Source of the DNA: Candidatus Nanoarchaeia archaeon
GTDB taxonomy: Archaea; Nanobdellota; Nanobdellia; Woesearchaeales; JANQNC01
NCBI GenBank assembly: GCA_028279745.1
Contig: JANQNC010000001.1
Location: 914,154 to 978,153 of the forward strand
Direction of reading: 5' to 3'
DNA length: 64,000 nucleotides
Positions 1 through 64,000 of this stretch are shown here, piece after piece. The notes under the pieces were generated by a model. That model was not told the origin of the DNA. It worked only from the letters and a program-made list of their open reading frames with translations, and ran no database searches. A program made the position numbers and the translations under genes. Numbering within the stretch: the stretch's first letter is position 1; every line of letters starts with the position of its first letter.

Positions 1-156
1 TCAAAAAAGAAGGGTATGGGGCATATTGGTTTAACAGCGAGGATAAATCACTAAACAGGTATAAAAAAGGGACGAAAGCAATCGACTTTTTCTTTTTGAC
101 CAAAGAACATATAAATAAGTTGATGAGTTCAGATGAAATAAAAGTAAAAGGTTAAG

Positions 157-1371
157 ATGAACATAAGTGTTTTTGGATTGGGTTATGTGGGGATAGTAAC
201 ATCTGCAATACTTTCAAAGAAGCATAAAGTTATAGGTGTAGATGTAAATCCGACAAAAGTCTCAATAATGAACCAAGGCAGATCACCTATAATTGAGGAA
301 GGGGTGAGCGAGCTAGTAAAAAAAGGGATAAAGTCTAAAAGGCTTAAAGCAACTTCTGATCCAAAATATGCTGTAATGAACACAGATGTTTCTGTGATTT
401 GTGTCGGGACACCTTCTGAAGAGTCGGGAGGACACGATCTCTCTTATCTTAATAATGTTATGGAAGAGATATCAGAGCTACTTAAGGAAAAGAAAAAGTA
501 TCATCTTATTGTAATAAGATCTACAGTAACTCCTGGGACTTCTCTTGAGATGAAAGAAAAGTATTTTCAGGGGATGAATGTTGGGTTATGTTTTAACCCA
601 GAGTTTTTGAGAGAAGGCGTCGCGGTTAAAGATTATATCAATCCTCCTTTCATAATTGTTGCATGCACAGACAAGAAAGCAGTTAAGCTTATGAAAGAAT
701 TTTATAAAGGGATTAAATCAGAGTTTATTGTTGCACCATTTCAGGAAGCAGAGACAGTAAAGATGTTGTGTAATGTGTTCCATGCATATAAGATTGTGTT
801 TGCGAATGAAGTGGGCAGGTTTTCGGAAGCATATGGTGTGAGTGGAAAAAGATTAATGAGCTTGTTGTGCAGAGATAAAAAGCTAAACATCTCAAGTAAG
901 TATCTTATACCTGGTTTTGCTTATGGGGGGAGTTGCCTACCAAAAGATCTAAGAAATTTACAGTATCTTGCAAGAAAGAAAGATCTAGATTTACCTGTAA
1001 TAAACAGCCTTGATATTTCAAATGAGAAACACATACACAACGCAATAAGAAAAATAGAGTCATTTGATGTGCGGAGTGTGGGTTTTGTAGGATTAAGCTT
1101 TAAACCAGGTACAGATGATTTGAGAGAAAGTCCGCAAGTTAGGTTGGTTGAATACTTTATCGGAAAAGGGTATGATGTTAAAATATTCGACAAAGATGTT
1201 TCACTTGCAAAACTGATGGGTGCAAACAAAGCATACATCGAGAAAGAAATACCTCACATAAGCTCGCTTCTTGTGGATAGATTGGATGAGTTAGATGAGT
1301 GTAAAACTATAGTTCTTAATAGGAATGTTAAAAAAGATTTTAGCAATAGGAATGTTGTTGATTTAAGATAA
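157..1371 (+). CDS. Nucleotide-sugar dehydrogenase (UDP-glucose/GDP-mannose 6-dehydrogenase family)
   Basis: N-terminal Rossmann motif VFGLGYVG, catalytic GFAYGGSCLPKD motif; ~400 aa typical of the family. Confidence 0.85.
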   Translation: MNISVFGLGYVGIVTSAILSKKHKVIGVDVNPTKVSIMNQGRSPIIEEGVSELVKKGIKSKRLKATSDPKYAVMNTDVSVICVGTPSEESGGHDLSYLNNVMEEISELLKEKKKYHLIVIRSTVTPGTSLEMKEKYFQGMNVGLCFNPEFLREGVAVKDYINPPFIIVACTDKKAVKLMKEFYKGIKSEFIVAPFQEAETVKMLCNVFHAYKIVFANEVGRFSEAYGVSGKRLMSLLCRDKKLNISSKYLIPGFAYGGSCLPKDLRNLQYLARKKDLDLPVINSLDISNEKHIHNAIRKIESFDVRSVGFVGLSFKPGTDDLRESPQVRLVEYFIGKGYDVKIFDKDVSLAKLMGANKAYIEKEIPHISSLLVDRLDELDECKTIVLNRNVKKDFSNRNVVDLR

Positions 1372-1454
1372 TGTTTTCCTTTTAAATGAGGGGTCACTCC
1401 CTTTTTAAGGCAGGGGAAAAACTTAATAAAGACTTATTTTTCCTATTTTAGAAT

Positions 1455-2615
1455 ATGGTGGTTATAGATAACAAAGGAAGACTTTTTGGGAAAGTAAATG
1501 TTATAGATATTATTCTGGTTGCACTTGTTATTCTTGGGGTGATTGTTGGTGTGAAGTTTATTAGTGATCAACTTGAACCTCCCGAGTATGAAGCAACATA
1601 CCTTATTTTAGAAGTTGAAAGAGTCTCTTCCTACATACTTGAGACTGTGAAGGAGGGAGATGTAGGTTATTATAGGGGCATACCTGTACTAAAAATAATA
1701 AATTTTACAGCAATACCTAAATCAAAAGAGGAAGGGAACTATGAAGTTTACCTTACCTTTAAAGTTTTGTCCACAAATAACGGCGGAGATTTAAAATTTG
1801 CAGATGGCCAAGAGATAAGGGCGGGCGCACCCATCGAGCTTATAACAGAAAACAGCAGGTTTTTAGGAAAAATACAAAAAGTATCTCAGGATGTGGGCGA
1901 TTTACATTTACCAGACTATAAGATAGTAAAAAAAGTAATTGGTGTAGAAGTGAGTAATCTGGTGTCTGATGAGATTATAAGATCAATTGTTAAAGGAGGG
2001 GTAAATGAGTATGCAGGTATGAACATAACGAACATAGTTGACTATTCAGCTTTTCCTTCAGTTACGAGAGAAGGATACAGTCAGTTGTACTTGATTGTTG
2101 AAGTATTAGCAATATCTAAAGATGGAAGATTGATCTCGATAGAAAACGATAACCCTTCAAATGATATTAAAATAGGGAATTACGTGAATATACACACAGA
2201 TGATGGTTATTTTAGGGGGGTCATAGAACTGGTTGGAGATAACACCTCTGAGTTTAGAGAAGCTTATGATAAACGAGTTATGGGGGTATCTGTAATATCT
2301 CGAGGGGTGTATCCTGAACAAGGAGTTAATTTTGTGAACGTGGGTGATGTAGAGTTAGATGCTAGCGGAGAAGTAATTGTTAAGGTAGTAAACAGAGAAG
2401 AAATAAGTTCTAGTCTAGTCTCTGTGAGCGATTCAGGAAAGGTGTTTGTTGTAAAAGACCCGGTTAGAAAGGATATTACGTTAGATGCAGATATAACTGT
2501 ACTAAAAAAAGGAGATGACTACTTCTTTAAAGACGAACTTGTCAAAATTGGTGGGAAAATAACATTTTTACCGAGGAATAATTTAGTTGAAGGAGTAGTA
2601 ATAGACATAAAATGA
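1455..2615 (+). CDS. Hypothetical membrane-anchored protein (single N-terminal TM, large extracytoplasmic domain)
   Basis: ORF with hydrophobic segment IDIILVALVILGVIVG near N-terminus; no recognisable catalytic motifs. Confidence 0.4.
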   Translation: MVVIDNKGRLFGKVNVIDIILVALVILGVIVGVKFISDQLEPPEYEATYLILEVERVSSYILETVKEGDVGYYRGIPVLKIINFTAIPKSKEEGNYEVYLTFKVLSTNNGGDLKFADGQEIRAGAPIELITENSRFLGKIQKVSQDVGDLHLPDYKIVKKVIGVEVSNLVSDEIIRSIVKGGVNEYAGMNITNIVDYSAFPSVTREGYSQLYLIVEVLAISKDGRLISIENDNPSNDIKIGNYVNIHTDDGYFRGVIELVGDNTSEFREAYDKRVMGVSVISRGVYPEQGVNFVNVGDVELDASGEVIVKVVNREEISSSLVSVSDSGKVFVVKDPVRKDITLDADITVLKKGDDYFFKDELVKIGGKITFLPRNNLVEGVVIDIK

Positions 2616-3091
2616 AACGTCTAGCTGAAACTAGCTTTACATTTCAATCTTTAAACAAATTGAACGATCTTATTGTCATGGTAGTTTCTTTCTCTAGGTA
2701 CAGTGTACTGTTTAGATTATTAGACTGCATTGAAAGAAAGATAAGCAATATGTTCGGTGTTACTAAATTGGCGGAAATTAAAAGCGGCAGTAAGATTTTA
2801 GGTTTTTTTGAAGGGGATAATAAAGAGACATTTGAGGTTGCCAATAAAGGAGTTATCTACTCCATACTTAGTTTTGCAGGGAAGGTTGTGCACTTTTTTG
2901 TTGGATGTATCTTAAACCTAGTTCCTGAAAGAGTTTTAGGTATGAAGATGATAAGAGTGATGGGTGTTTTTATATTCGGATTGATAGCTGCGAATAGCAT
3001 AATCTCATCTGGAGAATTAAATTTACAAGGGGTTATAGTAAGAGGCATCATTATGGCAATATCTTTATTCTTGATCTGGAGGTTTAAATGA
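2612..3091 (+). CDS. Hypothetical small membrane protein
   Basis: ORF overlaps upstream stop by 4 nt (ATGA); two or more hydrophobic segments. Confidence 0.3.
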   Translation: MKRLAETSFTFQSLNKLNDLIVMVVSFSRYSVLFRLLDCIERKISNMFGVTKLAEIKSGSKILGFFEGDNKETFEVANKGVIYSILSFAGKVVHFFVGCILNLVPERVLGMKMIRVMGVFIFGLIAANSIISSGELNLQGVIVRGIIMAISLFLIWRFK

Positions 3092-3657
3092 AAGCTCAAG
3101 ACGTGATAAAAAAGATCGCACCCGTTTTTTTAGTACTAGTAAGTATGTTTGTTATTTTTATAGTTTTAATTATGGCTCAAATGGGAATTTTTACTTGTGC
3201 ACCTGGAGAAGTTGGTGAGTGTAATCTGTTGGATGGAGAAAAAGGCATAAGGTTATGTTCTTCTTCGGGAAAACTAAGCAAATCCTGGAGTGTATGTTTA
3301 CCTTATGAATGCAACAGACTGGACGCCACAGAGAAGTGCGAATTGACTGAAGGATTAGTTGGAATAAAAAAGTGTGTTCCTCGGGGTGAAGTTGGCAAAG
3401 TTTGGAGTGAGTGCGTTTTACACGAATGCGAGTATGACGGTAAGATCTTAGAATGTGGTTTTTCTGACGGAAGTAAAGGAATCCAGAACTGTGTGAGTTT
3501 TAAAGGAATTGGCACTAAATTAAGTGAATGTATCCTGTATGAATGTGAATATGCTTTTCAGGAAAAAGCCTGTATTTTAAGTAGTGGCTTAGAAGGCAAA
3601 CAAATCTGCCAAAGCCATAGTGGTGGCTTGGGCAAAAAATGGAGTGAATGCCAGTAA
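3088..3657 (+). CDS. Membrane-anchored cysteine-rich repeat protein (4 x ~31-aa Cys4 repeats)
   Basis: N-terminal TM (VFLVLVSMFVIFIVLIMA) followed by four repeats of pattern C-x6-G-x3-C-x(10-12)-WSEC-x3-EC; start overlaps upstream stop. Confidence 0.55.
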   Translation: MKAQDVIKKIAPVFLVLVSMFVIFIVLIMAQMGIFTCAPGEVGECNLLDGEKGIRLCSSSGKLSKSWSVCLPYECNRLDATEKCELTEGLVGIKKCVPRGEVGKVWSECVLHECEYDGKILECGFSDGSKGIQNCVSFKGIGTKLSECILYECEYAFQEKACILSSGLEGKQICQSHSGGLGKKWSECQ

Positions 3658-3750
3658 CTCCACTAAATCTTTATAAATAAAATACTTGTTCTTTAATGTA
3701 TGAACCTGTAGCGCAGCCTGGCAACTGCCACTGTCAGTTGACACCAGGAG

Positions 3751-3780
3751 GCGACTCCTAGTGCTTCGCACCGGAGTCCC
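3751..3780 (+). repeat. 30-nt hairpin module copy 1 (inside D-loop intron of tRNA-Arg CCT)
   Basis: gcgactcctagtgcttcgcaccggagtccc; stem GCGACTCC/GGAGTCcc; repeated at 3901-3930 with 2 mismatches. Confidence 0.8.
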
Positions 3781-3900
3781 CTGGGAACACTTGATCGTGT
3801 AAGTTGGGCAAATAGCGCAATAGCCTCCTAAACTTAAGTTGAAGACAGCTATAGGTCGAGGGTTCGAAACAGCTGGTTACGCTCAGCTGGCACGCAAAAA

Positions 3901-3930
3901 GCGACTCCTAGTGTTACGCACCGGAGTCCC
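3901..3930 (+). repeat. 30-nt hairpin module copy 2 (inside T-loop intron of tRNA-Arg CCT)
   Basis: gcgactcctagtgttacgcaccggagtccc; both copies are also adjacent to a shared tgtcagtt/gttgac motif. Confidence 0.8.
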
Positions 3931-3987
3931 TTGTGATTTGTCAGTTAGTAACTGTTGACGAAAGTCCCTCCAGGTTCGTATTTTAAG

Positions 3988-5091
3988 ATGATACAAGAAG
4001 CATACCAGATAGCAAAAGAGAATTTGAGGAATTCGTATAGTGATAAAGGGGTGTTAGCAGGGACAACACACTTTTCAGACTACTGGGCAAGAGACGGACT
4101 CTATGCCGTATTTGGAATGTGTGAATTGGGGGATTTTGAAAAAATAAAAAAAGAGCTGCTTTTGTTGCTTAATTATCAGAAAAAGGATGGGCAGCTGCCT
4201 TTAAGGGTTGGACAGAAAAGTATGATCTTGAACTTTTTAGGAATTAAAGGTAAGATACAAGCAAGATATACAGAAGACAAAAAAGATAATGTTCCAACAG
4301 ATCAAAATTCTTTGTTTATAATTGCATTAAAACATTATGTTGATAAGACTGGAGACATTGATTTTGTAAAAAAGAACCATTCAAAGATAAAAAAAGTGAT
4401 AGACTGGTATGGTGCAGGAGATCTGGTTGTTGAAGATGAATATTGCTCGTGGGCAGATAACATAAGAAAAAAAGGAAAAGTGCTGTATACGAATGTACTT
4501 TACTGTAAGGCATTATCAGATATGCATAAAATGGAGAATAAGCTGGGACATAAATCAGAGTATATGAAAAAATCAGTTTTTATTAAAGAGAAAATCAACA
4601 AAGAATTCTGGAGCGGAAACTACTATTCAGACTGGATAGACTCTGAAGGGCGACATGATTATTTTACTGCCTGTGGAAACTTATTAGCAATAATATTTGA
4701 TGTTGCAGACAAAGAGAAAGCATATAAGATACTTTATTTTATGGAAAAGAATAAGTTAGATGGGGGGTTCACAACACTTAATGCATTTCCAAGATACAAA
4801 AAAGAAGAAAAGTCAGCATTACTGAGATTTTTCGGGATGGATGACTATCAAGACAATGTATACTGGTTATGGCCTGGCTGTTTGGATATAATAGCAAGAC
4901 ACAAAACAGGATTTAAGTATGAAGATCTTGTCAGGAAGATGTCAGAAAAGATTGTAGAGCATAAAGGAGTTTATGAAGTTTATAGTTTGGATGGGAAACC
5001 ACTTAAGAGATTATTTTATAGGTCAGAAAAGAATTTTGCATGGAGTTCGTCTCTTTTTATACATGCTGTTCACGAAACAAAACTATTTTGA
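3988..5091 (+). CDS. Glycoside hydrolase-like protein (six-hairpin, amylo-alpha-1,6-glucosidase / GH63-like)
   Basis: HFSDYWARDG motif and overall resemblance to GDE_C/GH63 family; start moved to ATG 3988 because longer ORF (3955) overlaps the tRNA. Confidence 0.55.
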   Translation: MIQEAYQIAKENLRNSYSDKGVLAGTTHFSDYWARDGLYAVFGMCELGDFEKIKKELLLLLNYQKKDGQLPLRVGQKSMILNFLGIKGKIQARYTEDKKDNVPTDQNSLFIIALKHYVDKTGDIDFVKKNHSKIKKVIDWYGAGDLVVEDEYCSWADNIRKKGKVLYTNVLYCKALSDMHKMENKLGHKSEYMKKSVFIKEKINKEFWSGNYYSDWIDSEGRHDYFTACGNLLAIIFDVADKEKAYKILYFMEKNKLDGGFTTLNAFPRYKKEEKSALLRFFGMDDYQDNVYWLWPGCLDIIARHKTGFKYEDLVRKMSEKIVEHKGVYEVYSLDGKPLKRLFYRSEKNFAWSSSLFIHAVHETKLF

Positions 5092-5107
5092 AAGTTGGGA
5101 TTATAAA

Positions 5108-5950
5108 ATGATAAAAACAATATTGTTATTTGGCTTGGCGGTTTTGTTAGTGCTAAGAATAAAAGGCAAAATAAAAAGAGCAAAAAATATGAAAAAAAAG
5201 CCAAAAGTGATGAAAGGAGCAGAATCAAAGTTTATTAAAGGAGGGAAAGAAGGGGTGTTGTTATTGCATGGATTTACATCAACACCTGATGAGTTCCCTT
5301 GGATACTGAAGAACTTTCCAAAGAAAAAATATACTGTAAGTGCACCATTACTAGCAGGGCATGGAACTTCTATAGAACATCTTGATACAACAACCTGGCA
5401 AGATTGGTATAGGTCAGCGGAAAAAGCATACAAAGAACTAAGAAAGAGCTGTGAAAAAATAATTATAGTGGGATCATCTTCAGGAGGCAATTTAGGCTTA
5501 TTACTTGCTTCAAAATACAAAGTTGATTCAATAGTCTTAATGGGCACAATAGTCAAGTTTAAATTTCATGAAGCAATAAGGGTATTAGCATCAATAACAG
5601 GAATATTTACTGATAAAATTAAGAAAAGACATTTTCCTAGGGTAATTGAAAAAGAGATAAACAAAAAAAGACACTATAGATTCATTCCTATAAAAAGTTT
5701 TAAAGTCTTATTTGGTCTAATGAAAGAATCAAGAAACGCGCTTTCAAACGTTAAATCAAATCTTTTACTAATACAGTCTAACGATGACTTCTTAACTAAT
5801 AAAAATAATGTGAGATGTATCTATAAACAAATAAACTCAAAAAACAAAGAAGCAATAATAATGGACAGTGCATTCCACATCCCAGTATTTGAAAAAGAAA
5901 GAAAAGAAATCAGAAGTCTAATTACACGTTATTTAGACCAAGTAAAATAA
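5108..5950 (+). CDS. Alpha/beta-hydrolase (carboxylesterase/thioesterase-like)
   Basis: Nucleophile elbow GSSSGG, HGFTSTPDEF motif after N-terminal TM; start chosen at MIKTILL (5108) to avoid overlap with upstream gene. Confidence 0.65.
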   Translation: MIKTILLFGLAVLLVLRIKGKIKRAKNMKKKPKVMKGAESKFIKGGKEGVLLLHGFTSTPDEFPWILKNFPKKKYTVSAPLLAGHGTSIEHLDTTTWQDWYRSAEKAYKELRKSCEKIIIVGSSSGGNLGLLLASKYKVDSIVLMGTIVKFKFHEAIRVLASITGIFTDKIKKRHFPRVIEKEINKKRHYRFIPIKSFKVLFGLMKESRNALSNVKSNLLLIQSNDDFLTNKNNVRCIYKQINSKNKEAIIMDSAFHIPVFEKERKEIRSLITRYLDQVK

Positions 5951-5951
5951 G

Positions 5952-7049
5952 TCAGATAGTTTCTAATATTTCATCAGCAAGCTCTAAAGCTTCCTTACAT
6001 GCAACGTCCATATTGATGTACTTATATCTTCCAAGCCTTCCCAAGAAATAAGTGTCTTTTGTATTTTCTGCAAGCTCTTGATATTTTTTGAAAAGCTCTT
6101 TTGTTTCCTTTTGAGGTATAGGGTATGCAGGTACGCCTTCCCAAGTAGGGATTTCTTTCATAATCGTAGTCTTATCAGTCTTTTGATTCAAGAAATGTTT
6201 AAACTCGGTGATTCTAGTATAAGGAACATCAGGTCCTGGGTAGTTTACTACCGAATTTTCCTGAAATAGCTCCTTGTCTTTGGTTTCTAATATAAATTTA
6301 AGAGCTCTATATTTTAATTTTCCAAATTTGAAATCAAAAAATTCATCAATCGGGGCTGTGCAAATTAGTTTTGAATAATCTATTTTGTTTATTACATCTT
6401 TGTAATCTGTATTAAGCTTAATTTGGATGTTTGGAGATGCAATAATCTTTTTGAACATTTCGGAAAAACCATTGATTGGGATTCCTTGAAGTTCATTACT
6501 AAAATAGTAATCATCTTCATCAAATCTTACAGGAATTCTTTCAAGAACTTCTTTATCTAGATCTTCAGGATAACAATCCCATTGTTTTTTAGTGTAATAT
6601 TTAATAAAAGCATCATAAAGCTCAGTGCCAATCCTAGAAAGAATAACGTCTCGTGAATTTTTTATTATATCTATCTTTTCCCTTTTGTCCTCGAAAAACT
6701 CTTTCATACCTTCCCCGTCAAGATTAAGATTGTAAAACTTGTTGAAAGTTGTAAGATTAATTGGTACGGGGTAAAGCTTGTCTTTGTGTTTTGCAATAAC
6801 TTTATGTTTGTAATCATTAAATTTTGTAAATCTATTTAGATATTCAGAAACATCTTCGAATTTGGTGTGAAATATGTGCGGGCCGTAAGTCTGAACCATA
6901 ACTCCATTTTCGTCCAGCTTATCGCTACACTGACCACCAATATGATTCCTTTTTTCAACTATTAAAACATTAAGACCTTTTTCAGCCAGTCTCTGAGCAG
7001 CAACACAGCCAGAAAAACCAGCACCTACAATTAATACATCACACTTCAT
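5952..7049 (-). CDS. glf: UDP-galactopyranose mutase
   Basis: FAD motif VGAGFSGCV, HIGGQ, YGPHIFHT signature; ~365 aa. Confidence 0.9.
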   Translation of the reverse strand: MKCDVLIVGAGFSGCVAAQRLAEKGLNVLIVEKRNHIGGQCSDKLDENGVMVQTYGPHIFHTKFEDVSEYLNRFTKFNDYKHKVIAKHKDKLYPVPINLTTFNKFYNLNLDGEGMKEFFEDKREKIDIIKNSRDVILSRIGTELYDAFIKYYTKKQWDCYPEDLDKEVLERIPVRFDEDDYYFSNELQGIPINGFSEMFKKIIASPNIQIKLNTDYKDVINKIDYSKLICTAPIDEFFDFKFGKLKYRALKFILETKDKELFQENSVVNYPGPDVPYTRITEFKHFLNQKTDKTTIMKEIPTWEGVPAYPIPQKETKELFKKYQELAENTKDTYFLGRLGRYKYINMDVACKEALELADEILETI

Positions 7050-8205
7050 TTTTATTAAGCAGATTCAGTAAGAATTGAGCAATCTCATCACTGCCATTAT
7101 CTATGGATAAATTCTCAATATTCTTAACATAATCATTATAGCCTCCTTTATCTTTTAGTATTTTAGTAACTAGTTCATAAGCTTGCTTAGGTTTTTTTCT
7201 ATACCAACAAACTTTTTCTTTTAAGAATGCCTTCAATGCAGGTTCTTCATTCTTAAGACATTGCGTGATTATTATCGGTTTTTTGTAAATAAAAGATTCA
7301 AACATAAAAGATAATCCTGATTTACCCATCATCAAGTCAGAAGCAGAAACATACTCTTCCATGTTTGTAACAAAACCAAGAACAGTTAGCGAGAACTTTT
7401 TTGTGTTGTGGGTTTTAGCTAAGTTTTCAAGCTTGTTCTTCAAAGCTTCATTTCTGCCACACACAACAACCATCTGAACATCTAGATCTGATTCTATAAA
7501 CGGAAGGATTATCTTATCTAAGTCTCCAATACCCTCTCCTCCCGAAACCAAGGTAACTGTGAACTTATTTTTTTCTAAACCTAGTTTAGATCTTGTTCCG
7601 TTAACGTTAACTTTTTTACTTTGGAACACTTCTCTCAATGGAAAGTTAAAGTTTTTTATCTGTGAACCAGTTAATCCTTTTTTGGTTAATTTCTTGTTAG
7701 CATCTTTAGAATAAATAATTGTATAATCATTATTTTTGTTTATCCAATTGCGATGAGGATCAAATGCATCGGTAATGAAAGAAACGGTTGGGACGTCAAG
7801 TTTATTTTCCTTCTTAAGATCTCCAACTATCTGGTTAAAAGTGAAGTGAGTTGTAAAAATTAAATCAGGTTTTGTTTGGGTTATGTAGTTAAGTATTTTT
7901 TTCTTTAAGTCTCTTCTCAAAAATTTTTCAACTTGATGTGCAACCCCACTGTTTAAAATAGGATAAACTGTAGAAAAAAGTTTTGGGTTATTAAGACAGA
8001 AATTCCAGCTGTCTTTGTAAAAGTTATCAAATTTCAGACAACCAACCTCTTTTGCGCCATCAATAACTTGAAAGTCTATACTTTTATCCATTTTGTGGAT
8101 AGAATTCTTTACTGCCATGGCAGGCATTTTGTGGCCAGAGCCAGCTTCCATCATAAGCGCTAGGATCTTTTTCATTTTTAAACCAGTGCTACTGTTTTTA
8201 TTCAT
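7039..8205 (-). CDS. Glycosyltransferase, MGDG-synthase/MurG-like (GT28-like)
   Basis: GT-B fold architecture resembling MGDG synthase N-domain plus GT28 C-domain; inference from overall similarity only. Confidence 0.5.
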   Translation of the reverse strand: MNKNSSTGLKMKKILALMMEAGSGHKMPAMAVKNSIHKMDKSIDFQVIDGAKEVGCLKFDNFYKDSWNFCLNNPKLFSTVYPILNSGVAHQVEKFLRRDLKKKILNYITQTKPDLIFTTHFTFNQIVGDLKKENKLDVPTVSFITDAFDPHRNWINKNNDYTIIYSKDANKKLTKKGLTGSQIKNFNFPLREVFQSKKVNVNGTRSKLGLEKNKFTVTLVSGGEGIGDLDKIILPFIESDLDVQMVVVCGRNEALKNKLENLAKTHNTKKFSLTVLGFVTNMEEYVSASDLMMGKSGLSFMFESFIYKKPIIITQCLKNEEPALKAFLKEKVCWYRKKPKQAYELVTKILKDKGGYNDYVKNIENLSIDNGSDEIAQFLLNLLNKNEV

Positions 8206-8305
8206 GGAAAGGAAGGTGTTTTATAAAGCTATGCTCTCTCACATTTAAATAAAAATATGCTAATAGATAAGCTTTAAAAGGGAAAGTTATTAGTTAATAA
8301 AACAG

Positions 8306-9367
8306 ATGAAAGTACTACTCGGTGCCCTATCTTGGGGTTTAGGACATGCAACAAGAGACCTTCCAGTACTAAAAAAAATGATTGATGAAGGTCATGAAGT
8401 TACTGTTTTAAGCTATGGGCGATCTCTTGAATTACTAAAACATACTCTAAAAGATAGATGTGAATACAAAGAGTTGTTTGATTACCCTTTACCATATACT
8501 AAGTCAAATTTAATGCCTGGGAAAATAATGCTTTACTTTCCAAGAATTTTAAAGGCAATAAAAGATGAGCATAGAAAAGCACAAAAAATAATACATCAAG
8601 GAAACTTTGACAGAGTGATATCTGATGCAAGATATGGAGTTTATAGTTTAAAGAAACCTTCGTTCTTTATGACAAATCAAGTCAAATACATTTCTCCCGG
8701 AAGATTCTTTTTGGGAGAGTTAGCGACAGAATTTTTTAACCATAACTTTCACAAGAAGTTCAGTGCAGTTATTGTCCCAGATTATAGGGATAACTCTTTA
8801 AGCGGGGATTTAAGCCATAACTTGAAATTTCTTAAAGATAAAAGGATAGAATATGTGGGGATGTTAACAGATCTTCAGAAGAAGGAAGTCAAGCAAGACA
8901 TCGATCACTTTATCACTATATCAGGACCAGAACCACAAAGAACCTTATTTCAGGAAAAGATATTCAAGCAGATAGACCAGCTAAAAGGGAGAATTGTTGT
9001 GACGTGCGGGAAGCCTGAGTCAATTAATAAAGATCTATTGGGGGATGTTGAAGTCCATACACATCTGAAAAGAGAAGATCAAGAAGATTTTACCAACAGA
9101 AGCAAAATGGTGATAGCAAGATCAGGATACACAACAATGATGGAACTAGTTGCACTAGGAAAAAAAGCATTATTGGTTCCAACACCTGGGCAAACAGAAC
9201 AAGAGTACCTATCAAAATATCATAATAAGTTAGGAACCTTTTATTCGGTAAGCCAAAATAAATTCCAATTAGGAAGAGATGCAAAGATTGCAGAGAAATA
9301 TTCTGGATTTAACGAACAACACGATACAAAAAAATCTGTAGACAAATTTATGCAGATAATCTCTTAA
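8306..9367 (+). CDS. UDP-glycosyltransferase (MGT/GT1-GT28 superfamily)
   Basis: N-terminal GALSWGLGHATR motif typical of MGT/UGT-like GT-B enzymes. Confidence 0.55.
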   Translation: MKVLLGALSWGLGHATRDLPVLKKMIDEGHEVTVLSYGRSLELLKHTLKDRCEYKELFDYPLPYTKSNLMPGKIMLYFPRILKAIKDEHRKAQKIIHQGNFDRVISDARYGVYSLKKPSFFMTNQVKYISPGRFFLGELATEFFNHNFHKKFSAVIVPDYRDNSLSGDLSHNLKFLKDKRIEYVGMLTDLQKKEVKQDIDHFITISGPEPQRTLFQEKIFKQIDQLKGRIVVTCGKPESINKDLLGDVEVHTHLKREDQEDFTNRSKMVIARSGYTTMMELVALGKKALLVPTPGQTEQEYLSKYHNKLGTFYSVSQNKFQLGRDAKIAEKYSGFNEQHDTKKSVDKFMQIIS

Positions 9368-11171
9368 GAAGTTCCATAACTTTCTTACCGTCAGCTTTAC
9401 CTTTAAACTTAGCCATAGCCTTACCTATCAATGCATTGAAAGGAAGCCCTTTGTTTTCTTTAACTATTGTTTTAAGTTCTTTTTCTAGTTCTTCGTCAGA
9501 GATTAGCGCATACTTTTCTGGATTGATGCCTTCACCTTTACAGATGTCTAGTAGGATATCATTTACTGAATTCTTAGCAACCTTGCCTTGATCTAGCAAG
9601 GAGAACAGTTCTTTGAAGTTTTCATCTGTGATCTTATCTGTGTCAACTTTTTCTTTTCTTGCCAACTCTTTCAGTGTTGGAATTAATGTTTCAGCAATAA
9701 AAGAAGGTTTGATGTTATTGAACTCTTTTACGCATTGATCAAACAAGTCTTTCTTTTCAGATTTTGAGATAAGGTTAGCTAGATCTTTACCAAGACCCAT
9801 CTTTGTGTATCTTTCTGATACGTCTGTAATAAGCTCAGGAAGCTTGATGTTCTTTATCTCTTCGTCAGATATGTGAGTTATAGGGACATCGGTCTCAGGA
9901 TACATCCTTGCTGCACCAGGCATAGGTCTGATAAATACAGAAGTGCCGTCTGGTTGAGCATCTCTAACTTCTTCAGGGACTCCTTTGAAGAACTGATTGA
10001 TTCTTGGTATGATGAGTTCTTTTAATAATGCAATAGCTTTTTCTTTATCTCCTAATAACATAAACCAAGCATCATTATCTTTAAGCTTAAGCTGTTTTTC
10101 AACATTCTTTATCTCTTCCTCGCTAAACTTGTATTTTTTTAGGTCTTCATCAGAGTGGATTATTCCACCAAAGCCCCTAGTCTTAGCATAACCTGCTAAC
10201 TCACTGCCAACCCTAAAACCAGTTGTTAGTTCCATGCCTAGGATACCTTTGAATTTGTCAATCTTGATTGCAGTTAAAGAGTTTTTCTTCTTTAGACCTG
10301 CATTAACAAACTTGCATTCTGTGTTTTTGAAAATTTCAGAAACGTCTATTATTGACTTTTCATAATCTGCTTCTTTAACACCAACCAAATTTTCTTCCAA
10401 CCTTATCAAGTTAATCTGTCTTTTAGCTTCATTCTCAATAAGAAGTGGAACAATCTTGATATCTTGAGCACCCTTAATCTCAATTCGAGAGCCACCTGTT
10501 ACTGAAATGTTTAGGTCTTGTCTAATTGTGCCTAATCCTCGCTTAGCTTTTCCTGTACTTCTGAAAATCATGCCGATCTTTTCAGCAACCTCTTTAGCTT
10601 GTTCGGGAGTCTTGATGTCAGGACCGGTTGCAACTTCTATCAAAGGAATTCCAAGTCGGTCAAGCCTGTAAACTGTGTAATCTTGTTCTTTTCCAATAAT
10701 CTTAGCAGCATCTTCCTCTAAAAAAACACCTTCAATTGAGATTCCATCTAGATCTCCATTAGTGGCAACAAAAGAAGTTCTTTGGAATCCTGAAGTATTA
10801 GAACCATTAACAACAGTCTTACGCATGAAATGAATGTCGTTGAATATCTTACATTTGAGCATCTTAGCAAATTGGATTGTGGTGATTAAAGCATCTCTGT
10901 TAACTTTATGAGGGGGTTCTTCATCAAGTTCAACAAGACAAGTTGTATCTGAGTAAGCTTCGTACAGAAAGTGCTGTTTCTTTAGCTGTTCAAGCTGTGC
11001 AGCAATATCAACTTTTCCACCCTCTCCTGCAGAAGCCCTAAGATAACGTTTTAGTTTAATATCCGGTTCATCTTCCCTCATCAAAGTAGGACAGTCACAG
11101 AATAACTTTTTACCTTCTAGCTGTTGGTGAATTTCTAATCCAACTTTTAGGCCTATTTTTTCGTAATCCAT
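9348..11171 (-). CDS. gatE: Glutamyl-tRNA(Gln) amidotransferase subunit E (archaeal)
   Basis: N-terminus MDYEKIGLKVGLEIHQQL and overall GatE/GatB-like domain order, ~600 aa, archaea-specific. Confidence 0.9.
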   Translation of the reverse strand: MDYEKIGLKVGLEIHQQLEGKKLFCDCPTLMREDEPDIKLKRYLRASAGEGGKVDIAAQLEQLKKQHFLYEAYSDTTCLVELDEEPPHKVNRDALITTIQFAKMLKCKIFNDIHFMRKTVVNGSNTSGFQRTSFVATNGDLDGISIEGVFLEEDAAKIIGKEQDYTVYRLDRLGIPLIEVATGPDIKTPEQAKEVAEKIGMIFRSTGKAKRGLGTIRQDLNISVTGGSRIEIKGAQDIKIVPLLIENEAKRQINLIRLEENLVGVKEADYEKSIIDVSEIFKNTECKFVNAGLKKKNSLTAIKIDKFKGILGMELTTGFRVGSELAGYAKTRGFGGIIHSDEDLKKYKFSEEEIKNVEKQLKLKDNDAWFMLLGDKEKAIALLKELIIPRINQFFKGVPEEVRDAQPDGTSVFIRPMPGAARMYPETDVPITHISDEEIKNIKLPELITDVSERYTKMGLGKDLANLISKSEKKDLFDQCVKEFNNIKPSFIAETLIPTLKELARKEKVDTDKITDENFKELFSLLDQGKVAKNSVNDILLDICKGEGINPEKYALISDEELEKELKTIVKENKGLPFNALIGKAMAKFKGKADGKKVMELLKRLSA

Positions 11172-11256
11172 GTGTTCAAAGATAGCTTGTGTGGTTTATA
11201 TAGTTTACCAAAAGTTTTATTAAAAAGCAGGTTTTTGTGAGGTTAAAGGTTTTAAA

Positions 11257-11865
11257 ATGAAAGTGTCAAAGATTATTAAATACTCTTTAGATCAGTTACT
11301 TCCAAAAGCTGGTTTGAGACTAAGATTAGATTATATATATTCTTATGTTGCTGGAGAGTCGGTTAACTCCTCAAATTTATCAGGCTCTGTTGTAATTATT
11401 AAAGATACAAAGAGTGTTAAACTTTTAGCAGGATTGGACAAGTCAAGTGGCGCGAACAAAATAAGAAAAAGATTCAGAGAGTTTAAGGAACGTATAGCTA
11501 TAGGAAATATGATGTATGCTGTGAAGGCCGAATCAACTCTTGCTGGTTATTATTGGGTCTCAAGAGACAGGGAGACAGTTCCTAAAGAGATTATAACTTC
11601 TCAGATCCCAGAAAGTTTTATTTATACTTATGACGCGTTTATAGATCCTCAGTTTAGGAGAAGAGGTTTGTTTGATAATCTAGTTTCAATAATTAAGAAT
11701 GACCATGTAGATGGTATTAGAGGACTTGCGTGTTTTATATCCGTTTTTAATAAAAGGTCCCAGCGAGCTCATGAGAAACTGGATTTTAGAAAGCGATATC
11801 TGATTTTGACTTTTAAATTATTCAATAGGTTCAACTTTGTTAAAAGATTAAAATGTTTTCAGTAG
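11257..11865 (+). CDS. Hypothetical protein, possible acyltransferase-like
   Basis: ORF only; weak acetyltransferase-like segment FIDPQFRRRGLFDNLV. Confidence 0.35.
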   Translation: MKVSKIIKYSLDQLLPKAGLRLRLDYIYSYVAGESVNSSNLSGSVVIIKDTKSVKLLAGLDKSSGANKIRKRFREFKERIAIGNMMYAVKAESTLAGYYWVSRDRETVPKEIITSQIPESFIYTYDAFIDPQFRRRGLFDNLVSIIKNDHVDGIRGLACFISVFNKRSQRAHEKLDFRKRYLILTFKLFNRFNFVKRLKCFQ

Positions 11866-12926
11866 AAGAAATAACTAGTAGAGAAGAGTTTGAAAAACTC
11901 AGTAATTCTTGGAACATTTTGCTTGCGAAGGGTGAATTTGATGAGATTTTTTTGACTTACTCATGGGTTAAATCTTGGTTAGACTCGTTTTGGAAAAACA
12001 AGGAATTGTTTTTTATAGTTGTTAAAGAGGGTGATAAAATTGCAGGTATAGCGCCTCTGATTATTGTCGAGGAAAAATTTTTTGGAATTAAAAAAAGAGT
12101 TTTGAAATTTACGGGTTTGAATGATTCGGACTATAATGATTTTATAGTTGCTGGAGATAGGCAGAAAGTGATCTCTAAGATCTTTGATTATATTCTAGTA
12201 AACAAAAAGAGGTTTGATTTGGTAGACTTGGTCCAAATACCTGAAAATTCGTCTACTTTGAAAATATTTCAAGAATATTTTGGGGAGAAAAATGTCAGGG
12301 CGCAAATCAGGGTGAAAACTGTCTGCCCCGCCCATGTTGTTAATAAGGACTCAGACTCTACTTTTAATAAGAAGAGTATAAGGCGGGCAAATAATGCTTT
12401 GTCCAAAGTGGGCAAAGTCACATTTGAGAATATTGCAGATGCGCATGAAGTTGTTAAAAAGTTACCTTCTCTTTTTGAACAACATATTAAGAGGAGAAAT
12501 CTGCTGGTTGATAAAAGTCTGTTCTTGAAGAAAGAGTCAAGAGGTTTTTACGAAAAGTTAACCTGGTCTTTACCATCTGGTCAGGTTTTATTTTCGGTTT
12601 TGAGATTAAATGATGTCCCGATAGCATACCATTATGGTTTTGTGTACAATAAAAAGTTGATTTGGTACAAGCCTTCTTTTGATATGGAATATTATAAGTA
12701 TTCCCCGGGGATGATTCTTGTTAAAAATCTTTACCAGTATGTTAAAAAAAATAGTTTGAATGAGCTTGATTTTACTGTGGGTGGTGAGGAGTTTAAGAAA
12801 AGATTTGCGAATAAGTACCGAAAGAATATGCGGATTGTTGTTTATAACGATTGGGGATTATATATTTTTGAATGTTACTTTAAGAATTTGGCCAAATTTA
12901 TATTAAAGTTTTTTTCTAAGAAATGA
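11853..12926 (+). CDS. FemAB/CelD-like GNAT acyltransferase (BioF2-like acetyltransferase domain)
   Basis: ~355 aa, N-terminal region and size typical of Acetyltransf_6/FemAB-like proteins; overlaps upstream ORF. Confidence 0.5.
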   Translation: MFSVEEITSREEFEKLSNSWNILLAKGEFDEIFLTYSWVKSWLDSFWKNKELFFIVVKEGDKIAGIAPLIIVEEKFFGIKKRVLKFTGLNDSDYNDFIVAGDRQKVISKIFDYILVNKKRFDLVDLVQIPENSSTLKIFQEYFGEKNVRAQIRVKTVCPAHVVNKDSDSTFNKKSIRRANNALSKVGKVTFENIADAHEVVKKLPSLFEQHIKRRNLLVDKSLFLKKESRGFYEKLTWSLPSGQVLFSVLRLNDVPIAYHYGFVYNKKLIWYKPSFDMEYYKYSPGMILVKNLYQYVKKNSLNELDFTVGGEEFKKRFANKYRKNMRIVVYNDWGLYIFECYFKNLAKFILKFFSKK

Positions 12927-13679
12927 CTAGTATGAGTTTAACTTCATATACGTATTACAATTAGAGTTTCTACTTAGTCTTAAGAATAATCTGCTCGATA
13001 GATAGCTTCCAGAGTATCTTGGAATTTTTAAATAACTTTTGCAATGTTTAAATGATCTTCCTCGGATCGTAAATGCATACTTGAATCCTGCCTTTTTTAC
13101 TATGTCAGCGAATTTTTTGTTAACTTTTCCTTGGGGGTAGCAAAATGATTCGCATTTTTTGTTTGTAATTTTTTCAATTATTTTAGTTGATTTAAGTAGG
13201 TCTTTGAGAGTTTCTTCTTTACTTTTATTTAAGAAGTCGCTGTGAGTGTGAGTGTGAGAACCAATAGTGATTAGTTTGTTTTTTGATAGTTTAATTAAAG
13301 ATTCTTTTGATATGACTTCTTTTTCTCTATTTTTATTTTTTGAAATGTCATCTTCAAGCTTTTTCCCTAAATACTTGGTAGGGACAAAGAGAATACAAGG
13401 GATTTTGAATTTGTTTAATATGGGAACAACTTCTGTTTTAAATGAAGCATAAGCATCGTCAAAAGTTAAAAGGATTCTTTTATGCTTTTTTAGTTCTTTA
13501 ACTTTTGAAGTAAAAATGTAGCCTTTTTTTAGATAGTATTTGAGTTGATATTCAAAGAATTCAGGCTTTAGTTTACTTTTTTTGCTTATGTCGTGATACA
13601 TTAGTGCAAAGGAGTCAGAATCGTTTTTACCAAAGAGGATCAATAATTTTATAAGAAGTTTTTTTAATAATTTTTTCAT
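12927..13679 (-). CDS. Polysaccharide deacetylase (NodB homology domain)
   Basis: LTFDDAY and GSHTHTH motifs of NodB-type deacetylases; N-terminal signal/TM. Confidence 0.8.
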   Translation of the reverse strand: MKKLLKKLLIKLLILFGKNDSDSFALMYHDISKKSKLKPEFFEYQLKYYLKKGYIFTSKVKELKKHKRILLTFDDAYASFKTEVVPILNKFKIPCILFVPTKYLGKKLEDDISKNKNREKEVISKESLIKLSKNKLITIGSHTHTHSDFLNKSKEETLKDLLKSTKIIEKITNKKCESFCYPQGKVNKKFADIVKKAGFKYAFTIRGRSFKHCKSYLKIPRYSGSYLSSRLFLRLSRNSNCNTYMKLNSY

Positions 13680-13743
13680 TTTATGGGGTGGGGGAGAGTT
13701 TTAATTTAAATCTTGCTAATTTATTTATTAACCCTGTGCGGGG

Positions 13744-15024
13744 TTAAAGATAAGAATTAATATCTGTGCAGTTTGCGAGTTCCCCTCTAAGGTTTTTAGT
13801 GATGAGTTCTTTTACTTCTTCTGGTTTGTAGTTTCCTAAAAGCCAAGCAAGCTTAATGAATGCAGTTTCAGGAAGCATATCCTCTCCAGGGATTACACCC
13901 AGTTCTTGCAGATCTCTACCTTTAGAATAAACATCCATATCAACTCTGCCAAAAGTGCAAGTTGTGGTCATTACGATTATGCATCCATTGTCTGTAAGTT
14001 TTTTAATCTCATCTTTGATCTTATCATGAACTTTAGTACAATCATCCAAAACATCTAAAGGTGTGTGACCAAGGCCCGTACCTTCTATTACAAGACCTTT
14101 GTAGTTCTTGTAAGCTGCAAACTCTTCAGGCTGCATGTTGACATGGATTTTTAGTAATCCAACTTTCTCTTCAAACTCTGTCTTGGTCTTTATCGATTTG
14201 CCTTCACACTTACCTTCTTGTAGAAACTTAACTTCTCTAGTGTCATAGTCAACTCTTGCAATTGGAGTTACGTTAACTGGTTTGAAAGCATCCCTTCTAG
14301 AGCTGTGTAACTTTTTAGTCTTAGCTGCAGGCAGTATGACACATGAATTATCATCTGTGTTTTCATGCATACATAAAGCAACACCTTTGAACTTAGTTTT
14401 TGTAATGAACTCGGCAGCGCAAATCAAGTTAGATGCGGCATCGCTGCTTCCTCTATCAGAGCTTCTTTGTGCGCCGACGAAAATGATTGGGATGTTTACT
14501 TCTTCGAATACAAATGATAGCGCTGCAGAAGCAACAGCCAAATTATCAGTACCCATCCCGATAATGATTCCTTTAACGTCTTTTTTTGCTTCAGACTCTA
14601 TCGCTTTAGCGATCTTTTCAAAATGGCAGAACCTTAAGTCATCAGACCACATATTACTGATAAGTTTGGAATCAAAATTAGCAATATCTCTTAGCTCAGG
14701 AAACATTTCTAATAGGTCTTCTGGTTCAAACTTTGAAACTACTCCACCTGTTCTGTAATCTACTTTAGATGCAATGGTCCCTCCTGTGTGTAAAATTGTA
14801 ATGTTTGGAAGTTTAGAGTTCTTTTGAATAAGTGTTTTTTTTGTTTTAGTGTCTTCTGCTTCTTTTGTAACTTCTATTTTCTTTACGTCGTCCTTATTTA
14901 TGCTGACGTTATAGCCTGACTTAAGCTTAAGAACTACTGTGTTATTTTGTTCAGGCATCAGAATACCCTTAAAACTATCATCTTTTGTCTCAATAACAAC
15001 TTCATCTCCGGGTTTTCCAGTCAT
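13744..15024 (-). CDS. gatD: Glutamyl-tRNA(Gln) amidotransferase subunit D (archaeal, asparaginase-like)
   Basis: N-terminal GatD-specific domain plus L-asparaginase motif HTGGTIAS; ~425 aa. Confidence 0.9.
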   Translation of the reverse strand: MTGKPGDEVVIETKDDSFKGILMPEQNNTVVLKLKSGYNVSINKDDVKKIEVTKEAEDTKTKKTLIQKNSKLPNITILHTGGTIASKVDYRTGGVVSKFEPEDLLEMFPELRDIANFDSKLISNMWSDDLRFCHFEKIAKAIESEAKKDVKGIIIGMGTDNLAVASAALSFVFEEVNIPIIFVGAQRSSDRGSSDAASNLICAAEFITKTKFKGVALCMHENTDDNSCVILPAAKTKKLHSSRRDAFKPVNVTPIARVDYDTREVKFLQEGKCEGKSIKTKTEFEEKVGLLKIHVNMQPEEFAAYKNYKGLVIEGTGLGHTPLDVLDDCTKVHDKIKDEIKKLTDNGCIIVMTTTCTFGRVDMDVYSKGRDLQELGVIPGEDMLPETAFIKLAWLLGNYKPEEVKELITKNLRGELANCTDINSYL

Positions 15025-15062
15025 AACGGGATATTTGAGGTTTTCTTATATAAATCTGTTGC

Positions 15063-15794
15063 TCATAAACCAGTGGGAGAATCAATAAAGACACAAGGAA
15101 TATTATACTTTTCTTGCACATACTTCATCAAAGCTTTAGGCCCAACAGTTTCTGTTTTGTAATGGCCAGAGGCAATCAAGTTAAGTTTTCCTTCCTCACC
15201 TAACCTGTTATTATCATGTTTAATCTCGCCCGTCAAGAAACAATCAGTTTTGCCAATGAATGAAGGAATCCTAGAATCACCTCTCCCACTCACGATACTT
15301 ACAGTTTTTATCTTATCTTTTCCACATTTCCATAATGTAGATTTGGTCTTTAACTTTTTGTTTATGGAATTCACGAAAGATCTAACTTTTATTGGTTTAG
15401 GAAAATGTCCTACAGTAATGTGATTAGTGTGAGAAACTTTACTGATCCCAAGTATCCTATACAGCTCAGCATTATTCCCTACAACAGGATGTCTATCTAA
15501 AGGAAGATGCACACCATATAGACTGATCTTGTTTTTCTTTAGGTAGTTTACTCTTCTGTTGAAGATGGTGTCTTTTTCCATACCCTCCCACAGTAGACCA
15601 TGGTGGACTATAACTAAATCACATCCTTTCTTTTTTGCTTTTTGAAAAACATCAATACATGCGTCAACCGCAAACCCTATTTTTGTAACTTTATCTTTGG
15701 ATTTTATCTGCAAACCATTTTTAGAAGCGTCTTCAATCTCTTTAACCTTTAGAAATTTATTCAATTGTTTTGAAAGTTCAGTTGTTTTCATCAT
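15063..15794 (-). CDS. NIF3-family dinuclear-metal-centre protein (GTP cyclohydrolase 1 type 2 homolog)
   Basis: Characteristic NIF3/DUF34 organisation; the sequence contains both LVIVHHG and GVHLPLDRHP. Confidence 0.8.
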   Translation of the reverse strand: MMKTTELSKQLNKFLKVKEIEDASKNGLQIKSKDKVTKIGFAVDACIDVFQKAKKKGCDLVIVHHGLLWEGMEKDTIFNRRVNYLKKNKISLYGVHLPLDRHPVVGNNAELYRILGISKVSHTNHITVGHFPKPIKVRSFVNSINKKLKTKSTLWKCGKDKIKTVSIVSGRGDSRIPSFIGKTDCFLTGEIKHDNNRLGEEGKLNLIASGHYKTETVGPKALMKYVQEKYNIPCVFIDSPTGL

Positions 15795-16095
15795 GGTTGC
15801 TAAATTCTAGAGTGAAATTATGATCTATATACTTTCTATTAACTGTTCTAACCTGATTTTTAATTGTTTCCTTTTTCTTACTTGTTATGTCAGACATTAT
15901 AACACTTGTAACCAACCATTGGTAGGTGAAGTAGTTTTCTTCCAAGTTTTCTTGAACCTTGTTTTGAATCAAAGAATAACCAAGTTTAGAAGTAAAATCA
16001 TACATCTTGTCTGGCTTGCCAAAGATATCTCTGAGCCGCTTATTACTCTTGGTTCTTACACCTCTTAGAAAGTAGCTTAGATCTTTAACATGCAC
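15778..16095 (-). CDS. Hypothetical protein
   Basis: ORF only, 17-nt overlap with NIF3 start. Confidence 0.3.
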   Translation of the reverse strand: MHVKDLSYFLRGVRTKSNKRLRDIFGKPDKMYDFTSKLGYSLIQNKVQENLEENYFTYQWLVTSVIMSDITSKKKETIKNQVRTVNRKYIDHNFTLEFSNHDENN

Positions 16096-16101
16096 TTTAA
16101 C

Positions 16102-18381
16102 TTACCCCATGTAAGAAGGTCTGTCTTCCTTCATCTCTTCACCACGAGCCTTACGGAAGTGTTCACCTAATTCATTGTAAGCTTTCTCAATATCTTTAGT
16201 AACAGAAGGTTTAACCTTCTTCAAAGCATCATTAAAATGCTTCATAGAAATCTCTTTGCTTTTGATATCTTCTCTCAGTGCAGACATAGCTGCTTCTCTA
16301 CAAACTGCTTCAATATCAGCACCGACAAAACCTTCAGCCTGCTTAGCCAAATCAATAGGCTTAATATCTTTCAAAGGCATATTTGCAGTATGAACTGTGA
16401 AAATTGCTTCTCTGGTCTTAATATCTGGAACAGGAGCAAGAATGATCCTGTCAAATCTTCCAGGTCTTAACAATGCAGTATCTAAAATATCTGGTCTATT
16501 AGTAGAGGCAATAACAATCACGTCATTCATCTCCTCCAAACCATCCATCTCAGTCAAAATTTGGTTGACAACACGTTCAGTAACATGACTGTCTTGAGAA
16601 AGACCTCTTCTTGGAGCGATTGAATCTATTTCGTCAAAGAAAACGATTGTTGGAGAGGTTTGTCTAGCTTTTTCAAACACTTTTCTAACAGCTTTTTCAG
16701 ATTCACCGACCCATTTACTTAACATCTCAGGACCTTTAACTAAAATAAAGTTAGCATTTGTCTCGTTAGCAACAGCTTTTGCCAACAAAGTCTTACCAGT
16801 GCCTGGTGCGCCGTAGATAAGAACGCCTCTTGGAGGTCTAACACCCATCCTCTTGAATGCTTCAGGAGATTTTAGAGGCCAGTCAACAGCTTCCTTAAGC
16901 TCCTGCTTTAACTCTTCTAATCCGCCAACATCAGACCATTTTACACTAGGAACTTCAACTAAGAACTCTCGCATAGCACTTGGCCTAACAACTTTTAGCG
17001 CGTTTTTGAAATCTTTAGCCATGATAACAAGTTTTTCTAGCAATTCTTTTGAGATTGTAGTTTCATCATCTAACTTGATATCTGGAAGTATTCTTCTGAT
17101 GACAGACATAGCAGCTTCTTTAGTTAAAGCTTCTAAATCAGCACCAACAAAACCATAAGTGATGTTAGCAATACTCTCTAAGTTAACTTTTTTACTTAAA
17201 GGCATGTTTCTGGTATGGATCTTAAGAACATTTAGTCTTCCTTGTCTGTCAGGAACACCGATCTCTAACTCTCTATCAAATCTCCCAGGTCTTCTCAACG
17301 CAGGATCTAACGAGTTAGGCATGTTAGTTGCAGCAATAACGACAACTTTGCCTCTACTTTTCAGGCCATCCATCAAAGCTAATAGTTGAGCAACAACTCT
17401 CTTCTCAACTTCACCCTTAGTCTCTTCTCTTTTGGATGCAATTGCATCAAGTTCGTCAATGAAAATGATCGATGGAGAATTTTTCTCAGCATCCTCAAAA
17501 ATCTTTCTGATATTCTCTTCAGACTGTCCGTAATATTTTGACATGATTTCAGGACCATTGATAACTGTAAAGTTTGCATGTGTCTCATTTGCAACAGCTT
17601 TTGCCAAAAGAGTCTTTCCTGTTCCTGGCGGGCCTGAAAGAAGAACTCCTTTTGGAGGCTCAACACCAAGTCTTTCAAAAATCTCAGGATGTTTAAGAGG
17701 TAACTCAACCATCTCTCTAACCATCTTGATCTCGTTATCTAAGCCACCAATGTCTTCGTAAGATGTATCAGGGACTGTTTCTTCAGCAACCTCGACAGCT
17801 TCGGGTTTGTAATCAATTTCAGTAGATTCAGTAACTATGATCGGACCTTTAGCATCAGTGTTGATTATAATGAATTTTAGTTCTCCAAAGACACCAAATC
17901 CTGAATTTCCATTTTCATCAAATACATTAAAAATATCATCAAAGAAAGGACTGCCACTCATACTTGTCTTTCTTGAGCCAGCACCACCTAAACTAACTAA
18001 GTCACCTTTAACAACTGCTCGCCCTAAAAGGCCTCTTTTGAAAAAAATTGGTGAAGCTTTGATCATAACATCTTTTCTAGCAGGAGCAATTGTAACTTTC
18101 TTAGCTTCTTTGACTTCAGATTTTTTTACATGTACAGTTTCACTGATAGAAGTGTTAGCGTTTCTTCTCGTAATACCGTCCATACGGATAATGTTTAAAC
18201 CCATATCTCCAGGATAAGCTCTGTCAACAATTGCAACAGTTACTCTTTCACCTTTGATCTCAACAATGTCTCCAGGTCTTACTCCTATCTGTTGCATAAA
18301 ATTAGTGTCAATTCTAATGATGCCTTTATTTACATCATCTTGGACTGCTTCCGCAACCTTTAATTCCACTTCTTTTGGCAT
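16102..18381 (-). CDS. cdc48: CDC48/VCP-like AAA+ ATPase (two AAA domains)
   Basis: N-domain, two Walker A motifs GPPGTGKT and GAPGTGKT, two second-region-of-homology motifs; 759 aa. Confidence 0.95.
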
Positions 18382-18458
18382 GGTTCACGTGTTTAATGGA
18401 TGCTATATAAAGGTTTTTATGGGTTTAAAAGGGAGAATTTAATGTTTTTAGAAGTGAA

Positions 18459-18503
18459 GCGAGCGCCCGGACGTTAAATAAGGGTTCCACCCTTATCAAC
18501 CTG
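18459..18503 (-). repeat. Partial duplicate of tRNA-Cys 3' end (14-16 nt) preceded by 26-nt hairpin direct repeat copy B
   Basis: + strand aagcgagcgcccggac (18457-18472) identical to 18552-18567; ataagggttccacccttatcaacctg (18478-18503) matches 18625-18650 with 1 mismatch. Confidence 0.8.
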
Positions 18504-18552
18504 GATTGTGGTACTTCACTTTGTTCAGTACCACGCAGACTTTTAGAAACAA

Positions 18553-18624
18553 AGCGAGCGCCCGGACTTGAACCGGGGATCAGAGGGTTGCAGCCTCTTG
18601 CCTTAGCCGCTTGGCCACGCCCGC
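18553..18624 (-). tRNA. tRNA-Cys (anticodon GCA), intronless
   Basis: Manual fold of reverse complement: GCGGGCG-TG-GCC-AAGCGGCTAA-GGC-A-AGAGG-CTGCAAC-CCTCT-GATCC-CCGGG-TTCAAGT-CCCGG-CGCTCGC-T; U73 discriminator typical of tRNA-Cys. Confidence 0.85.
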
Positions 18625-18650
18625 ATAAGGGTTACACCCTTATCAACCTG
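18625..18650 (-). repeat. 26-nt hairpin direct repeat copy A immediately 5' of tRNA-Cys
   Basis: minus strand CAGGTTGATAAGGGTGTAACCCTTAT; stem ATAAGGG/CCCTTAT. Confidence 0.8.
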
Positions 18651-18728
18651 TAAGGGGTTTCGCTACGCTCAAGCCCCTGGGTACTGTTGGACTTGATGTG
18701 CTGTAGCACTTCAGTTGTGAAAATAAAA

Positions 18729-18869
18729 CGGACCTGGAGGGACTTTCGATGCATAAGCATATTCGAACCCTCGGTCTACAGCTCTCTGCGACGCCAGGCG
18801 CTGAGCCAGCGAATCTATGATTCTAGCGTGTAGAAGGCTGTCGCCCTATCCAGACTAGGCTACAGGTCC
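18729..18869 (-). tRNA. tRNA-Arg (anticodon TCT) with two introns (anticodon loop 47 nt; T-loop 59/60 19 nt)
   Basis: Manual fold of reverse complement: GGACCTG-TA-GCCT-AGTCTGGATA-GGGC-G-ACAGC-CTTCTA^[47 nt]^A-GCTGT-AGACC-GAGGG-TTCGAA^[19 nt]^T-CCCTC-CAGGTCC-G. Confidence 0.65.
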
Positions 18870-18967
18870 ATTGTAAATTGCAGAATCAGGACATTGTTTA
18901 TAAAAGTTATGTACTTTTACCTATATAAAGAAAAGGTCAGAGGGAGCTGACCTTTTCTAACTAGCAA

Positions 18968-19234
18968 ATGATGCATCATTTGCTAGTAAACGAAAGACAT
19001 AAAAAAGCAGGAGTTCAAAAAGGAAGTATGGAAACAATCACAGGTATTGAAGGAAAAAAGAATGTGTGGATCATATTTGTGCTAGTCGCAGTAATAGTTT
19101 TCTTTGCAAACTTAGGACTAAGATATATGTTTGAGAGAGAGGTTGATGTATTTTATTCAATACTTGTAACGATGCTTATAATGTTGGCTTACTTTTTACT
19201 TACCTTGTTTTTGAACATAAGAAAAGCATCTTAA
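18968..19234 (+). CDS. Hypothetical small membrane protein
   Basis: ORF with two hydrophobic segments; true start may be internal (METITG). Confidence 0.3.
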   Translation: MMHHLLVNERHKKAGVQKGSMETITGIEGKKNVWIIFVLVAVIVFFANLGLRYMFEREVDVFYSILVTMLIMLAYFLLTLFLNIRKAS

Positions 19235-19277
19235 GCACATAAAACTATATAAATAGAAACACCATACACTAACTAAA

Positions 19278-19436
19278 ATGGCTGAAGACATAAACGAAAT
19301 CTGCAAGGACTGTGTGAAGTTCGAAAAATTTGGCAAAAAGTGCCACGTGCACTGGGAAGACAAGAAAGTTTGCACTGTGAAAGCAAAGAACGAAGAAGAA
19401 TGGCAAGAACAAGCAAGGATGCTGAACACAAGATAA
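19278..19436 (+). CDS. Small Cys-containing protein (52 aa, possible zinc-binding), not in supplied ORF track
   Basis: ATG at 19278, stop 19434-19436; MAEDINEICKDCVKFEKFGKKCHVHWEDKKVCTVKAKNEEEWQEQARMLNTR; overlapping minus-strand ORFs look like antisense artefacts. Confidence 0.4.
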   Translation: MAEDINEICKDCVKFEKFGKKCHVHWEDKKVCTVKAKNEEEWQEQARMLNTR

Positions 19437-19494
19437 TTTTTCTTTTCTCTTTTTACTACAAAGCTTTATAAACAAAATATACTAATCTAAAGAC

Positions 19495-20841
19495 ATGATA
19501 CAAATAGCACCTGTGGGGGGATATTCTGAATTTGGCAGAAACATGACTGCCATCAATGTTGATGGTGAGGTAGTCATACTAGATTGCGGAATACATCTTG
19601 ATAAGTACATACAGTACGTTGGGGATGAAGATAAGAAATTGCTTTCTTCTACGGAGTTGCAGAAGATAGGTGCAATACCTGATGATTCAGTAATCCAAGA
19701 CTGGAGAAAAAAAGTAAAAGCGATAGCTGTGACGCATGCACACTTAGATCATGTAGCTGCACTACCTTTCTTAGCAAATAAGTATGATGCGCCAATATTG
19801 ATGACACCCTACACTAACGAAGTGCTTCAAGCAATCTTAACAGATAACAAAAGAAAGATAAAAAACAAAATAGAAGTGATGGGGCAGAATTCAGTATACC
19901 AAGTTACAGACAACATCAAAATAGAATTCATAGCGACAACACACTCAACAGCACAAGTAGTTATGATAGCAGTGCACACAAAATATGGTGTTTTGATTTA
20001 TACAAACGATTTCAAGTTCGACAACCACCCTTGTTTAGGGTTAAAGCCCAACTACAAGAGACTAAGAGAGTTAGGAAAAAAAGGAGTCTTGGCTTTAATG
20101 GTGGATAGCACAAGAGCAGACCAAGTAACAAAAACCCCGTCAGAGTCAGTAGCAAGAGAGATGTTAAAAGATGTTATGTCAGTAATCAAATATGCAGATA
20201 AGGGAATCGTGCTTTCAACTTTTTCTTCACACATAGCACGTCTCAAATCAATCGTAGAGTTAGCAAGACAAGTCAAAAGAAGGAAAGTTGTAATAATGGG
20301 AAGAAGTCTCCATAAATACATAACTGCAGCAGAGAATATTGATCTAGTCAATTTTTCTGAAGAGGTAGAGCTAATAAAATACTCAGCACAAGCAAAAAGC
20401 AGACTGAGACAGATAGAGAATAATCGAGAAGACTATATTGTGATAATGACTGGGCATCAAGGAGAGAAAAATGCAATGTTAACAAGGATAGCAAGAGGAG
20501 AGATGCCATTTAAATTTGAAAAAGGAGATTTTGTGATATTCTCGTGCACAGTAATACCGACAGAGCAAAACATACAAGACAGAAAGGAATTGGAGATGGA
20601 CCTTAAGGAGTATGGTGTAAGGATAATAAAGGATGTTCATGTATCTGGCCATGCAGCAAGAGAAGACATAAGAGAGTTGATAAGTATGACAAAACCAAAA
20701 AACATAATCCCTTCACATGGACATAAACAGAAAGTGAAAGCTGTTGTAGACATTGCAGAAAAGATGGGCTATAAGTCTGGGAAGGATATTCTCATCTTGA
20801 AGAATGGTGACAGAAAAGTTTTGAACCGAGATGCTTCTTAA
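19495..20841 (+). CDS. Beta-CASP metallo-beta-lactamase ribonuclease (archaeal RNase J-like)
   Basis: VTHAHLDH motif, ~450 aa, beta-CASP layout. Confidence 0.8.
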   Translation: MIQIAPVGGYSEFGRNMTAINVDGEVVILDCGIHLDKYIQYVGDEDKKLLSSTELQKIGAIPDDSVIQDWRKKVKAIAVTHAHLDHVAALPFLANKYDAPILMTPYTNEVLQAILTDNKRKIKNKIEVMGQNSVYQVTDNIKIEFIATTHSTAQVVMIAVHTKYGVLIYTNDFKFDNHPCLGLKPNYKRLRELGKKGVLALMVDSTRADQVTKTPSESVAREMLKDVMSVIKYADKGIVLSTFSSHIARLKSIVELARQVKRRKVVIMGRSLHKYITAAENIDLVNFSEEVELIKYSAQAKSRLRQIENNREDYIVIMTGHQGEKNAMLTRIARGEMPFKFEKGDFVIFSCTVIPTEQNIQDRKELEMDLKEYGVRIIKDVHVSGHAAREDIRELISMTKPKNIIPSHGHKQKVKAVVDIAEKMGYKSGKDILILKNGDRKVLNRDAS

Positions 20842-20905
20842 AGGATACAATAAACTTTATAAATAACCTTAGTTTTGTAATCTTTCAACAGAGGGGGTGT
20901 ATTAC

Positions 20906-21652
20906 ATGAAATTAACATTATCAGATCCGAAATATCTAAGAGAAACAATATCAATCATATCAGAACTAGTTAACGAAACAAATCTAAAAGTAACACCAGA
21001 CGGGATAGAGCTGGTGGCAATGGATCCAGCAAACGTTGCGATGGCAATCCTAAAAATACTATCAAGCTCATTTGTAGATTACAATGTAGATAAAGAAGTC
21101 AATCTAGCAATAAACTTAACAAGTTTGAAACAGATATTAAGAAGATCAAAACCAAACGATCTTTTAACATTAGAGATGGATAAAGACAACAAGTTGAAAA
21201 TAACTTTGAAAGGAAACAATACAAGAACATTCTCACTACCAATAATTGACATCGATGAGAAAGAACAAAAAGTACCTTCGCTAGAATTCCCGCTTACAGT
21301 TGAGTCTAGTTCAACATTAATAGACGAGGCTGTTGAGGATTCAGATCTTGTAAGTGAGTCAGTAACACTGATTGCAGAACCAAAAAAGTTTACAATAGAA
21401 GCTTCTGGTGATTCAAGTGATGCAAAAATAGAGATGCCTCAAAGTGATGATCTGAAAATAAAAGCAACAGACAGTTCTAAGGTATCTGCTAAGTATTCAA
21501 TAGAATACATGAAGAAAATAATTAAAGGAAGCAAGCTAGCAGATACTGTTGAGATACAGTTCAACAAAGACTATCCATTAAAGATAACATACAAAGAAGT
21601 GGACAAGTTTATGTTGTCATTTATCTTGGCACCAAGAGTTGAGACAGATTAG
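20906..21652 (+). CDS. pcn: DNA polymerase sliding clamp PCNA
   Basis: ~248 aa, archaeal PCNA-like N-terminus and C-terminal LAPRVE; ATG 20906 preceded by GAGGGGG. Confidence 0.85.
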   Translation: MKLTLSDPKYLRETISIISELVNETNLKVTPDGIELVAMDPANVAMAILKILSSSFVDYNVDKEVNLAINLTSLKQILRRSKPNDLLTLEMDKDNKLKITLKGNNTRTFSLPIIDIDEKEQKVPSLEFPLTVESSSTLIDEAVEDSDLVSESVTLIAEPKKFTIEASGDSSDAKIEMPQSDDLKIKATDSSKVSAKYSIEYMKKIIKGSKLADTVEIQFNKDYPLKITYKEVDKFMLSFILAPRVETD

Positions 21653-22794
21653 TAAGGGTTTTTCCAAGAAAAACCATTCTTATTCATTTGTAAGAAAGTC
21701 AAATCATGAGAAGCAATAGTCTTAACTTTAGTTTCAGCTTTGACGTATTTAGCAACCAGGTCTTTGAAATTAGTTACTTTTTCTCTCTTGTAAATTTTGT
21801 CGATGTCCTTATTATGCATGCCCATGTGATACCACCAATGGTTTAGGATTACTAACTTTGGAGCTTTCTTGATGCTCTTAAGATAGTTAATAACATCGAT
21901 AGCTCCCTGAGCACCCATCTTACGATAAGGATTTTTCTTAGAAGCCAAAGCACCACCGATATTAATGATTAAAACATCAACACCTGCATATTCTTTGATT
22001 AATTTTTTATTTAGCTTCGGCTTTTCAGTTATTGTGTTTATCTTTTTTGCATAACCTGCCCTGTCTTCGTCCTTTAGCAAATAAGGTGTGGAGTCTGCAA
22101 AATAGCCTATAGACTTACCTTTAGAAGAAAAGATAAAACCTAAAGAGTTACAAAGATGTTTATCACCAATAGATGTTTCAACATCAGTTGCATGAACTGC
22201 TTTAATCTTAACATTATTTATTTTGGTCGATCTTCCTGGAGTCAAAGTGATGCCTTTCTTAGACTTAAGCATCTTCTCATGGAAATAGTCAAGATGTTTA
22301 GGGATAATAGAGACAACTCGATCATTTCTCAAAATCCTAAAACCTTCAATAACAGTATGGTTACTGATAAGGTCTAAAGAATTCTTTCTTCTTGATGTAC
22401 ATATTTCAAAATCACCCATACTAAACATATGATCGGAGTGAACATGAGATACAACAATTGCATTAACCCATCTAGGATCAACAGCAGAATCTCTGATCTG
22501 CTCAGTAAAATGGGGTCCAGGATCAACAAGAAGTCTGGTGTTGTTTAAAGAAATGATAAATCCAGCGACTGCACTAACGTACTTATGATTCTTATGAGTG
22601 AATTTCTTCAGATGATCAATAGTGTGAAATATAAACGAAGGAGTTGAGCCGGCAGAACCAAGAAAGTACACCCCTTCTTTATTTGAAATTTTATCTTTAA
22701 CTGGTTGAGTAAGTAGAGGAGAGATAATGTTTGAATCATACTCTCTCATATCATCTCCAAGTTTCATCACGTCTTTTTCAAGTTGAGATTTCAT
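21649..22794 (-). CDS. MBL-fold metallo-hydrolase
   Basis: HVHSDH motif in metallo-beta-lactamase context; function unknown. Confidence 0.6.
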   Translation of the reverse strand: MKSQLEKDVMKLGDDMREYDSNIISPLLTQPVKDKISNKEGVYFLGSAGSTPSFIFHTIDHLKKFTHKNHKYVSAVAGFIISLNNTRLLVDPGPHFTEQIRDSAVDPRWVNAIVVSHVHSDHMFSMGDFEICTSRRKNSLDLISNHTVIEGFRILRNDRVVSIIPKHLDYFHEKMLKSKKGITLTPGRSTKINNVKIKAVHATDVETSIGDKHLCNSLGFIFSSKGKSIGYFADSTPYLLKDEDRAGYAKKINTITEKPKLNKKLIKEYAGVDVLIINIGGALASKKNPYRKMGAQGAIDVINYLKSIKKAPKLVILNHWWYHMGMHNKDIDKIYKREKVTNFKDLVAKYVKAETKVKTIASHDLTFLQMNKNGFSWKNPY

Positions 22795-22906
22795 TAATTA
22801 AGATTTGAGTTTTGTCATTTATAAAAGTTATTGTTAAAAGTTAGGGTGGTGGTTAATTTATAAACCACACAAAAAGAATATAAACCAATTGTATCTTTTG
22901 CGTGAG

Positions 22907-23650
22907 ATGAAAGAAAAACTAGCAATTCTAGATGCAGGAGCACAATATGGAAAAGTAATTGACAGACGAGTAAGAGAGATGAACGTCGAGTCAGAAATAC
23001 TTCCAATGAACACACCTGCAGAAAAACTAAAAGATTACAAATCAATAATAATCTCGGGTGGACCACAAAGCGCATACGGCAAAGATGCACCAGAATACGA
23101 TCCAGCAATATTCTCTTTAGGAAAACCAATACTGGGAATATGTTACGGAATGCAGTTAATGAATTACGTGATGGGGGGAGTAGTGGCAGAAGAAGGTCAC
23201 AGAGAGTATGGGCAGTGCGATATGACAATCACAAACGGATCCAAACTGTTTAAAGATCTGGATCAAAAGCAAGTAGTGTTGATGAGCCACGGAGATAGTG
23301 TGAGAGGGTTAGCAGACGGATTTAAGACAACTGCAAGCTCAAGTGGGGTAGTGGCTGCTATAGAGAACACTGAGAGAAAACTTTTTGGAGTGCAGTTCCA
23401 TCCAGAAGTGGATGATACAGAGAATGGAAAAACAATATTGCACAATTTCTTGTATGCAGTATCTGACTTTTCAGGTTCTTATACTATGGAGAACAGAGAA
23501 GAGAAAGCGATAGAATACTTTAGAGAAACAATAGGTGACGGAAAAGCTTTGGACAAGATGGTTAACAGAATAATGGACGAAGTACCAAAAGTTTCAAGAG
23601 TTGCTTATGACTTAACTTCAAAGCCACCAGGTACAACCGAGTGGGAATAA
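22907..23650 (+). CDS. guaA: GMP synthase glutamine amidotransferase subunit (with ~60-aa C-terminal remnant of the ATP-pyrophosphatase linker)
   Basis: class I GATase catalytic GICYGMQL and the HPE motif in FGVQFHPEV; C-terminal YTMENREEKAIEYFRETIGDGKA resembles the start of the GuaA ATP-PPase domain but no SGGVDSS PP-loop follows. Confidence 0.8.
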   Translation: MKEKLAILDAGAQYGKVIDRRVREMNVESEILPMNTPAEKLKDYKSIIISGGPQSAYGKDAPEYDPAIFSLGKPILGICYGMQLMNYVMGGVVAEEGHREYGQCDMTITNGSKLFKDLDQKQVVLMSHGDSVRGLADGFKTTASSSGVVAAIENTERKLFGVQFHPEVDDTENGKTILHNFLYAVSDFSGSYTMENREEKAIEYFRETIGDGKALDKMVNRIMDEVPKVSRVAYDLTSKPPGTTEWE

Positions 23651-23749
23651 ATACTTTATTTTTTTAATTTTGTTACCAACTCATGATAATTTAGCATAGG
23701 TAACATTTATAATAAAGTAGTTTATATTCTTACCATCTTAAAGTAAAAG

Positions 23750-26700
23750 GTGGTTATAATAGCGAATGGGGAGACAGGTGTTGTAAAAGGGTTGGAATTC
23801 TTCTTACCAAAATCCATAGATGACAAAAAAGTATCCGTCGTGGAAGTAGGTCCATTTGACGAAAACGCACAGGCAAAAGAGATAAACAAATTCTTAGGGA
23901 CAAGCATTGAATCATTATACAGAATTAATTCGTATATTATGGTTCATCCGCCAGAAATAACCAACATTGAAGACTTGCTTAGGGGAAAACCATTTGTAGA
24001 TCCAATAATGCATCAAGCGACACTAAATGAACCTCTGATTAGGAAGTTGGGTATTCCTTATGACTTTGTATTCCAAGATATGTTGAATCCAGGAACATCA
24101 GATGCAGAAGGCGACACAAAACTAAGACAGACATTACTTGCGTTAGGAAAGAAATTCGAAGAAGGTGATGTGGGATTCAGAGGAAGACAGTACTTCATGA
24201 AAGGAAAACTAGGGATAGATGAATCAGAAAACATATCCGCATTCTTAGCAAACCCTGATCTAAACCAAAGATTGGTAGTTCATAGAAATGAATACGAAAG
24301 AGGACAAAAAGTACAAGTTCCAGTTGTTACATTGCCACCAAAGATAGAGATACAAAAATATGATGTTCTTCGTATGAGTGATGATGAACTTCTTGAGTTG
24401 AGCAAGACAAGAAAATTGGCAGCAAGCTTAGAAGAGATGCAGCAATTCAGAGACATGTACAAAGACAAAGCATTTATCGAGAAAAGAAAAGAGAAAGGAC
24501 TGGATGAAAGAGCGACAGACGTAGAACTAGAAACATGGTTTGGTCTGAGAAGCGAGCATTGTTTCCATAAAGAGTTTAATGCACACATAACACTCGAAGA
24601 CAAAGTTAACGATCCAATATTCAAAAGAGCAGTAGAGAAAGGTTATCTGAAGAAAAATGATAAAGGAGAACTGATTTTAGATAAAGGGATCTTCAAAACA
24701 TTCATACAAGAACCAGCACAAAAAATATATGACAAACTAGAAAAAAGAGGAAAGAACTGGATTGTGGCTCCAATGTTCACAGACAATGCAGGCACAGTAC
24801 TTTATGATGAAAACTACATGTTCTGTATCAAATTCGAAACACATAACTCGCCATCAAATAAAGAACCTGTTCAAGGAGCAAAAACAGGAATAGATGGGGT
24901 TAACCGAGACATATTTGGAAACATGCGAGGAACATTCGATGCAATCGCAAACTTTTTCTTATACGGAACAGGGAATATTGATTATGAAGGATGGTTGCCA
25001 AAAGGAGTAAAGCATCCATACGTGATACTAAAAGGAGCAACACAGGGAGTAAGAGAGGGAGGAAACGAATCTCAAATAGCAACACTCGGTGGAAGCTCAG
25101 TATTCGATCCAAGAAACTCAGCAAAATGCAAAGTACACGCAGGAACTGTGGGATGGAGCCCAGTAAAATCACCAGACGGAATAAGCTACATAGGAAAAGT
25201 ACCAAACCTAGGAGATCTAGTGTTTGTAGTAGGACAACCTGTGGGTGTGGATGGAGTTCATGGAGCAACAGAAAGTTCACTTATTGCAGACGCAAATATA
25301 AGTTTGGGACACGTACAAGCAGATTACTCGTTTATACAAGCAAAAGCAAAAGGATACATTCTAGAAGTAGCAAGAGACAACTTATTATCATCAATAACTG
25401 ATTTCGGAGCGATGGGATTGGGATCTGCGTCACACGAGATGGCAGAAGCTACCGGCGGATTATTTATGGATTTAGCATTGCATCCTGTGAAGTACAAAGG
25501 AATACAACCCTGGCAAATCAATTGCTCAGAAACACAAGATAGAATGTTACTAGTGGCTAAGCCAGAAAATAAAGAAGAACTGTTTAACAGAGCAAAACTT
25601 CATGATGTTGACATAACCCAAATGGGAGATTTAACAGATTCAGGATATGTTCATTTAACACACGGAGAAGAAAGTGCAGCCTTCATAGACATAAAGAAAC
25701 TGTTCAACAAGGAACCAAGAAAAAAAATGCACGCAACCTGGTATGGTAATGGGGAAAAGGAAGCAGAAGAAATTAAAGGAGAATACTCACTAGAAGAAGC
25801 ACTATGTGATGTTATTGCAAGACCAGATATTGCATCAAAAGAATGGTTCTTCAGACAAAAAGACTCATCAGTAAAAGGTGCAACAATACAAGGGCCGCTA
25901 ATAGGAAAGAAACAAGAAGTAGAAGCAGACGCAACCATACAAAAACCATTAGATACAGAAGGGAAAGACTTTGGAGCAATAGCATATTCATTTGGAGTGA
26001 ATGAAAAACAATCAGACTTAGATGCATACTATTCAGCACAAAACTCATTCTTAGAGATGGTGGGAAAAGTGGTGGCGATTGGTGGAAAGTTGCCAGACAT
26101 GGATAAAGCAAAATGGGATGCGTGGGCAGTATGTGGTAATTATTGCCAGCCAAACTCAGAATCAAAGACAACACTAACAAAAGAAAGTGGAGAGCATAAC
26201 TTGGCTTCACTAGTAAGGGAAGCGATGGGAGTAAGAGAAGCAGAAGAAGCACTTAACATCCCAGTAATTTCTGGAAAAGACAGTATGAAATGCTCATGCA
26301 GATATGAAGTTGATGAGTCATTCAAACTAGAAGATGTACCTTTGGATTTAAGAAGACACATAACACTAGTTGAAAAAGATGGAAAAAGAGAGATTGAGAT
26401 ACATGATCCAGATAGTTATCTAGCAACATGCGCAGTAAAAATAGAAGATTACAGGAAATGTGTGAGTTCAAGCTTCAAACAAGAAGGCGATCTGATCTAT
26501 GTTTTAGGCATCACTGAAAAACAACTAGGAGCATCACAATATCATGAAGCGATGGGTTACAAAGAACAAGGAGCACCAATACAGGGTGGAGAAGTTCCAA
26601 AAGCAGACCTTGAAGAATTTATACAAGCAGGTAAAGCAGTTCATGCTGCAATAGACAACGAATTAGTTGCATCATGTAGTTACCTGCACAAAGGTGGGTT

Positions 26701-27031
26701 AGCAGTTTCAGCTGTAAAAGCAGCAATGGCAGGAGATTTAGGAATAGACATAAATGTAAACAGCGTGTGGAGTCCAGAAGATCTAGCAGATGAAGAATTA
26801 TTATTTTCAGAAACACAAGGAAGATACATGGTTACTGTAGCTAAAGAAGATCAAGATGCATTCGAAAGAACATTAAATGACGTAATTTACAGTAAAGTTG
26901 GAACTGTAACTTCAAATGGCATGACTGTACTGAAAGGGGATGGAAAGAAAGAATCAATTGACATTTCAAAAGTAAAAGAAAGCTATCAAAAAACACTAAG
27001 CTTTGGTTTAAATGATCTGGTGAAAAAATAA
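23750..27031 (+). CDS. purL: Phosphoribosylformylglycinamidine synthase PurL with long N-terminal extension (large-PurL-like N-domain), no C-terminal glutaminase domain
   Basis: 1093 aa; FGAM synthase AIR-synthase-like duplicated core (…HNSPSN…, GVDGVHGATESS, ISGKDSM); GTG start 23750 uncertain. Confidence 0.85.
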   Translation: MVIIANGETGVVKGLEFFLPKSIDDKKVSVVEVGPFDENAQAKEINKFLGTSIESLYRINSYIMVHPPEITNIEDLLRGKPFVDPIMHQATLNEPLIRKLGIPYDFVFQDMLNPGTSDAEGDTKLRQTLLALGKKFEEGDVGFRGRQYFMKGKLGIDESENISAFLANPDLNQRLVVHRNEYERGQKVQVPVVTLPPKIEIQKYDVLRMSDDELLELSKTRKLAASLEEMQQFRDMYKDKAFIEKRKEKGLDERATDVELETWFGLRSEHCFHKEFNAHITLEDKVNDPIFKRAVEKGYLKKNDKGELILDKGIFKTFIQEPAQKIYDKLEKRGKNWIVAPMFTDNAGTVLYDENYMFCIKFETHNSPSNKEPVQGAKTGIDGVNRDIFGNMRGTFDAIANFFLYGTGNIDYEGWLPKGVKHPYVILKGATQGVREGGNESQIATLGGSSVFDPRNSAKCKVHAGTVGWSPVKSPDGISYIGKVPNLGDLVFVVGQPVGVDGVHGATESSLIADANISLGHVQADYSFIQAKAKGYILEVARDNLLSSITDFGAMGLGSASHEMAEATGGLFMDLALHPVKYKGIQPWQINCSETQDRMLLVAKPENKEELFNRAKLHDVDITQMGDLTDSGYVHLTHGEESAAFIDIKKLFNKEPRKKMHATWYGNGEKEAEEIKGEYSLEEALCDVIARPDIASKEWFFRQKDSSVKGATIQGPLIGKKQEVEADATIQKPLDTEGKDFGAIAYSFGVNEKQSDLDAYYSAQNSFLEMVGKVVAIGGKLPDMDKAKWDAWAVCGNYCQPNSESKTTLTKESGEHNLASLVREAMGVREAEEALNIPVISGKDSMKCSCRYEVDESFKLEDVPLDLRRHITLVEKDGKREIEIHDPDSYLATCAVKIEDYRKCVSSSFKQEGDLIYVLGITEKQLGASQYHEAMGYKEQGAPIQGGEVPKADLEEFIQAGKAVHAAIDNELVASCSYLHKGGLAVSAVKAAMAGDLGIDINVNSVWSPEDLADEELLFSETQGRYMVTVAKEDQDAFERTLNDVIYSKVGTVTSNGMTVLKGDGKKESIDISKVKESYQKTLSFGLNDLVKK

Positions 27032-27879
27032 TGGTTAAAGCATACGTAATAAACGGACTTGGGATAGGGTGTGATGAAGAAGTGGCTCATGCATATGAAA
27101 AAGCAGGAGCAAAAGTAGAGATGGTACACTTTAGACAACTGTTATCTATGAGCAAAGACAAACTTTTCGAAGCACAAATCATAAACCTTGCAGGAGGATT
27201 CTTACACGGAGACTTTGGCGGAGCAGGAATGTATGCTGCGAATGAGTTGGAGCATTCAGGCATAAAGGATTTATTGATAGAGTTTGCAGATGAAGGAAAT
27301 GTAATATATGGTCAGTGCAACGGATTTCAATTTCTTGTAAAAACAGGGTTGCTTCCAGGGATTAACAGTGATTATTCTAAGCAAATACTTACATTAACAC
27401 ACAATGACTGTGGAAATTATAGGGTTGCACCTGTAATGCATAAAGCAGATCAAGCTCATTTTGCGTTTAAAGGAATTGATATGATCCAATTGTGGTGTAG
27501 ACATGCGGAAGGAAAAGGACAATTCAATTCAAAGTATGGGTCAGTATCTGAAGAAGAAGGAGAAAAAAACAGACAAGAAGTAAATAAAAACCATGTTATA
27601 TTGCGTTATGTCGATAATAATGGAGAGCCAACAGAAAAATTTCCTTTCTCTCCTAATGGGTCCATTGACGGAATTGCAGGTTTGGCAAATTTTAATGGTC
27701 ACATATTTGGAAACATGGCACACCCAGAAGTATCCATATATTCATCAAGAGATCCAGATTGGTTCGTTCAGAAAGACAGATTAAGAAGACAAGGAATAAA
27801 AGCGAAAGATCTGGAAGGAGAGATTATGGAAGGACAAGGACTGAAGATCTTTAGAAATATAGTCAATTATGTTAAATAA
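27031..27879 (+). CDS. purQ: FGAM synthase glutamine amidotransferase subunit PurQ-like
   Basis: GQCNGFQFL nucleophile motif and NMAHPE motif resembling glutaminase domain of large PurL; start overlaps purL stop. Confidence 0.75.
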   Translation: MVKAYVINGLGIGCDEEVAHAYEKAGAKVEMVHFRQLLSMSKDKLFEAQIINLAGGFLHGDFGGAGMYAANELEHSGIKDLLIEFADEGNVIYGQCNGFQFLVKTGLLPGINSDYSKQILTLTHNDCGNYRVAPVMHKADQAHFAFKGIDMIQLWCRHAEGKGQFNSKYGSVSEEEGEKNRQEVNKNHVILRYVDNNGEPTEKFPFSPNGSIDGIAGLANFNGHIFGNMAHPEVSIYSSRDPDWFVQKDRLRRQGIKAKDLEGEIMEGQGLKIFRNIVNYVK

Positions 27880-27932
27880 ACAACCGAGGCAGCAGAAATT
27901 AAAAATTTCTGGGCCTCGAAAGCCGAGGTGGA
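27880..27932 (+). promoter_or_regulatory. Two adjacent hairpins between purQ and purH (candidate terminator/attenuator)
   Basis: cagaaatt-aaa-aatttctg followed by cctcg-aaagc-cgagg directly upstream of the purH ATG (27936). Confidence 0.35.
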
Positions 27933-27935
27933 AAA

Positions 27936-28748
27936 ATGTCAATAAGACAAGTAGAAGGATTGCAAAGAAACAAAATACCAGTACAGAACGTTCTAATAAG
28001 TGTTTTTTACAAAGACGGACTAGAAGATATGGTAAAGGGATTGATAGATGTAAACCCTGATGTATTATTTATGTCAACAGGCGGAACATACAATGGAATG
28101 AAGGAAATGCTGGGGAGTGATGCAGATAAACATCTGATAGCTGTAGATGAATACACAGAATTCCCTGAAATGGATGGAGGTTTGGTGAAAACTTTACACC
28201 CAAAGATACATGCAGGATTATTGGGAGAGAGAAACAACCCAAAACACCAAGAATACATAAAAAACTTATCAAAAACAATCAAGTTCTTAGATGATGGTGT
28301 CGAAAGAGTGTTTGATGCGGAATTAGGAAAACAATACAGAGTTGAAGTAGTAGAAGGAGTAACAGGAGTCTATATCGATTTGATGATAGGAAATCTTTAC
28401 CCATTCGAACAAGTAATTAAAAAAATAGAATCTGGAGAGATAAATCCAAAAACGAAAGAACCTTACAACTACGAGGATGCAAGAGGATTTAAAGATATAG
28501 GTGGACCGGGCATGACAAGAGCGGCGGCAAAGAACTTCCTGAGCTGTGCAGTAATATGCGACCCAGCAGACTATAACATAGCAGACACTTTAGTTGATGG
28601 ATGCACAACATTCGAACAAAGGTTCGCACTTCAGCAGAAAGTATGGGAGATGTCCTGGAAATATGACAAGAAAATAAGTGATTTCGAAAATCAACAGGAC
28701 GTTGCAAAAGTCAAAGCACTTTATGAATTCGAGAAGGAGGGTGAATGA
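27936..28748 (+). CDS. purH: PurH N-terminal half: IMP cyclohydrolase (MGS-like domain) plus linker
   Basis: MGS-like domain motifs LFMSTGGT, LVKTLHPKIHAGLL, NLYPF, DIGGPGMTRAAAKNF; C-terminal FEQRFALQQKVWE matches PurH inter-domain linker. Confidence 0.8.
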   Translation: MSIRQVEGLQRNKIPVQNVLISVFYKDGLEDMVKGLIDVNPDVLFMSTGGTYNGMKEMLGSDADKHLIAVDEYTEFPEMDGGLVKTLHPKIHAGLLGERNNPKHQEYIKNLSKTIKFLDDGVERVFDAELGKQYRVEVVEGVTGVYIDLMIGNLYPFEQVIKKIESGEINPKTKEPYNYEDARGFKDIGGPGMTRAAAKNFLSCAVICDPADYNIADTLVDGCTTFEQRFALQQKVWEMSWKYDKKISDFENQQDVAKVKALYEFEKEGE

Positions 28749-28749
28749 A

Positions 28750-30078
28750 ATGACACAAGATATCAAACATAAACCAGTTATGGATCTGAAAGGTGGAGAA
28801 AATAGTCATCTGAAAGCAAGGTTAAGAGCGGCAGTTGATGAAAAAGAAGAGCCATTGAAGAAGATTTTATATTCTGAAGTCTATGACCGAGGAGCAAAAG
28901 TAAGAAAACCAGGATGGACGAACATAGGAGACTTCAGTGCGTGCATGAGAACCATAACCGCACTAGATACAGTATACAAAAATTCTGAAACGCCACATAT
29001 AGCAGTTGCATCAAAACACACAAGACCTGTAGTATTAGCAAACGGAAAAACACAACTAGAAGCAGTAGTAAAAGCAATTGCAGGAGACTTAAACTCGCCA
29101 TTCGGAGGGGTTTGGGCATTAAACACACCACTAGAACAAGAAACAGCAGAGTTCATAGACAGAATGTTTATAGAGGGGGTTATTGCGCCAGAGTATGAAA
29201 AAGGAACAGCAGAATTACTAAAAGATACAAGTAAAGTAAAAATGCATCAAAACAGATTCCTACTAGAAGTTGGGTACTTAAAACCAGAAGACCTTGATGT
29301 CATAGTTGGGAAGAGTTTAACACCTGTTGCATTTGGGTGTTACATAGAGCAAGACAGAGAACCATTATTCGATGCACTAAAAGAATGTACAGTAGTAACT
29401 GGAAATGATGGAAATTCAGACATAAACTCATTAGATAGTCAGCTGATAAATGATATTAACTTTGCAGGAAATGTTGCAAGTTACCTATCCTCAAATCTGA
29501 TATTCTACGTGCATAACGGAGCGATAGCAGGATTAGGAGATGGATGCGGGGCAAGAACAGTCGCAGCAGAAAAAGCAAGAACCATGCTAGAAAAATCGGC
29601 ATACGCAGCAATAAGTGCAGACAAGGAGGTTAAGGATTATGTGTGGGATGCAGTACTTTACGACACTCCATTCACAAGAGAAGACTTTGATATAATACAA
29701 ACACCAATAGAACTAACTGCATTCTCAGATGCATTCTTCCCCAAACTAGATGGCTTTGTAGAAACATCTGGGGTGGATAGAATCAAAGAAGAATTCGGAG
29801 CAAGAGAAGTGGTTTATACAGAGAAAAAGAAAGGAAAAGAATATGATGTGACATTCATACCAAAGAAAAACAACTTCGATCCAGACTACAACCAAAGTTT
29901 GATACCAAAAGTTGTAATACAGCCCGGTGGAAGTATGGCTGATAAGCTAGTAAGGCCAATGGCTGAAAATTATGGAATTAAGATGGTATTCACAATGCCT
30001 CCAGAAGTTGGAGAAAAATATTTAGCGGGAGAGAAAGCAACAGGAAGAAGATTCTTTGGACATAACATAATGTCCTAG
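28750..30078 (+). CDS. purH: PurH C-terminal half: AICAR transformylase domain
   Basis: Starts 1 nt after the IMPCH ORF stop, different frame, own GGAGG RBS; LKGGENSH (cf. YGENPHQ), ASKHTRPV (cf. KHTNPCG), C-terminal GGSMAD…MVFT…RRFFGH (cf. GGSIRD…MVFTG.RHFRH). Confidence 0.75.
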   Translation: MTQDIKHKPVMDLKGGENSHLKARLRAAVDEKEEPLKKILYSEVYDRGAKVRKPGWTNIGDFSACMRTITALDTVYKNSETPHIAVASKHTRPVVLANGKTQLEAVVKAIAGDLNSPFGGVWALNTPLEQETAEFIDRMFIEGVIAPEYEKGTAELLKDTSKVKMHQNRFLLEVGYLKPEDLDVIVGKSLTPVAFGCYIEQDREPLFDALKECTVVTGNDGNSDINSLDSQLINDINFAGNVASYLSSNLIFYVHNGAIAGLGDGCGARTVAAEKARTMLEKSAYAAISADKEVKDYVWDAVLYDTPFTREDFDIIQTPIELTAFSDAFFPKLDGFVETSGVDRIKEEFGAREVVYTEKKKGKEYDVTFIPKKNNFDPDYNQSLIPKVVIQPGGSMADKLVRPMAENYGIKMVFTMPPEVGEKYLAGEKATGRRFFGHNIMS

Positions 30079-30090
30079 GAGGTTAAAAAA

Positions 30091-31386
30091 ATGGCAAAAG
30101 TACTAGTTATAGGATCAGGTGGGAGAGAACACGCATTAGGTTGGAAAATAGCACAAAGCGAAGAAGTTGAGGAAGTGCTTTATGCACCTGGAAATCCAGG
30201 GATGTTAGAAGGAAAATGTAAAGTTGTCCCAGTTGACGGATCAAAGATAGAGAATGCGGATGCAATATCAAACTTAATCGAACAGGAAAATATAGATTTA
30301 ACAGTTGTAGGGCCCGAAGCTCCACTGGCTGCAGGGTTAGTTAACACGCTGAATAACAGAGGGCATAATCGTGTTTTTGGACCAACAAAACAAGCATCAT
30401 TGCTAGAGTCTGACAAATTTTATTCATACGACATCATGAAAGAGATAGGAATACCTCAAGCAAACTCAATGAAATGTTTCTCAACACAAGATGCGGTAAA
30501 CGCAATAAAAATAATGTCAGAAACTGAAGGTGTTGTGATTAAAGCAAGAGGATTGACAGGAGGAAAAGGAGTAACAGTGTGTGATTCAAAAGAAGAAGCG
30601 CTTACAGAGATATCAAACCATGCTGAAAACTATGGATCACATGTGCTAATAGCAGAAAGATTATTCGGACAAGAATTTTCAGTATTTGGAATTTCAGATG
30701 GAGAACAAGTATCACCTCTAGAAATCTCAATACAGGATCATAAACCATTATTAGATGGAGACAAAGGACCGAACACAGGAGGGATGGGGGCTTACGGACC
30801 AGCACCAGTTGCATCAGCAGAAGTAGTAAAGAAAGTGGCTGATGATATAATGACTCCAGTAGTGCAAGAGATGAAGAAAAAAGGCACACCCTACAAAGGA
30901 TTCCTATATGGTGGAATGATCATGACAGAAAAAGGTCCAAAAGTAATCGAGTTCAACATAAGATTCGGAGATCCAGAATGCCAGCCAGGAATGATGATGG
31001 TAGAAAGTGACATGTACAAAGCACTATCATATGCAGTTGATGGAAAACTTAACGAAGTTGACTTTAAGTTCAAACCCGGAGCAGCATGTTGTGTTGTGCT
31101 AGCATCACAAGGATACCCTGGAAGTTATGAAAAAGGACTGCTGATAAAAGGAATAGAAGAAGCAGAACAAATCTCTGCAGTAAAAGTATTCCACGCAGGA
31201 ACAAGAGAAGTAGAAAACGGAGATGGAAGATTTGTAACAGCTGGAGGAAGAGTTCTTGGAGTTACAGGATATTCACCAGCAGGAATTTCGGAAGCACAAA
31301 AAGTGGCTTACAACGCAGTATCAAAAATAAGCATTCCAGGCGGATGGGCTTATAGACAAGACATAGCGGATAAAGCTCTGAAGTAA
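30091..31386 (+). CDS. purD: Phosphoribosylamine-glycine ligase
   Basis: MAKVLVIGSGGREHALGWK and ATP-grasp body; 431 aa. Confidence 0.95.
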   Translation: MAKVLVIGSGGREHALGWKIAQSEEVEEVLYAPGNPGMLEGKCKVVPVDGSKIENADAISNLIEQENIDLTVVGPEAPLAAGLVNTLNNRGHNRVFGPTKQASLLESDKFYSYDIMKEIGIPQANSMKCFSTQDAVNAIKIMSETEGVVIKARGLTGGKGVTVCDSKEEALTEISNHAENYGSHVLIAERLFGQEFSVFGISDGEQVSPLEISIQDHKPLLDGDKGPNTGGMGAYGPAPVASAEVVKKVADDIMTPVVQEMKKKGTPYKGFLYGGMIMTEKGPKVIEFNIRFGDPECQPGMMMVESDMYKALSYAVDGKLNEVDFKFKPGAACCVVLASQGYPGSYEKGLLIKGIEEAEQISAVKVFHAGTREVENGDGRFVTAGGRVLGVTGYSPAGISEAQKVAYNAVSKISIPGGWAYRQDIADKALK

Positions 31387-31388
31387 AA

Positions 31389-32213
31389 ATGGACTACACA
31401 CCAATATACTCAGGAAATCCAAAAGAATTCAGTTGGGTGGGATTTGGATCTGGAAGCGGGACAAATTTAGCAGCATGTGCTAAAGTTATCAAACCAGTGA
31501 TGGTTTTTTCTGATAAACCATCTGCGAAACTTTTCAAACTAGAAGAGTTAGCAGGTGTTGAACAAAAAACAATAGATGGTTTTGGGTATTGTGGGGGTTG
31601 GCAAGCAGCAAAAGGCAATCCAGTAAAAGAAGAGCAATACAAAGAAAGAAGCGTAAAATATAACGAGCTGATTCTAGAGACCTTAAAAGAGTTTGAAGAG
31701 GCACAAGGCAAACCGATAGACCTGATAGTTCTTGGCGGATATATGAGACTAGTTGGTGATTGTATACTTGAAGCATACAAAGACAAAATAATAAACGTGC
31801 ACCCGGCAGATCTTTCTATCCTGAACGAGAAGAACGAAAGAGTGTTTATCGGTGGAGATGCAGTTTATGACGCGATAAAAGCAGGACAAGAACAAACAAG
31901 ATCGTCAGTAATAATGGTAGATTCAGGAATGGATCATGGAGAAATAATTACAATGGGTCCTGAGGTAAGAACGTGGGAAGAATACACTAACGGAACAAAA
32001 GCAGAAAAAGAAGAATGCTTGAGAGAATATGCAGATGGACACCAAAGCTTACAAAAAATAAGGAGTGATCATCCAGCATTAACAACGGCAGTGGACCTTA
32101 TTGCACAGAACAAATTAGCATTAGGCAAAGAAAAAACATTCCATAACGAATGGAGAACCGTATACTTCGGTGGGAGACCGCTTGATTATAAAGGACTTGA
32201 GTTAGGGAGGTAA
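31389..32213 (+). CDS. purN: Phosphoribosylglycinamide formyltransferase
   Basis: formyl_trans_N motifs INVHPADLSILNE; N-terminal ~60 aa extension. Confidence 0.8.
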   Translation: MDYTPIYSGNPKEFSWVGFGSGSGTNLAACAKVIKPVMVFSDKPSAKLFKLEELAGVEQKTIDGFGYCGGWQAAKGNPVKEEQYKERSVKYNELILETLKEFEEAQGKPIDLIVLGGYMRLVGDCILEAYKDKIINVHPADLSILNEKNERVFIGGDAVYDAIKAGQEQTRSSVIMVDSGMDHGEIITMGPEVRTWEEYTNGTKAEKEECLREYADGHQSLQKIRSDHPALTTAVDLIAQNKLALGKEKTFHNEWRTVYFGGRPLDYKGLELGR

Positions 32214-32219
32214 TTGAAA

Positions 32220-33386
32220 ATGGGAAAAGATACAGCAGATTACGAAGAAAGTGAAGAGATTGCGATAGCATCAGGGAAAAAAGCATTAGAAAGAGCGCCT
32301 TGGTTATTCAACAGAGTGAATCCAAAAACAAAAGGATTCTTTGTAGAACTAAGAGATAATCAAATAATACACCCAAACTATTCCTCTGTACATTGTGTTG
32401 ATGGAAACGGAACAAAACTATTTCTTAGTGCGTGGTCAGATAATTATAGAAAAGCAATGACTGATGGAATTGCAATGAATGCAAATGACATGGCAACAAT
32501 AATAAATGCAAAACCAAGCGAGTTGGAACTTTATATTGCATGTCAGCAAGGAGTTGAAGTAAATTATATGGGTCAGATAATGGATGGTTTAGTTGATGCG
32601 GTAGAAAGGATAAGAATACCAAATGCTCCGTGGGACATGAATATAGGAAAGATGGAAACTGCATCGGTGGATGAAATGATCTCGCTAGGAGTAAAAAATA
32701 AAGGGGTTGACTTTGGGATAGTGATGGTTGGTTACATAGCAAAAGATGAGATACCAAACTTAAATCCAAAACCAGGACAACCGATTGTTGGAGTAAGTTC
32801 AACTGGGCTGCACAGTAACGGGTTTACTGGAGCAAGACATGTACTTTTCATATATGACCCAGCGCTAGAATATAGGGAAGAATGGAAGGGACAATACCGT
32901 GGTAGATTCAAGCCAGATGACAAACCAGACATCCTTGAAGGAAAAACAGTGATGGAAGCATTGCAAGAACCAACTGCTCTTTACATGAAAGAAGCAGCAT
33001 TAGTGGGGCAAAGCTTCGACACAAAGGAGATATATGGTGTGAACATAACGGGGAATGGTTTGATGAATTTCAATAGAGTTGGAGAAGGAGTGTCATTCGA
33101 AATAACAGACCCGATAGAAATGCTTCCAATACACAAATTATTAGCACAAGAATCAGGATGGGATCCTGAAACATCCTACAAAAAACAAAACAATGGGATG
33201 GGTTTTGCTTATATTGCGCCTGATATGGAAACAGCAGAAGGAATTGTTAAGTTAGTGAACGAGGCGGGTGAAAATAGAGCAAAGATTGTTGGAGAAGTCA
33301 GAGACAACAAAGACAAAGAGATAAAAACAACAATCCACAAGCCATACGAAGGAGAACCGATAACCTTTACAGGTTATAACGGTTAA
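32220..33386 (+). CDS. purM: Phosphoribosylformylglycinamidine cyclo-ligase (AIR synthase), long form
   Basis: VDGNGTK and GVSSTGLHSNGF motifs of PurM; ATG 32220 preferred over in-frame TTG 32214. Confidence 0.8.
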   Translation: MGKDTADYEESEEIAIASGKKALERAPWLFNRVNPKTKGFFVELRDNQIIHPNYSSVHCVDGNGTKLFLSAWSDNYRKAMTDGIAMNANDMATIINAKPSELELYIACQQGVEVNYMGQIMDGLVDAVERIRIPNAPWDMNIGKMETASVDEMISLGVKNKGVDFGIVMVGYIAKDEIPNLNPKPGQPIVGVSSTGLHSNGFTGARHVLFIYDPALEYREEWKGQYRGRFKPDDKPDILEGKTVMEALQEPTALYMKEAALVGQSFDTKEIYGVNITGNGLMNFNRVGEGVSFEITDPIEMLPIHKLLAQESGWDPETSYKKQNNGMGFAYIAPDMETAEGIVKLVNEAGENRAKIVGEVRDNKDKEIKTTIHKPYEGEPITFTGYNG

Positions 33387-33408
33387 TTTTTATTTCTTTT
33401 TTTTAGAA

Positions 33409-34191
33409 TTATTCTACATTAATCTTAACAGTAACATTATCTTCAGCGATGTTGTCAAAAATGTCATAGACTCTAGCACTTAGAAGGTAGTTCTTATTAG
33501 GATAACTAGAGGCATCAATAGTTGCAGTGTAAGGAGGATCTCTATCTACTCCAATGCTTGTATGGTTAAAGAAAAAATTAACTTTCTTTATGTACTCAGA
33601 TGCATTTATGCTAACTAAAACAGTATCTTCCTCAGTAACTTCTTCGTTATTAGAAGGATTAAGGATTTTTATAGATAAATAGTGTTCTTTTGCAGTACAA
33701 GTACAGTCAGAACTGCAGGTTTCATTAAATGAACAACCTGTTGGAGATGCAGAAGGATCACACATCTCACCTTCAGAAATAATTCCATCATCGCAAGTAC
33801 TTAGACAGACACAATCAACACACATAAAACCTTCATCACACCCATTAGGATCTGCTAAAGCATCACAAACTTCATTTTCACCTATAATTCTGTCAGGCAC
33901 ACAAACAGTTTCAGTGTTGTTTGTAGATATATTAACAGTTTCAGAATTGTTTAATGTTTGGTTAGTGTGTGTAATGTTTATTGTTTCGGTAACGTTAACT
34001 GTTTCATTAACAATAACATTTGCTTGGTTGTCATAAGTAATATTTACTTCCTCTGTAACATTTAATGTGGTGTTCTTAGGGATACTTTCAGCTTTAGGTG
34101 CATCGGCCCAGACATCATCGTCAGAGCTAATAGACTGAGCACAACCTGTAATAAGGATTGTCAATGCTAAAAGTATGAATAAATATTTCAT
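33409..34191 (-). CDS. Secreted/lipoprotein-like protein with N-glycosylation-sequon-rich region and Cys-rich module
   Basis: Signal MKYLFILLALTILITGCAQ; dense N-x-T/S sequons (NVTE, NITY, NETV, NVTE, NITH, NQT, NNS, NIS, NNT); ~20 Cys in CxxC/CxC arrangement. Confidence 0.5.
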   Translation of the reverse strand: MKYLFILLALTILITGCAQSISSDDDVWADAPKAESIPKNTTLNVTEEVNITYDNQANVIVNETVNVTETINITHTNQTLNNSETVNISTNNTETVCVPDRIIGENEVCDALADPNGCDEGFMCVDCVCLSTCDDGIISEGEMCDPSASPTGCSFNETCSSDCTCTAKEHYLSIKILNPSNNEEVTEEDTVLVSINASEYIKKVNFFFNHTSIGVDRDPPYTATIDASSYPNKNYLLSARVYDIFDNIAEDNVTVKINVE

Positions 34192-34269
34192 CTTGTAATA
34201 AATTAAGTTTAAGGTTTTTTATATCTTTCTATTACAAATAGTTATAAACTAATATAACTTCTTACAAAT

Positions 34270-34992
34270 ATGCAAGAAAGAATACAGAAAATAATGGCAA
34301 ACAGGGGATACTGTAGTAGAAGAAGAGCTGAAGAGCTAATTGCAGAAGGAAAAGTAAGAGTTAATGGCAAATTAGTGAAGATAGGGGACTCAGCCGATAA
34401 AAACAAGTGCAGGATTACAGTAAAAGGAATTAAGCTGAAGAAGCCTGTTAGATTGTATTTTGCATTAAACAAACCGAAAGGTGTTGAATGTACATTAAAC
34501 AGCACTTCTGGGAAAGAGACAGTTGTATCTTTAGTTAAGACTAAAGAAAGAATCATTCCAGCAGGAAGACTGGATGTTGATAGCAGAGGACTGATATTGT
34601 TAACAAACGATGGAGGGTTTGCAAACAGGGTGATGCACCCCAGCTATGAACTAGATAAAGTGTATAAGGTCAAGGTAAAAGGAGAGGTCCCAACTGAAAA
34701 AATTGAATTAATGAGAAGAGGCATGGACATAGGAAAGGGGGACATAACAAGTCCTTGTGAAATAAAACTAATCAAACGAAGCGCAGACACGACTATGTTG
34801 ACCTTCAAAATACATGAAGGAAAAAATAGGCAAATAAGAAGGATGATAGAGAAAATAGGATTTAAAGTCATAGATCTTTTACGAATAAGAGTGGGAAACA
34901 TTACACTAAGAGGAATAGCTGAAGGAAGATATGTAGAAATAAAGAAAAAAGATCTAAATAATCTAAAAAGAAAACTGAAACTTATTCAATAA
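34270..34992 (+). CDS. Pseudouridine synthase, RsuA/RluB family (S4 domain + catalytic domain)
   Basis: S4-like N-terminus RANRGYCSRRRAEELI, catalytic GRLDVDSRGLILLTNDG with conserved Asp. Confidence 0.85.
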   Translation: MQERIQKIMANRGYCSRRRAEELIAEGKVRVNGKLVKIGDSADKNKCRITVKGIKLKKPVRLYFALNKPKGVECTLNSTSGKETVVSLVKTKERIIPAGRLDVDSRGLILLTNDGGFANRVMHPSYELDKVYKVKVKGEVPTEKIELMRRGMDIGKGDITSPCEIKLIKRSADTTMLTFKIHEGKNRQIRRMIEKIGFKVIDLLRIRVGNITLRGIAEGRYVEIKKKDLNNLKRKLKLIQ

Positions 34993-36751
34993 CTGCTTTA
35001 ATTCTTCTAACACCGCCAGAAGAAGACTGTTCTTTTTTAATCTTAAAATGACCAATCTCAGAAGTGTTATTTACATGAGGTCCACCGCAAAGCTCAGCAG
35101 AGAAATCACCGATCATGTACACGCTTACTTTATCTCCATACTTATCTTGGAATTCAGACTGAGCACCAAGTTTATTAGCTTCCTCTACTGACATCTCTTT
35201 TCTCTCAACAGGAAGAGCTTCCATGATCTTTTTATTGACTAAATCTTCCACTTCCTGCTTTTCTTCATCTGTAAGTTTTCTATCAAAGTTAAAATCAAAC
35301 CTTAATCTTTCAGGTGTTATGTTGGAACCTCTTTGCTTGATGTCTTTTGATAACACACGTCTCAATGCTTCTGCTAACAGGTGTGTTGCAGTGTGAAGCT
35401 TTTTAGAAATTTCAGAATCATCAGCCAAGCCACCTTTGAATTTCTTCTCAGCGCCTTTTCTAGACAGTTCTTGATGTTTCTTAAATTCTTCATTAAAACC
35501 TTTAACATCAACCTCAATTCCCTTTTCATTTGCTAACTCTTCAGTCATTTCGATAGGGAATCCGTATGATTGGAATAATAAGAATGCTTCTTTAGCAGAA
35601 ATCTTATTGTCAGAACCCATCTTATTGAATTCTTTAAGCCCTGTTTCAATAGTTCTGCCGAATTTTTCAGATTCTTTACTTAATTCATCAAGAATGAAAG
35701 ATTTGTTTTTGTTTAACTCCTCGTATTCATCTTTGTACTGTTCTATGATCAGTCTAGCAACCTCGTTTGTAAACTTAGCGGGCTCAGGAATACCTAAAGA
35801 TAAACAGTGTCTAATGCTTCTCCTGATAAATCTTCTAACAATATAACCTTGATCAACATTTGAAGGAGAGATCTTTCTTTCATCACCCATGATAAAAACA
35901 GCAGATCTCATATGATCTGCAATGATTCTCATAGAAACTGTGTAGTTTGGATCATCGTAACTTTTGTTTGACAATTCTTCAATCTTTTTTATCGTAGGTT
36001 GGAAAAGTTCTGTTTTGTAGTTATCATCCAAACCTTGCAAGATTGCAGTAACTCTTTCAACACCTAAACCTGTGTCTACGTTTAGTTGTTCTGCAGGTTC
36101 GTATCTTCCATCTTTTGTCTTAGTGTACTGCATAAAAACATCATTCCAGATTTCTACCCAATCTTTATTGTCTGGATCAAAGGTTTCAGGTACGGGGTCT
36201 TTTCCAGTCCAGTAAAACATCTCGGTGTCAGGACCACAAGGACCCGTTTCACCAGCAGGACCCCACCAGTTATCCTTTTTTGGTAAAAAAGTAATTTTGT
36301 TTTCAGGAAAGCCCAAGCTTTTCCAAACTTCGTAAGCTTCAGTATCTTTTTCAGAATCATCGTCACCTTCAAAACAAGTAACTGCTAGTTTCTCGATAGG
36401 AAAGTTAAGCTGTTGTGTAAGAAATTCAAAGCTTATCTTTATTGCATCTTCCTTGAAGTAATCACCTAAGCTCCAATTGCCAAGCATCTCAAAGAAAGTG
36501 TGGTGGACTTTGTCACCAACCTCATCAATATCTCCAGTTCTAACACACTTCTGAACATCGCAGAGTCTTTTACCTTGTGAGTGTGGTTCACCTAGTAAGA
36601 ATGGAACCAAAGGATGCATACCTGCAGTTGTAAATAGAACTGTAGGATCGTTTTCAGGAACCAATGAAGATGAAGGTATCCTCTTATGATCCTTACTTTC
36701 AAAGAAACTTAAGTACAGTTCCTTTAGTTCTTTAGCTGTTTTAATAGTCAT
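34982..36751 (-). CDS. alaS: Alanyl-tRNA synthetase (catalytic + editing domains, no C-Ala domain)
   Basis: FTTAGMHPLVP, HHTFFEMLGNWSLGDYFK class II AlaRS motifs; editing-domain zinc motifs HTATHLL and CGGPHV; 589 aa. Confidence 0.8.
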   Translation of the reverse strand: MTIKTAKELKELYLSFFESKDHKRIPSSSLVPENDPTVLFTTAGMHPLVPFLLGEPHSQGKRLCDVQKCVRTGDIDEVGDKVHHTFFEMLGNWSLGDYFKEDAIKISFEFLTQQLNFPIEKLAVTCFEGDDDSEKDTEAYEVWKSLGFPENKITFLPKKDNWWGPAGETGPCGPDTEMFYWTGKDPVPETFDPDNKDWVEIWNDVFMQYTKTKDGRYEPAEQLNVDTGLGVERVTAILQGLDDNYKTELFQPTIKKIEELSNKSYDDPNYTVSMRIIADHMRSAVFIMGDERKISPSNVDQGYIVRRFIRRSIRHCLSLGIPEPAKFTNEVARLIIEQYKDEYEELNKNKSFILDELSKESEKFGRTIETGLKEFNKMGSDNKISAKEAFLLFQSYGFPIEMTEELANEKGIEVDVKGFNEEFKKHQELSRKGAEKKFKGGLADDSEISKKLHTATHLLAEALRRVLSKDIKQRGSNITPERLRFDFNFDRKLTDEEKQEVEDLVNKKIMEALPVERKEMSVEEANKLGAQSEFQDKYGDKVSVYMIGDFSAELCGGPHVNNTSEIGHFKIKKEQSSSGGVRRIKAVIE

Positions 36752-36788
36752 AGCTAAGATTGTTAATTATTGATATTTAAAGGTTTAG

Positions 36789-37208
36789 TTAGAATCTGCC
36801 GTTAATTTTCCTGACATAAGCCTCAAACTCTTCCCTGTCAAAATGGTTCGGGTTAATGTAGACTGCCAGTTGAAGATCATTTTGTTGGATGTGGCTAAAA
36901 AGATCGGGTGTGTCAACAAAAGCAAAATAGTTATTGCTATTGCCTCTATTTTTTCTACTTTCCATTCCAACCTTGAGAAGAAGATCTCTTATTTTATTAC
37001 TATAAGTCTTAACTTGACTGAATGAAACTCCAAGAACTCTCTTGTCACCTGGGGCAAGAGTAACTTCATTCATCAGAGCTTTTTCAATTAAGCTAATGTC
37101 GCACTCGGTCAGGTTTCCATTGACCTCGGCGAGATGATGGGTGTGGGGGTATAAAGATTCAACTCTTACTTCAACTCCTCTTCCAGTATATTGTTTGATT
37201 GCCCCCAT
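36789..37208 (-). CDS. Hypothetical protein
   Basis: ORF only, no recognisable motifs. Confidence 0.4.
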   Translation of the reverse strand: MGAIKQYTGRGVEVRVESLYPHTHHLAEVNGNLTECDISLIEKALMNEVTLAPGDKRVLGVSFSQVKTYSNKIRDLLLKVGMESRKNRGNSNNYFAFVDTPDLFSHIQQNDLQLAVYINPNHFDREEFEAYVRKINGRF

Positions 37209-37326
37209 TTTAGGCTATAAATGGATTATTATATATAAACCTTCTGGGGATAGTTCCTTTAAAGTAGTAACATTTATATAGTAGAAGTTGTTTTTAGCTA
37301 TTATAAAGCTTAAGGGGGTAATTATA

Positions 37327-37551
37327 ATGGCATTAGGAAAATTATTCATAGCATTACTATTGTTGGGAGTTGCATTATCAATAGTATATGTAAACATAGA
37401 CTCAACTGCAGCAGCAGATGTTGAAGTTGAATCAGAAAACAGTGTTGAATGCAGACTAAACTGTGACGGTTACTGTTCAATCGACAGAAGATTAAACTGT
37501 GGAGGATTCTGTGACCAAGAAAGACAAGAAGTCTGTTCATGGCACGAGTAA
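37327..37551 (+). CDS. Small secreted cysteine-rich peptide (~74 aa precursor)
   Basis: ATG 37327 preceded by AAGGGGG RBS; signal-like MALGKLFIALLLLGVALSIVYV then acidic segment and 8 Cys (CRLNCDGYCSIDRRLNCGGFCDQERQEVCSWHE). Confidence 0.45.
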   Translation: MALGKLFIALLLLGVALSIVYVNIDSTAAADVEVESENSVECRLNCDGYCSIDRRLNCGGFCDQERQEVCSWHE

Positions 37552-37577
37552 TTTTTTTATTTTTTTAGAGAGTAAAA

Positions 37578-37997
37578 ATGGCGTTTGATAATATTAAAAC
37601 ATACATTATTGCTTTGGGAGTATCAATAGGGATCCCTCTTTTGGTTGCGAGGGGGTGTACTATGCTTTTTAATAATAAACAGATTGTTAACCCTGCCTAT
37701 AAAACAGTTTCTTATGCAACCGGTTTAAATGGTCATATTGAATATACTAGATATTCTGATGGCTCGCAAGATGTTAAATCGTATCCTGGTGTGGGTCATA
37801 GAATGTGGGATTCTGAATTACAACAAGACTTAGATGGCGATGGCTTGATAGATAGAATACGAAGGAATGGTGCTGAGTGGAAAGCAAACAGTCTTAGAGA
37901 GATTTTGGTAAGAACAACAGATTATCAAGCAAACAAGGGACGGTTTGATAAAGCAGATAAAAGACTTCAACTCCTTATGGAAAAGTACTCTAATTAA
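37578..37997 (+). CDS. Hypothetical membrane-anchored protein
   Basis: ORF with N-terminal TM. Confidence 0.4.
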   Translation: MAFDNIKTYIIALGVSIGIPLLVARGCTMLFNNKQIVNPAYKTVSYATGLNGHIEYTRYSDGSQDVKSYPGVGHRMWDSELQQDLDGDGLIDRIRRNGAEWKANSLREILVRTTDYQANKGRFDKADKRLQLLMEKYSN

Positions 37998-38100
37998 CTT
38001 TGGTGATTATTATTCTAAATCCCAATAATATTTATAAAGAAAGCAATAAAAGCACAATATGTTGTATTGAAAATAAATCATAACACACAACATATAGAAA

Positions 38101-38571
38101 ATGCGATGTCCATACTGCTCAAAAACTGATACTAAAGTAGTAGACAAAAGAGATTCTGAAGAAGAGCCAGTAATTAGACGAAGGAGGGAATGCCTTAAAT
38201 GTGGTAAAAGATTTACAACATATGAAAGAGTAGATATGGTAGATCTAACAGTGATAAAGAAAGACGGAAAGAAAGAACAGTTTGACAGAGAAAAGTTGAA
38301 AAGAGGGATGTTAAGAGCAGCAGAAAAAAGGATAAGCATGGAGCAGATAGACAAAGCGATAGATGAGATCGAATCAACATTAAGAAAAAAGAATACAACA
38401 GAAATCAAAGGGCCGCAGATAGGAGATCTAGTTATGAAAAAGTTAAAGAAACTAGACAATATAGCTTACATAAGATTTGCGTCAGTCTACAGAGAGTTTG
38501 AAGACTTGACAGACTTACAAGGCGAGATAAGAGAAATTATCAAGAAAGAAAAGAGTAAGAATTCTAAATAG
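38101..38571 (+). CDS. nrdR: Transcriptional repressor NrdR (zinc ribbon + ATP-cone)
   Basis: MRCPYCS…RRRECLKCGKRFTTYE zinc ribbon followed by ATP-cone; 156 aa. Confidence 0.85.
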   Translation: MRCPYCSKTDTKVVDKRDSEEEPVIRRRRECLKCGKRFTTYERVDMVDLTVIKKDGKKEQFDREKLKRGMLRAAEKRISMEQIDKAIDEIESTLRKKNTTEIKGPQIGDLVMKKLKKLDNIAYIRFASVYREFEDLTDLQGEIREIIKKEKSKNSK

Positions 38572-38917
38572 TCATTGCAGCGCCAAAAGCAAATTGTATT
38601 GCAAGAATAACAAAAATCAATATAGCTGCAATAATAAATTGCAAGAACCAACTAAGGATAGCTTTCCACCAGGTAAGATCAAAAACACCTTTGTACAAGA
38701 ATATAACAAAAACAAATGAGATCAGTCCACCCCAAACAAAAAATATTTGGTTAACTATTGAAATAAAAACTGCAGATAAAATATTAACAACAATAACTTC
38801 TTTGAACTCAGTCTTACCTTTCAAAGCTTTAACTGCTAAAAAAAGTGGAATGCTAGAGATAGCAAAAACTATCACCAATAACAATATTTTGATCAATGCA
38901 CTTACTATCCAAACCAT
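38564..38917 (-). CDS. Hypothetical polytopic membrane protein
   Basis: ORF, 3-4 hydrophobic helices. Confidence 0.35.
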   Translation of the reverse strand: MVWIVSALIKILLLVIVFAISSIPLFLAVKALKGKTEFKEVIVVNILSAVFISIVNQIFFVWGGLISFVFVIFLYKGVFDLTWWKAILSWFLQFIIAAILIFVILAIQFAFGAAMTI

Positions 38918-38966
38918 AACCCTCTATTATACTAATCTATATATAAAATTAACCCCCTAAACCAGC

Positions 38967-38980
38967 AACCTTTAAAAATG
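38967..38980 (+). promoter_or_regulatory. Archaeal BRE/TATA-like element AACCTTTAAAAAT upstream of first pilin-like gene
   Basis: TATA-like box ~45 nt upstream of ATG 39016, GAGGTGGG RBS before start; near-identical AACCTTTAAATAC at 44621-44634. Confidence 0.45.
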
Positions 38981-39015
38981 CTTGAACAGAATATACTATA
39001 TAAAAGAGGTGGGAC

Positions 39016-39420
39016 ATGAGAAAAGGCCAAGTTGCCATGGAATACGTGATGATAGTTGGGTTTGCAACCCTGATAGCAATACCATTATTCCTAATATTCA
39101 ACTTTTATACATTAGAAACAAGAGACGAAGTTATATTGAGCCAAGCAGACAGCATAGCAACAAAAATAGTTGACTCTGCCGAATCAGTTTATTACATTGG
39201 AGAACCATCCAAAATAACTCTTAAGATCTATATGCCAGTGGGTGTAGAAAATATTACAATACAAGATGGATATGTTGTTTTAAGAGCAAGCACGAAAGGA
39301 TTATCGACAGACATAGTAAAATCATCTGACGTAAATATCACAGGAACGTTAAACATAGTGCCTGGAATGAAGAACATAAACATAGAAGCGAGAGGTGACT
39401 ATGTTTGGGTAGAAGGTTAA
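39016..39420 (+). CDS. Class III signal-peptide (type IV pilin-like) protein
   Basis: N-terminus MRKGQVAMEYVMIVGFATLIAIPLFL = archaeal prepilin-type signal (KGQ + hydrophobic helix). Confidence 0.65.
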   Translation: MRKGQVAMEYVMIVGFATLIAIPLFLIFNFYTLETRDEVILSQADSIATKIVDSAESVYYIGEPSKITLKIYMPVGVENITIQDGYVVLRASTKGLSTDIVKSSDVNITGTLNIVPGMKNINIEARGDYVWVEG

Positions 39421-39797
39421 AAGCACAGACATCAACAGAGTTTGTTCTGTTCATAAGCGTAGTATTCTTAGTGACTTTGATAGTATTATCATCTATTCTA
39501 TATTACTTAAGAGAGTACACTTCAGAAAAAGAGTATAACGTACTAAAAAAACAGGCAGAAGTAATAAAAAACGAATTATACCTTGCATCAACAGTAGAAA
39601 ATGGGTATTTGAGAATGTTCCAGATAAAATCTCCACAAGACGACATAGTCTTTAACTTTACACAAGAAAACAATTCATTAATACTGACTTCAAGACGTCA
39701 GCAATTCATAGCAGATCTGGGCGTTAAGATAAACGGAACATTAGTGATGGGAAATAACACAATAAGAAACATAGAAGGTGCAGTCCATGTCAACTAA
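39405..39797 (+). CDS. Class III signal-peptide pilin-like protein
   Basis: MGRRLKAQTSTEFVLFISVVFLVTLIVL; overlaps upstream gene. Confidence 0.5.
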   Translation: MGRRLKAQTSTEFVLFISVVFLVTLIVLSSILYYLREYTSEKEYNVLKKQAEVIKNELYLASTVENGYLRMFQIKSPQDDIVFNFTQENNSLILTSRRQQFIADLGVKINGTLVMGNNTIRNIEGAVHVN

Positions 39798-40875
39798 AAA
39801 CAAGAAAGCACAAGTATGGACAACAGACTTTTCACTTAGCCTTTTGGTGTTTGTGATAGCAATAGTACTTTTCGGCAGAGCAATAACAAATCTTTCATCG
39901 TCAACAGGAGAAAACATAGACGACTTAGTGAGTGAAGGAAGATTAGTGACAGATTCTTTAACATCGGAAGGGTACCCTTCAAACTGGACCGTTGCAAACG
40001 TAAAACGAGTTGGGTTGATGGGGCAAGGCAAATTGTTGGAGAATGACAAATTACAGAACATGCTCAATATGACTTACCAAGATGCGCGAGAGATATTAGG
40101 GACAAAGTATGATTATTTCTTATTCTTCATAGACGAAAAAGGAGAACTAGTAAACGTATCAGAAAACTTGGGTGTGGGACATCCTAATGTGTACGCGATA
40201 GGATCAAGAAAAGACACAAATACCATAGCATACTACCAAAAAGAAAACTTGCTTCTAGATGAGATGCAAGAGCTTAATGCAACAGTATTTACAGGAGGAT
40301 CAAAATCACAGTTCATAGGCAACATAACAAACTATGAGGTTCTAGTGATGGAAGATCCACACTTTTCAGACATAGAGATAGACGTGGTTGAAGAGTATGT
40401 TTTAGAGGGGGGCAAACTAATAATCACAGAACACATAACAGACACAAGCGGAACATACTTTGGAGTGAATTTTGTACATAGGAGCATGAACGCAGGAAAC
40501 GAGCTGGCAACAGTGATAAGCGCAGATTCAAATATGCCTTTCTCAATAGGTGAAACATACACGCCAAGAGAGTATCCTTATATAGATGCTGCACATATAG
40601 ACAAGATAGCAACATACCCTGATGGAAAAGTGGCGATGGCAACCTTCGGATATGGAAGCGGGAAAGTTTATTATCTAAGCGATTCAGATAATCCAGACTA
40701 TTTAGGAGATTTTGAAGAAGAGATAAAAACAGCAACAACAAATTTTTTACTTGAAGAAAGACCAGAAAATTATGTAGAATTAAACCAGATACAATATAAC
40801 AAACTAGTCACGATAACAAGACTTATAGTCATGAATGGAAAAGTAACAAGGATGGTGCTATACATATGGGACTAA
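39778..40875 (+). CDS. Large class III signal-peptide pilin-like protein
   Basis: KKAQVWTTDFSLSLLVFVIAIVLF N-terminus; 365 aa; overlaps neighbours. Confidence 0.5.
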   Translation: MQSMSTKNKKAQVWTTDFSLSLLVFVIAIVLFGRAITNLSSSTGENIDDLVSEGRLVTDSLTSEGYPSNWTVANVKRVGLMGQGKLLENDKLQNMLNMTYQDAREILGTKYDYFLFFIDEKGELVNVSENLGVGHPNVYAIGSRKDTNTIAYYQKENLLLDEMQELNATVFTGGSKSQFIGNITNYEVLVMEDPHFSDIEIDVVEEYVLEGGKLIITEHITDTSGTYFGVNFVHRSMNAGNELATVISADSNMPFSIGETYTPREYPYIDAAHIDKIATYPDGKVAMATFGYGSGKVYYLSDSDNPDYLGDFEEEIKTATTNFLLEERPENYVELNQIQYNKLVTITRLIVMNGKVTRMVLYIWD

Positions 40876-43589
40876 AGAAAGGATACTATTTCAGCGTTGA
40901 TGCCATACTTGGATTAAGTATAGTGTTGGTTGGGATACTTATCATGGGATCTTTTTATTCAAACCAGCAGGAGACAACCCACTTAACATATGTTGCAGAC
41001 GATCTAATAGAGGTTTTATCTACTGTACAGATAAGTGATGTGAACAACACATATGTACAAGAACTTATCGCAACAGGCCATATAACAAACACAAATAGTT
41101 CTTTACTGGAACAAATAACAAAACTTTGGGTGGAAGGAAAACATACAAGAGCAAGCGAGATGGCTCGAAACATAACCGAACAGATAATTCCTGACAACAT
41201 CATGTTTAGCATACTTGTGGATGGAGGTGTAGTCTATGAGAGAACAAACACAAGCTCAAACGTACTTGTACTGAGTAAAGAGCTAGTCTCAGGAATGGAA
41301 ACAGGAAAAGCACCAAAAGGATCAACCGCAAGAATGTATCTTACAGGAATAAAATCAAAAGAGACAAACGCTTACGTATACTTTGGCGGATTTACAGGAC
41401 AAGGAAACGTGACAATGTCCATAACAGACTTACCAAGTGATGCAAACATAACTGAGATGGAAATAGAAGGTGACTTTGGAGCAAGTTTCTGGCTGGAAAT
41501 AAATGAACAGTTATGTGGAAGTTTTGTACCTGTTGCTGGAGAGCTAGCGGCAGATGCGTGGGACATAACAAGTTGTAACAATCTAGTTGATGTGGGCAGC
41601 AATGTACAAAATAATTTTTCAATATCTTTTACGGGAGAGATGGAGGAGAAATATATAGGTGGTGGTTTCATAAGGATGAAATACACAACCGAAACACTAT
41701 ACGAAAATAAGACCTTAGGAAATCAAAAAATTTATCTTCCTGGGATAGACGGAATCATAAACTTATTCTCGGGGATAAACATCCCCGGAACATTAAACCA
41801 GATGAACTTACACTTACATTATTTCTCAAACCACTCAGACTTTTCAGTACCTTTATTCTTCTCATTTGGAGACGTGCAAGTCTATAACGACACAAACAGC
41901 ACAACACCACAAACAATAGACATAGATGATGCACAACTTTCATCTTTGCTTGACTATGGTGAATTAAGCAACACCACAGTACCGATAAGGTTTGGGTTTT
42001 CAAATGTAAGTTACTTGACAGAGTTTGTAGGATTAGCAGATGTAATGTTAGTAAGTGACTTATCAGGAAGCATGGAATTCTGTATGAATAGAAATGACGG
42101 CTATGAAACAGACTGGGTATGGACAAACTTTAACTTCCCAGATCAATCAGGAGCGGCAGCGTGCGGAAGAAAATGGGAGAGGGACGGTAATTGTCCAAGC
42201 AATGCCCCAAGAAGGATAGACGTAGCAAAAAATGCAAGCAAAGCATTTGTAGAAGCATTATTTAACACAACAGGAAACAGGATAGGCACAGCAGAATATT
42301 CTGCATTTTACTCATCAGGAACTTATGTACAACAACCCTGCGGAACAAATATACAAGAATTCCCTGGAGGGATAGTAACACAAGAAAGTCTAACAACAGA
42401 TCAAATAGTCTTAGAAAACCACATAGATGACATGGCAGTATGGTATGGAACTTGCATATGCTGTGGAGTAAATAGAGGTATGCAAGTATTACAAGCAAAC
42501 AGCAACGCATCAAGAATAGGATCCATAGTTGTAATGACTGATGGAGATGCAAACCAAGAATGCCCTGAACAAGGTAACACAGGAGATCTGGATGGAGATG
42601 GAAGTTCAGATACAGCAAGAGATGATGCAGTGCAAGCAGCACTTGATGCCTGTGCTTTGAACTATTCAGTATACACAGTTGGATTTGGTCCAGGAGCATA
42701 CAACGGGACAATGATCGCGATGGCATGTAATGGAGGAAGTTACTATTCTGCATCAGACATGGACACACTTATAGATGCATACACTGCAATAGCAAACCAG
42801 ATAAGAGTTGCAACAATGCAAGCGCAAACGATAGTTGTGTCTGGAAACAATATAACATCATCACAAATATATCCCGATTCTTACATAGAAATAAACTACA
42901 CTCCAACATATAATCCAGTAGAGTTTGGAGAGATATCTGTAACTTTACAATCAGACCAATTTCCAAACTGTTCAGGAAGCTGGTATATCTCTGATGATCT
43001 TACTATAGTAGACTCAAGCGCCACTTCATATTCAGCACAGCACTGGACAGACCTTGTAAGAGTAAACAACCAAACAAGCTTTAATCTGAGCTATTTCGGA
43101 ACAGACTATACTTCGTTAGGAGATCCTTATCTAGCATATGTCAAGCCAGAAAGTTTCATAACAGGGATTAATAATATCACAATAGTGTCTGCAGATGAGA
43201 TAGCAAACGATACTTTCTGTTCAACAAACAACTCATTGATATATACTGCAATGGCAAAATCTTCAGTCTCATACGGAACAGTATTGGAAAGAGAGGAAGG
43301 TTGTAATTGGTTTGTAGAGTTTGAAGATGGAGGCAATGCAACATTAGCAGTGCCGCAAGGATATGCAGGAAATAAAACTTGCAGTTACACCGGATCTTCG
43401 ATAAGTTATGATACAGATGATTCATATGATGATGCGATGTACAGATTGTTAGAAGGGCTGGATTTTGATGATGATGGAAGAACATACTTTAATTTTGATC
43501 AAAGCGATATAGGGTTTAATGTAATTACGATTTCAGAAGTACCTTACATGTGGGGGCCGACAGGGGTCGAGGTGAGAACATGGCAATGA
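40866..43589 (+). CDS. Pilus-associated giant protein with von Willebrand factor A domain (candidate tip adhesin)
   Basis: Prepilin-like N-terminus GLKKGYYFSVDAILGLSIVLVGILI; MIDAS DVMLVSDLSGSME and downstream VVMTDGDANQ vWA motifs; 907 aa. Confidence 0.65.
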   Translation: MGLKKGYYFSVDAILGLSIVLVGILIMGSFYSNQQETTHLTYVADDLIEVLSTVQISDVNNTYVQELIATGHITNTNSSLLEQITKLWVEGKHTRASEMARNITEQIIPDNIMFSILVDGGVVYERTNTSSNVLVLSKELVSGMETGKAPKGSTARMYLTGIKSKETNAYVYFGGFTGQGNVTMSITDLPSDANITEMEIEGDFGASFWLEINEQLCGSFVPVAGELAADAWDITSCNNLVDVGSNVQNNFSISFTGEMEEKYIGGGFIRMKYTTETLYENKTLGNQKIYLPGIDGIINLFSGINIPGTLNQMNLHLHYFSNHSDFSVPLFFSFGDVQVYNDTNSTTPQTIDIDDAQLSSLLDYGELSNTTVPIRFGFSNVSYLTEFVGLADVMLVSDLSGSMEFCMNRNDGYETDWVWTNFNFPDQSGAAACGRKWERDGNCPSNAPRRIDVAKNASKAFVEALFNTTGNRIGTAEYSAFYSSGTYVQQPCGTNIQEFPGGIVTQESLTTDQIVLENHIDDMAVWYGTCICCGVNRGMQVLQANSNASRIGSIVVMTDGDANQECPEQGNTGDLDGDGSSDTARDDAVQAALDACALNYSVYTVGFGPGAYNGTMIAMACNGGSYYSASDMDTLIDAYTAIANQIRVATMQAQTIVVSGNNITSSQIYPDSYIEINYTPTYNPVEFGEISVTLQSDQFPNCSGSWYISDDLTIVDSSATSYSAQHWTDLVRVNNQTSFNLSYFGTDYTSLGDPYLAYVKPESFITGINNITIVSADEIANDTFCSTNNSLIYTAMAKSSVSYGTVLEREEGCNWFVEFEDGGNATLAVPQGYAGNKTCSYTGSSISYDTDDSYDDAMYRLLEGLDFDDDGRTYFNFDQSDIGFNVITISEVPYMWGPTGVEVRTWQ

Positions 43590-44518
43590 TGAATAGGAAA
43601 GCGGTGTTCTATACAGTAGTTGGAGTTATAATGGTTTTTACACTTCTACTTTTATTCATTGTTTATGAAAAAGAACCCTCTATAGATAAGACATCAGTAA
43701 TATTGACAAGAGTAAAAACAACAAATAACTTTTTAGAAAACATAAATAGAGATCTTGAAAGAGCATTGCAGATATCAAGCATGAGGGCATCACTATCTTT
43801 GTTAGAACATATAACAACAACTGGAGATTTTGTAGACGATTCAAAAGCAAGGTATGAAGAAGCGATAGTTGATGGAACTGTAAATGGAAACCAGATGATT
43901 TTGATGGAGAATACAACATTCGTAGATTGGATTAATAAAATAGAATCCGAAGCAAATAGAATTGGGGTGATGACAAACATAACTCTGATTGTTGTAAGTG
44001 TATACCAAGAAGATCCTTGGCATGTAAAGAGCACAGCAAACATAACTATGCGAGTAAGAGATTCAAAAGACACTGCAGAATGGACACAGACAAAACAGAT
44101 GCAGACAAAAATACCTATTGTTGGGTTAGAGGATCCTCTTTACTTAGTCAATACTTATGGGAGAGTGGCGAACATAATTAATGTAACCCCTTATGAAGGA
44201 GATTATGTTCAAGGAAGCAATGTTGCAAACTTAACAATACATCTTAACAGTTCACTTTATACAAACTCAACGTTAGCACCATCTTTCTTAATGAGATTAG
44301 AAAACGATTTAGGAAGTTCACCTTTTGGGATAGAGAGCATGGTAAACTTAAACAAGTTAGAAGAACAAGGGATCACAACTAAAAACAGAAGTAACATAGA
44401 CTATATCTACTTTGGATTTGGTTCCACAACAAACTATAAAGTGACTGGATTACCGACGTGGTTCCATATAGATGATGGCCATGTCAATAGATATCAAGTT
44501 CAGAATCTAACATACTAA
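43580..44518 (+). CDS. Class III signal-peptide pilin-like protein
   Basis: MAMMNRKAVFYTVVGVIMVFTLLLLFIV; ATG 43580 after GGTGA; ATGA overlap with upstream stop. Confidence 0.45.
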   Translation: MAMMNRKAVFYTVVGVIMVFTLLLLFIVYEKEPSIDKTSVILTRVKTTNNFLENINRDLERALQISSMRASLSLLEHITTTGDFVDDSKARYEEAIVDGTVNGNQMILMENTTFVDWINKIESEANRIGVMTNITLIVVSVYQEDPWHVKSTANITMRVRDSKDTAEWTQTKQMQTKIPIVGLEDPLYLVNTYGRVANIINVTPYEGDYVQGSNVANLTIHLNSSLYTNSTLAPSFLMRLENDLGSSPFGIESMVNLNKLEEQGITTKNRSNIDYIYFGFGSTTNYKVTGLPTWFHIDDGHVNRYQVQNLTY

Positions 44519-44624
44519 CTTTAATTTTTTTGTAAATTGATTTTTTCTATTAAGAAAAAATAATTTTTTTATGAAAAAATAGTTTTTTAATTAGTGACGG
44601 AAGAAACACTAATTTTTCGAAACC

Positions 44625-44632
44625 TTTAAATA
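44625..44632 (+). promoter_or_regulatory. TATA-like box (within AACCTTTAAATAC) upstream of Lys/Ala-repeat gene
   Basis: ~60 nt upstream of ATG 44693; GAGGTGA RBS at 44681-44687. Confidence 0.45.
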
Positions 44633-44692
44633 CTCAAAACTCCAAAATTAGAGTTGTGTTAAAACTAACACAAAAAACATGAGGTGATATTC

Positions 44693-44932
44693 ATGGCAGC
44701 AAAGAAGAAAAAAAAAGCAGCTAAGAAAAAGAAAAAAGTTGTAAAAAAGAAAAAGGCTAAAAAGAAAGCTAAGAAAAAAGCTAAAAAGAAAAAAGCAGTG
44801 AAGAAGAAAGCTAAAAAGAAAGCAAAGAAGAAAAAGGCTAAAAAGAAAAAAGCTAAGAAAAAGAAAGCTAAGAAAAAAGCTAAAAAGAAAAAGGCTAAAA
44901 AGAAAAAAGCTAAGAAAAAGAAAAAAAGATAG
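44693..44932 (+). CDS. Highly basic Lys/Ala-repeat mini-protein (79 aa, >65% Lys), histone-H1/Hc1-tail-like
   Basis: MAAKKKKKAAKKKKKVVKKKKAKKKAKKK…; ATG with SD, upstream TATA, downstream hairpin terminator; opposite-strand frame would encode poly-Phe, implausible. Confidence 0.45.
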   Translation: MAAKKKKKAAKKKKKVVKKKKAKKKAKKKAKKKKAVKKKAKKKAKKKKAKKKKAKKKKAKKKAKKKKAKKKKAKKKKKR

Positions 44933-44948
44933 TTAATTAATTTATAGT

Positions 44949-44980
44949 TTGCCTGTAAAACAGGCAAGCTTCCTTTTTTC
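44949..44980 (+). terminator. Hairpin plus T-run terminator-like element
   Basis: TTGCCTG-taaaa-CAGGCAA followed by gcttccTTTTTTc. Confidence 0.5.
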
Positions 44981-45049
44981 TAAAAATTTTACATACACTT
45001 ATTCTAAACAAAAAGGTTTTTAAACCCAAATCCCATAATTAGCATTAAA

Positions 45050-45718
45050 ATGATCGAAACAGGTGTAGATAGACTTATAAGCTTAGTAAACGAGAAAAAA
45101 AAGATTTCTTTTAAGGATGCAGCAAAGGAATTGGCAGTAGATATATCTACAGTAAAAGAATGGTCAAGCATAATGGGTGACGAGGACAACGTCATCATAG
45201 AGTATAAGTTCACAACACCTTTCTTAGTCATGAAAGGAGAAACAAAGAAGTCAAAAGCGCCAAAAAATCAGAAGATAGACAAGCTTCACAAAGAAAAAGA
45301 AGAACAGATAAAAAAAGTTGAAGAAAGTATAGGCTCATTAAACGAACATCAAACAGGCATAGAACAAGCAAAAGAAAGGATAAGCGGGATAAAAGATGAT
45401 CTTGCAAAGCATTCAAGCGAGCTTCAAAAACAAATTTCAGGACTTGTAGGTGGAAAAGAAGAAGTTAATCCTGAAAAACTAAAAAAGTTCATTATGCAAA
45501 GGATAAACGCGATAAACAAAAAACTGATAGAAGAAGAACAAAAATATGAAGACTTTGCAAACAAAGTAAAAAAAGAGACAGACACACTTAACGATTCATT
45601 TAAGAATATGGCAACACATCTAAAAAAAACTGCAGACTGGATAAACTACTTCAAAGAACATGATGCTGAACAAGAGAAAAGAATAAAAGAACTTGAAAAA
45701 GGTGCAAAGAAAAAATGA
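45050..45718 (+). CDS. Coiled-coil protein with N-terminal wHTH-like segment, translationally coupled to pilus ATPase
   Basis: Lys/Glu-rich heptad-like region; stop overlaps ATPase start (ATGA). Confidence 0.5.
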   Translation: MIETGVDRLISLVNEKKKISFKDAAKELAVDISTVKEWSSIMGDEDNVIIEYKFTTPFLVMKGETKKSKAPKNQKIDKLHKEKEEQIKKVEESIGSLNEHQTGIEQAKERISGIKDDLAKHSSELQKQISGLVGGKEEVNPEKLKKFIMQRINAINKKLIEEEQKYEDFANKVKKETDTLNDSFKNMATHLKKTADWINYFKEHDAEQEKRIKELEKGAKKK

Positions 45719-47148
45719 AGCTTGTAGATGAATATAACTTCACATCAGATAAGGTGCCTGTTAAAGTACAGATAGTTCTGCAAGATGGAGAATATGTGCC
45801 ATTGTATGTTGCATCAGTGATGGACATATCCAAAAGTGCAGAAAGAGTTCTTGAAAGAGTAAGAGAAGAAACAATCAACGAAGTAAAAATAGACATGGCC
45901 GATTTAGGGGATGTCAAAAAAAGAGATATAATAAGGCAAAAGTTTGAAGAAAAAACAAAAGAGTTGATCACAAAATACTTTCCAGACGCATCAAAAGATC
46001 TAGTTGAATTCTTTACATCATTCTTGATACAAAAGAGTATGGGGTTAGGAGACATAGATCTTCTAAAAAATGACGATCTTCTGGAAGAGATAACTGTAAA
46101 TGGATCTGCAGAACCGGTTTGGGTATACCACAGAAAACACGGGTGGTTAAAGACAAATATTTTACTGCCATCAGAACAACACATCAACCACATATCAACA
46201 ACAATAGGAAGAGACATAGGAAGACAGATAAATGTTTTAGAACCATTAATGGACGCAAGCTTAGACACGGGGGACAGGGTTAACGCAACATTGATGCCCA
46301 TCTCAAACAGAGGAAACACAATAACAATAAGGAAATTCTCAAAAACTCCCTGGACAATAGCAAACATAATCAAAGCAGGAACAATATCATCACAAGGAGC
46401 AGCACTAGTCTGGTTAGGGATGCAGTATGAACTATCAGCACTAATAGCAGGAGGAACGGGGTCAGGAAAGACAAGTATGATGAATGCATTATCAAACTTT
46501 TTCCCTCCAAACCAAAGGATACTAAGTATAGAAGATACAAGAGAGCTAACTTTGCCGGACATTCTACACTGGGTGCCAATGATGACCAGGTTACCCAATG
46601 CAGAAGGAAAAGGGGAGGTAACTATGCTTGATCTATTAGTGAATTCATTGAGGATGAGACCCGACAGGATACTGGTGGGAGAGATAAGAAGACAGAAAGA
46701 AGCAGAAGTACTTTTTGAAGCTATCCACACAGGACACTCAGTATACGCAACAATACACGCAAACGACGCAAGAGAAACAATATCAAGACTTACAAACCCA
46801 CCAATAGAAGTTCCAAAGATGATGCTTCCAGCGCTAAGCATGATAGTGGTACAGCACAGAAACAGGAGAACTGGTGGAAGAAGAACTTTCCAAATAGCAG
46901 AAGTAACAAAAGAAGGAGATCCGAATGTATTACAACAACTTGATCTAAAAACTGATAAATTATATCAGAAAAACAAATCACAGTCCATACTAGACACTTT
47001 AACAATGCACATAGGAATAACCGAGCAAGAGATGCTCCAAGACATGAAAGAAAAAGAAGGCATACTGAAGTGGTTAGTCAAAGAAAACATAATGGACGTA
47101 CATAAAATAGGAAGGATAATAGCAGACTATTATCAGAAACATAGTTAA
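45715..47148 (+). CDS. Type IV pilus/archaellum-family assembly ATPase (FlaI/TadA/GspE-like, VirB11 superfamily)
   Basis: Walker A GGTGSGKTS, Asp box, Walker B ILVGEIR, His box; 477 aa. Confidence 0.9.
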   Translation: MKLVDEYNFTSDKVPVKVQIVLQDGEYVPLYVASVMDISKSAERVLERVREETINEVKIDMADLGDVKKRDIIRQKFEEKTKELITKYFPDASKDLVEFFTSFLIQKSMGLGDIDLLKNDDLLEEITVNGSAEPVWVYHRKHGWLKTNILLPSEQHINHISTTIGRDIGRQINVLEPLMDASLDTGDRVNATLMPISNRGNTITIRKFSKTPWTIANIIKAGTISSQGAALVWLGMQYELSALIAGGTGSGKTSMMNALSNFFPPNQRILSIEDTRELTLPDILHWVPMMTRLPNAEGKGEVTMLDLLVNSLRMRPDRILVGEIRRQKEAEVLFEAIHTGHSVYATIHANDARETISRLTNPPIEVPKMMLPALSMIVVQHRNRRTGGRRTFQIAEVTKEGDPNVLQQLDLKTDKLYQKNKSQSILDTLTMHIGITEQEMLQDMKEKEGILKWLVKENIMDVHKIGRIIADYYQKHS

Positions 47149-47188
47149 GTTTCAATCATTAAGTCAAAAAAAGGGGTGAAGGTAAAGG

Positions 47189-48007
47189 ATGTTTATAGAT
47201 GATATTTCTGAAAGAATTTCAAAGTCTTTACCTGAGCTAAAAACAGTTCTGAAACAAGCAGGACTTAAAGGGGAACCGCAACTGTTTGTAAAAAAAACAT
47301 TAGTGTCAGCAATCTATATGTCAGTTGGAGTAAACATACTGTTCTTATTTGCATTCCTTAAATTGGGAATTTCACCATTATTCCTTCTGATATCATTATT
47401 GATAATAACCCCAATAATGTTTGCATACTTGATAAAGACACCAGTAGTATACATACAAAAGAGAAGAAAAGAAATCAATAAAGAGATAATATTTGCAGGC
47501 AGAGCATTATTGATAGAACTAGACTCAGGAATATCTTTATTTAACTCACTAGTAAGCATATCAAGAGGTTATGGGTTAGTTGGTGAGGAGTTCAAAAAAA
47601 TAGTAACACAAATCAAGATGGGAACTCACATAGAAGATGCAATAGATAAAGTAATAGAAACCACCCCTTCTGATAATCTAAGAAGATTATTATGGCAAAT
47701 ACTTAACTCACTAAAAACCGGATCAAACGTAGCAAGATCAATAGAAGAAGTACTAGAACAAATAGCAAAAGAACAGATCATAGAAGTAGAAGCATATGGA
47801 AAAAAACTGAATCCTCTGGCGATGTTTTACATGATGATGGCAGTAATAGTTCCATCCTTAGGAATAACAATGTTAGTAGTATTAGCAAGCCTGATCTCAT
47901 TTAACATGACCTTGCCGATGTTGATCGGGTTAGCAGTATTTGTAGGATTATTCCAAGCGATGTTTATCGTGATGATAAAATCAATGAGGCCAGCAATAGA
48001 GCTATAA
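47189..48007 (+). CDS. TadC/FlaJ-like polytopic membrane protein (T2SS-F domain) 1
   Basis: Size/topology and position immediately after secretion ATPase; AGGGGTGAAGG RBS. Confidence 0.7.
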   Translation: MFIDDISERISKSLPELKTVLKQAGLKGEPQLFVKKTLVSAIYMSVGVNILFLFAFLKLGISPLFLLISLLIITPIMFAYLIKTPVVYIQKRRKEINKEIIFAGRALLIELDSGISLFNSLVSISRGYGLVGEEFKKIVTQIKMGTHIEDAIDKVIETTPSDNLRRLLWQILNSLKTGSNVARSIEEVLEQIAKEQIIEVEAYGKKLNPLAMFYMMMAVIVPSLGITMLVVLASLISFNMTLPMLIGLAVFVGLFQAMFIVMIKSMRPAIEL

Positions 48008-48008
48008 G

Positions 48009-49019
48009 ATGATAGAAGAAATCGGAAAGTTTGTAACACCAAAAAAACTTGAAAAATCATTAAAACAGAAATTAATAGTCTCAGGAATAAAGATGAAACC
48101 GGAAGAGGTGACGGGTTCTGCATTTTCTCTTAGTATTTTCGTTTCATTGATAATCTTCTTCTTACAAATATTTCCGTTGAGAGATCAGTATGCGGCTAAT
48201 GGCGCAATGCTGGTCATATTATCATTAGTGTTCTTTTTGATTTTATTATTAATCACCTTAGTTGTTTTGGGCGTTGTAATATTTACGTTCTTTAACTTGA
48301 GAGGGTATTCAAGAGCAAAACAGATAGAAGAAGTATTGCCTGACTTTTTGCAATTGACAGCTGCAAACATACGATCAGGAATGATGATAGACAAAGCGAT
48401 GTGGTTAGCAGTAAGACCAAGATTTGGGATACTTGCAGAAGGGATAGAGATAGTCGCAAAAAAAACATTATCAGGACATGAAATATCAGATGCGCTAAAC
48501 GAATTCGTAGCAAAATATGACAGCTTATTATTACAGAGATCCATGCATTTAATGATAGAAGGGATGGAGTCAGGAGGAAAGATGGCAGAACTTCTGAATA
48601 AGATCTCCTGGAACGTAAGAGAAACACAACTTATGAGAAAAGAGATGGCAGCAAGCGTAATGACATATGTAATATTCATATCATTTACAGTACTATTGGC
48701 AGCACCGTTCCTTTATGGGCTATCATACACATTGTTAACAGTAATAGGACAGATCATACCTTCACTACCCGAACAATCAGGAACATCTGCAATGATGATA
48801 AGCTTCTCAGAAATAAGCATATCACCTGATGAATTTAGCATATTTGTAATGGTTTCATTAGCGATCACTTCATTATTTTCAGCAATAATAGTATCAACAA
48901 TACAAAAAGGGTCGGCAAAAGCAGGAATAAAACTCATACCTGCTTTCATAGTCGTGTCGGTAGTTTTATTCATAATATTTAGAACGGTGTTATCCTCTGT
49001 GTTCTCTGGATTCTTTTGA
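48009..49019 (+). CDS. TadC/FlaJ-like polytopic membrane protein (T2SS-F domain) 2
   Basis: Second T2SS-F-like membrane protein; start 1 nt after upstream stop. Confidence 0.7.
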   Translation: MIEEIGKFVTPKKLEKSLKQKLIVSGIKMKPEEVTGSAFSLSIFVSLIIFFLQIFPLRDQYAANGAMLVILSLVFFLILLLITLVVLGVVIFTFFNLRGYSRAKQIEEVLPDFLQLTAANIRSGMMIDKAMWLAVRPRFGILAEGIEIVAKKTLSGHEISDALNEFVAKYDSLLLQRSMHLMIEGMESGGKMAELLNKISWNVRETQLMRKEMAASVMTYVIFISFTVLLAAPFLYGLSYTLLTVIGQIIPSLPEQSGTSAMMISFSEISISPDEFSIFVMVSLAITSLFSAIIVSTIQKGSAKAGIKLIPAFIVVSVVLFIIFRTVLSSVFSGFF

Positions 49020-49048
49020 CCACTAACGGTATATAAAAAAACGCTACA

Positions 49049-49056
49049 TTTAAATA
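49049..49056 (+). promoter_or_regulatory. TATA-like box (TTTAAATA) upstream of major pilin gene
   Basis: Several TATA-like motifs 49028-49084; GGAGGTG RBS before ATG 49131. Confidence 0.35.
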
Positions 49057-49130
49057 GGAGAAGTTCCAGGATTGGTATATACCCTTAATTTACAATAAAG
49101 AGGTTAAATTAATAGGAGGTGTTAAGGTAA

Positions 49131-49562
49131 ATGAAAAAAGGACAAGCAGCAATGGAGTTCTTAATGACCTATGGATGGGCAATTCTAGTTGTTCTTATAG
49201 CAATTGGAGCTTTAGCTTATTTCGGTGTACTAAGCCCAGATAAACTACTGCCAAACCAGTGTAGGTTAGCACAAGGATTGTATTGTAAGTCACACAAAGC
49301 TGATACCGCCGGAGTTAGTGTTTTAATAGTGAACTCACTAGGAAAAGACATAACTGTAACAGGTATCAACATAACAGACCAGTCAGGATGTGATGCGTCA
49401 TTCAGTACAGCATTAGCTAATGACCAGCAAGCACAGTTCGACGTGGCGTGTACAATAACTGCAGGAACAAAGATCAAATCAGATATTGCAGTGACTTACG
49501 ACGAAACAGGTGGACTTTCAGGGCTTAAGAATTCTGGAAATTTCATCGCACAAGTAGAATAA
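49131..49562 (+). CDS. Class III signal-peptide pilin (candidate major pilin)
   Basis: MKKGQAAMEFLMTYGWAILVVLIAIGALAYF; own promoter and T-rich terminator. Confidence 0.75.
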   Translation: MKKGQAAMEFLMTYGWAILVVLIAIGALAYFGVLSPDKLLPNQCRLAQGLYCKSHKADTAGVSVLIVNSLGKDITVTGINITDQSGCDASFSTALANDQQAQFDVACTITAGTKIKSDIAVTYDETGGLSGLKNSGNFIAQVE

Positions 49563-49676
49563 ATTTTTTTATTTTTTCTACCTTTTTCTTTTATTTTTTT
49601 TAGAAACTTAGTGTTAGCTGTATAGACAACATTTATATATCCTTAAATCAAGAAATAGGAAAAAAGGGATGATATT

Positions 49677-50102
49677 ATGGAATTTACTCTGAAGGAATGG
49701 GCGCTGATGTACTTCAAAAACAGAGATATAATGCTCCAGAAGATAGATAAGATAGATGAAAAGGATGAGAGTATAATCATTTCTAACAACGATGGCAGTA
49801 TGAACCATGTTGAAGTGAAAGAGTTTGTAGATGATTTGGAGATTGTTGTTAATACGTTTAAAGACAAATCAGGTACGCTTGTGATGTTTAACAATAAAGA
49901 CAATCTTGATTTTGTTATAGATAACTGGCAGAAGTTGATCGAGTTAAAAGAGTTGACGCTAATATTTGTAAATCCTGAGTCATTACAAGAGAAGAAATGG
50001 ATAATAAATCCTTATGTACATGATAAAGTAACAGAACCAAAGTCGTTAAGAGCAGGATTAATCGCATTATTTACTACGGTTGATCCTGTGTTGAAGAAAT
50101 AG
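49677..50102 (+). CDS. Hypothetical protein
   Basis: ORF only. Confidence 0.4.
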   Translation: MEFTLKEWALMYFKNRDIMLQKIDKIDEKDESIIISNNDGSMNHVEVKEFVDDLEIVVNTFKDKSGTLVMFNNKDNLDFVIDNWQKLIELKELTLIFVNPESLQEKKWIINPYVHDKVTEPKSLRAGLIALFTTVDPVLKK

Positions 50103-50119
50103 ATTAAAAAAATAAAAAA

Positions 50120-50590
50120 TTACTTTTTCTTAGCTGCTGGCTTTGGAGCTGGTTTAGCGTCTTTAGTAGCAGGCTTAGTTGGTGTATTAACCTGAACTTT
50201 AGGAAGCTGTAATGGTGGTGGCAAGTTAATATCATCGCTAAGTACAAGAGCTTTAACATTGCACTTGTTCAATATGTGGTTCAAAAGAACTGCCATTAAA
50301 TTCTTTTCAAGCTTCTTTGTCTTTTTCCAACCGTCAATTATTTCTTTAGCCTTGGATGCTTCTTCTAAATTTAGAACATCACCTTCAAGCTTTATTTCGC
50401 CAACGCCTGGTTCGTAACTGCAAATAAATTCAAATCCAAACTTGATCCCTTCTTGCTTAACCTTTCCTAAAGAAAGATTTTGTCCATCCACACTCACTAT
50501 CTTAACATTATTATTAATGTTAATCCTGCCAGTTGCAGGTTTTTTTCTCTCAACGGAGATCTTGTTAAAATTAAATCCTACTATTGCCAT
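50120..50590 (-). CDS. Hypothetical protein with Lys/Pro/Ala-rich C-terminal tail
   Basis: C-terminus TPTKPATKDAKPAPKPAAKKK. Confidence 0.45.
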   Translation of the reverse strand: MAIVGFNFNKISVERKKPATGRININNNVKIVSVDGQNLSLGKVKQEGIKFGFEFICSYEPGVGEIKLEGDVLNLEEASKAKEIIDGWKKTKKLEKNLMAVLLNHILNKCNVKALVLSDDINLPPPLQLPKVQVNTPTKPATKDAKPAPKPAAKKK

Positions 50591-50698
50591 ATATTATCAC
50601 CATCCCAAAAGGGTTTGAAGCTATATTTAAAGGTTTCGGGGCAGTTATAAGAAATGTTTATAAAAAGAGAATACAAAGAATGAACTAATCATGTTTTA

Positions 50699-51691
50699 GT
50701 GGAGGATGATAAGATGAAAAAAATAATCTTAATGGTGCTGGTTGCAATTATGAGCATTAGTTCTGTTTTTGCAGCAATAGCTGGGTGCGATCCTTTTCTT
50801 TTAGGTTCTTGTACTACAAGATGTAATGATATGATTTCGCCTACAGGTACAGCGGTAGGGTGGAATTTGAATGTTCAAGGTAATAACTTTGTTTGTCAGA
50901 GCACAGGTGCTACTTATACGGGTGGGCTTTTTGATATTGATTCAGATATAGCTGATGGGGGATGGTGTAACTCGTTGTCTGTTCCTAGGGTGAATGAGGG
51001 TCCGTGTATGCATGTTTACTATTCTGAAACTGAAAGTAATGTTTATTGCGCGGGCTATGAAAGAGCGGGTGAGCCAGTTACGTTGGCGAATGTAGCGACA
51101 CATTGTAGGGTGTCAGGTGTTCCTGATTACTCTGCTTTTGATTTTAGCGATCCTTTCTTTGCAGGAACTGGTGCACCTGGTGGAATAACATTAATAAGCG
51201 ACTGTGATCCTGCTCTTCCAGGATCTTGTACTGCAAGATGTAATGATATAATGTCTCCTACAGGCACAGCAAATATTTGGAGTTTGAACCTTCAATCTGG
51301 TTTTGTTTGTCAGAGCACAGGTGCTACTTATACAGGCGGGCCTTTCGATATTGATTCAGACATAGGTGATAGTAGATGGTGTAACTCATTATCTGTTCCA
51401 AGGGTGAATGAGGGTCCATGTATGCATGCATACTACTCCGAAACTGAGAGTAACGTTTATTGCGCAAGCTATAAAAGAGCGGGTGAACCAGTTACGTTGG
51501 CAAATGCAGCAACACACTGTAGGGTATCGGGTGTTGAGGACTATTCAGCTTTTGATTTTAGCGATCCTTTCTTCGCAGGACATTTAGTAGACCAAGTACA
51601 GGGTGTACCTGAGATTAGTGTAGCATCTTCAATAATTGCATTGATAGCAGTTCTTGCAGTAGTCGGAGTTATAGCGGTTAGAAAGCGCTAG
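50699..51691 (+). CDS. Secreted, C-terminally membrane-anchored protein made of two ~140-aa Cys-rich tandem repeats
   Basis: Signal MKKIILMVLVAIMSISSVFAA; repeat 1 CDPFLLGSC…DFSDPFFAG and repeat 2 CDPALPGSC…DFSDPFFAG ~80% identical; C-terminal TM SIIALIAVLAVVGVIAVRKR. Confidence 0.55.
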   Translation: MEDDKMKKIILMVLVAIMSISSVFAAIAGCDPFLLGSCTTRCNDMISPTGTAVGWNLNVQGNNFVCQSTGATYTGGLFDIDSDIADGGWCNSLSVPRVNEGPCMHVYYSETESNVYCAGYERAGEPVTLANVATHCRVSGVPDYSAFDFSDPFFAGTGAPGGITLISDCDPALPGSCTARCNDIMSPTGTANIWSLNLQSGFVCQSTGATYTGGPFDIDSDIGDSRWCNSLSVPRVNEGPCMHAYYSETESNVYCASYKRAGEPVTLANAATHCRVSGVEDYSAFDFSDPFFAGHLVDQVQGVPEISVASSIIALIAVLAVVGVIAVRKR

Positions 51692-51771
51692 AAAAGCAGG
51701 TGCTTTTCTGCGCGCAAGAAAACACAAAATGTTTTCTTTGCGAAATAATTTCTTTTTTTCTTTTCCTTTTT

Positions 51772-52200
51772 TTACTGACAATAATCAATCCAAGTTAGAG
51801 TTCTTTCAACGTATTTAGAAACAAATTTACCTACAGAGGATGCAGCAGTGCAAACATTACTGGTATATTCTTCACCAATACAGTATTCAAGACCTTTGGC
51901 TAAAGTGTTAGTAGAATATTTCTTAACCTTCATACCGTAAGGTGTTGTCAATAAAGTATTAGCGATAAGAAGTGTAGTGAGAAACATCTTAATCTTCCCA
52001 ACCTTGTCTTTTTTTGAGATGAAATCTGTAATGATGTTCCCAGTTCTTCGTGTAGCGTAAACTGTGCCTGGTGGATCAACTCTAGGGGGAGGGGTATTAT
52101 TTGTCACAGTTTTCTCTATTCCAGGTGAATAAGTTTTGTTGTAAATCAAGTCTTCTCTCATATACCCTAATAGGCAACGAAGACTAATAAAAATTACCAA
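51772..52200 (-). CDS. Hypothetical protein
   Basis: ORF only. Confidence 0.3.
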   Translation of the reverse strand: MVIFISLRCLLGYMREDLIYNKTYSPGIEKTVTNNTPPPRVDPPGTVYATRRTGNIITDFISKKDKVGKIKMFLTTLLIANTLLTTPYGMKVKKYSTNTLAKGLEYCIGEEYTSNVCTAASSVGKFVSKYVERTLTWIDYCQ

Positions 52201-52239
52201 ACAAAACCCGAAATTTCTACTAATATATTAGAAAGATTT

Positions 52240-52905
52240 ATGAATACATATAACAAAACCAGAAACATGACAATATTAGTGTTAGCTGCCCACCCAGACG
52301 ATGAAATACTAGGTGTTGGGGGGACATTAGCTAAATATTCAAAAGATAAAGAGAAGATAGTAACTGCTGTTTTTTCTATGGGAGAGATGAGTCCTCCGTG
52401 GATCAAACCAGAGATATTAACAGAGACAAGAAAGATTGAGTCAGAAAAAGCACATAAACTTGTTGGAGTTAATGAATCATACTTCTTAGAACTTACTGAT
52501 GCGAATTTTGCGAAAGATGCAAAAAAGGAAAAGGTAGATGAAAAAATGATGAGAATAATAAAAAAACACAAGCCAAACAAAATATTTACTCATTCACCAG
52601 ATGATCCGCATCCGCATCATAGACTGGTATATGCGTTAACAATGAAAGTACTAAAAAAAATGAAGTTTGATACAAATGTATATGTGTATGATGTGTGGAA
52701 TCCACTATCCTTGTTGAACAGAAATAAGCCTAAAATGTATATAGATGTAACAAAGACGTTCAAGAAAAAAATAAAAGCGCTGGGTGTATTCAAAAGCCAA
52801 AAAGCAGTAATGGCACAGCTGTTACCGGGGATATATGTAAGAGCGATAACAAACGGACTTAGTTATGGATGTAAGTATGCAGAAAGATTCACAAAAGTAA
52901 AATGA
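52240..52905 (+). CDS. LmbE/PIG-L family N-acetylglucosaminyl deacetylase
   Basis: AHPDDE motif, downstream HPDHH-like PHPHH. Confidence 0.8.
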   Translation: MNTYNKTRNMTILVLAAHPDDEILGVGGTLAKYSKDKEKIVTAVFSMGEMSPPWIKPEILTETRKIESEKAHKLVGVNESYFLELTDANFAKDAKKEKVDEKMMRIIKKHKPNKIFTHSPDDPHPHHRLVYALTMKVLKKMKFDTNVYVYDVWNPLSLLNRNKPKMYIDVTKTFKKKIKALGVFKSQKAVMAQLLPGIYVRAITNGLSYGCKYAERFTKVK

Positions 52906-54071
52906 GCATTATAAAAAAGATAGCAAAAGGGACAATAGAAGAAAAGAGATTAGAAAAGAAAAGACTACTTATAGCAACAGATAGTTTCTTACCAAGATGG
53001 GATGGGGTTGCAAGGTTCTTGCTGGAGATGATACCTTATCTTAAAAAAGAGTTTAAAATAACAATTCTTGCGCCTGATTTTGGAGAGTTAAACGAAGAAG
53101 GATTTGAAGATGTTAGGATAATAAGATTTCCAACAACAAAATTTCAGATAGCAGACTATAATTTACCAAAACCTAGATGGGGGGTGATAAAAAAAGAAGT
53201 AGAAGCACACGATGTTGTGTGGACACAAACACTGGGCCCTATCGGTTATTTGGCAATGAAATATGGCAGGAAAAAGAGCAAAAAAGTTGTTGCATATATA
53301 CATTCAATAGAATGGGAACTGGTATCAAAAGGACTCACAAAGAATGAGACCTTCAGGAAAGTCATACTATCGATCGCTAAAAAGGCAGTGAAGAAGTTAT
53401 ACAACGATGCAGATATGTTAATGGTGCCATCTGGGGGGATCTCAAACTTCTTAACAGAACAAGGAATAAGAACTGACCGGAAAATCATACACTTAGCAAC
53501 AAACCCCGAAGTATTTAAGCCACCTTTAGATAAAGAAGAAGCAAAAAGAGAGCTAGAGATGGGTGGAAAAATAATAGGTTTCTGCGGAAGAATAGGAAAA
53601 GAAAAAAACCTTGATACATTATACAAAGCTTATAAGTTATTGAAAAAACACCACCCCCATCTTAAACTAATCTTTATAGCGGACGGTCCTGAAAGCCAAA
53701 AAGAAAAATTCCCGGAAGCGATAATAACGGGAAACACAAGACCTGTGCCATACTTGCAGGCGCTAGATGTGTTTATACTGCCATCGCTAACTGAAACAAC
53801 ATCATTATCGACAATGGAAGCGATGTCAACAGGATTGCCGGTTGTAGTAACTAAAGTGGGTTATGTAAAAGATTATGTTACTGATGGAATAAATGGACTG
53901 TTCACCCCAAAAAAGAATGTAAGAAAGATGGCAGAAAAGATTGAACGATTATTAACACATTCAGAACTAAGAGAAAGATTAGGGCAGAATGCAAGAAAAA
54001 CAATCTTAAACCATTACTCTTGGGATAAAACTGCAAAAAGAATAGTTGAAACATTAAAAAAATTATCTTAA
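52902..54071 (+). CDS. Glycosyltransferase family 4 (GT-B, group 1)
   Basis: C-terminal motifs LPSLTETTSLSTMEAMSTGLPVVVT (E-x7-E-like). Confidence 0.8.
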   Translation: MSIIKKIAKGTIEEKRLEKKRLLIATDSFLPRWDGVARFLLEMIPYLKKEFKITILAPDFGELNEEGFEDVRIIRFPTTKFQIADYNLPKPRWGVIKKEVEAHDVVWTQTLGPIGYLAMKYGRKKSKKVVAYIHSIEWELVSKGLTKNETFRKVILSIAKKAVKKLYNDADMLMVPSGGISNFLTEQGIRTDRKIIHLATNPEVFKPPLDKEEAKRELEMGGKIIGFCGRIGKEKNLDTLYKAYKLLKKHHPHLKLIFIADGPESQKEKFPEAIITGNTRPVPYLQALDVFILPSLTETTSLSTMEAMSTGLPVVVTKVGYVKDYVTDGINGLFTPKKNVRKMAEKIERLLTHSELRERLGQNARKTILNHYSWDKTAKRIVETLKKLS

Positions 54072-54073
54072 TT

Positions 54074-57000
54074 CTAAACTTTTAGACTAGTAATCTTACT
54101 AATCCCATGTTCATTCATACTGATCCCATAAAGAATGTCCGCAGATGAGATAACTGCATCGTTGTGGCTGATAATAATATATTGTGCTTTATCGCAATAC
54201 TGTTTAACTAATCCCGCTAGTTTCTCAGCGTTACTCTTGTCAAGAGCAGCATCAACCTCATCCAGAATGTAGAATGAAGCAGGTTCATATTCCTGAACTG
54301 CAAAAATAAAAGCCAAAGCAGTAATTGTTTTCTCACCACCGCTTAAACTCTTAATATCCATGAATTTGTTTGTAGAAAGCTTAACTTTGAATGAGACTCC
54401 TCCGTCAAACACAGTCTCAGGATTTTCTAACTCAAGGAAAGCCTGGCCTTTTTTAGACAACGAACTGAATATGTCCTGGAACTTACCATTAATCTCATCA
54501 AAAGTCTTCATAAAAATATCTTTCTTCTTAGTTTCAATCTCGTTCATAAGTACAAGAACATTCTCTTTTTCCTCTGCAAGTTTATCTTTCTTCTCAAGAA
54601 GCTTATTGTACTCTTCTTCTACCTTGTCGTATATCTCTAACGCTCTCAAGTTAACATTGCTAGAGTTCTCAAGCTTGTACTCTAACTTGTTTATGTCTTT
54701 CCTAAGCTCTTCTTCAGTCTTTTTGACATCTGAGAAGTCAATCTTAGCATAAGGTTCAAATTCTTTAGCAAGTCCTGCAAGCTCAGCACTTACTTTTGCT
54801 TTGTCAATATTAACATTATTGACTTTTTGTTCTATTTCTCTGATCCTGAAATCAAATCCTGCTTTCTTGTCTTCAAACTTCCTGATCTCTTCTTCAAGTT
54901 TCTGTCTTTTAGTGAATAATGCTTTGAATTTTGAATAGAACTCTTTAGCAAACTTCTCTTTCGCAATTAAATCTTCAGTTTTAGTGGTGTTTTCTTCTGT
55001 AAGCTTATTGATCTCTTCCTCAAATGATTCAATCTCTTTAGTGTGTTGTTTAAGAATCTTCACGATGCTTTCTTTCTCTGACTTAAGCATGTTGTTGATT
55101 TGAACATCAAAATTCTTAACATCTGCAGTAAGATGTATAATCTTCTCTTTAAGCTCGGATCGTTTGTCTTCAAACGCGTTAAGTTCTGCAATTACTGTGG
55201 GGTTTCTTAATTCATTAATCTTATTTCTTAGTTCCTGTTTCTTTATCTTTCCTTGGGTTAACTCTTTATTAGTATCACTGATATCATCTTGAACCTTATC
55301 GACTTCAGTATCAATCTCTTTTATCTTGTTTGTCAAGTCAGTCTTTGTCTTTTTGAAATCAAGCACATCTTCACCTTGCTTGATGTTAAGCTTATTTTCA
55401 AGCGAAAGAATACTTCCTTCCAGCTCAGATTTTTCCTGTCTTAGTTTAGTAAGAGTTTCATCATTTTCAACCCTTCTTTTTTCAAGAGTTTGAACTACAT
55501 TAGTCAAATTCTCAACGACTTCTTCGTATTCCTGCATATCTTTAAGGACTTCTTCCTCCTTGAAACCAATACCTTTACTTCTTTGTCTGTAGCCACCAAT
55601 CATCGCACCGCTCATCTCAACTAAGTCACCTTCTAAAGTGACCATCCTTGTAGTGCCAATACCTATCTTTCTTGCAGTCTCTAAATTATCAACTACAAGA
55701 GTGTTTGAGAATACATGTGAGAAAATATTTTTGAACTTATCATCAAACTTAACTAGATCAATAGCAAAACCATGAACTCCTTGCTTTTTTCTTAAATCAT
55801 ATACGTCAGCATCGATTAATCTTGTCCTAACTTTGTTTAGAGGAAGGAAAGTAGCAATACCTAGCCTGTTTTTCTTAAGGTGTTCAATGCATTTTTTAGC
55901 AATCAAATCATCTTCAACAACAAGACTTCTAATCCTGCCTCCAGCAGCAACCTCTAAAGCAAGAGCGTATTTCTTATTAACCTGGCCTAAATCAGAGACA
56001 GTACCAAAAATGCCTTTATCTTTCTTGCCCATATCGATAATCTCATTGATGGCAGTGCCGCCTTGAACTTTCTCTCTTATGCTTATGTTTCTTGCCTTTA
56101 ACTTAGCAAGTTCATCATTAGATTTAGCAAGCTTTATCCTAGAGTTTGCAATCTGAGATGCTAAAGAAGAGTCTTCATTAAGAGCAGTAGAAAGTTCTGA
56201 TGCAACCGTTTTAAATCTTAGCCTCTTGTCTTTTAGTTCTCCTATCTGCTGTTTGTTCTCTTTTTCGATAGCAGCGACTTCATCAATCTTCTCATCAAAT
56301 GACCCAATCATAAACTCCGTCTTATCTTTTTCTCTAAGCAACTCTTGCTGTTTTTCTCTTAACTCATGAATTTTCTTTTGTAGGTCTTCACTCTGCTTAT
56401 CGATATCTTCAATATCTTTTTCAATATTTTCAGTATCTTCGCTAATCTTGTGTTTTTTCTTGAACTGTTCAATGCTGTTCTCTATCTGGTTAAGGGACGA
56501 TTCAGAATCAGTCTTATCTTTTACCAAACCTTCTTTTTCGGCTTCTAATCTTGATATCTTTTCATCAACTTCAGCAATACTCTCATCCAGCTGTTTTTTT
56601 CTTTCTTTGACTTTTTCAATCTCGTTCTTATCAGATTCTATCTTGGTCTTATTAGTTGCAACTTCTATCCTAAGCCTTTCCATCTCTTTGTTAAGTTTAA
56701 CCTGTTCAACTTCACCTTTCTCTTCAATTTCATTGTTAATCTCCTTAATCCCTGAGTCTCTTTCATCAATTCCAGACTTAGTCTCTTCAATCTTTTCTCT
56801 TAACTCAGTAATGTTATCATTATGCTTCTTAAGTCTAGCTTCCTGTTCTTCTTTGACTTTTTCTTTTTGCGCAATCTGCTTGCTAAGATAGGATGCTTTG
56901 TACTTTTCCAAAGTTCCCTTTAGTGATTTGAACTCTAAAGCTTCATCTCTGTCTTTCTTTAGTTCCTTAAGATAAGTTGCTCTCTCAGAAAGAACTATGT

Positions 57001-57577
57001 CTGCTTCACCAAGCTTGGTCTCAACTTTTTCCAGCTCTTTCAGCGCTTTATTTTTCTTTTCTTCATAAACACCAATACCTGCGATCTCTTCAACGATCAT
57101 CCTCTTATCAACAGAAGACATATCAACAAATTTGACAATATCTCCCTGAAGAATTATGTTATGGCCCTCAGGATCAACTTTAGCTAAAGCCATCATGTCA
57201 AGAATTTGCTGTCTAGTTCTGGTTTGGTTATTAATCTTATATTTTGACTGGCCGTTTGGTCTAACAATTCTAGTGATCTTAACTTCAGGGTCTTCAACAG
57301 GGAAAAGTTTAGTTGCGTTATCAAAGAAAATGCTAACTTCAGCTTCTTTAGCGCCCCTTTTAGACTTGCCTCCATTATATACAAGGTTACCAGACTTTTC
57401 AGCTCTCATAGCTTTGCTTGAAGACCTTCCCAACACAAATGTAAGTGCATCTAGAATGTTGCTTTTACCGCTGCCGTTAGGGCCCAAAACAACATTAAAA
57501 TTGTCGCCAAAAACAAGTTCGGTATGGTTGGCAAAAGACTTAAACCCCTTCAAAACAAGTCTATTTATCTTAGTCAT
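54074..57577 (-). CDS. smc: Chromosome segregation protein SMC
   Basis: N-terminal Walker A GPNGSGKSN, long coiled coils, hinge, C-terminal LSGGEKT signature and Walker B ILDEVDAALD; 1167 aa. Confidence 0.95.
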   Translation of the reverse strand: MTKINRLVLKGFKSFANHTELVFGDNFNVVLGPNGSGKSNILDALTFVLGRSSSKAMRAEKSGNLVYNGGKSKRGAKEAEVSIFFDNATKLFPVEDPEVKITRIVRPNGQSKYKINNQTRTRQQILDMMALAKVDPEGHNIILQGDIVKFVDMSSVDKRMIVEEIAGIGVYEEKKNKALKELEKVETKLGEADIVLSERATYLKELKKDRDEALEFKSLKGTLEKYKASYLSKQIAQKEKVKEEQEARLKKHNDNITELREKIEETKSGIDERDSGIKEINNEIEEKGEVEQVKLNKEMERLRIEVATNKTKIESDKNEIEKVKERKKQLDESIAEVDEKISRLEAEKEGLVKDKTDSESSLNQIENSIEQFKKKHKISEDTENIEKDIEDIDKQSEDLQKKIHELREKQQELLREKDKTEFMIGSFDEKIDEVAAIEKENKQQIGELKDKRLRFKTVASELSTALNEDSSLASQIANSRIKLAKSNDELAKLKARNISIREKVQGGTAINEIIDMGKKDKGIFGTVSDLGQVNKKYALALEVAAGGRIRSLVVEDDLIAKKCIEHLKKNRLGIATFLPLNKVRTRLIDADVYDLRKKQGVHGFAIDLVKFDDKFKNIFSHVFSNTLVVDNLETARKIGIGTTRMVTLEGDLVEMSGAMIGGYRQRSKGIGFKEEEVLKDMQEYEEVVENLTNVVQTLEKRRVENDETLTKLRQEKSELEGSILSLENKLNIKQGEDVLDFKKTKTDLTNKIKEIDTEVDKVQDDISDTNKELTQGKIKKQELRNKINELRNPTVIAELNAFEDKRSELKEKIIHLTADVKNFDVQINNMLKSEKESIVKILKQHTKEIESFEEEINKLTEENTTKTEDLIAKEKFAKEFYSKFKALFTKRQKLEEEIRKFEDKKAGFDFRIREIEQKVNNVNIDKAKVSAELAGLAKEFEPYAKIDFSDVKKTEEELRKDINKLEYKLENSSNVNLRALEIYDKVEEEYNKLLEKKDKLAEEKENVLVLMNEIETKKKDIFMKTFDEINGKFQDIFSSLSKKGQAFLELENPETVFDGGVSFKVKLSTNKFMDIKSLSGGEKTITALAFIFAVQEYEPASFYILDEVDAALDKSNAEKLAGLVKQYCDKAQYIIISHNDAVISSADILYGISMNEHGISKITSLKV

Positions 57578-57664
57578 CTGTATATAAAAAAGAAGGTTGG
57601 CTATATATAAAGTTTTTGATTAGTTATTGGGGAGAAAAGAGATTAATCACTAACTGGTTGAGTA

Positions 57665-58330
57665 TCAGAACTCACCTAAACTCTTCTGGTCTTTTGCATC
57701 TGCTACTTTTTTGTAAGAAGCCCAAGTCTGTCTAAATATTTTTTTATGCTTTTTCCAGCTCTTTTCCAAGAATTCTTTAGTTAAAGGATCAGAAGGGTAG
57801 CCAGAACCAAAATTAACCTTGATCTTTTTCTTTATCTCTTCAATCAGTCTATCCCTGGTAACTTTAGCAAGAATAGAAGCAGCACCAACAACAGGATAGA
57901 TCGCATCTGCTTTGTGTTCTGTGACTAAGTTAGTTTCAACACCCAGTTTTTCTTTAACATAGTTATTGTAAGCTTCAGGATTATTGCTTGGACAGTCAAG
58001 GATAGTCTTATCAGGAATAGGTTTTATGTAGTTCACAATCTCTGCCGACTTATCAGCTTCCAACCAGTTTAAGTTACTGTCTTTACTGTTTAAGGTGTCG
58101 TCTATTTCGCTAGGTTCAATGACAAGAATGACATGATTCTTAGCAATCTCCTGAACAGTTTCGAATAATTCCTCTCTTTTGTGAGGGAGAATGTCCTTGC
58201 TATCTTTAACGCCAATATTTCTAAGCCTTTCTTCATCTTTCTCATCAATCAAGACCCCTGCAATAACTAAAGGACCAATAACTGGGCCTCTTCCAGCCTC
58301 ATCAATGCCAAGTACTAATGCCATAAGCAT
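57665..58330 (-). CDS. rnhB: Ribonuclease HII
   Basis: LGIDEAGRGPVIGPLV N-terminal motif; 221 aa. Confidence 0.9.
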   Translation of the reverse strand: MLMALVLGIDEAGRGPVIGPLVIAGVLIDEKDEERLRNIGVKDSKDILPHKREELFETVQEIAKNHVILVIEPSEIDDTLNSKDSNLNWLEADKSAEIVNYIKPIPDKTILDCPSNNPEAYNNYVKEKLGVETNLVTEHKADAIYPVVGAASILAKVTRDRLIEEIKKKIKVNFGSGYPSDPLTKEFLEKSWKKHKKIFRQTWASYKKVADAKDQKSLGEF

Positions 58331-58404
58331 ATTTTGTGAGGTGGAGTTTTTAAGCTTTAGTCTTTTTCAAAACAAAAAGTATATAAATAATCAATCACGA
58401 TTCT

Positions 58405-58728
58405 ATGTGTATGGTAGATATAAAATATTTAGGGATGGAAGATCTTAATGAGGAAGAGCAAAACCTAACAAAACAGTTATCAGAAGAGTACTTCGAAAGA
58501 ATACAAAGAGATCTGAAAAACGAGCTTTGTTTAATAGCGCATATAAAAGTTATGAACACAGGGGGAGAACGTAAAGAGTTCTCAATCTCAGTAAGAACCG
58601 AAGCACCATTACAGATCATAGAAGCTAGTGAAGAAGATTGGAACTTAGAGGTTGGATTGCATAAAGCATACAAAAAACTTGAAAAAGAGATACAACACAA
58701 ATTCCACACTGACAGACAGCATGATTAG
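58405..58728 (+). CDS. Ribosome hibernation promoting factor-like protein (YfiA/HPF family)
   Basis: ~100 aa; C-terminal LHKAYKKLEKEIQHKFHTDRQ resembles HPF C-terminus; low-moderate confidence. Confidence 0.45.
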   Translation: MCMVDIKYLGMEDLNEEEQNLTKQLSEEYFERIQRDLKNELCLIAHIKVMNTGGERKEFSISVRTEAPLQIIEASEEDWNLEVGLHKAYKKLEKEIQHKFHTDRQHD

Positions 58729-58828
58729 TTCTAAAAAAGGCAAGCCTTTTTTATCTAGCAAACAACATAAAATGTTATTTGCTATTCTAGACAATAACTT
58801 TATAAACTAAAAATCTAGTTAGAAGTAT

Positions 58829-59494
58829 ATGCAAAAAATAATAGACATAACAAAACTGTCGAAGTCTTATGATGATAAAGAAGTTGTGCTTAAGGATATT
58901 TCGCTAAGCGTAAAGAAAAAAGAAAACATACTGATAATGGGCAGATCGGGAGCAGGAAAGACGACACTGTTTAAAGTAATCGGATGTTTAGAAAAACCAT
59001 CAAAAGGAAAAGTAAAAGTTCTAGGAAAAGATGTAACTAAGTTGACAATGGATGAGATGTCACAATTGAGATTAACGGAGATAGGTTTTATATTTCAGGA
59101 CTTTAATCTATTGCCTCACTTAACAGCGTATGAAAATATGGAGTTGGTTATGAATCTTGCAGGAAAGAATGAAACAAATAACAGAATAATGAAACTACTG
59201 AAAGACATGGGCATACAAAAAAAGAAAAATAGTTTGCCATCAGAGATGAGTGGTGGTGAAGTAAGAAGGTTGACGATTGCAAGAGCACTAGCAAATAACC
59301 CAAAAGTTGTGTTGGCGGATGAGCCTACATCTAATTTGGATGAGAAAAATTCTAAGAATATAATGAAGCTATTGCTTTCGCTTAATAAAAAGTATAATAC
59401 GAGCATAATAACAATTTCCCACGATCCTCTTGTTAAGAAGTACTTTAGAAAAAAGTATGAGCTTAGAGATGGCAAACTGAAAAAGGTGCGTTAG
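58829..59494 (+). CDS. ABC transporter ATP-binding protein (MacB/LolD/FtsE-like)
   Basis: Walker A GRSGAGKTT, signature MSGGEVRR, Walker B VVLADEPTSNLD. Confidence 0.9.
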   Translation: MQKIIDITKLSKSYDDKEVVLKDISLSVKKKENILIMGRSGAGKTTLFKVIGCLEKPSKGKVKVLGKDVTKLTMDEMSQLRLTEIGFIFQDFNLLPHLTAYENMELVMNLAGKNETNNRIMKLLKDMGIQKKKNSLPSEMSGGEVRRLTIARALANNPKVVLADEPTSNLDEKNSKNIMKLLLSLNKKYNTSIITISHDPLVKKYFRKKYELRDGKLKKVR

Positions 59495-61020
59495 AACCTG
59501 CTTCTTCTAAAAATTACAATTGCAGAAATCATTGAAGTGATAAGAGTGAAAGCTAAAGTGATTATTATGACATGAATGTTCAGTATAGGGTTAATTATTG
59601 AAGAACCCAACCCAATCAATGAAAGTTTTGACATTATAAGGAGAATACTAAATCCAATAAGGATGCCCAGAAATGATGCAAGTAATGTAGCAATAACTAA
59701 TCTGAATAAGAACATAGTAGAGATCTGACTATGTTTGCCGCCCACTTTAGAAATCATAGCTAACTCTTTCCTAGACTCAAAGATCATATTAGCAACAGAG
59801 CTGAAAATAGCAAAAATGCTAGTTATTATTACAATAACGGTGATAACTGCAAAAACATAGATGGCTTCTTTGAATCCTTTTGTTACTAAAAGTGTTAAAA
59901 CATCAGAGTTGTCTTTTAGTGAAACTGAAACAGAAGGTATATCTTTGACTGGTTCGGGAGTTGTTTGTTTTGGTGGGAGGTCTGTTGTGTTAGGTTCTTC
60001 TTTAACTTCGGGTTTGGCAGATGTGTCTGTTAGTTCTTCTGCATCTGCATTTTCTTCTTTAATTTCTATGTTAGGCTCCTCTGGCGCTTCTTCACGTTTT
60101 TCAGGAGGGGGAATATCTTCAATCTCTTCTTCAGGCAAATCTTCTTTGATCTTTTCAATCTCTTCTTTGACATAATCTTCTCTGTCAATCGCTTCACCAA
60201 CCTCCTCAACAGCTTCTTGGATGTACTCTTTTGCAGAAGGCTTGTAACCTAAGAATCTTTTTACTCTTTCTACAAGACTTAATTCTTCTGTTGGGGTGGT
60301 AAGCGAGTTTTGAACTGTGTTTTTATCGAGAAGAACAGACGAAACATCATAAACAGGAGAAGCAGTTATTTTTTTCAAGTCATCTTCTTTAAACAAGGAG
60401 TTGTTAACTTTAAGCCGGGCAACAGAGAAATAATCTTTTTTCGGATTGATGTCTAGGTTCCAGACACTCTCTAAAGGAATCAGAATTTCGGAATCCATCA
60501 AAGAGTACGTTTTGAATATGCCTTTTACTTTAAAGACACCGTAAGTGCTGATTCTCGCAGAAGGTATTATGAAAGTATCATTCACATTAAGATCTAGTTT
60601 TTTTGCAATGTCTTCTCCAATCAATGCAGAGTCGAAATCGTTTTCAGTGATTAGTTCTCCTTCTTTGAGCTCAAAATACTCAGATAGTACAAAGGTATTG
60701 TGAGTTATGCCTCTGATTATTACTGGCTGATCCTTAACAAAACTATAAACAAAAGATTCAGGGCTGACAATGCTTACACCTTCAAGGTTTTTGAAGTGAT
60801 CAATAGTGCTTAGATGAAGCTGACTATTCCTAAAAGAATAAGCGCCTTCCTGAAAAACATAAATTGTATCTTCACCAATGTAGTCATCCATATAGTTCAT
60901 AATAAACAAGAATGAAGAGAAAACACTGAATAAAAGAGCAGTAACGAGGCATAAACTAAACAAACCAAGCAAAAGACGCTTGTTAGGAACAATCCTTGTT
61001 TTTAGTAATTTAATGTTCAT
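59491..61020 (-). CDS. ABC transporter permease (FtsX/MacB-like) with ~110-aa acidic Glu/Pro-rich periplasmic insertion
   Basis: N-terminal TM, large extracytoplasmic domain, C-terminal 3-4 TM FtsX-like; insertion EEVGEAIDRED…PPEKREEAPEEP…. Confidence 0.7.
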   Translation of the reverse strand: MNIKLLKTRIVPNKRLLLGLFSLCLVTALLFSVFSSFLFIMNYMDDYIGEDTIYVFQEGAYSFRNSQLHLSTIDHFKNLEGVSIVSPESFVYSFVKDQPVIIRGITHNTFVLSEYFELKEGELITENDFDSALIGEDIAKKLDLNVNDTFIIPSARISTYGVFKVKGIFKTYSLMDSEILIPLESVWNLDINPKKDYFSVARLKVNNSLFKEDDLKKITASPVYDVSSVLLDKNTVQNSLTTPTEELSLVERVKRFLGYKPSAKEYIQEAVEEVGEAIDREDYVKEEIEKIKEDLPEEEIEDIPPPEKREEAPEEPNIEIKEENADAEELTDTSAKPEVKEEPNTTDLPPKQTTPEPVKDIPSVSVSLKDNSDVLTLLVTKGFKEAIYVFAVITVIVIITSIFAIFSSVANMIFESRKELAMISKVGGKHSQISTMFLFRLVIATLLASFLGILIGFSILLIMSKLSLIGLGSSIINPILNIHVIIITLAFTLITSMISAIVIFRRSRF

Positions 61021-62105
61021 CGTGCTTTCCTCTTGTGATTAAACTTAAACCTTGAAGCTTTGTGCGCAATATAGAGTGAGCTTAAGAAACCAGTTGCTAC
61101 ACTTATTATGAATGCATATCCGACTGTAGCAAAAGAGGTTACAGGCCAGATAATGTCACTTCTGCTAATCAATCCAAATATAACCATTAATGCATTAGAG
61201 ATTAAGAATCCTAAGATGGTGCCTGCAAAGAATCCTGCAAGAGCAAGAACAACAGTCTCTAAAACAATCAACCACATTATGTTGTTCTGCTTCATACCGA
61301 TGTTTAACAGGAGCTTAATCTCATTTCTTCTCTCATAAATTGTGATATTCATAAGGTTGATTAAAGACAGGAGAATTATGGTTGCTATAACGATTAAAAT
61401 TTGACTTAATGATTTTTCAAGAAGCACAGCACTTTCTTTGAAGTAAGAAGAGACAGCACCACCTCTTACAGTTGTTGCAGTATAATCATATCTGGTTAAT
61501 AGGTTTTCAAGATCATCATAATTTCTATAACTGACAACAACTTCAACCAAGTTATATTCATTGTCTAAGTCAGGGATTATGAAAGAAGGGTTAATACCTC
61601 TCCAAGGAGCAAACAAACCAGAGATGATGAAAGTTTTCCCATTAATCTGGACAGAGTCATTAACTTTTAGACTATTCTTTTTAGCAAATATCTCATCAAT
61701 GATAACTTCATCTGTTTTATTGAATAACTGTCCAGTGTGGATATTCACAGCAGGTCGTTCTATGATGTGGTTAAAGTTTCTAAATGTTTTGAGGTCAACA
61801 TGTTTGACAAAAATATCTTTATTATTGAAACTTTCTTCAGTCAGAAGTGCAGGATTTGCAAAATATACATTTTTTGTTCTTACAACTTTATTGAAAAAAG
61901 ATTTATCTGCCGTTTGGTTGATGAAAACAGGAACCATTGTCCTGTAAACTTTACCTTCATACCTTTCGTAAACTTTCTCACTTACACCATCCATAATAGA
62001 AAAAGTTGAAACAAAAAGCATAACAACTAACGCAATCGGGAAAACAATAAGAAAAGACCCAACTTTATTCCTAAGAATATTTTTCTTAATAAGTTTGTCT
62101 ATCAT
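61017..62105 (-). CDS. ABC transporter permease (FtsX-like)
   Basis: Same topology; 4-nt overlap with neighbouring permease gene. Confidence 0.7.
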   Translation of the reverse strand: MIDKLIKKNILRNKVGSFLIVFPIALVVMLFVSTFSIMDGVSEKVYERYEGKVYRTMVPVFINQTADKSFFNKVVRTKNVYFANPALLTEESFNNKDIFVKHVDLKTFRNFNHIIERPAVNIHTGQLFNKTDEVIIDEIFAKKNSLKVNDSVQINGKTFIISGLFAPWRGINPSFIIPDLDNEYNLVEVVVSYRNYDDLENLLTRYDYTATTVRGGAVSSYFKESAVLLEKSLSQILIVIATIILLSLINLMNITIYERRNEIKLLLNIGMKQNNIMWLIVLETVVLALAGFFAGTILGFLISNALMVIFGLISRSDIIWPVTSFATVGYAFIISVATGFLSSLYIAHKASRFKFNHKRKAR

Positions 62106-62434
62106 CCTCTTTTGAAATAATAACTAAAAATGTTATTTATAAATCTTGTTAAGGAAAATGACGCTGGGAGGGAGCTTTTAGGCTCAATTCCAACGCCTAC
62201 GGCAGATTAATATATGTCTCACTTAGCAAAAACTGGTCTGTAGAGTAAATATTTAAATTAATCGGTTTATAAAGAGCATTTAAGGGCTATGCAGGTTTAA
62301 GTCTTAAGTATTCAAATTTCTTATATTTGGTCTTATTGTGCTTTGCGATCTTGCTCATGTAATGATTGATCTTTTGCAATCGCTTTCTTGACTTTTTCGT
62401 CTATGCTTAGTTCTTCATTCATTTTTTATTCCTC

Positions 62435-62932
62435 TTAATCTTTTGGCCATATACCAAATCTTCCTTCATGAAATTCCTCTTCATTTCTGATACCTTCAAT
62501 TTCATCTAAAGAAGGTTTTAGAGAACCTTTTGGTGCATCAAGAGGATCTTTATATGCAAAATCTTTTGGTTTATGATAGTTCTGTTCGATTATATCTTCA
62601 AATCGAACAACTCCTTTATCTCTTAAATTTATTTCACCTTCGTTATGAAGCTTTTTTAGGTGTTCCCAAATTCCGTCTTGTGTGTAAAAAGCATATGGTG
62701 TTTTACTTAATCCTAATTTCTTAGAATTGTATACGTGATCTTTTAACATTCTTCTTACACTACCTGAATGAAAATCTGTTAACCATAAATACATCCACCG
62801 AGTTTCTTTAGCAGTGTATACATTTTTTCCAAGTTTAGCAGATACTCTTTCCCTTATCTCTTCTGGAACTACTGAGCTCATTTTCTTTCCCCCCCCTATC
62901 AGTCTGATTATGAAAAGTGTCCCCCTATACAA
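62435..62932 (-). CDS. Hypothetical protein
   Basis: ORF only. Confidence 0.4.
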   Translation of the reverse strand: MYRGTLFIIRLIGGGKKMSSVVPEEIRERVSAKLGKNVYTAKETRWMYLWLTDFHSGSVRRMLKDHVYNSKKLGLSKTPYAFYTQDGIWEHLKKLHNEGEINLRDKGVVRFEDIIEQNYHKPKDFAYKDPLDAPKGSLKPSLDEIEGIRNEEEFHEGRFGIWPKD

Positions 62933-63294
62933 TCTGATTCTTGTCTACGTAATGTGTATAGATGAAGTCTTGTATTGGGATCTTTTTTTATTTCCCAGTT
63001 GTATCTTGAGTGTGTAACATTCAGCATTTTTTCTACGTATGGCATTGCTTCTTTAACGTTGTCATACATGTTGTTTTCAACAAAAAGTTCTGCAAGTTCT
63101 TCTTTTGAGTATAATGGAGAATATCTAAAATCAGTTATTATTAACCCGATCTCTGATAAGAGATTCCTTATAGGATTTCTTTTGCTCAACAGTATCTTTT
63201 CTAATTTATCGAATGCAAGATCTCTTCTTTCCGATTCTCGAAAAGTATTTTTTTTAGTGCTTAGCACAGCGTTCATTATGTTTTTGTTGTTCAT
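62908..63294 (-). CDS. Hypothetical protein
   Basis: ORF only. Confidence 0.4.
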   Translation of the reverse strand: MNNKNIMNAVLSTKKNTFRESERRDLAFDKLEKILLSKRNPIRNLLSEIGLIITDFRYSPLYSKEELAELFVENNMYDNVKEAMPYVEKMLNVTHSRYNWEIKKDPNTRLHLYTLRRQESDCIGGHFS

Positions 63295-63297
63295 TTT

Positions 63298-63963
63298 CTA
63301 AACCTCAATTGTATTTAGTGATGGTTTTTTGTTGTTGGGTTTTAGCTCCTTGATTTCTTTCTCATATTTTCTTAGTGTTTCCTCTACTGGTGTATAGAAT
63401 CTAGCAGGGCTACTTTCTCCCTTTAATGCGAATTCAAGATTATCATCTACTATCTTGTATATTTCATTTTTTGGATCAAAAGTTGTTGTATAAACCATGT
63501 TAAGATTGGGAGCTAGTATGTGATATCCCATTTCTTGCTGGTTTGACTTATCAGAATCATTGTCGCTTTCTCTTACTTTAAGTTTCACTACTCTTTTAAT
63601 TTGTGCAGTTCTATTTTCTGATTCTACGGAAGGTCTTTTGATAATTTGAAATAGATTTATACTTTTATCTTTTTGAGAAGTCATATATACGTCGCCTTCT
63701 TCAAGGTTACACAATCTGGTTTTTTCTCCGAAGTACTTTATTGCATCTGTCATTGCTTGTTCTTTATCTAAATTAAAATCAGGATCTTTTTTCTGTACTT
63801 TTATTTTAGTATTTTCTAAGAAATTGCTTATATCTGTCAGTTCTTTTTTGTTTTTAGTTTTGTTTCTTATTTCTAGGCTTTGTCTTCCATAAAAGTTTGA
63901 GATGTTGTCTAGATTTTTTGAATTTGATTCCATTACCTTTTTCATGCCGAACAATGAGCACAA
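63298..63963 (-). CDS. Hypothetical protein
   Basis: ORF only; Lys/Glu-rich. Confidence 0.4.
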   Translation of the reverse strand: MCSLFGMKKVMESNSKNLDNISNFYGRQSLEIRNKTKNKKELTDISNFLENTKIKVQKKDPDFNLDKEQAMTDAIKYFGEKTRLCNLEEGDVYMTSQKDKSINLFQIIKRPSVESENRTAQIKRVVKLKVRESDNDSDKSNQQEMGYHILAPNLNMVYTTTFDPKNEIYKIVDDNLEFALKGESSPARFYTPVEETLRKYEKEIKELKPNNKKPSLNTIEV

Positions 63964-64000
63964 TCCTACAAAAGTAGCTAATGTTGCAGTTTGTAAATAA

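Follow-up and report, generated by a model that had tools for sequence, protein, structure and literature searches.

The window analysed here, a 64 kb stretch of DNA considered at its full length, contains at positions 18729–18869 of the minus strand a well supported two-intron gene for tRNA-Arg(UCU), the mature ends of which are G1 at 18869 and the discriminator base G73 at 18729. Read from 18869 to 18729, the locus divides into five consecutive segments, GGACCTGTAGCCTAGTCTGGATAGGGCGACAGCCTTCTA / CACGC...GCAGAG / AGCTGTAGACCGAGGGTTCGAA / TATGCTTATGCATCGAAAG / TCCCTCCAGGTCCG, corresponding to three exons separated by two introns. Exon 1 (18831–18869, 39 nt, delimited by in silico splicing and ARAGORN) comprises the 5′ strand of the acceptor stem, the D arm with its loop AGUCUGGAUA, the 5′ strand of the anticodon stem and the anticodon loop through A37. 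It is followed by a 47 nt intron at the canonical position 37/38 (intron 1, 18784–18830), which is associated with a relaxed bulge–helix–bulge (BHB) motif. Exon 2 (18762–18783, 22 nt, assigned by ARAGORN after splicing) supplies A38, the 3′ strand of the anticodon stem, the variable loop AGACC, the T-stem strand GAGGG and the T-loop from U54 to A59, and this 22-mer was found to be identical in four metagenome Arg tRNA genes. The second intron, UAUGCUUAUGCAUCGAAAG (18743–18761, 19 nt, located by a BHB scan and by folding), interrupts the T-loop at position 59/60, and exon 3 (18729–18742, 14 nt, again from ARAGORN after splicing) completes the molecule with U60, the 3′ strand of the T stem (CCCUC), the 3′ strand of the acceptor stem (CAGGUCC) and the discriminator G73. 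The gene does not encode the terminal CCA.

The unprocessed sequence of 18729–18869 escaped both ARAGORN and Rfam, the sole call in the whole window being a tRNA-Cys, beyond which an Rfam scan of the window at gathering thresholds and at permissive E-values returned no further tRNA fragments. Once both inserts (47 and 19 nt) had been cut out, ARAGORN reported a perfect 75 nt tRNA-Arg(tct), and excision of the 19 nt insert alone gave the same tRNA-Arg with a 47 nt anticodon-loop intron; detection of the gene by this program requires removal of the short 59/60 intron. All helices of the spliced cloverleaf are intact, save for one G–U pair. A second tRNA-Arg in the window, with anticodon TCT and with introns at 37/38 and 59/60, had been proposed from inspection of the sequence, and ARAGORN after splicing showed this original prediction to be exact in its coordinates, lengths and intron positions.

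The extent to which such a result could arise by chance was assessed by excising each of the 31,789 BHB-shaped candidates present on both strands of the window and rerunning ARAGORN. From these trial excisions a single genuinely new tRNA emerged, at the Arg(TCT) locus. BHB motifs of comparable strength number 93 in the window, compared with 55–70 in shuffled sequences, and since this geometry is so common by chance, the significance of the locus lies in the restored cloverleaf.

Intron structures and predicted splicing

The BHB scan classes the motif at the 59/60 intron as a strict hBHBh′, with 4/4 pairs in the central helix H, 5 bp in the outer helix h and 4 bp in the inner helix h′. The outer helix is the T stem itself (GAGGG/CCCUC). 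The central helix (UUCG/CGAA, 4 bp) pairs U54-U55-C56-G57 with intron bases 14–17 and lies between two 3 nt bulges, one made up of A58, A59 and the intronic U that follows the exon border, and the other of an intronic A and G followed across the border by U60, while the inner helix (AUGC/GCAU) is capped by a UUAU closing loop. In this region the unconstrained minimum free energy (MFE) structure deviates only in the choice of the A that pairs with intron U13, one A–U pair being slid, and the complete precursor with its four cloverleaf helices enforced folds at −54.9 kcal/mol, compared with −55.5 kcal/mol for the MFE structure. Formation of a BHB at 59/60 was one of the points on which the original prediction had chosen to stand or fall, and both the scan and the folds bear it out.

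At 37/38 the BHB is no more than a relaxed one. Its central helix (CUUC/GCAG) has 3/4 pairs, with a mismatch between U34 and C, and one extra C between h′ and H places the 5′ splice site in a 3×1 loop; if enforced, this conformer is about 7 kcal/mol worse than an extended helix. The same relaxed layout, with a mismatch at position 34 and one extra nucleotide, is found in the 16 nt 37/38 intron of the second Arg gene of the window (anticodon CCT), and a one-nucleotide offset also occurs in 7/28 of the Woesearchaeota/Nanoarchaeota 59/60 introns among the matches listed in the scan described below. The relaxed architecture thus looks more like a habit of the lineage than like decay. The poor BHB at 37/38 implies that an endonuclease of broad specificity is needed. 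A Pfam search detected no EndA or RtcB domain among 40 ORFs scanned in the 64 kb window, which is part of a contig of 1.30 Mb, and these splicing enzymes of the host are assumed in what follows.

Transcription would start from a putative TATA promoter about 30 nt upstream of the gene. In the resulting pre-tRNA the CGAA at the 3′ end of the 19 nt intron would pair with U54–G57 of the T-loop, creating a canonical BHB atop the T stem, and the 47 nt intron would adopt a looser, bulge–helix–loop-like motif atop the anticodon stem. EndA, the splicing endonuclease of archaea, would then cut the two 3 nt bulges of each motif, and an RtcB-type ligase would join the three exons and probably circularize the introns. 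The tertiary fold between the T-loop and the D-loop would become possible only after exon joining. We infer that the transcript of 18729–18869 is spliced in this manner and yields a mature tRNA-Arg(UCU).

Expression signals and conservation

The exons have a G+C content of 58.7%, compared with 35.7% for the window. A TATA-like box, TTTTATAAA, lies at 18897–18905 on the minus strand, 28–36 nt upstream of the mature 5′ end; the corresponding box starts at −32 to −35 in 8/9 of the other Arg(TCT) orthologues that were collected, and at about −32 in the CCT gene of the window. Directly 3′ of the discriminator base is an oligo-T tract, TTTTATTTT (18720–18728, minus strand), which is a likely archaeal terminator. 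An intron-less gene for tRNA-Cys(GCA) follows on the same strand (18553–18624), 104 nt downstream of Arg(TCT), and the same Arg(TCT)–Cys gene pair recurs at four other loci (L089, L111, L119 and L126). The Arg(TCT) exons are 93–94% identical to those of orthologues in other genomes, the introns of which cannot be aligned with those of the window gene, and an intron-less gene at a further locus (L125), differing at four positions, scores 65.6 bits against the Rfam tRNA model RF00005. With the cloverleaf, the exon conservation, the TATA box and the synteny all intact, nothing points to a pseudogene, the other possibility that had been raised when the gene was first proposed.

The 104 nt spacer between the two tRNA genes (18625–18728, minus strand) has itself a high G+C content, and its predicted fold consists of two hairpins (−29.8 kcal/mol, z = −2.6). 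A TATA box for tRNA-Cys is not obvious in it, and none of the fetched loci yielded a similar sequence; a similarity to L127 noticed by eye was not recovered by blastn, and the idea of a conserved spacer element was set aside.

The tRNA-Arg(CCU) paralogue

The second Arg gene of the window, for tRNA-Arg(CCU), lies on the plus strand at 3702–3978 and carries three introns, upon the removal of which ARAGORN recognizes a perfect 75 nt tRNA-Arg(cct). In silico splicing places its exons at 3702–3721, 3812–3830, 3847–3868 and 3965–3978, separated by a 90 nt D-loop intron at 19/20 (3722–3811), a 16 nt intron at 37/38 (3831–3846) and a 96 nt intron at 59/60 (3869–3964). The mature Arg(TCT) and Arg(CCT) sequences agree at 63/75 positions (84%) and their differences are largely compensatory, which upholds the earlier view that the two genes are paralogous.

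End-to-end alignments of the 96 nt T-loop intron were obtained with two D-loop introns, that of its own gene (57/90 identities) and that of the Arg(CCT) orthologue in L110 (minus strand, ~3463–3646; 62/88). Local alignment scores between the T-loop and D-loop introns are 56–61, compared with 13.5±2.3 for shuffled sequences, none of which (0/500) scored as well. The 3′ end, ...GGGCAA in the version that pairs with the D-loop, is refitted to ...GACGAAAG, which pairs with the T-loop, and in L110 the two strands of the central hairpin have changed in a compensatory manner, from GACTCC/GGAGTC to GGCTCC/GGAGCC. A weaker relative lies in L111, within the intron that occupies the D-loop of an Arg(TCT) gene. 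Judged from these alignments, the 96 nt T-loop intron is the D-loop intron of the CCT gene copied at full length and refitted to its new site. The T-loop intron had previously been suggested to have expanded later to 96 nt. Its size is indeed derived, the 59/60 introns of the CCT orthologues being short (17 nt in L110 and 34 nt in L044), but the sequence came from the copied D-loop intron, with no stretching of a shorter one.

The hairpin repeated in the two long CCT introns has BHB-like flanks (3899–3937, with h of 8 and H of 4/4; 3743–3790, with H of 3/4). A nested arrangement, with an intron inside an intron, was considered and rejected, as motifs of this kind arise readily by chance (37 in the window compared with ~22 in shuffles) and the two occupy different registers of the intron alignment; they are treated as by-products of the long hairpin. 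An origin of the hairpin element from a mobile element or virus was likewise dropped after no match was obtained in viral_contigs.

The 16 nt intron at 37/38 ends in GAAG/AC, and its GAAG is a perfect complement of the UCU-type loop CUUC, although mismatched with the CUCC of its own gene. This fit, which hinges on one nucleotide, may be the trace of a switch from U34 to C34 that followed gain of the intron. The intron-less gene in L125 (minus strand, 1905–1979) has a CCT anticodon on a body that differs at only four positions from the TCT tRNA of the window, which suggests that, in this lineage, anticodons may have been switched between the bodies of the two Arg isoacceptors.

The shared T-loop junction

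In both Arg genes the T-loop intron starts immediately after TTCGAA and ends in CGAAAG before a T, as had been noted earlier and as sequence comparison confirms; the two loci read GAGGGTTCGAA, an intron terminating in CGAAAG, and TCCCTCCAGGT. Within the window CGAAAGTCCCTC occurs exactly twice, compared with an expectation of 0.12. The CGAA common to both introns follows from the need to pair with U54–G57 of the T-loop in the 4 bp central helix. Beyond this motif and the terminal AG the two introns have no similarity to offer: the 19 and 96 nt sequences give a local score of 12, compared with 10.5±2.1 for shuffles, 142/500 of which scored as well.

Further introns at this site were sought in a genome-wide scan with the pattern GAGGGTTCRAA-N(9-39)-YGAANN-TCCCTC, in which YGAA is required by the pattern itself. 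At least 120 loci were retrieved, almost all of them archaeal among the matches listed, from Woesearchaeota, Micrarchaeota, Aenigmarchaeota, Nanohaloarchaeota and Asgard archaea as well as from Methanomassiliicoccales, contigs labelled Methanosarcinales, Bathyarchaeota and Thaumarchaeota. With the 59/60 insert removed, 90 of the 122 matches listed gave tRNA calls, which are spread over about 20 isotypes and include Arg with anticodons TCT, CCT and TCG. Among the matches listed, AG ends 20/28 of the 59/60 introns from Woesearchaeota/Nanoarchaeota regardless of isotype (Pro, Lys, Cys, Ser, Thr, Gly, Tyr and Arg), and the last two bases are AA or AT in Micrarchaeota, CA or TA in Methanomassiliicoccales and AT, AA or AC in Asgard archaea.

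The shared ...CGAAAG/U junction would then stem from the pairing requirement acting together with a preference of the lineage at large for a 3′ bulge containing AG. On the best reading, RNA-structure constraints are likely to explain the identity of the junctions, which supplies no evidence of one inherited ancestral intron. The original prediction had drawn the opposite conclusion, namely that the intron is older than the divergence of the anticodons, and this part of it is not supported by the sequences: the CGAA is forced, the AG is lineage-wide, the introns themselves lack similarity and three TCT orthologues are devoid of a 59/60 intron. Intron position alone, and especially identity at the 59/60 junction, is not readable as common descent.

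Intron occupancy among orthologues

Orthologues were gathered in two ways that differ in what their frequencies mean, the scan with exon 2 giving an unbiased sample and the 59/60 pattern, which requires an intron at this site, giving one in which the frequency is skewed upward. Among the Arg(TCT) genes from the exon-2 scan, one (L126) has introns in the D-loop and at 37/38 and two (L127 and L128) have an intron at 30/31; the 59/60 intron is absent in 3/3 of these TCT orthologues and in the single gene with a CCT anticodon (1/1, L125). The 59/60-biased scan returned at least five TCT orthologues and at least two CCT orthologues (L044 and L110) with an intron at this site. In the TCT genes it occurs alone (L089), with a 30/31 intron (L076), with a D-loop intron (L111 and L042) or with introns both in the D-loop and at 37/38 (L119), and the intron sequences of these genes are mutually unrelated. 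The 30/31 intron of L127, L128 and L076, 20–21 nt long, interrupts the anticodon stem at a position that is not used in the genes of the window.

A base rate for 59/60 introns was taken from about a dozen tRNAs met incidentally on the pattern-scan contigs, of which ~5 have such an intron and ~7–8 do not, i.e. roughly a third. At this rate, the occurrence of one in 2/2 Arg genes is unremarkable. In addition, the TCT body is nearer to its foreign orthologues (93–94%) than to its own CCT paralogue (84%), which indicates that the anticodon split predates the species; with a split of this age, an ancestral 59/60 intron would need several independent losses. The distribution is best read as reflecting frequent gain, loss and movement of introns, with 59/60 as a hot spot.

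In L127 (~934–1140, plus strand), 108 nt downstream of the Arg(TCT) gene, a second copy of its 3′ exon, TCCCTTCAGGCCCA, is present. This may represent a duplication resembling an attachment site, or else an intermediate stage in the disruption of a gene.

Relationships with introns of other tRNAs

The 47 nt 37/38 intron of the TCT gene resembles, almost end to end, the 49 nt D-loop intron of a tRNA-Gly(CCC) gene on a Woesearchaeota-like contig (L003, minus strand, ~8440–8596). The alignment scores 39, compared with 11.7±2.3 for shuffles (0/2000 as good), and the two introns have in common the core CGCTAGAATC-NN-AGATTCGCTGG, only the exon-binding tetranucleotide being altered (GCAG versus CCAT). 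The D-loop intron of L003 was placed by hand from its BHB, brute-force excision with ARAGORN being too permissive; the same Gly gene also has a 30 nt 59/60 intron that ends in GAAAG. As far as can be judged by sequence comparison, the TCT 37/38 intron and the Gly D-loop intron are homologous. For the 19 nt T-loop intron, an exact match (13/13) to its 13 free nucleotides (TATGCTTATGCAT) lies within the 59/60 intron of a tRNA-Leu(TAA) gene with several introns (L009, 340–352; E = 0.09 in about 1 Mb) from a MAG that bears the submitter's label Methanosarcinales. This match is suggestive of a relationship between the two introns.

Similar introns at different sites or in different tRNAs, by which intron transposition is recognized, are thus encountered in two cases, between TCT intron 1 and the Gly intron of L003 and between the T-loop and D-loop introns of the CCT gene. 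The introns of this lineage are best regarded as having probably been gained, lost and copied between sites. Position 59/60 could be favoured in this process because the T-loop is nearly universal, so that an intron ending in CGAA would form the central helix in any tRNA. Whether Woesearchaeota-like DPANN archaea harbour actively mobile families of BHB tRNA introns, for which 59/60 is a universal docking site by way of CGAA, is in our estimation an evenly balanced question. If they do, the window offers snapshots of the process, with a D-loop-to-T-loop copy in the CCT gene and, in the TCT gene, a Gly-related anticodon-loop intron together with a Leu-related minimal intron of 19 nt; intron transposition, documented so far in Thermoproteales, would extend to DPANN archaea, and pairs of donor and copy would be available for work on its mechanism. 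Copying of introns between sites is relevant to the spread of tRNA introns in archaea, the manner of which is an open question, and the known mechanism of BHB splicing is unchanged by these findings.

Alternative explanations

Common descent of the two T-loop introns, with a 59/60 intron present in the ancestor of the TCT and CCT genes that is short in the former and was expanded to 96 nt in the latter, is unlikely. It would account for the same intron position in two genes with mature bodies that are 84% identical, and it draws on the recurrence of 59/60 introns in Arg(TCT) genes (L089, L076, L111, L119 and L042), in Arg(CCT) genes (L044 and L110) and also in Arg(TCG) genes of related lineages; the 17 and 34 nt introns of the CCT orthologues make the 96 nt state a derived one, and the fit of the CCT 37/38 end GAAG to CUUC hints at a change from U34 to C34 after an intron was in place. 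The junction on which it chiefly leans is, however, either forced (CGAA) or lineage-wide (AG in 20/28 of the matches listed), no residual similarity is left between the two T-loop introns, and the 96 nt intron is better explained by the D-loop intron copy. Occupancy tells against it as well, as the three close TCT orthologues of the unbiased scan have no 59/60 intron, several independent losses would be called for by a TCT body that is 93–94% identical to those of other genomes and 84% identical to CCT, and 59/60 introns occur in some 20 other isotypes among the matches listed. Frequent intron turnover, with a junction shaped by structural constraint, is the reading retained here.

A decaying or non-functional gene, the inserts of which would be mere insertions or scars and the 37/38 motif of which would be too poor for splicing, is very improbable. 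The relaxed and thermodynamically disfavoured 37/38 BHB, the invisibility of the gene to standard tRNA finders and the lack of an endonuclease among 40 scanned ORFs of the window would fit this description, but the helices of the spliced cloverleaf are all intact save for the G–U pair, the exons are 93–94% conserved across genomes in which the introns have fully diverged, and a putative promoter and terminator are present. The CCT 37/38 intron is equally relaxed, 7/28 of the 59/60 introns of the lineage among the matches listed have a one-nucleotide offset, and enzymes of the DPANN type cleave relaxed motifs (PMC3239211, PMC5829648). Finally, two freely chosen deletions carry many degrees of freedom, and with BHB-shaped motifs so frequent at random they might be thought to produce a tRNA-like sequence by accident. 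A single genuinely new tRNA from 31,789 trial excisions, close orthologues in many genomes, an intron-less copy among them, and the conservation of the upstream promoter and of the synteny with tRNA-Cys effectively refute such a chance resemblance. A functional tRNA-Arg(UCU) gene of a Woesearchaeota/Nanoarchaeota-like DPANN archaeon, the transcript of which would carry two protein-spliced introns and the 59/60 junction of which would reflect a hot spot under structural constraint, is accordingly the preferred interpretation, with a probability of about 0.82.

Comparison with known systems

The layout of the two-intron Arg(TCT) gene is already known in archaea, to which the locus adds one member. 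Its closest parallel is the pre-tRNA-Cys(GCA) of ARMAN-2 (Ca. Micrarchaeum), the 59/60 intron of which is cleaved in vitro by the EndA of the same organism (Fujishima et al., 2011; PMC3239211); in ARMAN-2, pre-tRNA-Pro(GGG) has introns at 53/54 and 59/60 (PMC3239211). The Cys and Arg(TCT) genes have in common a DPANN host and a 59/60 T-loop intron with a BHB on the T stem, whereas the Cys intron is a relaxed hBH and that of Arg(TCT) a strict hBHBh′, and the window gene further differs in its Woesearchaeota-like rather than Micrarchaeota host, in its isotype and in its second intron at 37/38.

Multiple-intron tRNA genes with up to three introns (Sugahara, 2008; PMC4033280) and intron transposition (Fujishima, 2010, summarized in PMC4090602 and PMC4033280) are described for Thermoproteales. 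As in the window genes, up to three introns occur there at canonical and noncanonical sites, similar introns are found at different positions or in different tRNAs and each junction forms a BHB or a relaxed BHB. On the other hand, the host of the window genes is a DPANN archaeon and not a member of the Crenarchaeota, its genome is AT-rich and it is probably no hyperthermophile, and the CCT gene houses donor and copied intron together.

Kaneta et al. (2018; PMC5829648) describe an EndA with an L3 loop and increased disruption of tRNA genes in lineages of DPANN, a Woesearchaeote among them, and point out that the incomplete tRNA sets of DPANN genomes call for manual curation. The Arg(TCT) gene is exactly such a disrupted case, and the sections of PMC5829648 consulted gave no description of the Arg(TCT) gene, of the intron families or of the 59/60 AG signature. 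With this gene omitted, the genome would seem to be without a decoder of AGA, standard finders having missed it. Position 59/60 is also the joint of the permuted tRNAs of Thermofilum pendens (PMC3218864). The T. pendens cases and those of a eukaryotic alga involve the three regions that are also used in the CCT gene, with 59/60 as a recurrent processing site, but one of the hosts is a eukaryote and the T. pendens genes are permuted and not intron-containing; these cases are analogous and unrelated to the genes of the window.

Host and further features of the window

The genes that flank the tRNA locus are archaeal, encoding GatD, a Cdc48-type AAA ATPase, PCNA and RNase J. The homologues of RNase J are named Woesearchaeota or Nanoarchaeota by their source, the best non-self match being only 64% identical, and the contigs of the closest homologues (L001–L004) do not retain the tRNA neighbourhood.

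Elsewhere in the window, C/D-box snoRNA families gave weak matches at 57055–57202 and 62462–62546, both on the minus strand (26.3 and 24.3 bits, E of about 1–3). These scores are below the gathering thresholds and are probably due to chance, although archaeal C/D sRNAs are conceivable.

A run of purine-biosynthesis genes extends over ~27031–33386 on the plus strand, encoding a PurQ-like GATase, AICARFT/IMPCHase, GAR synthetase, a formyltransferase and an AIR-synthase-like protein, and is adjoined by an ORF of 1093 amino acids (23750–27031). DPANN genomes are usually described as biosynthetically reduced, which makes this run of purine genes notable.

Follow-up and report, generated by a model that had tools for sequence, protein, structure and literature searches.

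A probable non-archaellar type IV filament locus with a vWA-bearing pilin-like protein in a Woesearchaeota-like DPANN archaeon

Organization of the locus

Eleven genes, g1 to g11, follow one another on the + strand between positions 39016 and 49562 of the 64-kb window, the term used here for the whole stretch of DNA analysed. An open reading frame was found at each of the positions where an earlier note, made from the sequence alone, had placed these genes. Their content is that of a near-complete filament-building machine for the cell surface. When all six frames of the window were scanned with a regular expression and for hydrophobicity, class-III-like N-termini were detected, among the real genes, in g1-g5 and g11 only, and these motifs are kept in orthologues from 80 related loci of Woesearchaeota and Nanoarchaeota. 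Both results agree with the earlier description of five overlapping class III genes and a separately transcribed small pilin. All six sequences have the features that characterize type IV filament (T4P/TFF) subunits: the leader is short and basic, position -1 of the predicted cleavage site is a small residue, and a hydrophobic helix follows, in which an acidic residue near +5 is usual. The Pfam model Class_IIIsignal matched g1 alone, below its cutoff (18.7 vs 23.7 bits, E 0.0017), and gave no match for g3, g4 and g5.

The 80 related loci are all from MAGs. Most of their labels are Woesearchaeota, Nanoarchaeota or Nanoarchaeia, in line with the DPANN origin proposed earlier; many, labelled 'uncultured Methanosarcinales', look mislabelled. 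Comparison of the synteny across DPANN genomes reveals that in these 80 loci the minor-pilin set stays linked to the ATPase/platform module, in two permuted arrangements.

The pilus genes are probably organized in three transcription units, g1-g5, g7-g10 and g11, with the unrelated small g6 inserted between them. TATA-like boxes are located upstream of g1, g6, g7 and g11. The box of g1, CTTTAAAAA (38970-38978, + strand), is promoter-like and lies 38-46 nt 5' of the start codon, and a GAGGTG motif is found 5' of the g1 ATG. The motif CTTTAAAWA occurs in four copies in 64 kb, where 7.6 are expected by chance, and all four stand 23-70 nt 5' of a start codon and share its orientation. Archaeal transcription is terminated by oligo-T tracts, and T-rich tracts are present 3' of g5, g6 and g11. 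The tract after g5 (44519-44570, + strand), with runs of 6-7 T, is the likely end of the g1-g5 unit, and the tract after g11 (49563-49605, + strand; TAAATTTTTTTATTTTTTCTACCTTTTTCTTTTATTTTTTTT) is a likely terminator. Within the first unit the genes overlap by 16 nt (g1/g2), 11 nt (g2/g3), 10 nt (g3/g4) and 10 nt (g4/g5), while g7 and g8 overlap by 4 nt (ATGA) and g9 and g10 are adjacent.

The small pilin-like proteins and g3

The products of g1 (39016-39420, + strand; 134 residues, MRKG/QVAMEY..., the slash marking the predicted cleavage site from which positions are counted) and g2 (39405-39797, + strand; 130 residues, ..RLKA/QTSTEF...) are minor pilin-like proteins. Gln+1 is found in 20 of 20 orthologues of g1 and Glu+5 in 19 of 20. 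The orthologues of g2 carry the motif KAQ.A.EF, with Gln+1 in 9 of 11 and Glu+5 also in 9 of 11.

The pilin-like protein g3 (39787-40875, + strand; ..KKA/QVWTTDF...) has 362 residues from the ATG, or 365 if the alternative, listed GTG at 39778 is used. Its 18 orthologues all have Gln+1 and an acidic residue, Asp or Glu, at +6. A module of about 190 residues is inserted ahead of the last strands of g3, and only weak Pfam hints were obtained for it. Orthologues of 165-188 residues share with g3 the N-terminus and the C-terminal motif ..TRLVV....KMV.YLWD, and only two close homologues of 360 residues were found.

The pilin g11 (49131-49562, + strand) has 143 residues, begins with MKKG/QAAMEFLMTYGWAILVV... 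and has four Cys residues in its globular part. Gln+1 and Glu+5 are present in 79 of 79 homologous copies, in which the N-terminal 35 or so residues are nearly invariant, and 11 of 29 related loci have tandem copies (two or three). A strong GGAGGTG motif and TATA-like boxes upstream, together with the T-rich tract downstream, bear out the earlier claim that this gene has its own TATA element and terminator. The strong ribosome-binding site, the terminator and the tandem paralogues are hallmarks of an abundant major pilin, and g11 is the probable major pilin of the system.

The minor pilin-like protein g5 (43580-44518, + strand; ..NRKA/VFYTVV...) has 312 residues from the ATG and 322 from an alternative GTG at 43550. 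None of 32 orthologues has Asp or Glu at positions +1 to +10, and in GspK the conserved acidic residue is missing as well. Because its N-terminal helix lacks the neutralizing acidic residue, g5 is the likely cap subunit by analogy with GspK and PilX. It belongs to a family of at least 1,384 clusters, with 1,870 representatives, 1,384 of them at E<=1e-10. No relative of the family was found in Pfam or the PDB; the TadF model was weakly matched by one of 40 members. The AF2 model of g5 consists of a helix and three strands in the N-terminal half and is of low confidence in the C-terminal half. A fold search with this model, poor in its C-terminal half, returned no pilin match.

The 907-residue protein g4

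The modular pilin-like protein g4 (40866-43589, + strand; 907 residues, MGLKKG/Y) consists of a class III N-terminus with a long helix (residues 5-53), beta-rich modules (about 113-378), a vWA domain with a MIDAS (about 390-650) and a C-terminal beta domain (about 660-890), which is followed by the final pilin strand, ..WGPTGVEVRTWQ. The vWA domain proposed earlier is backed by homologues, profile search and structure model. It is not detected by Pfam in g4 itself; homologues of g4 carry PF00092/PF13519. The MIDAS residues D398, S400, S402, T529 and D559 are conserved and make up the complete DxSxS...T...D site of a vWA fold. A profile search matches Mfa5 and Streptococcus sanguinis PilB. The AF2 model (pLDDT 83) has the vWA fold and an N-terminal helix of 49 residues, a length typical of pilins, followed by a small alpha/beta module.

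The orthologues of g4 have a conserved N-terminus, KKG/.FF..D, with an acidic residue within +1 to +10 in 24 of 24. Family members of 166-212 residues correspond to the pilin-sized module alone. The short, medium and long forms share the terminus ..GPxxxEVxxW. Since all size classes end in the same terminal strand, the modules are internal insertions and not C-terminal additions: the vWA domain and its flanking modules sit inside the pilin module, before its last strand. In scaffolds of the g3/g4 type three states were observed: no insert (about 170 residues in total), a non-vWA insert of about 430 residues, and a vWA domain, either alone or accompanied by other domains (up to 1,178 residues).

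The sequence of g4 has 28 N-x-S/T sequons, compared with 11.8+-3.0 expected, and the cytoplasmic proteins g7 and g8 have no such enrichment. The Cys residues of the whole locus are confined to g4 and g11. Judged from sequence, the sequon excess and the Cys distribution are an extracellular signature. Since the vWA modules are inserted before the last pilin strand, they would be displayed on the filament. In structure, this displayed module is closest to protein-binding adhesins of pilus tips. By this analogy g4 is a candidate metal-dependent adhesin, plausibly located at the tip and serving host attachment.

The assembly ATPase, the platform and the neighboring genes

The product of g8 (45715-47148, + strand; 477 residues) is an ATPase of the GspE/FlaI superfamily, as the earlier note had claimed of an assembly ATPase here. 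The T2SSE match (E 5.8e-39) is above the Pfam cutoff, and the translation contains Walker A (GGTGSGKTS), Walker B (ILVGEIR) and a His box. The best PDB match is Archaeoglobus fulgidus GspE2 (2oap, 239 bits, residues 16-474, full length), followed by FlaI with 194 bits and CpaF with 177 bits. In NCBIfam the top match is the FlaI model NF058587, with 257 bits against a cutoff of 550; the values are 188 against 373 for the TadA model and 146 against 1000 for the BasE (bindosome) model.

HMM searches in Pfam and NCBIfam also found one T2SSF domain each in the platform proteins g9 (47189-48007, + strand; 272 residues, E 2.2e-15) and g10 (48009-49019, + strand; 336 residues, E 1.8e-11), both above the Pfam cutoff. 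Protein g9 aligns to positions 31-252 of 484 in UpsF, and g10 to positions 197-463 of 465 in ArlJ/FlaJ, with a score of 23.5 against a cutoff of 400. The two are the equivalents of the N-half and the C-half of a FlaJ/TadC-type platform, and the split platform recognized earlier is thereby confirmed. They are found in 76 (g9) and 74 (g10) of the 80 related loci. The g9 score of 31.7 bits, against a UpsF cutoff of 400 and for the N-half only, agrees with the view that the locus is not of the Aap/Ups type.

The cytoplasmic protein g7 (45050-45718, + strand; 222 residues) had been described as a coiled-coil protein. The coiled coil is present; it is preceded by an N-terminal winged helix-turn-helix (wHTH, residues about 1-60) that had been missed. 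The g7 profile matches an Lrp/AsnC-type wHTH (1i1g, 2.7e-4) and the Pfam models HTH_DeoR, HTH_24 and HVO_A0114. In 66 of the 80 loci g7 lies immediately 5' of the ATPase gene, and in one locus, L023, it is fused to the ATPase in-frame. To judge from the gene overlap, g7 is translationally coupled to g8. With its wHTH domain, g7 could simply be a transcription factor.

The reading frame g6 (44693-44932, + strand; 79 residues, Ala/Lys-rich) has a probable start at ATG 44693, which lies 7 nt 3' of a GAGGTG motif and is also picked by the Logan gene caller. A promoter-like box is present at 44624-44632, and a hairpin plus T-run at about 44950-44975. The DNA of g6 is an imperfect 15-nt tandem repeat, and its coding status is not certain because the low complexity keeps two of the three frames open. 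The basic mini-protein of the earlier note thus exists as a reading frame, but not as a conserved part of the system, having no counterpart in the 80 related loci; g6 is probably an insert that does not belong to the pilus system.

Peptidase and archaellum components

Pfam and NCBIfam scans and the gene list of the 64-kb window gave no peptidase A24, FlaH/KaiC, FlaF/G or archaellin; the scan covered nearly all large reading frames other than a 1093-residue one at 23750-27031. The earlier observation that a peptidase, FlaH and FlaG/F are missing from the locus therefore holds among the window reading frames scanned. An A24 prepilin peptidase was likewise not found among multi-TM reading frames in 1.12 Mb around the 80 related loci, and their conserved synteny leaves no room for FlaH/ArlH (KaiC-like), FlaF/G or archaellin. 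Since no linked peptidase was found, leader processing would depend on an unlinked gene.

Interpretation

The best explanation is that a Woesearchaeota-like DPANN archaeon encodes in this locus a type IV filament (T4P/TFF) system other than an archaellum. We estimate its probability at about 0.6, a joint value that includes the following mechanism. The basic leaders, [KR][KR][GA], of the six pilin-like proteins would be removed by a class III signal peptidase whose gene lies at another place in the genome. The ATPase g8, as a hexamer, would dock on the platform of two half-size proteins, g9 and g10, and polymerize the abundant small pilin g11 into a filament. The five co-translated minor pilins g1-g5 may form a priming or tip complex, which g5 would cap by analogy with GspK/PilX. 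In this complex g4, and here g3 as well, would each be a pilin that has taken up large modules ahead of the last beta-strand of its fold. The vWA module of g4 may then be presented by the filament and act as an adhesin that depends on metal, with another cell or a surface as its plausible target. Protein g7 may be a physical partner of the ATPase, in the role of adaptor, regulator or both. Bacterial systems serve as the model for placing g4 at the tip and for seeing g5 as the cap: in S. sanguinis a tip-exposed vWA modular pilin works as an adhesin, and GspK caps pseudopili (PMC8179133).

A more tentative extension, possible but not favored, is that the pilin scaffold of g3 and g4 is a cassette-display device. 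DPANN lineages, Woesearchaeota among them, might swap binding modules in one fixed loop ahead of the last beta-strand, so that tip composition sets which host or surface is grabbed, and the vWA/MIDAS form found here would be a host-recognition adhesin. Combined with the g5 family and a g7-type partner of the ATPase, such a device would define a distinct DPANN-wide pilus subtype.

It is unlikely that g3, g4 and g5, some or all of them, are instead type II membrane-anchored surface proteins with an uncleaved signal anchor, which would serve as a stator or anchor (FlaF/FlaG- or TadG-like) at the pilus base or as independent co-expressed adhesins. The missing Pfam class III match of g3-g5, the failure of g5 to match pilins structurally and the lack of a linked peptidase are consistent with this idea. 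In addition, Makarova et al. assigned the minor pilins of archaea, on grounds of analogy, to the vicinity of the pilus base and noted that TadG, a vWA protein of bacteria, may be a pilus anchor. However, the combination of [KR][KR][GA], a hydrophobic helix and a position-specific acid (Asp+6 in g3 and g4), kept in distant orthologues, exceeds what a generic anchor needs. The g4 family includes pilin-only members of 166-212 residues, a long N-terminal helix like that of pilins is seen in the g4 model, and g3-g5 are translationally coupled to the clearly pilin-like g1 and g2.

Slightly less probable is a short pseudopilus, a bindosome-like assembly or a DNA-uptake pilus, in which the minor pilins, together with the vWA protein, would capture substrate or import DNA or nutrients instead of attaching the cell. 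Type IV filament machineries are interchangeable in function at the sequence level. Class-III-signal binding proteins are said in the literature to functionalize archaeal TFF machines, and DPANN pili have been proposed to import DNA or nutrients (PMC9563170). A DNA-binding-type wHTH protein, g7, coupled to the ATPase and once fused to it, would suit DNA uptake. The BasE model, which points to a bindosome, does score g8, but far under its cutoff. Neither the locus nor its conserved neighborhood contains genes for substrate-binding proteins, ComEC or DNA processing, the displayed module of g4 is closest to protein-binding tip adhesins, and g11 has the hallmarks of a major pilin, all of which argue against this reading.

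An archaellum, the rotary swimming organelle, is effectively refuted, as the earlier note had held for a canonical one: FlaI is the top NCBIfam model for g8 and g10 weakly matches ArlJ/FlaJ, but the first score is under half its cutoff and the second lower still against its own, g8 is closer to A. fulgidus GspE2 than to FlaI, the platform is split over two genes, and archaellin, FlaH/KaiC-like and FlaF/G genes are absent from the locus, the scanned window reading frames and the synteny of the 80 loci.

For the type IV filament reading, it is important to note that the machine class and its occurrence in DPANN archaea are already catalogued, and the locus overturns nothing. The version found here is widespread and lacks earlier characterization. 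The current view of DPANN archaea is that they live in attachment to other cells, and few of the contact molecules are known. Pili joining DPANN cells to hosts have been reported (PMC9938205; PMC9563170), and pilins are usually unannotated in DPANN genomes (PMC9563170). From this locus and the 80 related ones a concrete list of the conserved parts of a Woesearchaeal pilus can be drawn up, with g4 as a named candidate adhesin that has a predicted metal-binding site. The g5 family is a large unannotated minor-pilin family from which a profile for annotation could be built. If cassette display were true, the make-up of the pilus tip would set the host cell or surface for each lineage. A cluster for de novo purine biosynthesis also lies within the window, so the premise of strict host dependence is not secure.

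Comparison with known systems

As the earlier note states, the locus is neither a canonical archaellum nor of the Aap/Ups type. It is less unprecedented than that note implied: platforms of two genes accompanied by many minor pilins have been described for Epd/'System 1', for bacterial Tad pili and, at the level of a census, for DPANN archaea. For the latter, 'System 1' (in some genomes) and 4A pilus systems with two platforms are reported (preprint 10.64898/2026.04.22.720090).

The Epd pilus of Methanococcus maripaludis is the archaeal TFF 'clade 1' (Makarova 2016), or 'System 1' (Sivabalasarma & Albers 2026 preprint). It shares with the locus an ATPase with two separate platform genes (here g9 and g10), at least five class III minor pilins with large adhesin-like proteins (here g1-g5, and g4), and a major pilin whose transcription is separate from that of the minor ones. 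However, Epd loci have a dedicated peptidase EppA, FleN/MinD and DUF2341/PilY-like adhesins, while no EppA or FleN/MinD was found in the window or in the related loci. The Epd major pilin has about 70 residues and no globular domain (arCOG06620-type), in contrast to the 143 residues and Cys-containing globular part of g11. The adhesin here is a pilin with a vWA domain instead of DUF2341, and a wHTH-coiled-coil gene precedes the ATPase.

The bacterial Tad/Flp pilus resembles the locus in its two one-domain platform proteins (TadB and TadC), its pseudopilins (TadE/TadF), a pilus-associated vWA protein (TadG) and an ATPase, TadA/CpaF, related to g8 (CpaF 177 bits, TadA model 188 bits). It differs in the secretin RcpA, TadZ/CpaE and TadV, which the locus lacks; the pilins here are not of the Flp type, and the TadA score is below cutoff. 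The likeness to A. fulgidus GspE2 is limited to the ATPase. The GspI-J-K and PilV-W-X-FimU(+PilY1) sets resemble the locus as operons of several minor pilins, one of them large with a domain inserted in the pilin beta-sheet, and in having one subunit, GspK or here g5, without the conserved acidic residue. No sequence or fold similarity to these sets was detectable, and the analogy is architectural only.

S. sanguinis PilB (PDB 7b7p) is a bimodular pilin that, like g4, has a vWA module. The bacterial protein has about 460 residues, and its vWA module is joined to the C-terminal end of the pilin by a short linker. The archaeal g4 has 907 residues and extra beta modules, and its insert precedes the last pilin strand, a topology closer to GspK or ComZ. 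Within the literature searched, the 'modular pilin' with vWA known from bacteria finds a first archaeal counterpart in g4, where the topology differs, being that of an insertion.

Organization of the locus

The locus spans positions 38970-49605 of the window and consists of eleven ORFs, all on the + strand and exactly as the earlier note described them. The first five, g1-g5 (39016-44518), encode pilin-like proteins and do overlap one another, by 10-16 nt. They are followed by a T-rich tract and a 530-bp spacer containing the lysine-rich ORF g6. The genes g7 (45050-45718) and g8 (the ATPase, 45715-47148) are joined through an ATGA overlap; the platform genes g9 (47189-48007) and g10 (48009-49019) come next, and g11 (49131-49562) is last. 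The latter, said to be a separately promoted pilin gene, is preceded by AT-rich boxes of its own and a GGAGGTG ribosome-binding site, and a long T-rich stretch follows it.

The motif CTTTAAAWA occurs in four copies in 64 kb, against 7.6 expected, at 36774-36782 and 50624-50632 on the - strand and at 38970-38978 and 44624-44632 on the + strand. Each copy is correctly oriented with respect to a gene (AlaRS, g1, g6 or the one at 50120-50590) and precedes its start codon by 23-70 nt. The motif is probably a core promoter element (TATA/BRE-type) in this organism.

Two proteins without a Pfam family are encoded next to the locus. The 117-aa product of 38564-38917 on the - strand, divergent from g1, has four predicted transmembrane segments; it contains a single Asp and is therefore not an A24-type peptidase. 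The gene at 50699-51691, 1.1 kb downstream of the locus, encodes a 330-aa cysteine-rich secreted protein with two internal repeats of ~145 aa and a C-terminal transmembrane anchor ending in RKR.

The remainder of the window is ordinary archaeal housekeeping (GatD/GatE, CDC48, PCNA, RNase J, SMC, RNase HII, a purine cluster and glycosyltransferases). The purine cluster (22889-33386) is a near-contiguous set of de novo biosynthesis genes, with Pfam support for the GMP synthase glutaminase, a PurQ-like GATase_5, AICARFT/IMPCHase, GARS, a formyltransferase and an AIRS-like gene; the 1093-aa ORF at 23750-27031 is, judging from its position, probably FGAM synthase. Such a cluster is unusual in a supposedly host-dependent DPANN genome. 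The premise of host dependence is therefore weakened, and caution is needed against assuming that it is strict.

Pilin-like proteins

All six frames of the window were scanned for short basic leaders that are followed by a small residue and a hydrophobic helix free of charged residues. Among real genes, g1-g5 and g11 alone match this pattern, and their orthologues retain N-terminal motifs specific to each family, which bears out the prepilin-like N-termini noticed earlier. In g11, [KR][GA] is followed by QAAMEFLMTYGWAILVV, with Q+1 and E+5 in 79/79 orthologues. The corresponding motifs are K[GA] before Q.SMEY in g1 (E+5 in 19/20 orthologues), KA before Q.A.EF in g2 (Q+1 and E+5 in 9/11) and K[AS] before Q.W..D in g3 (D/E+6 in 18/18). 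In g4, KK[GA] precedes.FF..D, and an acidic residue is found within +1..+10 in 24/24 orthologues. The g5 protein has KK[AG] before.FF and an acidic residue in 0/32 orthologues. Of 29 related loci with good coverage, 11 contain g11 in two or three tandem copies; because the g11 product is small and nearly invariant at the N-terminus, and because of its own transcription and these tandem copies, g11 looks like the major pilin.

A minor pilin without an acidic residue is a hallmark of the bacterial cap subunit GspK/PilX. The position of GspK is at the tip (PMC8179133). With the g5 profile, 1,870 representatives of 50%-identity clusters are recovered, of which 1,384 score E<=1e-10 and 644 E<=1e-30; a 40-sequence profile finds no Pfam family and no PDB relative. 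The structural model of g5, made from an alignment of only 8 sequences, has a pLDDT of 62; its N-terminal half, a long helix with three strands, is confident, the C-terminal half is unreliable, and a Foldseek search with this model returned nothing at E<=0.001. The g5 proteins form a large family that lacks annotation and is linked to this type of pilus.

The earlier note called the 907-aa g4 product a vWA protein. A direct Pfam/NCBIfam scan gives no vWA match, just a 15-bit hCaCC fragment. The domain is nevertheless established by four lines of evidence. Many of the 87 homologues found (labelled Woesearchaeota, Pacearchaeota, Aenigmatarchaeota, Micrarchaeota or 'DPANN group') carry PF00092/PF13519. 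In a 32-sequence alignment, the MIDAS residues D398, S400, S402 and T529 are >=90% conserved and D559 is invariant. The g4 profile matches Mfa5, a pilus tip protein of Porphyromonas, in its vWA domain (5.4e-17) and also the Streptococcus sanguinis modular pilin PilB (3.7e-9). Finally, the AF2 model (pLDDT 83) has an N-terminal helix of 49 residues, then a small alpha/beta module, beta-rich modules, a vWA domain of Rossmann-like fold at ~390-650 and a beta domain at the C-terminus.

The g4 family falls into size classes of 166-212, 614-626 and 897-1,178 aa. Common to all are the N-terminal ~150 residues and a terminal strand ..(W/F/Y)GPxxxEVxxW, so the additional modules are inserted ahead of the final strand of the pilin part. 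In S. sanguinis PilB, by contrast, the vWA domain is a C-terminal graft on the pilin module. The insertion architecture of the g4 family appears to be a new point. The g3 protein of this window repeats the pattern, having an insert of ~190 aa as compared with orthologues of 165-188 aa that end in the same ..TRLVV....KMV.YLWD motif. This insert is rare, with only two close homologues (67-68% identity) in a database of 5.8 billion clusters, and has no PDB match; weak Pfam hints (Glyco_hydro_42M and ABC_transp_aux, E 0.01-0.02) suggest a flavodoxin-like/GATase1-like fold.

N-glycosylation sequons are strongly enriched in g4 (28, against 11.8+-3.0 expected) and are not enriched in the cytoplasmic g7 and g8. 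The g4 protein also carries 16 of the 20 cysteines of the locus. Both features fit an extracellular location of g4.

Assembly ATPase, platform and the g7 protein

The g8 product is a secretion ATPase, as proposed (T2SSE 5.8e-39), with the Walker A, Walker B and His box motifs all present. Its best solved relative, matched over the full length, is GspE2 of A. fulgidus (239 bits), ahead of FlaI (194 bits) and CpaF (177 bits). The possibility that the locus encodes an archaellum is rejected, since g8 scores only 257 bits on the curated FlaI model, for which the cutoff is 550, and is thus not an archaellum motor. One T2SSF domain is found in each of g9 and g10. The first matches the N-half of UpsF (31-252 of 484) and the second the C-half of ArlJ (197-463 of 465), the pattern expected of a platform protein that would be split across two genes, as had been suggested.

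The g7 protein had been described as a coiled-coil protein. The coiled coil is present, and an N-terminal domain had been overlooked: a conserved winged helix-turn-helix (wHTH) of ~60 residues, which matches the Lrp/AsnC-type wHTH of 1i1g (2.7e-4) and, in up to 21/36 members, the Pfam models HTH_DeoR, HTH_24 and HVO_A0114. The length of the helical tail ranges between ~85 and ~770 residues. Long orthologues (590-830 aa; L043, L053, L031, L017 and L047) contain 6-9 copies of an unnamed helical repeat of ~60 residues with the signature ..Y..I...Y..LP.GF..EK.EL...I..LY., to which no Pfam family matches.

The g7 gene lies directly before the ATPase gene in 66/80 related loci. In one of them (L023, at about 8339-10126) a g7-type wHTH is fused in frame to the pilus ATPase in a single 595-aa ORF. 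This Rosetta-stone-type hint suggests that g7 and g8 interact. A purely regulatory role, to which a wHTH could point, is possible; the protein is read instead as a putative physical partner of g8, an adaptor and possibly an autoregulator.

Related loci

Eighty related loci were fetched, all from MAGs, with ATPases 53-63% identical to g8. Most are labelled Woesearchaeota, Nanoarchaeota or Nanoarchaeia. About 25/80 are titled 'uncultured Methanosarcinales archaeon'; their loci are likewise of the Woesearchaeota type, and their identity level matches that of the Woesearchaeota-labelled MAGs, which suggests systematic taxonomic mislabelling of this batch.

The order g1-g2-g3-g4-g5-g7-g8-g9-g10-g11 recurs in many loci (e.g. 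L003-L006, L010, L012, L018, L023 and L059). In a second arrangement the minor pilins are placed downstream of g11 (L016, L026, L034 and L035). Several genomes have 2-3 paralogous loci, for example L007 and L017 in PCYE01 and L065, L068 and L074 in SKIA01. In the 29 loci flanked on each side by >=7 kb, minor-pilin homologues were searched by tblastn. They are upstream in 17/29, only downstream in 3/29 and not detected at this sensitivity in 9/29; g7 is found in 27/29. The linkage survives rearrangement, a sign that the set of minor pilins functions together with the ATPase and platform genes.

The lysine-rich ORF g6 (44693-44932, 79 aa) separates the two pilus operons. None of the 80 loci has a counterpart of it, and its candidacy as a conserved pilus component is rejected. 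The basic mini-protein of the earlier note is thus present as an ORF and is not a conserved member of the system. Its start is most likely the ATG at 44693, which an independent gene caller also chose on a 14.7-kb Logan contig ending inside g6. A promoter-like CTTTAAATA box and a GAGGTG motif accompany the ORF, and a hairpin with a T-run serves as its probable terminator. It is Ala/Lys-rich (AKKK-repeat) and lies within an imperfect 15-nt repeat whose composition leaves two frames open. This low-complexity candidate ORF is probably an insert unrelated to the pilus, and its product may be a basic protein of the histone-H1 type. L056 encodes a similar AKKK-rich protein, which has an additional N-terminal domain, at a different position (2984-3409).

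Comparison with known systems

The absence of a prepilin peptidase from the locus, pointed out earlier, extends further: no A24 enzyme was found in the 64-kb window, which is part of a 1.30-Mb source contig, nor in the 1.12 Mb that surround the related loci. The search among multi-TM ORFs of these loci gave only an SPP/presenilin-type A22 protease, which is the sole GxGD protease seen nearby, Lgt and others. TadV-type peptidases have been reported in other DPANN pilus clusters (PMC9563170), and System 1 (Epd-type, clade 1) was detected in DPANN genomes by a 2026 census whose models demanded a peptidase (10.64898/2026.04.22.720090).

Two-platform pilus systems in DPANN were already catalogued before this analysis. 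The clade 1 (Epd-type) systems of Makarova et al. 2016 comprise an ATPase, two TadC genes, >=5 minor pilins and large adhesins, and the preprint of Sivabalasarma & Albers 2026 lists for DPANN/Nanoarchaeota both System 1 loci and 4A loci, the latter with two platform genes and a PilY-like adhesin (10.64898/2026.04.22.720090). A vWA-bearing pilin is mentioned in neither work; the only vWA proteins in Makarova et al. 2016 are ArnB-type regulators and bacterial TadG. Raynaud et al. surveyed modular pilins in bacteria alone (PMC8179133), and a full-text literature search combining DPANN, pilin and von Willebrand found no papers.

The overall interpretation of the earlier note is supported, with refinements: g7 has a wHTH domain, the added modules of g3 and g4 are insertions, g6 is probably an insert without relation to the pilus, and two-platform systems had been catalogued before. 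Characterized Epd loci have a linked peptidase and MinD, while the present locus has neither; it differs from them also in its larger, globular major pilin, in its vWA-insertion pilins and in the wHTH-coiled-coil partner of its ATPase. On comparison with the published systems, the locus is read as a type IV filament system that would work like an Epd/Tad-type adhesive pilus, and its most likely function would be host attachment via a vWA tip adhesin.

Follow-up and report, generated by a model that had tools for sequence, protein, structure and literature searches.

A predicted von Willebrand A domain protein with a pilin-type N-terminus, a likely adhesive end-piece of a DPANN pilus

The window analysed here, a 64,000-nucleotide stretch of archaeal DNA, encodes a 907-residue protein (p907) whose gene is the fourth in a cassette of five that encode proteins of similar design (p134-p130-p365-p907-p322). 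At 2-5 kb downstream of p907 come one T2SSE gene and two T2SSF genes, which, together with a canonical pilin, all fall within 6 kb. The features of this locus are as follows; in the N-termini a slash precedes position +1.

39016..39420, + strand: p134, small pilin-like protein and first cassette gene; N-terminus MRKG/QVAMEY (Q at +1, E at +5); Class_IIIsignal matches at E 0.0017 and 4e-4, under the curated cutoff
39405..39797, + strand: p130, small pilin-like protein; N-terminus LKA/QTSTEF, family consensus KAQvaiEF
39778..40875, + strand: p365, larger pilin-like protein; N-terminus KKA/QVWTTDF (Asp at +6)
40866..43589, + strand: p907, 907-residue protein with predicted von Willebrand A (vWA) domain and MIDAS and a pilin-type N-terminus; ATG start
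40866..41024, + strand: p907 aa 1-53, basic leader MGLKKG, putatively cleaved after G6; the long helix that follows runs from hydrophobic to amphipathic and includes a near-invariant D12
41355..42005, + strand: p907 aa 164-380, beta-sandwich region with invariant FGGxxGxGN and PGIxGxINLY; AlphaFold2 (AF2) strands over 164-378, pLDDT mostly >90
42033..42815, + strand: p907 aa 390-650, predicted vWA domain (family profile against PDB, Pfam on family members, Foldseek on the AF2 model)
42057..42071, + strand: MIDAS motif D398-L-S400-G-S402 (DLSGS, aa 398-402)
42450..42452, + strand: third MIDAS element, threonine T529 in GTCICCG
42540..42542, + strand: MIDAS aspartate D559, within VVMTDGDANQ
42843..43586, + strand: p907 aa 660-907, conserved C-terminal beta-rich domain (SYS..WTD, LGDP, WGP...RVW); AF2 pLDDT mostly >90
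43580..44518, + strand: p322, fifth cassette gene; N-terminus MAMMNRKA/VFYTVV, without an acidic residue
45050..45718, + strand: p222, coiled-coil protein immediately upstream of the ATPase gene, with only weak coiled-coil Pfam matches
45715..47148, + strand: type IV filament assembly ATPase (FlaI/TadA/PilB-like); Pfam T2SSE 5.8e-39
47189..48007, + strand: TadC/PilC-like platform protein 1; Pfam T2SSF 2.2e-15
48009..49019, + strand: TadC/PilC-like platform protein 2; Pfam T2SSF 1.8e-11
49131..49562, + strand: p143, canonical pilin and candidate major pilin; N-terminus MKKG/QAAMEFLMTYGWAILVVLIAIGALAYF; PF04021 matches weakly, at E 0.23

Translation of the window confirmed the 907-residue reading frame claimed at 40866-43589, and its start is supported by homologues with the same N-terminus, M-x-x-K-K-G. 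The gene overlaps its upstream neighbour by 10 nt (ATGGGACTAA) and p322 by another 10 nt (ATGGCAATGA), and these start/stop overlaps at both junctions suggest co-translation. For p322, the ATG at 43580 is a more likely start than the GTG of the listed open reading frame (43550-44518).

The p907 family is large, comprising 562 clusters at E <= 1e-30, with relatives in 379 species-level genomes; we found no experiment or paper on it in the literature. Of 59 loci, 51 have all five cassette genes in the order p134-p130-p365-p907-p322, which thus recurs in several DPANN phyla, and the arrangement of cassette and pilus machinery was found again in dozens of DPANN genomes. The related loci derive from MAGs labelled Woese-, Nano-, Pace-, Aenigmat-, Nanohal- and Altiarchaeota (locus L042, for instance, is from a Nanohaloarchaeota MAG). 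Orthologues of p134 and p222 were detected in 65 and 42 of 83 related loci, respectively, and p130 was present in 63 of 83; in 61 of 68 loci the immediate upstream neighbour of the vWA gene is p365, and in 70 of 73 p322 lies downstream. An ATPase and TadC are encoded at most 10 kb away in 30 of the 33 related loci with full flanks. The ATPase of the window matched the NCBIfam models for FlaI (3e-76) and TadA (3e-55), each under its equivalog cutoff, and neither p365 nor p322 has a relative in PDB, by sequence in the case of p365.

Short MIDAS motifs are by themselves no proof of a vWA domain. The DLSGS motif, originally placed near nt 42050, was found at nt 42057-42071, and VVMTDGDANQ, proposed as a second vWA motif, occupies aa 555-564, from nt 42528. 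Searched alone, the p907 sequence gave no Pfam match, and the only NCBIfam match was one of 38 residues to hCaCC (E 0.0034). The fold was recovered instead from family members, from the family profile and from structure prediction. Among 30 full-length homologues, Pfam assigned VWA_2 to 25 and VWA to 22, and the family profile matched solved vWA adhesins in PDB (Mfa5, 7.5e-19; Streptococcus sanguinis pilin PilB, 1.3e-7). In the AF2 model of p907 (pLDDT 88.1), strands alternate with helices over aa 391-650, and Foldseek returned 213 PDB matches at E <= 0.001, the best 50 of which were nearly all vWA domains; matches included ITIH1 (8.5e-13), SpaC (5e-10), PitA (2e-9), PilB (about 1e-8) and Mfa5 (1e-8). 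The MIDAS motifs sit at places typical of vWA domains in the model, with DxSxS after strand 391-398, the threonine just before helix 531-545, and the aspartate after strand 551-558. The number of the 87 aligned relatives that keep the residue is 85 for D398, 85 for S/T400, 81 for S402, 84 for T529 and 83 for D559. On family comparison and modelling combined, we therefore firmly predict that p907 contains a vWA domain with a complete MIDAS, which would be a site for a divalent cation and ligand. This predicted, intact metal-dependent adhesion site provides a specific, mutable target in D398, S400, S402, T529 and D559.

The beta-sandwich region of p907 has invariant columns at G174, G175, G178, G180, G296 and N299 in the family alignment and no match in Pfam or PDB sequence searches, and the C-terminal domain, invariant at S721, Y722, S723, W727, T728, G752 and D753, matched no known family. 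The vWA domain of p907 includes a disordered, Cys-containing insert (aa 411-440), and many relatives carry modules of 150-610 aa inserted into their vWA domain, some of them lectin-like domains; in long variants, CARDB and ConA-like lectin modules sit inside the vWA domain. The richness in N-x-S/T sequons noted in the original prediction is borne out, with 28 observed compared to 11.7±3.0 expected from 1000 shuffles (z = 5.45), and 82 of 87 relatives also exceed z = 2. Several sequon columns are conserved among the relatives, such as N181 in 94%, and the enrichment suggests that p907 is probably N-glycosylated. p907 has 16 cysteines and the candidate major pilin p143 has four; none occur in p134, p130, p365 or p322, in the ATPase, in the TadC proteins or in p222. 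The sequons, the cysteines and the modules inserted in long variants speak for an extracellular adhesin.

The N-terminus of p907, MGLKKG followed by YYFSVDAILGLSIVLVGILIMG, had been described as resembling a pilin signal, a claim that our results support with caveats. It opens with a short basic leader; [KR][GA] comes next, then five residues and an Asp that hardly varies, and the helix spans 49 residues. AF2 predicts this helix as continuous over residues 5-53 in the full model and over 11-53 in a separate N-terminal model. Of 87 relatives, 74 have the pattern [KR][GA]x5[DE] with some 20 hydrophobic residues behind it, and most of the others are near variants or truncated; the family consensus is KKG.fFtlDAllA, and position 12 is acidic in 85 of 87 (Asp in 83, Glu in two). 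With the presumed cut after Gly6, this acidic residue falls at +6, compared to a Glu at +5 in p134, p130 and p143. Comparison of N-terminal profiles with hhalign linked p907 to p365 (96.6% probability) and p322 (96.5%), and p365 in turn to p130 (88.5%), which is pilin-like with the canonical Q+1/E+5. p134 and p130 connect to each other at 98%, and p143, whose N-terminus is the most conserved of the locus, connects to both at 96-97% (for the p134 profile, 97-98% to p130 and p143). Direct similarity between p907 and the canonical pilins was poor (5-11%). PF04021 (Class_IIIsignal) did not match the N-termini of p907 and two relatives at E <= 10 and was not among the Pfam families matched by the 30 homologues; p134 and p143 scored 20.6 and 11.9 bits against it, the curated cutoff being 23.7. 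The separately modelled N-terminal 160 residues matched no solved pilin (best Foldseek E 2.7), and we saw no prepilin peptidase gene in the 64-kb window and none recurring in the flanks of 83 loci. What stands of the claim is the design, the profile kinship to neighbouring pilin-like N-termini and the pilus locus; a PF04021 match and a pilin head fold were not recovered. p907 has an N-terminus of pilin-type design, and the pilin part of its description is based on that design and on context.

The closest characterised parallel to p907 is PilB of Streptococcus sanguinis, a type IV minor pilin built of two modules, one of them a vWA/MIDAS module for adhesion (PDB 7b7p; PMC8179133). As in PilB, a bulky vWA domain in which the MIDAS is complete is predicted to follow an N-terminal helix, in p907 one of pilin-type design, and both proteins are encoded among other minor-pilin-like proteins of a type IV pilus locus. 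In contrast to PilB, which is bacterial and has the IPR012902 N-terminal motif, p907 is archaeal and has a [KR][GA]x5D N-terminus; it is also twice as long, its vWA domain being preceded by an additional beta-sandwich and followed by a 250-residue beta domain, and the two vWA domains share only about 13% sequence identity in the Foldseek alignment. A second parallel is found in TadG and KilN, large minor pilins of bacterial Tad pili that form TadE-F-G tip complexes (PMC12075869); some TadG proteins carry a vWA domain (PMC4858521). As with TadG, the gene for a large modular protein has those of smaller pilin-like proteins beside it, the locus also encodes a TadA-like ATPase and platform proteins of the TadC type, and the proposed role, priming and functionalising the pilus tip, would be the same. 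This likeness comes from architecture and locus, and the p907 cassette differs in having five genes rather than three and in its archaeal lineage. Membership of the TadG family was rejected, as neither p907 nor its 30 relatives had a Pfam TadE/Tad N-terminal match.

PilY1 mediates adhesion, and it has been proposed that minor pilins encoded alongside present it at the pilus tip; PilY1 itself is no pilin, its defining feature being a C-terminal beta-propeller (IPR008707). This propeller had no Pfam match in p907 or the 30 relatives, so that membership of the PilY1/PilC family was likewise rejected, and no PilY1 structure was among the best 50 of the 213 Foldseek matches. PilY1 of P. aeruginosa has a vWA domain (PMC8179133). 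The best profile and structure matches of p907 include the vWA tip adhesins Mfa5 of type V pili and SpaC, PitA and GBS104 of sortase pili, in which, as in p907, the vWA domain is flanked by beta domains (beta-sandwiches, at the filament tip). Their assembly chemistry, sortase or strand exchange, is unrelated to assembly through a type IV pilin helix as proposed for p907, which has no LPXTG or lipoprotein signal. The original comparison to pilus tip adhesins holds for the architecture (vWA domain, pilin-type N-terminus and pilus locus), with PilY1 and TadG as analogues rather than relatives: p907 would be an archaeal version of a known adhesin design and is not a member of either family.

We lean, with modest confidence, towards p907 being a modular adhesin that resembles minor pilins, is displayed on a type IV pilus of archaea (DPANN) and is functionally like PilB or TadG. 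Its N-terminal helix could also serve as a permanent signal anchor; p907 would then stay uncleaved and anchored in the membrane as an accessory to the pilus machine, and its vWA ectodomain, at the pilus base, would tie machine or filament to the cell envelope or S-layer, as the FlaF/FlaG proteins do for the archaellum. The unmatched PF04021, the poor direct profile match between p907 and the locus's canonical pilins, the unrecovered head fold and the lack of a peptidase gene nearby would all fit, conserved linkage to the machinery suits an anchor as well as a pilin, and the idea of TadG as a membrane anchor is cited by Makarova et al. (PMC4858521). A plain anchor, however, has no need of a strictly spaced [KR][GA]x5D or of a conserved charge inside its hydrophobic helix; moreover, three cassette proteins of equal design connect by profile to canonical pilins, and TadG-like proteins have lately been reinterpreted as minor pilins of a tip complex (PMC12075869). 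We consider the anchor doubtful, if worth weighing.

It is unlikely that p907 works on its own at the cell surface, as an adhesin or envelope protein independent of the filament and near pilus genes by happenstance, given the conserved cassette order, the start/stop overlaps and the proximity of pilus machinery described above, and given that it has no C-terminal anchor and ends in a conserved beta strand; such a protein would nevertheless account for the vWA domain flanked by beta-sandwiches, common in surface adhesins (SpaC, PitA and LapA in Foldseek), and for the richness in sequons and cysteines, which suits any surface protein. A cytoplasmic regulator of pilus or archaellum expression of the ArnB type is highly improbable. 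Proteins with vWA domains (ArnB, arCOG02900) do regulate archaeal type IV filament systems (PMC4858521), and ArnAB was among the weaker Foldseek matches (8s05, E 2e-6), but the hydrophobic helix at the N-terminus of p907, its 28 sequons and its 16 cysteines speak against this reading, neither an FHA partner nor a MoxR ATPase is encoded nearby, and ArnA/B are reportedly never encoded inside pilus loci (PMC4858521).

Taken as a pilus adhesin, p907 is most likely the adhesive end-piece of a DPANN pilus. What the data show directly is the vWA fold, conserved MIDAS residues, more sequons than expected, an N-terminus of pilin-type design and a linkage to pilus machinery that is conserved; from these we infer its cleavage, incorporation into the filament, tip position, glycosylation and ligand identity. 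In the mechanism we propose, the N-terminal hydrophobic helix would insert p907 into the membrane, and a prepilin peptidase encoded elsewhere would cut the short basic leader after Lys-Lys-Gly6. The helix of about 47 residues, with its buried Asp, could then pack with those of p134, p130, p365 and p322 into a priming or tip complex, below which the ATPase and two TadC-like proteins would polymerise p143 as the major pilin. The remainder of p907 (beta-sandwich, vWA domain and C-terminal beta domain), probably N-glycosylated, would remain extracellular, at the end of the pilus or close to it. There, the MIDAS would bind a divalent cation, and a ligand borne by another cell or surface may complete the coordination through an acidic group, resulting in metal-dependent adhesion; for a DPANN archaeon, the target would most likely be the host cell surface.

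Few DPANN archaea have been cultivated, and to our knowledge how they find and hold their hosts is largely unknown; DPANN pilus loci have been noticed, yet we know of no adhesin assigned to them. The p907 family is a good candidate for such an adhesin, being large, conserved and tied to the pilus locus. The modular-pilin principle is already established in bacteria, and p907 is mechanistically unsurprising; it would carry the idea of a functional domain grafted onto a pilin helix into the archaea. Tentatively, and as a possibility only, the cassette may form a tip complex common to several DPANN lineages, with the vWA/MIDAS subunit as the device by which such ultra-small archaea recognise and grip hosts and the inserted modules setting host range. 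If so, archaeal episymbiosis would gain a concrete, widely shared attachment molecule. Type IV pilus-like loci with coiled-coil proteins have been described as conserved in cluster 2 DPANN archaea (Hamm et al., bioRxiv 10.1101/2023.02.24.529834); the accessible part of that account does not mention the five-gene cassette or the vWA protein. As far as this part goes, those loci and the p907 loci occur in the same lineages (Woese-, Pace-, Nano-, Aenigm- and Nanohaloarchaeota) and share a core of coiled-coil protein, CpaF-like ATPase and TadC, with p222 resembling the coiled-coil proteins described there by its position and coiled-coil character alone.

The reading frame at window positions 40866-43589 (+) runs uninterrupted from an ATG start and encodes a 907-aa protein (p907), accurately described in the original prediction, with DLSGS at residues 398-402 (nt 42057-42071) and VVMTDGDANQ at residues 555-564, whose codons begin at nt 42528. 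The proposed richness in N-x-S/T sequons was also borne out: p907 carries 28, compared to 11.7±3.0 expected in composition-preserving shuffles (z = 5.45), a density of 3.1 per 100 aa versus ~0.8-1.2 in the cytoplasmic ATPase, AlaRS, and SMC of the window.

With the p907 sequence alone, Pfam returned no match even at E ≤ 1, NCBIfam no usable match (just 38 residues to the hCaCC vWA region, E 0.0034), and phmmer against the PDB noise only. We attribute these failures to long insertions, among them a stretch at aa 411-440 that is disordered in the AlphaFold2 model. Among 30 full-length homologues, by contrast, Pfam detected VWA_2 in 25 and VWA in 22, and a profile of the same 30 matched solved vWA domains in the PDB, including the type V pilus tip protein Mfa5 (7.5e-19), BatA-like 4rck (2e-14), the Streptococcus sanguinis minor pilin PilB (1.3e-7), and collagen VI. 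The AlphaFold2 model of p907, built on 87 sequences (mean pLDDT 88.1, pTM 0.70), had 213 Foldseek matches in the PDB at E ≤ 0.001, led by ITIH1 (8.5e-13) and including the sortase-pilus tip adhesins SpaC (5e-10) and PitA (2e-9), PilB (about 1e-8), and Mfa5 (1e-8). The five MIDAS residues are kept in most relatives (D398 in 85/87, S/T400 in 85/87, S402 in 81/87, T529 in 84/87, and D559 in 83/87). In the model they are placed where strand 391-398 ends, ahead of helix 531-545, and following strand 551-558; given this retention and a placement as in the vWA fold, we rejected a chance MIDAS-like motif. Thus, by profile search and structure prediction, we consider the presence of the predicted MIDAS-containing vWA domain settled by the family rather than by the query alone.

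A protein identical to p907 is on record at NCBI, and we found 86 homologues, annotated as 'hypothetical' or 'VWA domain-containing protein', whose named sources are DPANN archaea (with lineage names Woese-, Nano-, Pace-, Aenigmat-, and Micrarchaeota) except for one Chloroflexi-labelled MAG. Scanning one genome per species recovered 379 stretches with relatives, and the top 80 come from DPANN and Altiarchaeota MAGs and some MAGs labelled Methanosarcinales. Among 1.84 billion cluster representatives, 562 clusters matched at E ≤ 1e-30, ranging in length from 727 to 2031 aa. Lineages with related loci include Nanohaloarchaeota. The p907 family is therefore large and conserved, and not a one-off. 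Among the papers searched, none describes a DPANN vWA pilin or this family. Among P0002-P0087 and P0092, roughly half of the relatives, with lengths of 1000-2031 aa, carry an insertion of 150-610 aa at a site equivalent to p907 aa ~545 (nt ~42500), which splits the vWA domain and leaves helix 531-545 on one side and strand 551-558 on the other; in the relative P0092 the insert holds CARDB and Laminin_G_3 (ConA-like lectin) domains. These variable modules support a ligand-binding role.

The gene lies in a cassette of five, followed by putative pilus machinery:
39016-39420 (+), p134, cassette protein
39405-39797 (+), p130, cassette protein
39778-40875 (+), p365, cassette protein
40866-43589 (+), p907, vWA protein
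43580-44518 (+), p322, cassette protein
44684-44932 (+), 82-aa lysine/alanine-rich ORF
45050-45718 (+), p222, coiled-coil protein
45715-47148 (+), ATPase
47189-48007 (+) and 48009-49019 (+), T2SSF/TadC-like proteins
49131-49562 (+), p143, canonical pilin and candidate major pilin

The ATPase belongs to the T2SSE family (5.8e-39), with FlaI and TadA as its closest NCBIfam models. Within the cassette, the p365 stop overlaps the p907 start by 10 nt (ATGGGACTAA, 40866-40875), and the p907 stop is overlapped with the same 10-nt geometry (ATGGCAATGA, 43580-43589) by the likeliest p322 start; p322 probably begins at the ATG at 43580 and not the GTG at 43550. The listed ORFs of p134 and p130 overlap by 16 nt and those of p130 and p365 by 20 nt. 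These overlaps suggest that translation is coupled along the cassette. In a set of 81 independent related loci, the gene immediately upstream of the p907 relative is p365-like in 61 of the 68 where the flank is long enough, and a p322-like gene is found downstream in 70 of 73; the complete cassette is present in 51/59, and ATPase and TadC genes occur together within 10 kb in 30 of the 33 fully flanked loci. The machinery is either downstream on the same strand or upstream and divergently oriented. Profile searches of the PDB with p322 and p365, and phmmer with p143, gave no match.

Compared over the window and loci L002-L083, p365 family members fall into two size classes, about 330-400 aa in the window and 18 related loci and only about 120-190 aa in most others, so a C-terminal domain is optional; in the window copy this region has weak Pfam hints to Glyco_hydro_42M (E 0.01) and ABC_transp_aux (E 0.024). 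Orthologues of the coiled-coil protein, which sits directly upstream of the ATPase and overlaps it, occur in 42 of 83 loci and are usually about 380 aa compared to 222 aa here. By position this protein resembles coiled-coil proteins of DPANN pilus loci, and the core of coiled-coil protein, ATPase, and TadC is similar to type IV pilus-like loci conserved in cluster 2 DPANN, both as described in part of Hamm et al. (10.1101/2023.02.24.529834), a part that mentions neither the cassette nor a vWA protein. Hamm et al. report pilus loci of this sort in Ca. Nanoclepta minutus as well. The low-complexity ORF between p322 and the coiled-coil gene consists of imperfect ~15-nt tandem repeats (AAAAAGAAAAAAGCT), has no equivalent at this position in the two related loci examined (L002 and L004), and could be a real basic protein or a mere repeat.

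The N-terminus of p907 had been read as pilin-like, and this stood in its design and context but not in direct similarity to the canonical pilins of the locus or to the Pfam signal model. The relatives share a short basic leader, [KR][GA], five residues that are largely aromatic or hydrophobic, Asp/Glu, and ~20 hydrophobic residues; this layout is present in 74/87, with exceptions that are mostly near variants or truncated sequences, while position 12 is acidic in 85/87 and residues 5-53 of p907 form a single continuous helix in the AlphaFold2 model. A pilin-type N-terminal design is common to all six pilin-like families of the locus, as canonical K-[GA]|Q-x-x-x-E in p134, p130, and p143, as K-A|Q-x-W-x-x-D in p365, and as K-[GA] in p322; within the cassette, only p322 and its orthologues lack an acidic residue in the helix. 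When profiles of the first 45 residues were compared between these families, two tight groups emerged, p134-p130-p143 (96-98% probability) and p365-p907-p322 (85-97%), bridged by p130-p365 (88.5%); compared directly to the canonical group, p907 reached only 5-11%. The Pfam class III signal model matched p134 weakly and p907 not at all, and the N-terminal 160 aa, modelled separately, had no pilin match in the PDB, where the cut at 160 probably truncated the domain. Neither the window nor the multi-TM ORFs of 83 loci yielded a candidate prepilin peptidase, a result that is not informative. We conclude that p907 has a pilin-type N-terminal design in a pilin-type context, with putative cleavage and assembly.

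A conserved charge at a fixed spacing from a small residue is required in a processed pilin but dispensable in a simple membrane anchor. Were p907 an uncleaved anchor at the base of the pilus, the negative results for the N-terminus (signal model, canonical-pilin similarity, and peptidase) would be accommodated, but the conserved motif would go unexplained, and we regard this alternative as unlikely, though the strongest of the alternatives. A stand-alone adhesin is hard to reconcile with the synteny and overlapping reading frames and is less probable still. In their census of archaeal type IV pili, Makarova et al. report vWA only as ArnB-type regulators and cite TadG as a bacterial case (PMC4858521); an ArnB-like cytoplasmic regulator would be highly improbable here, and we rejected it on the membrane helix, sequons, and cysteines of p907.

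The reading of p907 as a modular, vWA-bearing type IV pilus adhesin, an archaeal variant whose most likely working is drawn by analogy, is supported, with caveats. In bacteria, minor pilins form a complex that primes filament assembly and ends at the tip, with large modular members bearing a functional domain, and tip-most subunits such as GspK are not known to carry the acidic residue. The locus is a type IV pilus locus, most likely with the five-gene cassette in the role of minor pilins: as in the bacterial case, p907 would be processed after Gly6, its helix would bundle with the other four cassette proteins, and a p143 filament would then push it outward, exposing its glycosylated vWA domain, in which an acidic ligand group would complete MIDAS cation coordination. 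Since p322 also lacks the acidic residue, we speculate that it may be the cap, reminiscent of subunits such as GspK, with p907 just beneath. Bacterial examples include PilB, a large modular minor pilin whose functional domain is a vWA (PMC8179133), and the TadE/F/G-type or KilL/M/N tip complexes (PMC12075869). Functionally p907 would be like PilB and TadG/KilN, so the comparison to PilY1/TadG-like architecture holds as far as TadG/KilN-like working but not as membership, given that p907 has neither the propeller domain of PilY1 nor the TadE/Tad motif of the TadG family. In its vWA domain and the beta-sandwiches beside it, p907 is also similar to the tip adhesins of sortase and type V pili. The modular pilin survey of Raynaud et al. 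proceeded via a bacterial motif and does not mention archaea (PMC8179133). The p907 family is widespread in DPANN, and a role of p907 in host attachment is plausible.

Elsewhere in the window (GC about 35%), a 260-aa ORF at 33409-34191 (-) has 14 N-x-S/T sequons versus 5.0 expected (z 4.7), many in an NxT repeat run, and by eye a lipoprotein-signal-like N-terminus; this second sequon-rich, probably secreted protein suggests active N-glycosylation in the source organism. A secreted-looking 330-aa protein at 50699-51691 (+) has two very similar ~130-aa cysteine-rich repeats followed by a C-terminal hydrophobic segment and had no family match. GatD/GatE-like, CDC48-like, and PCNA-like ORFs were picked by eye from translations, and a short alanyl-tRNA synthetase of 589 aa is encoded at 34982-36751 (-). 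At 38101-38571 (+), this archaeal genome also encodes an NrdR repressor (Zn ribbon and ATP-cone), which is mainly a bacterial regulator.
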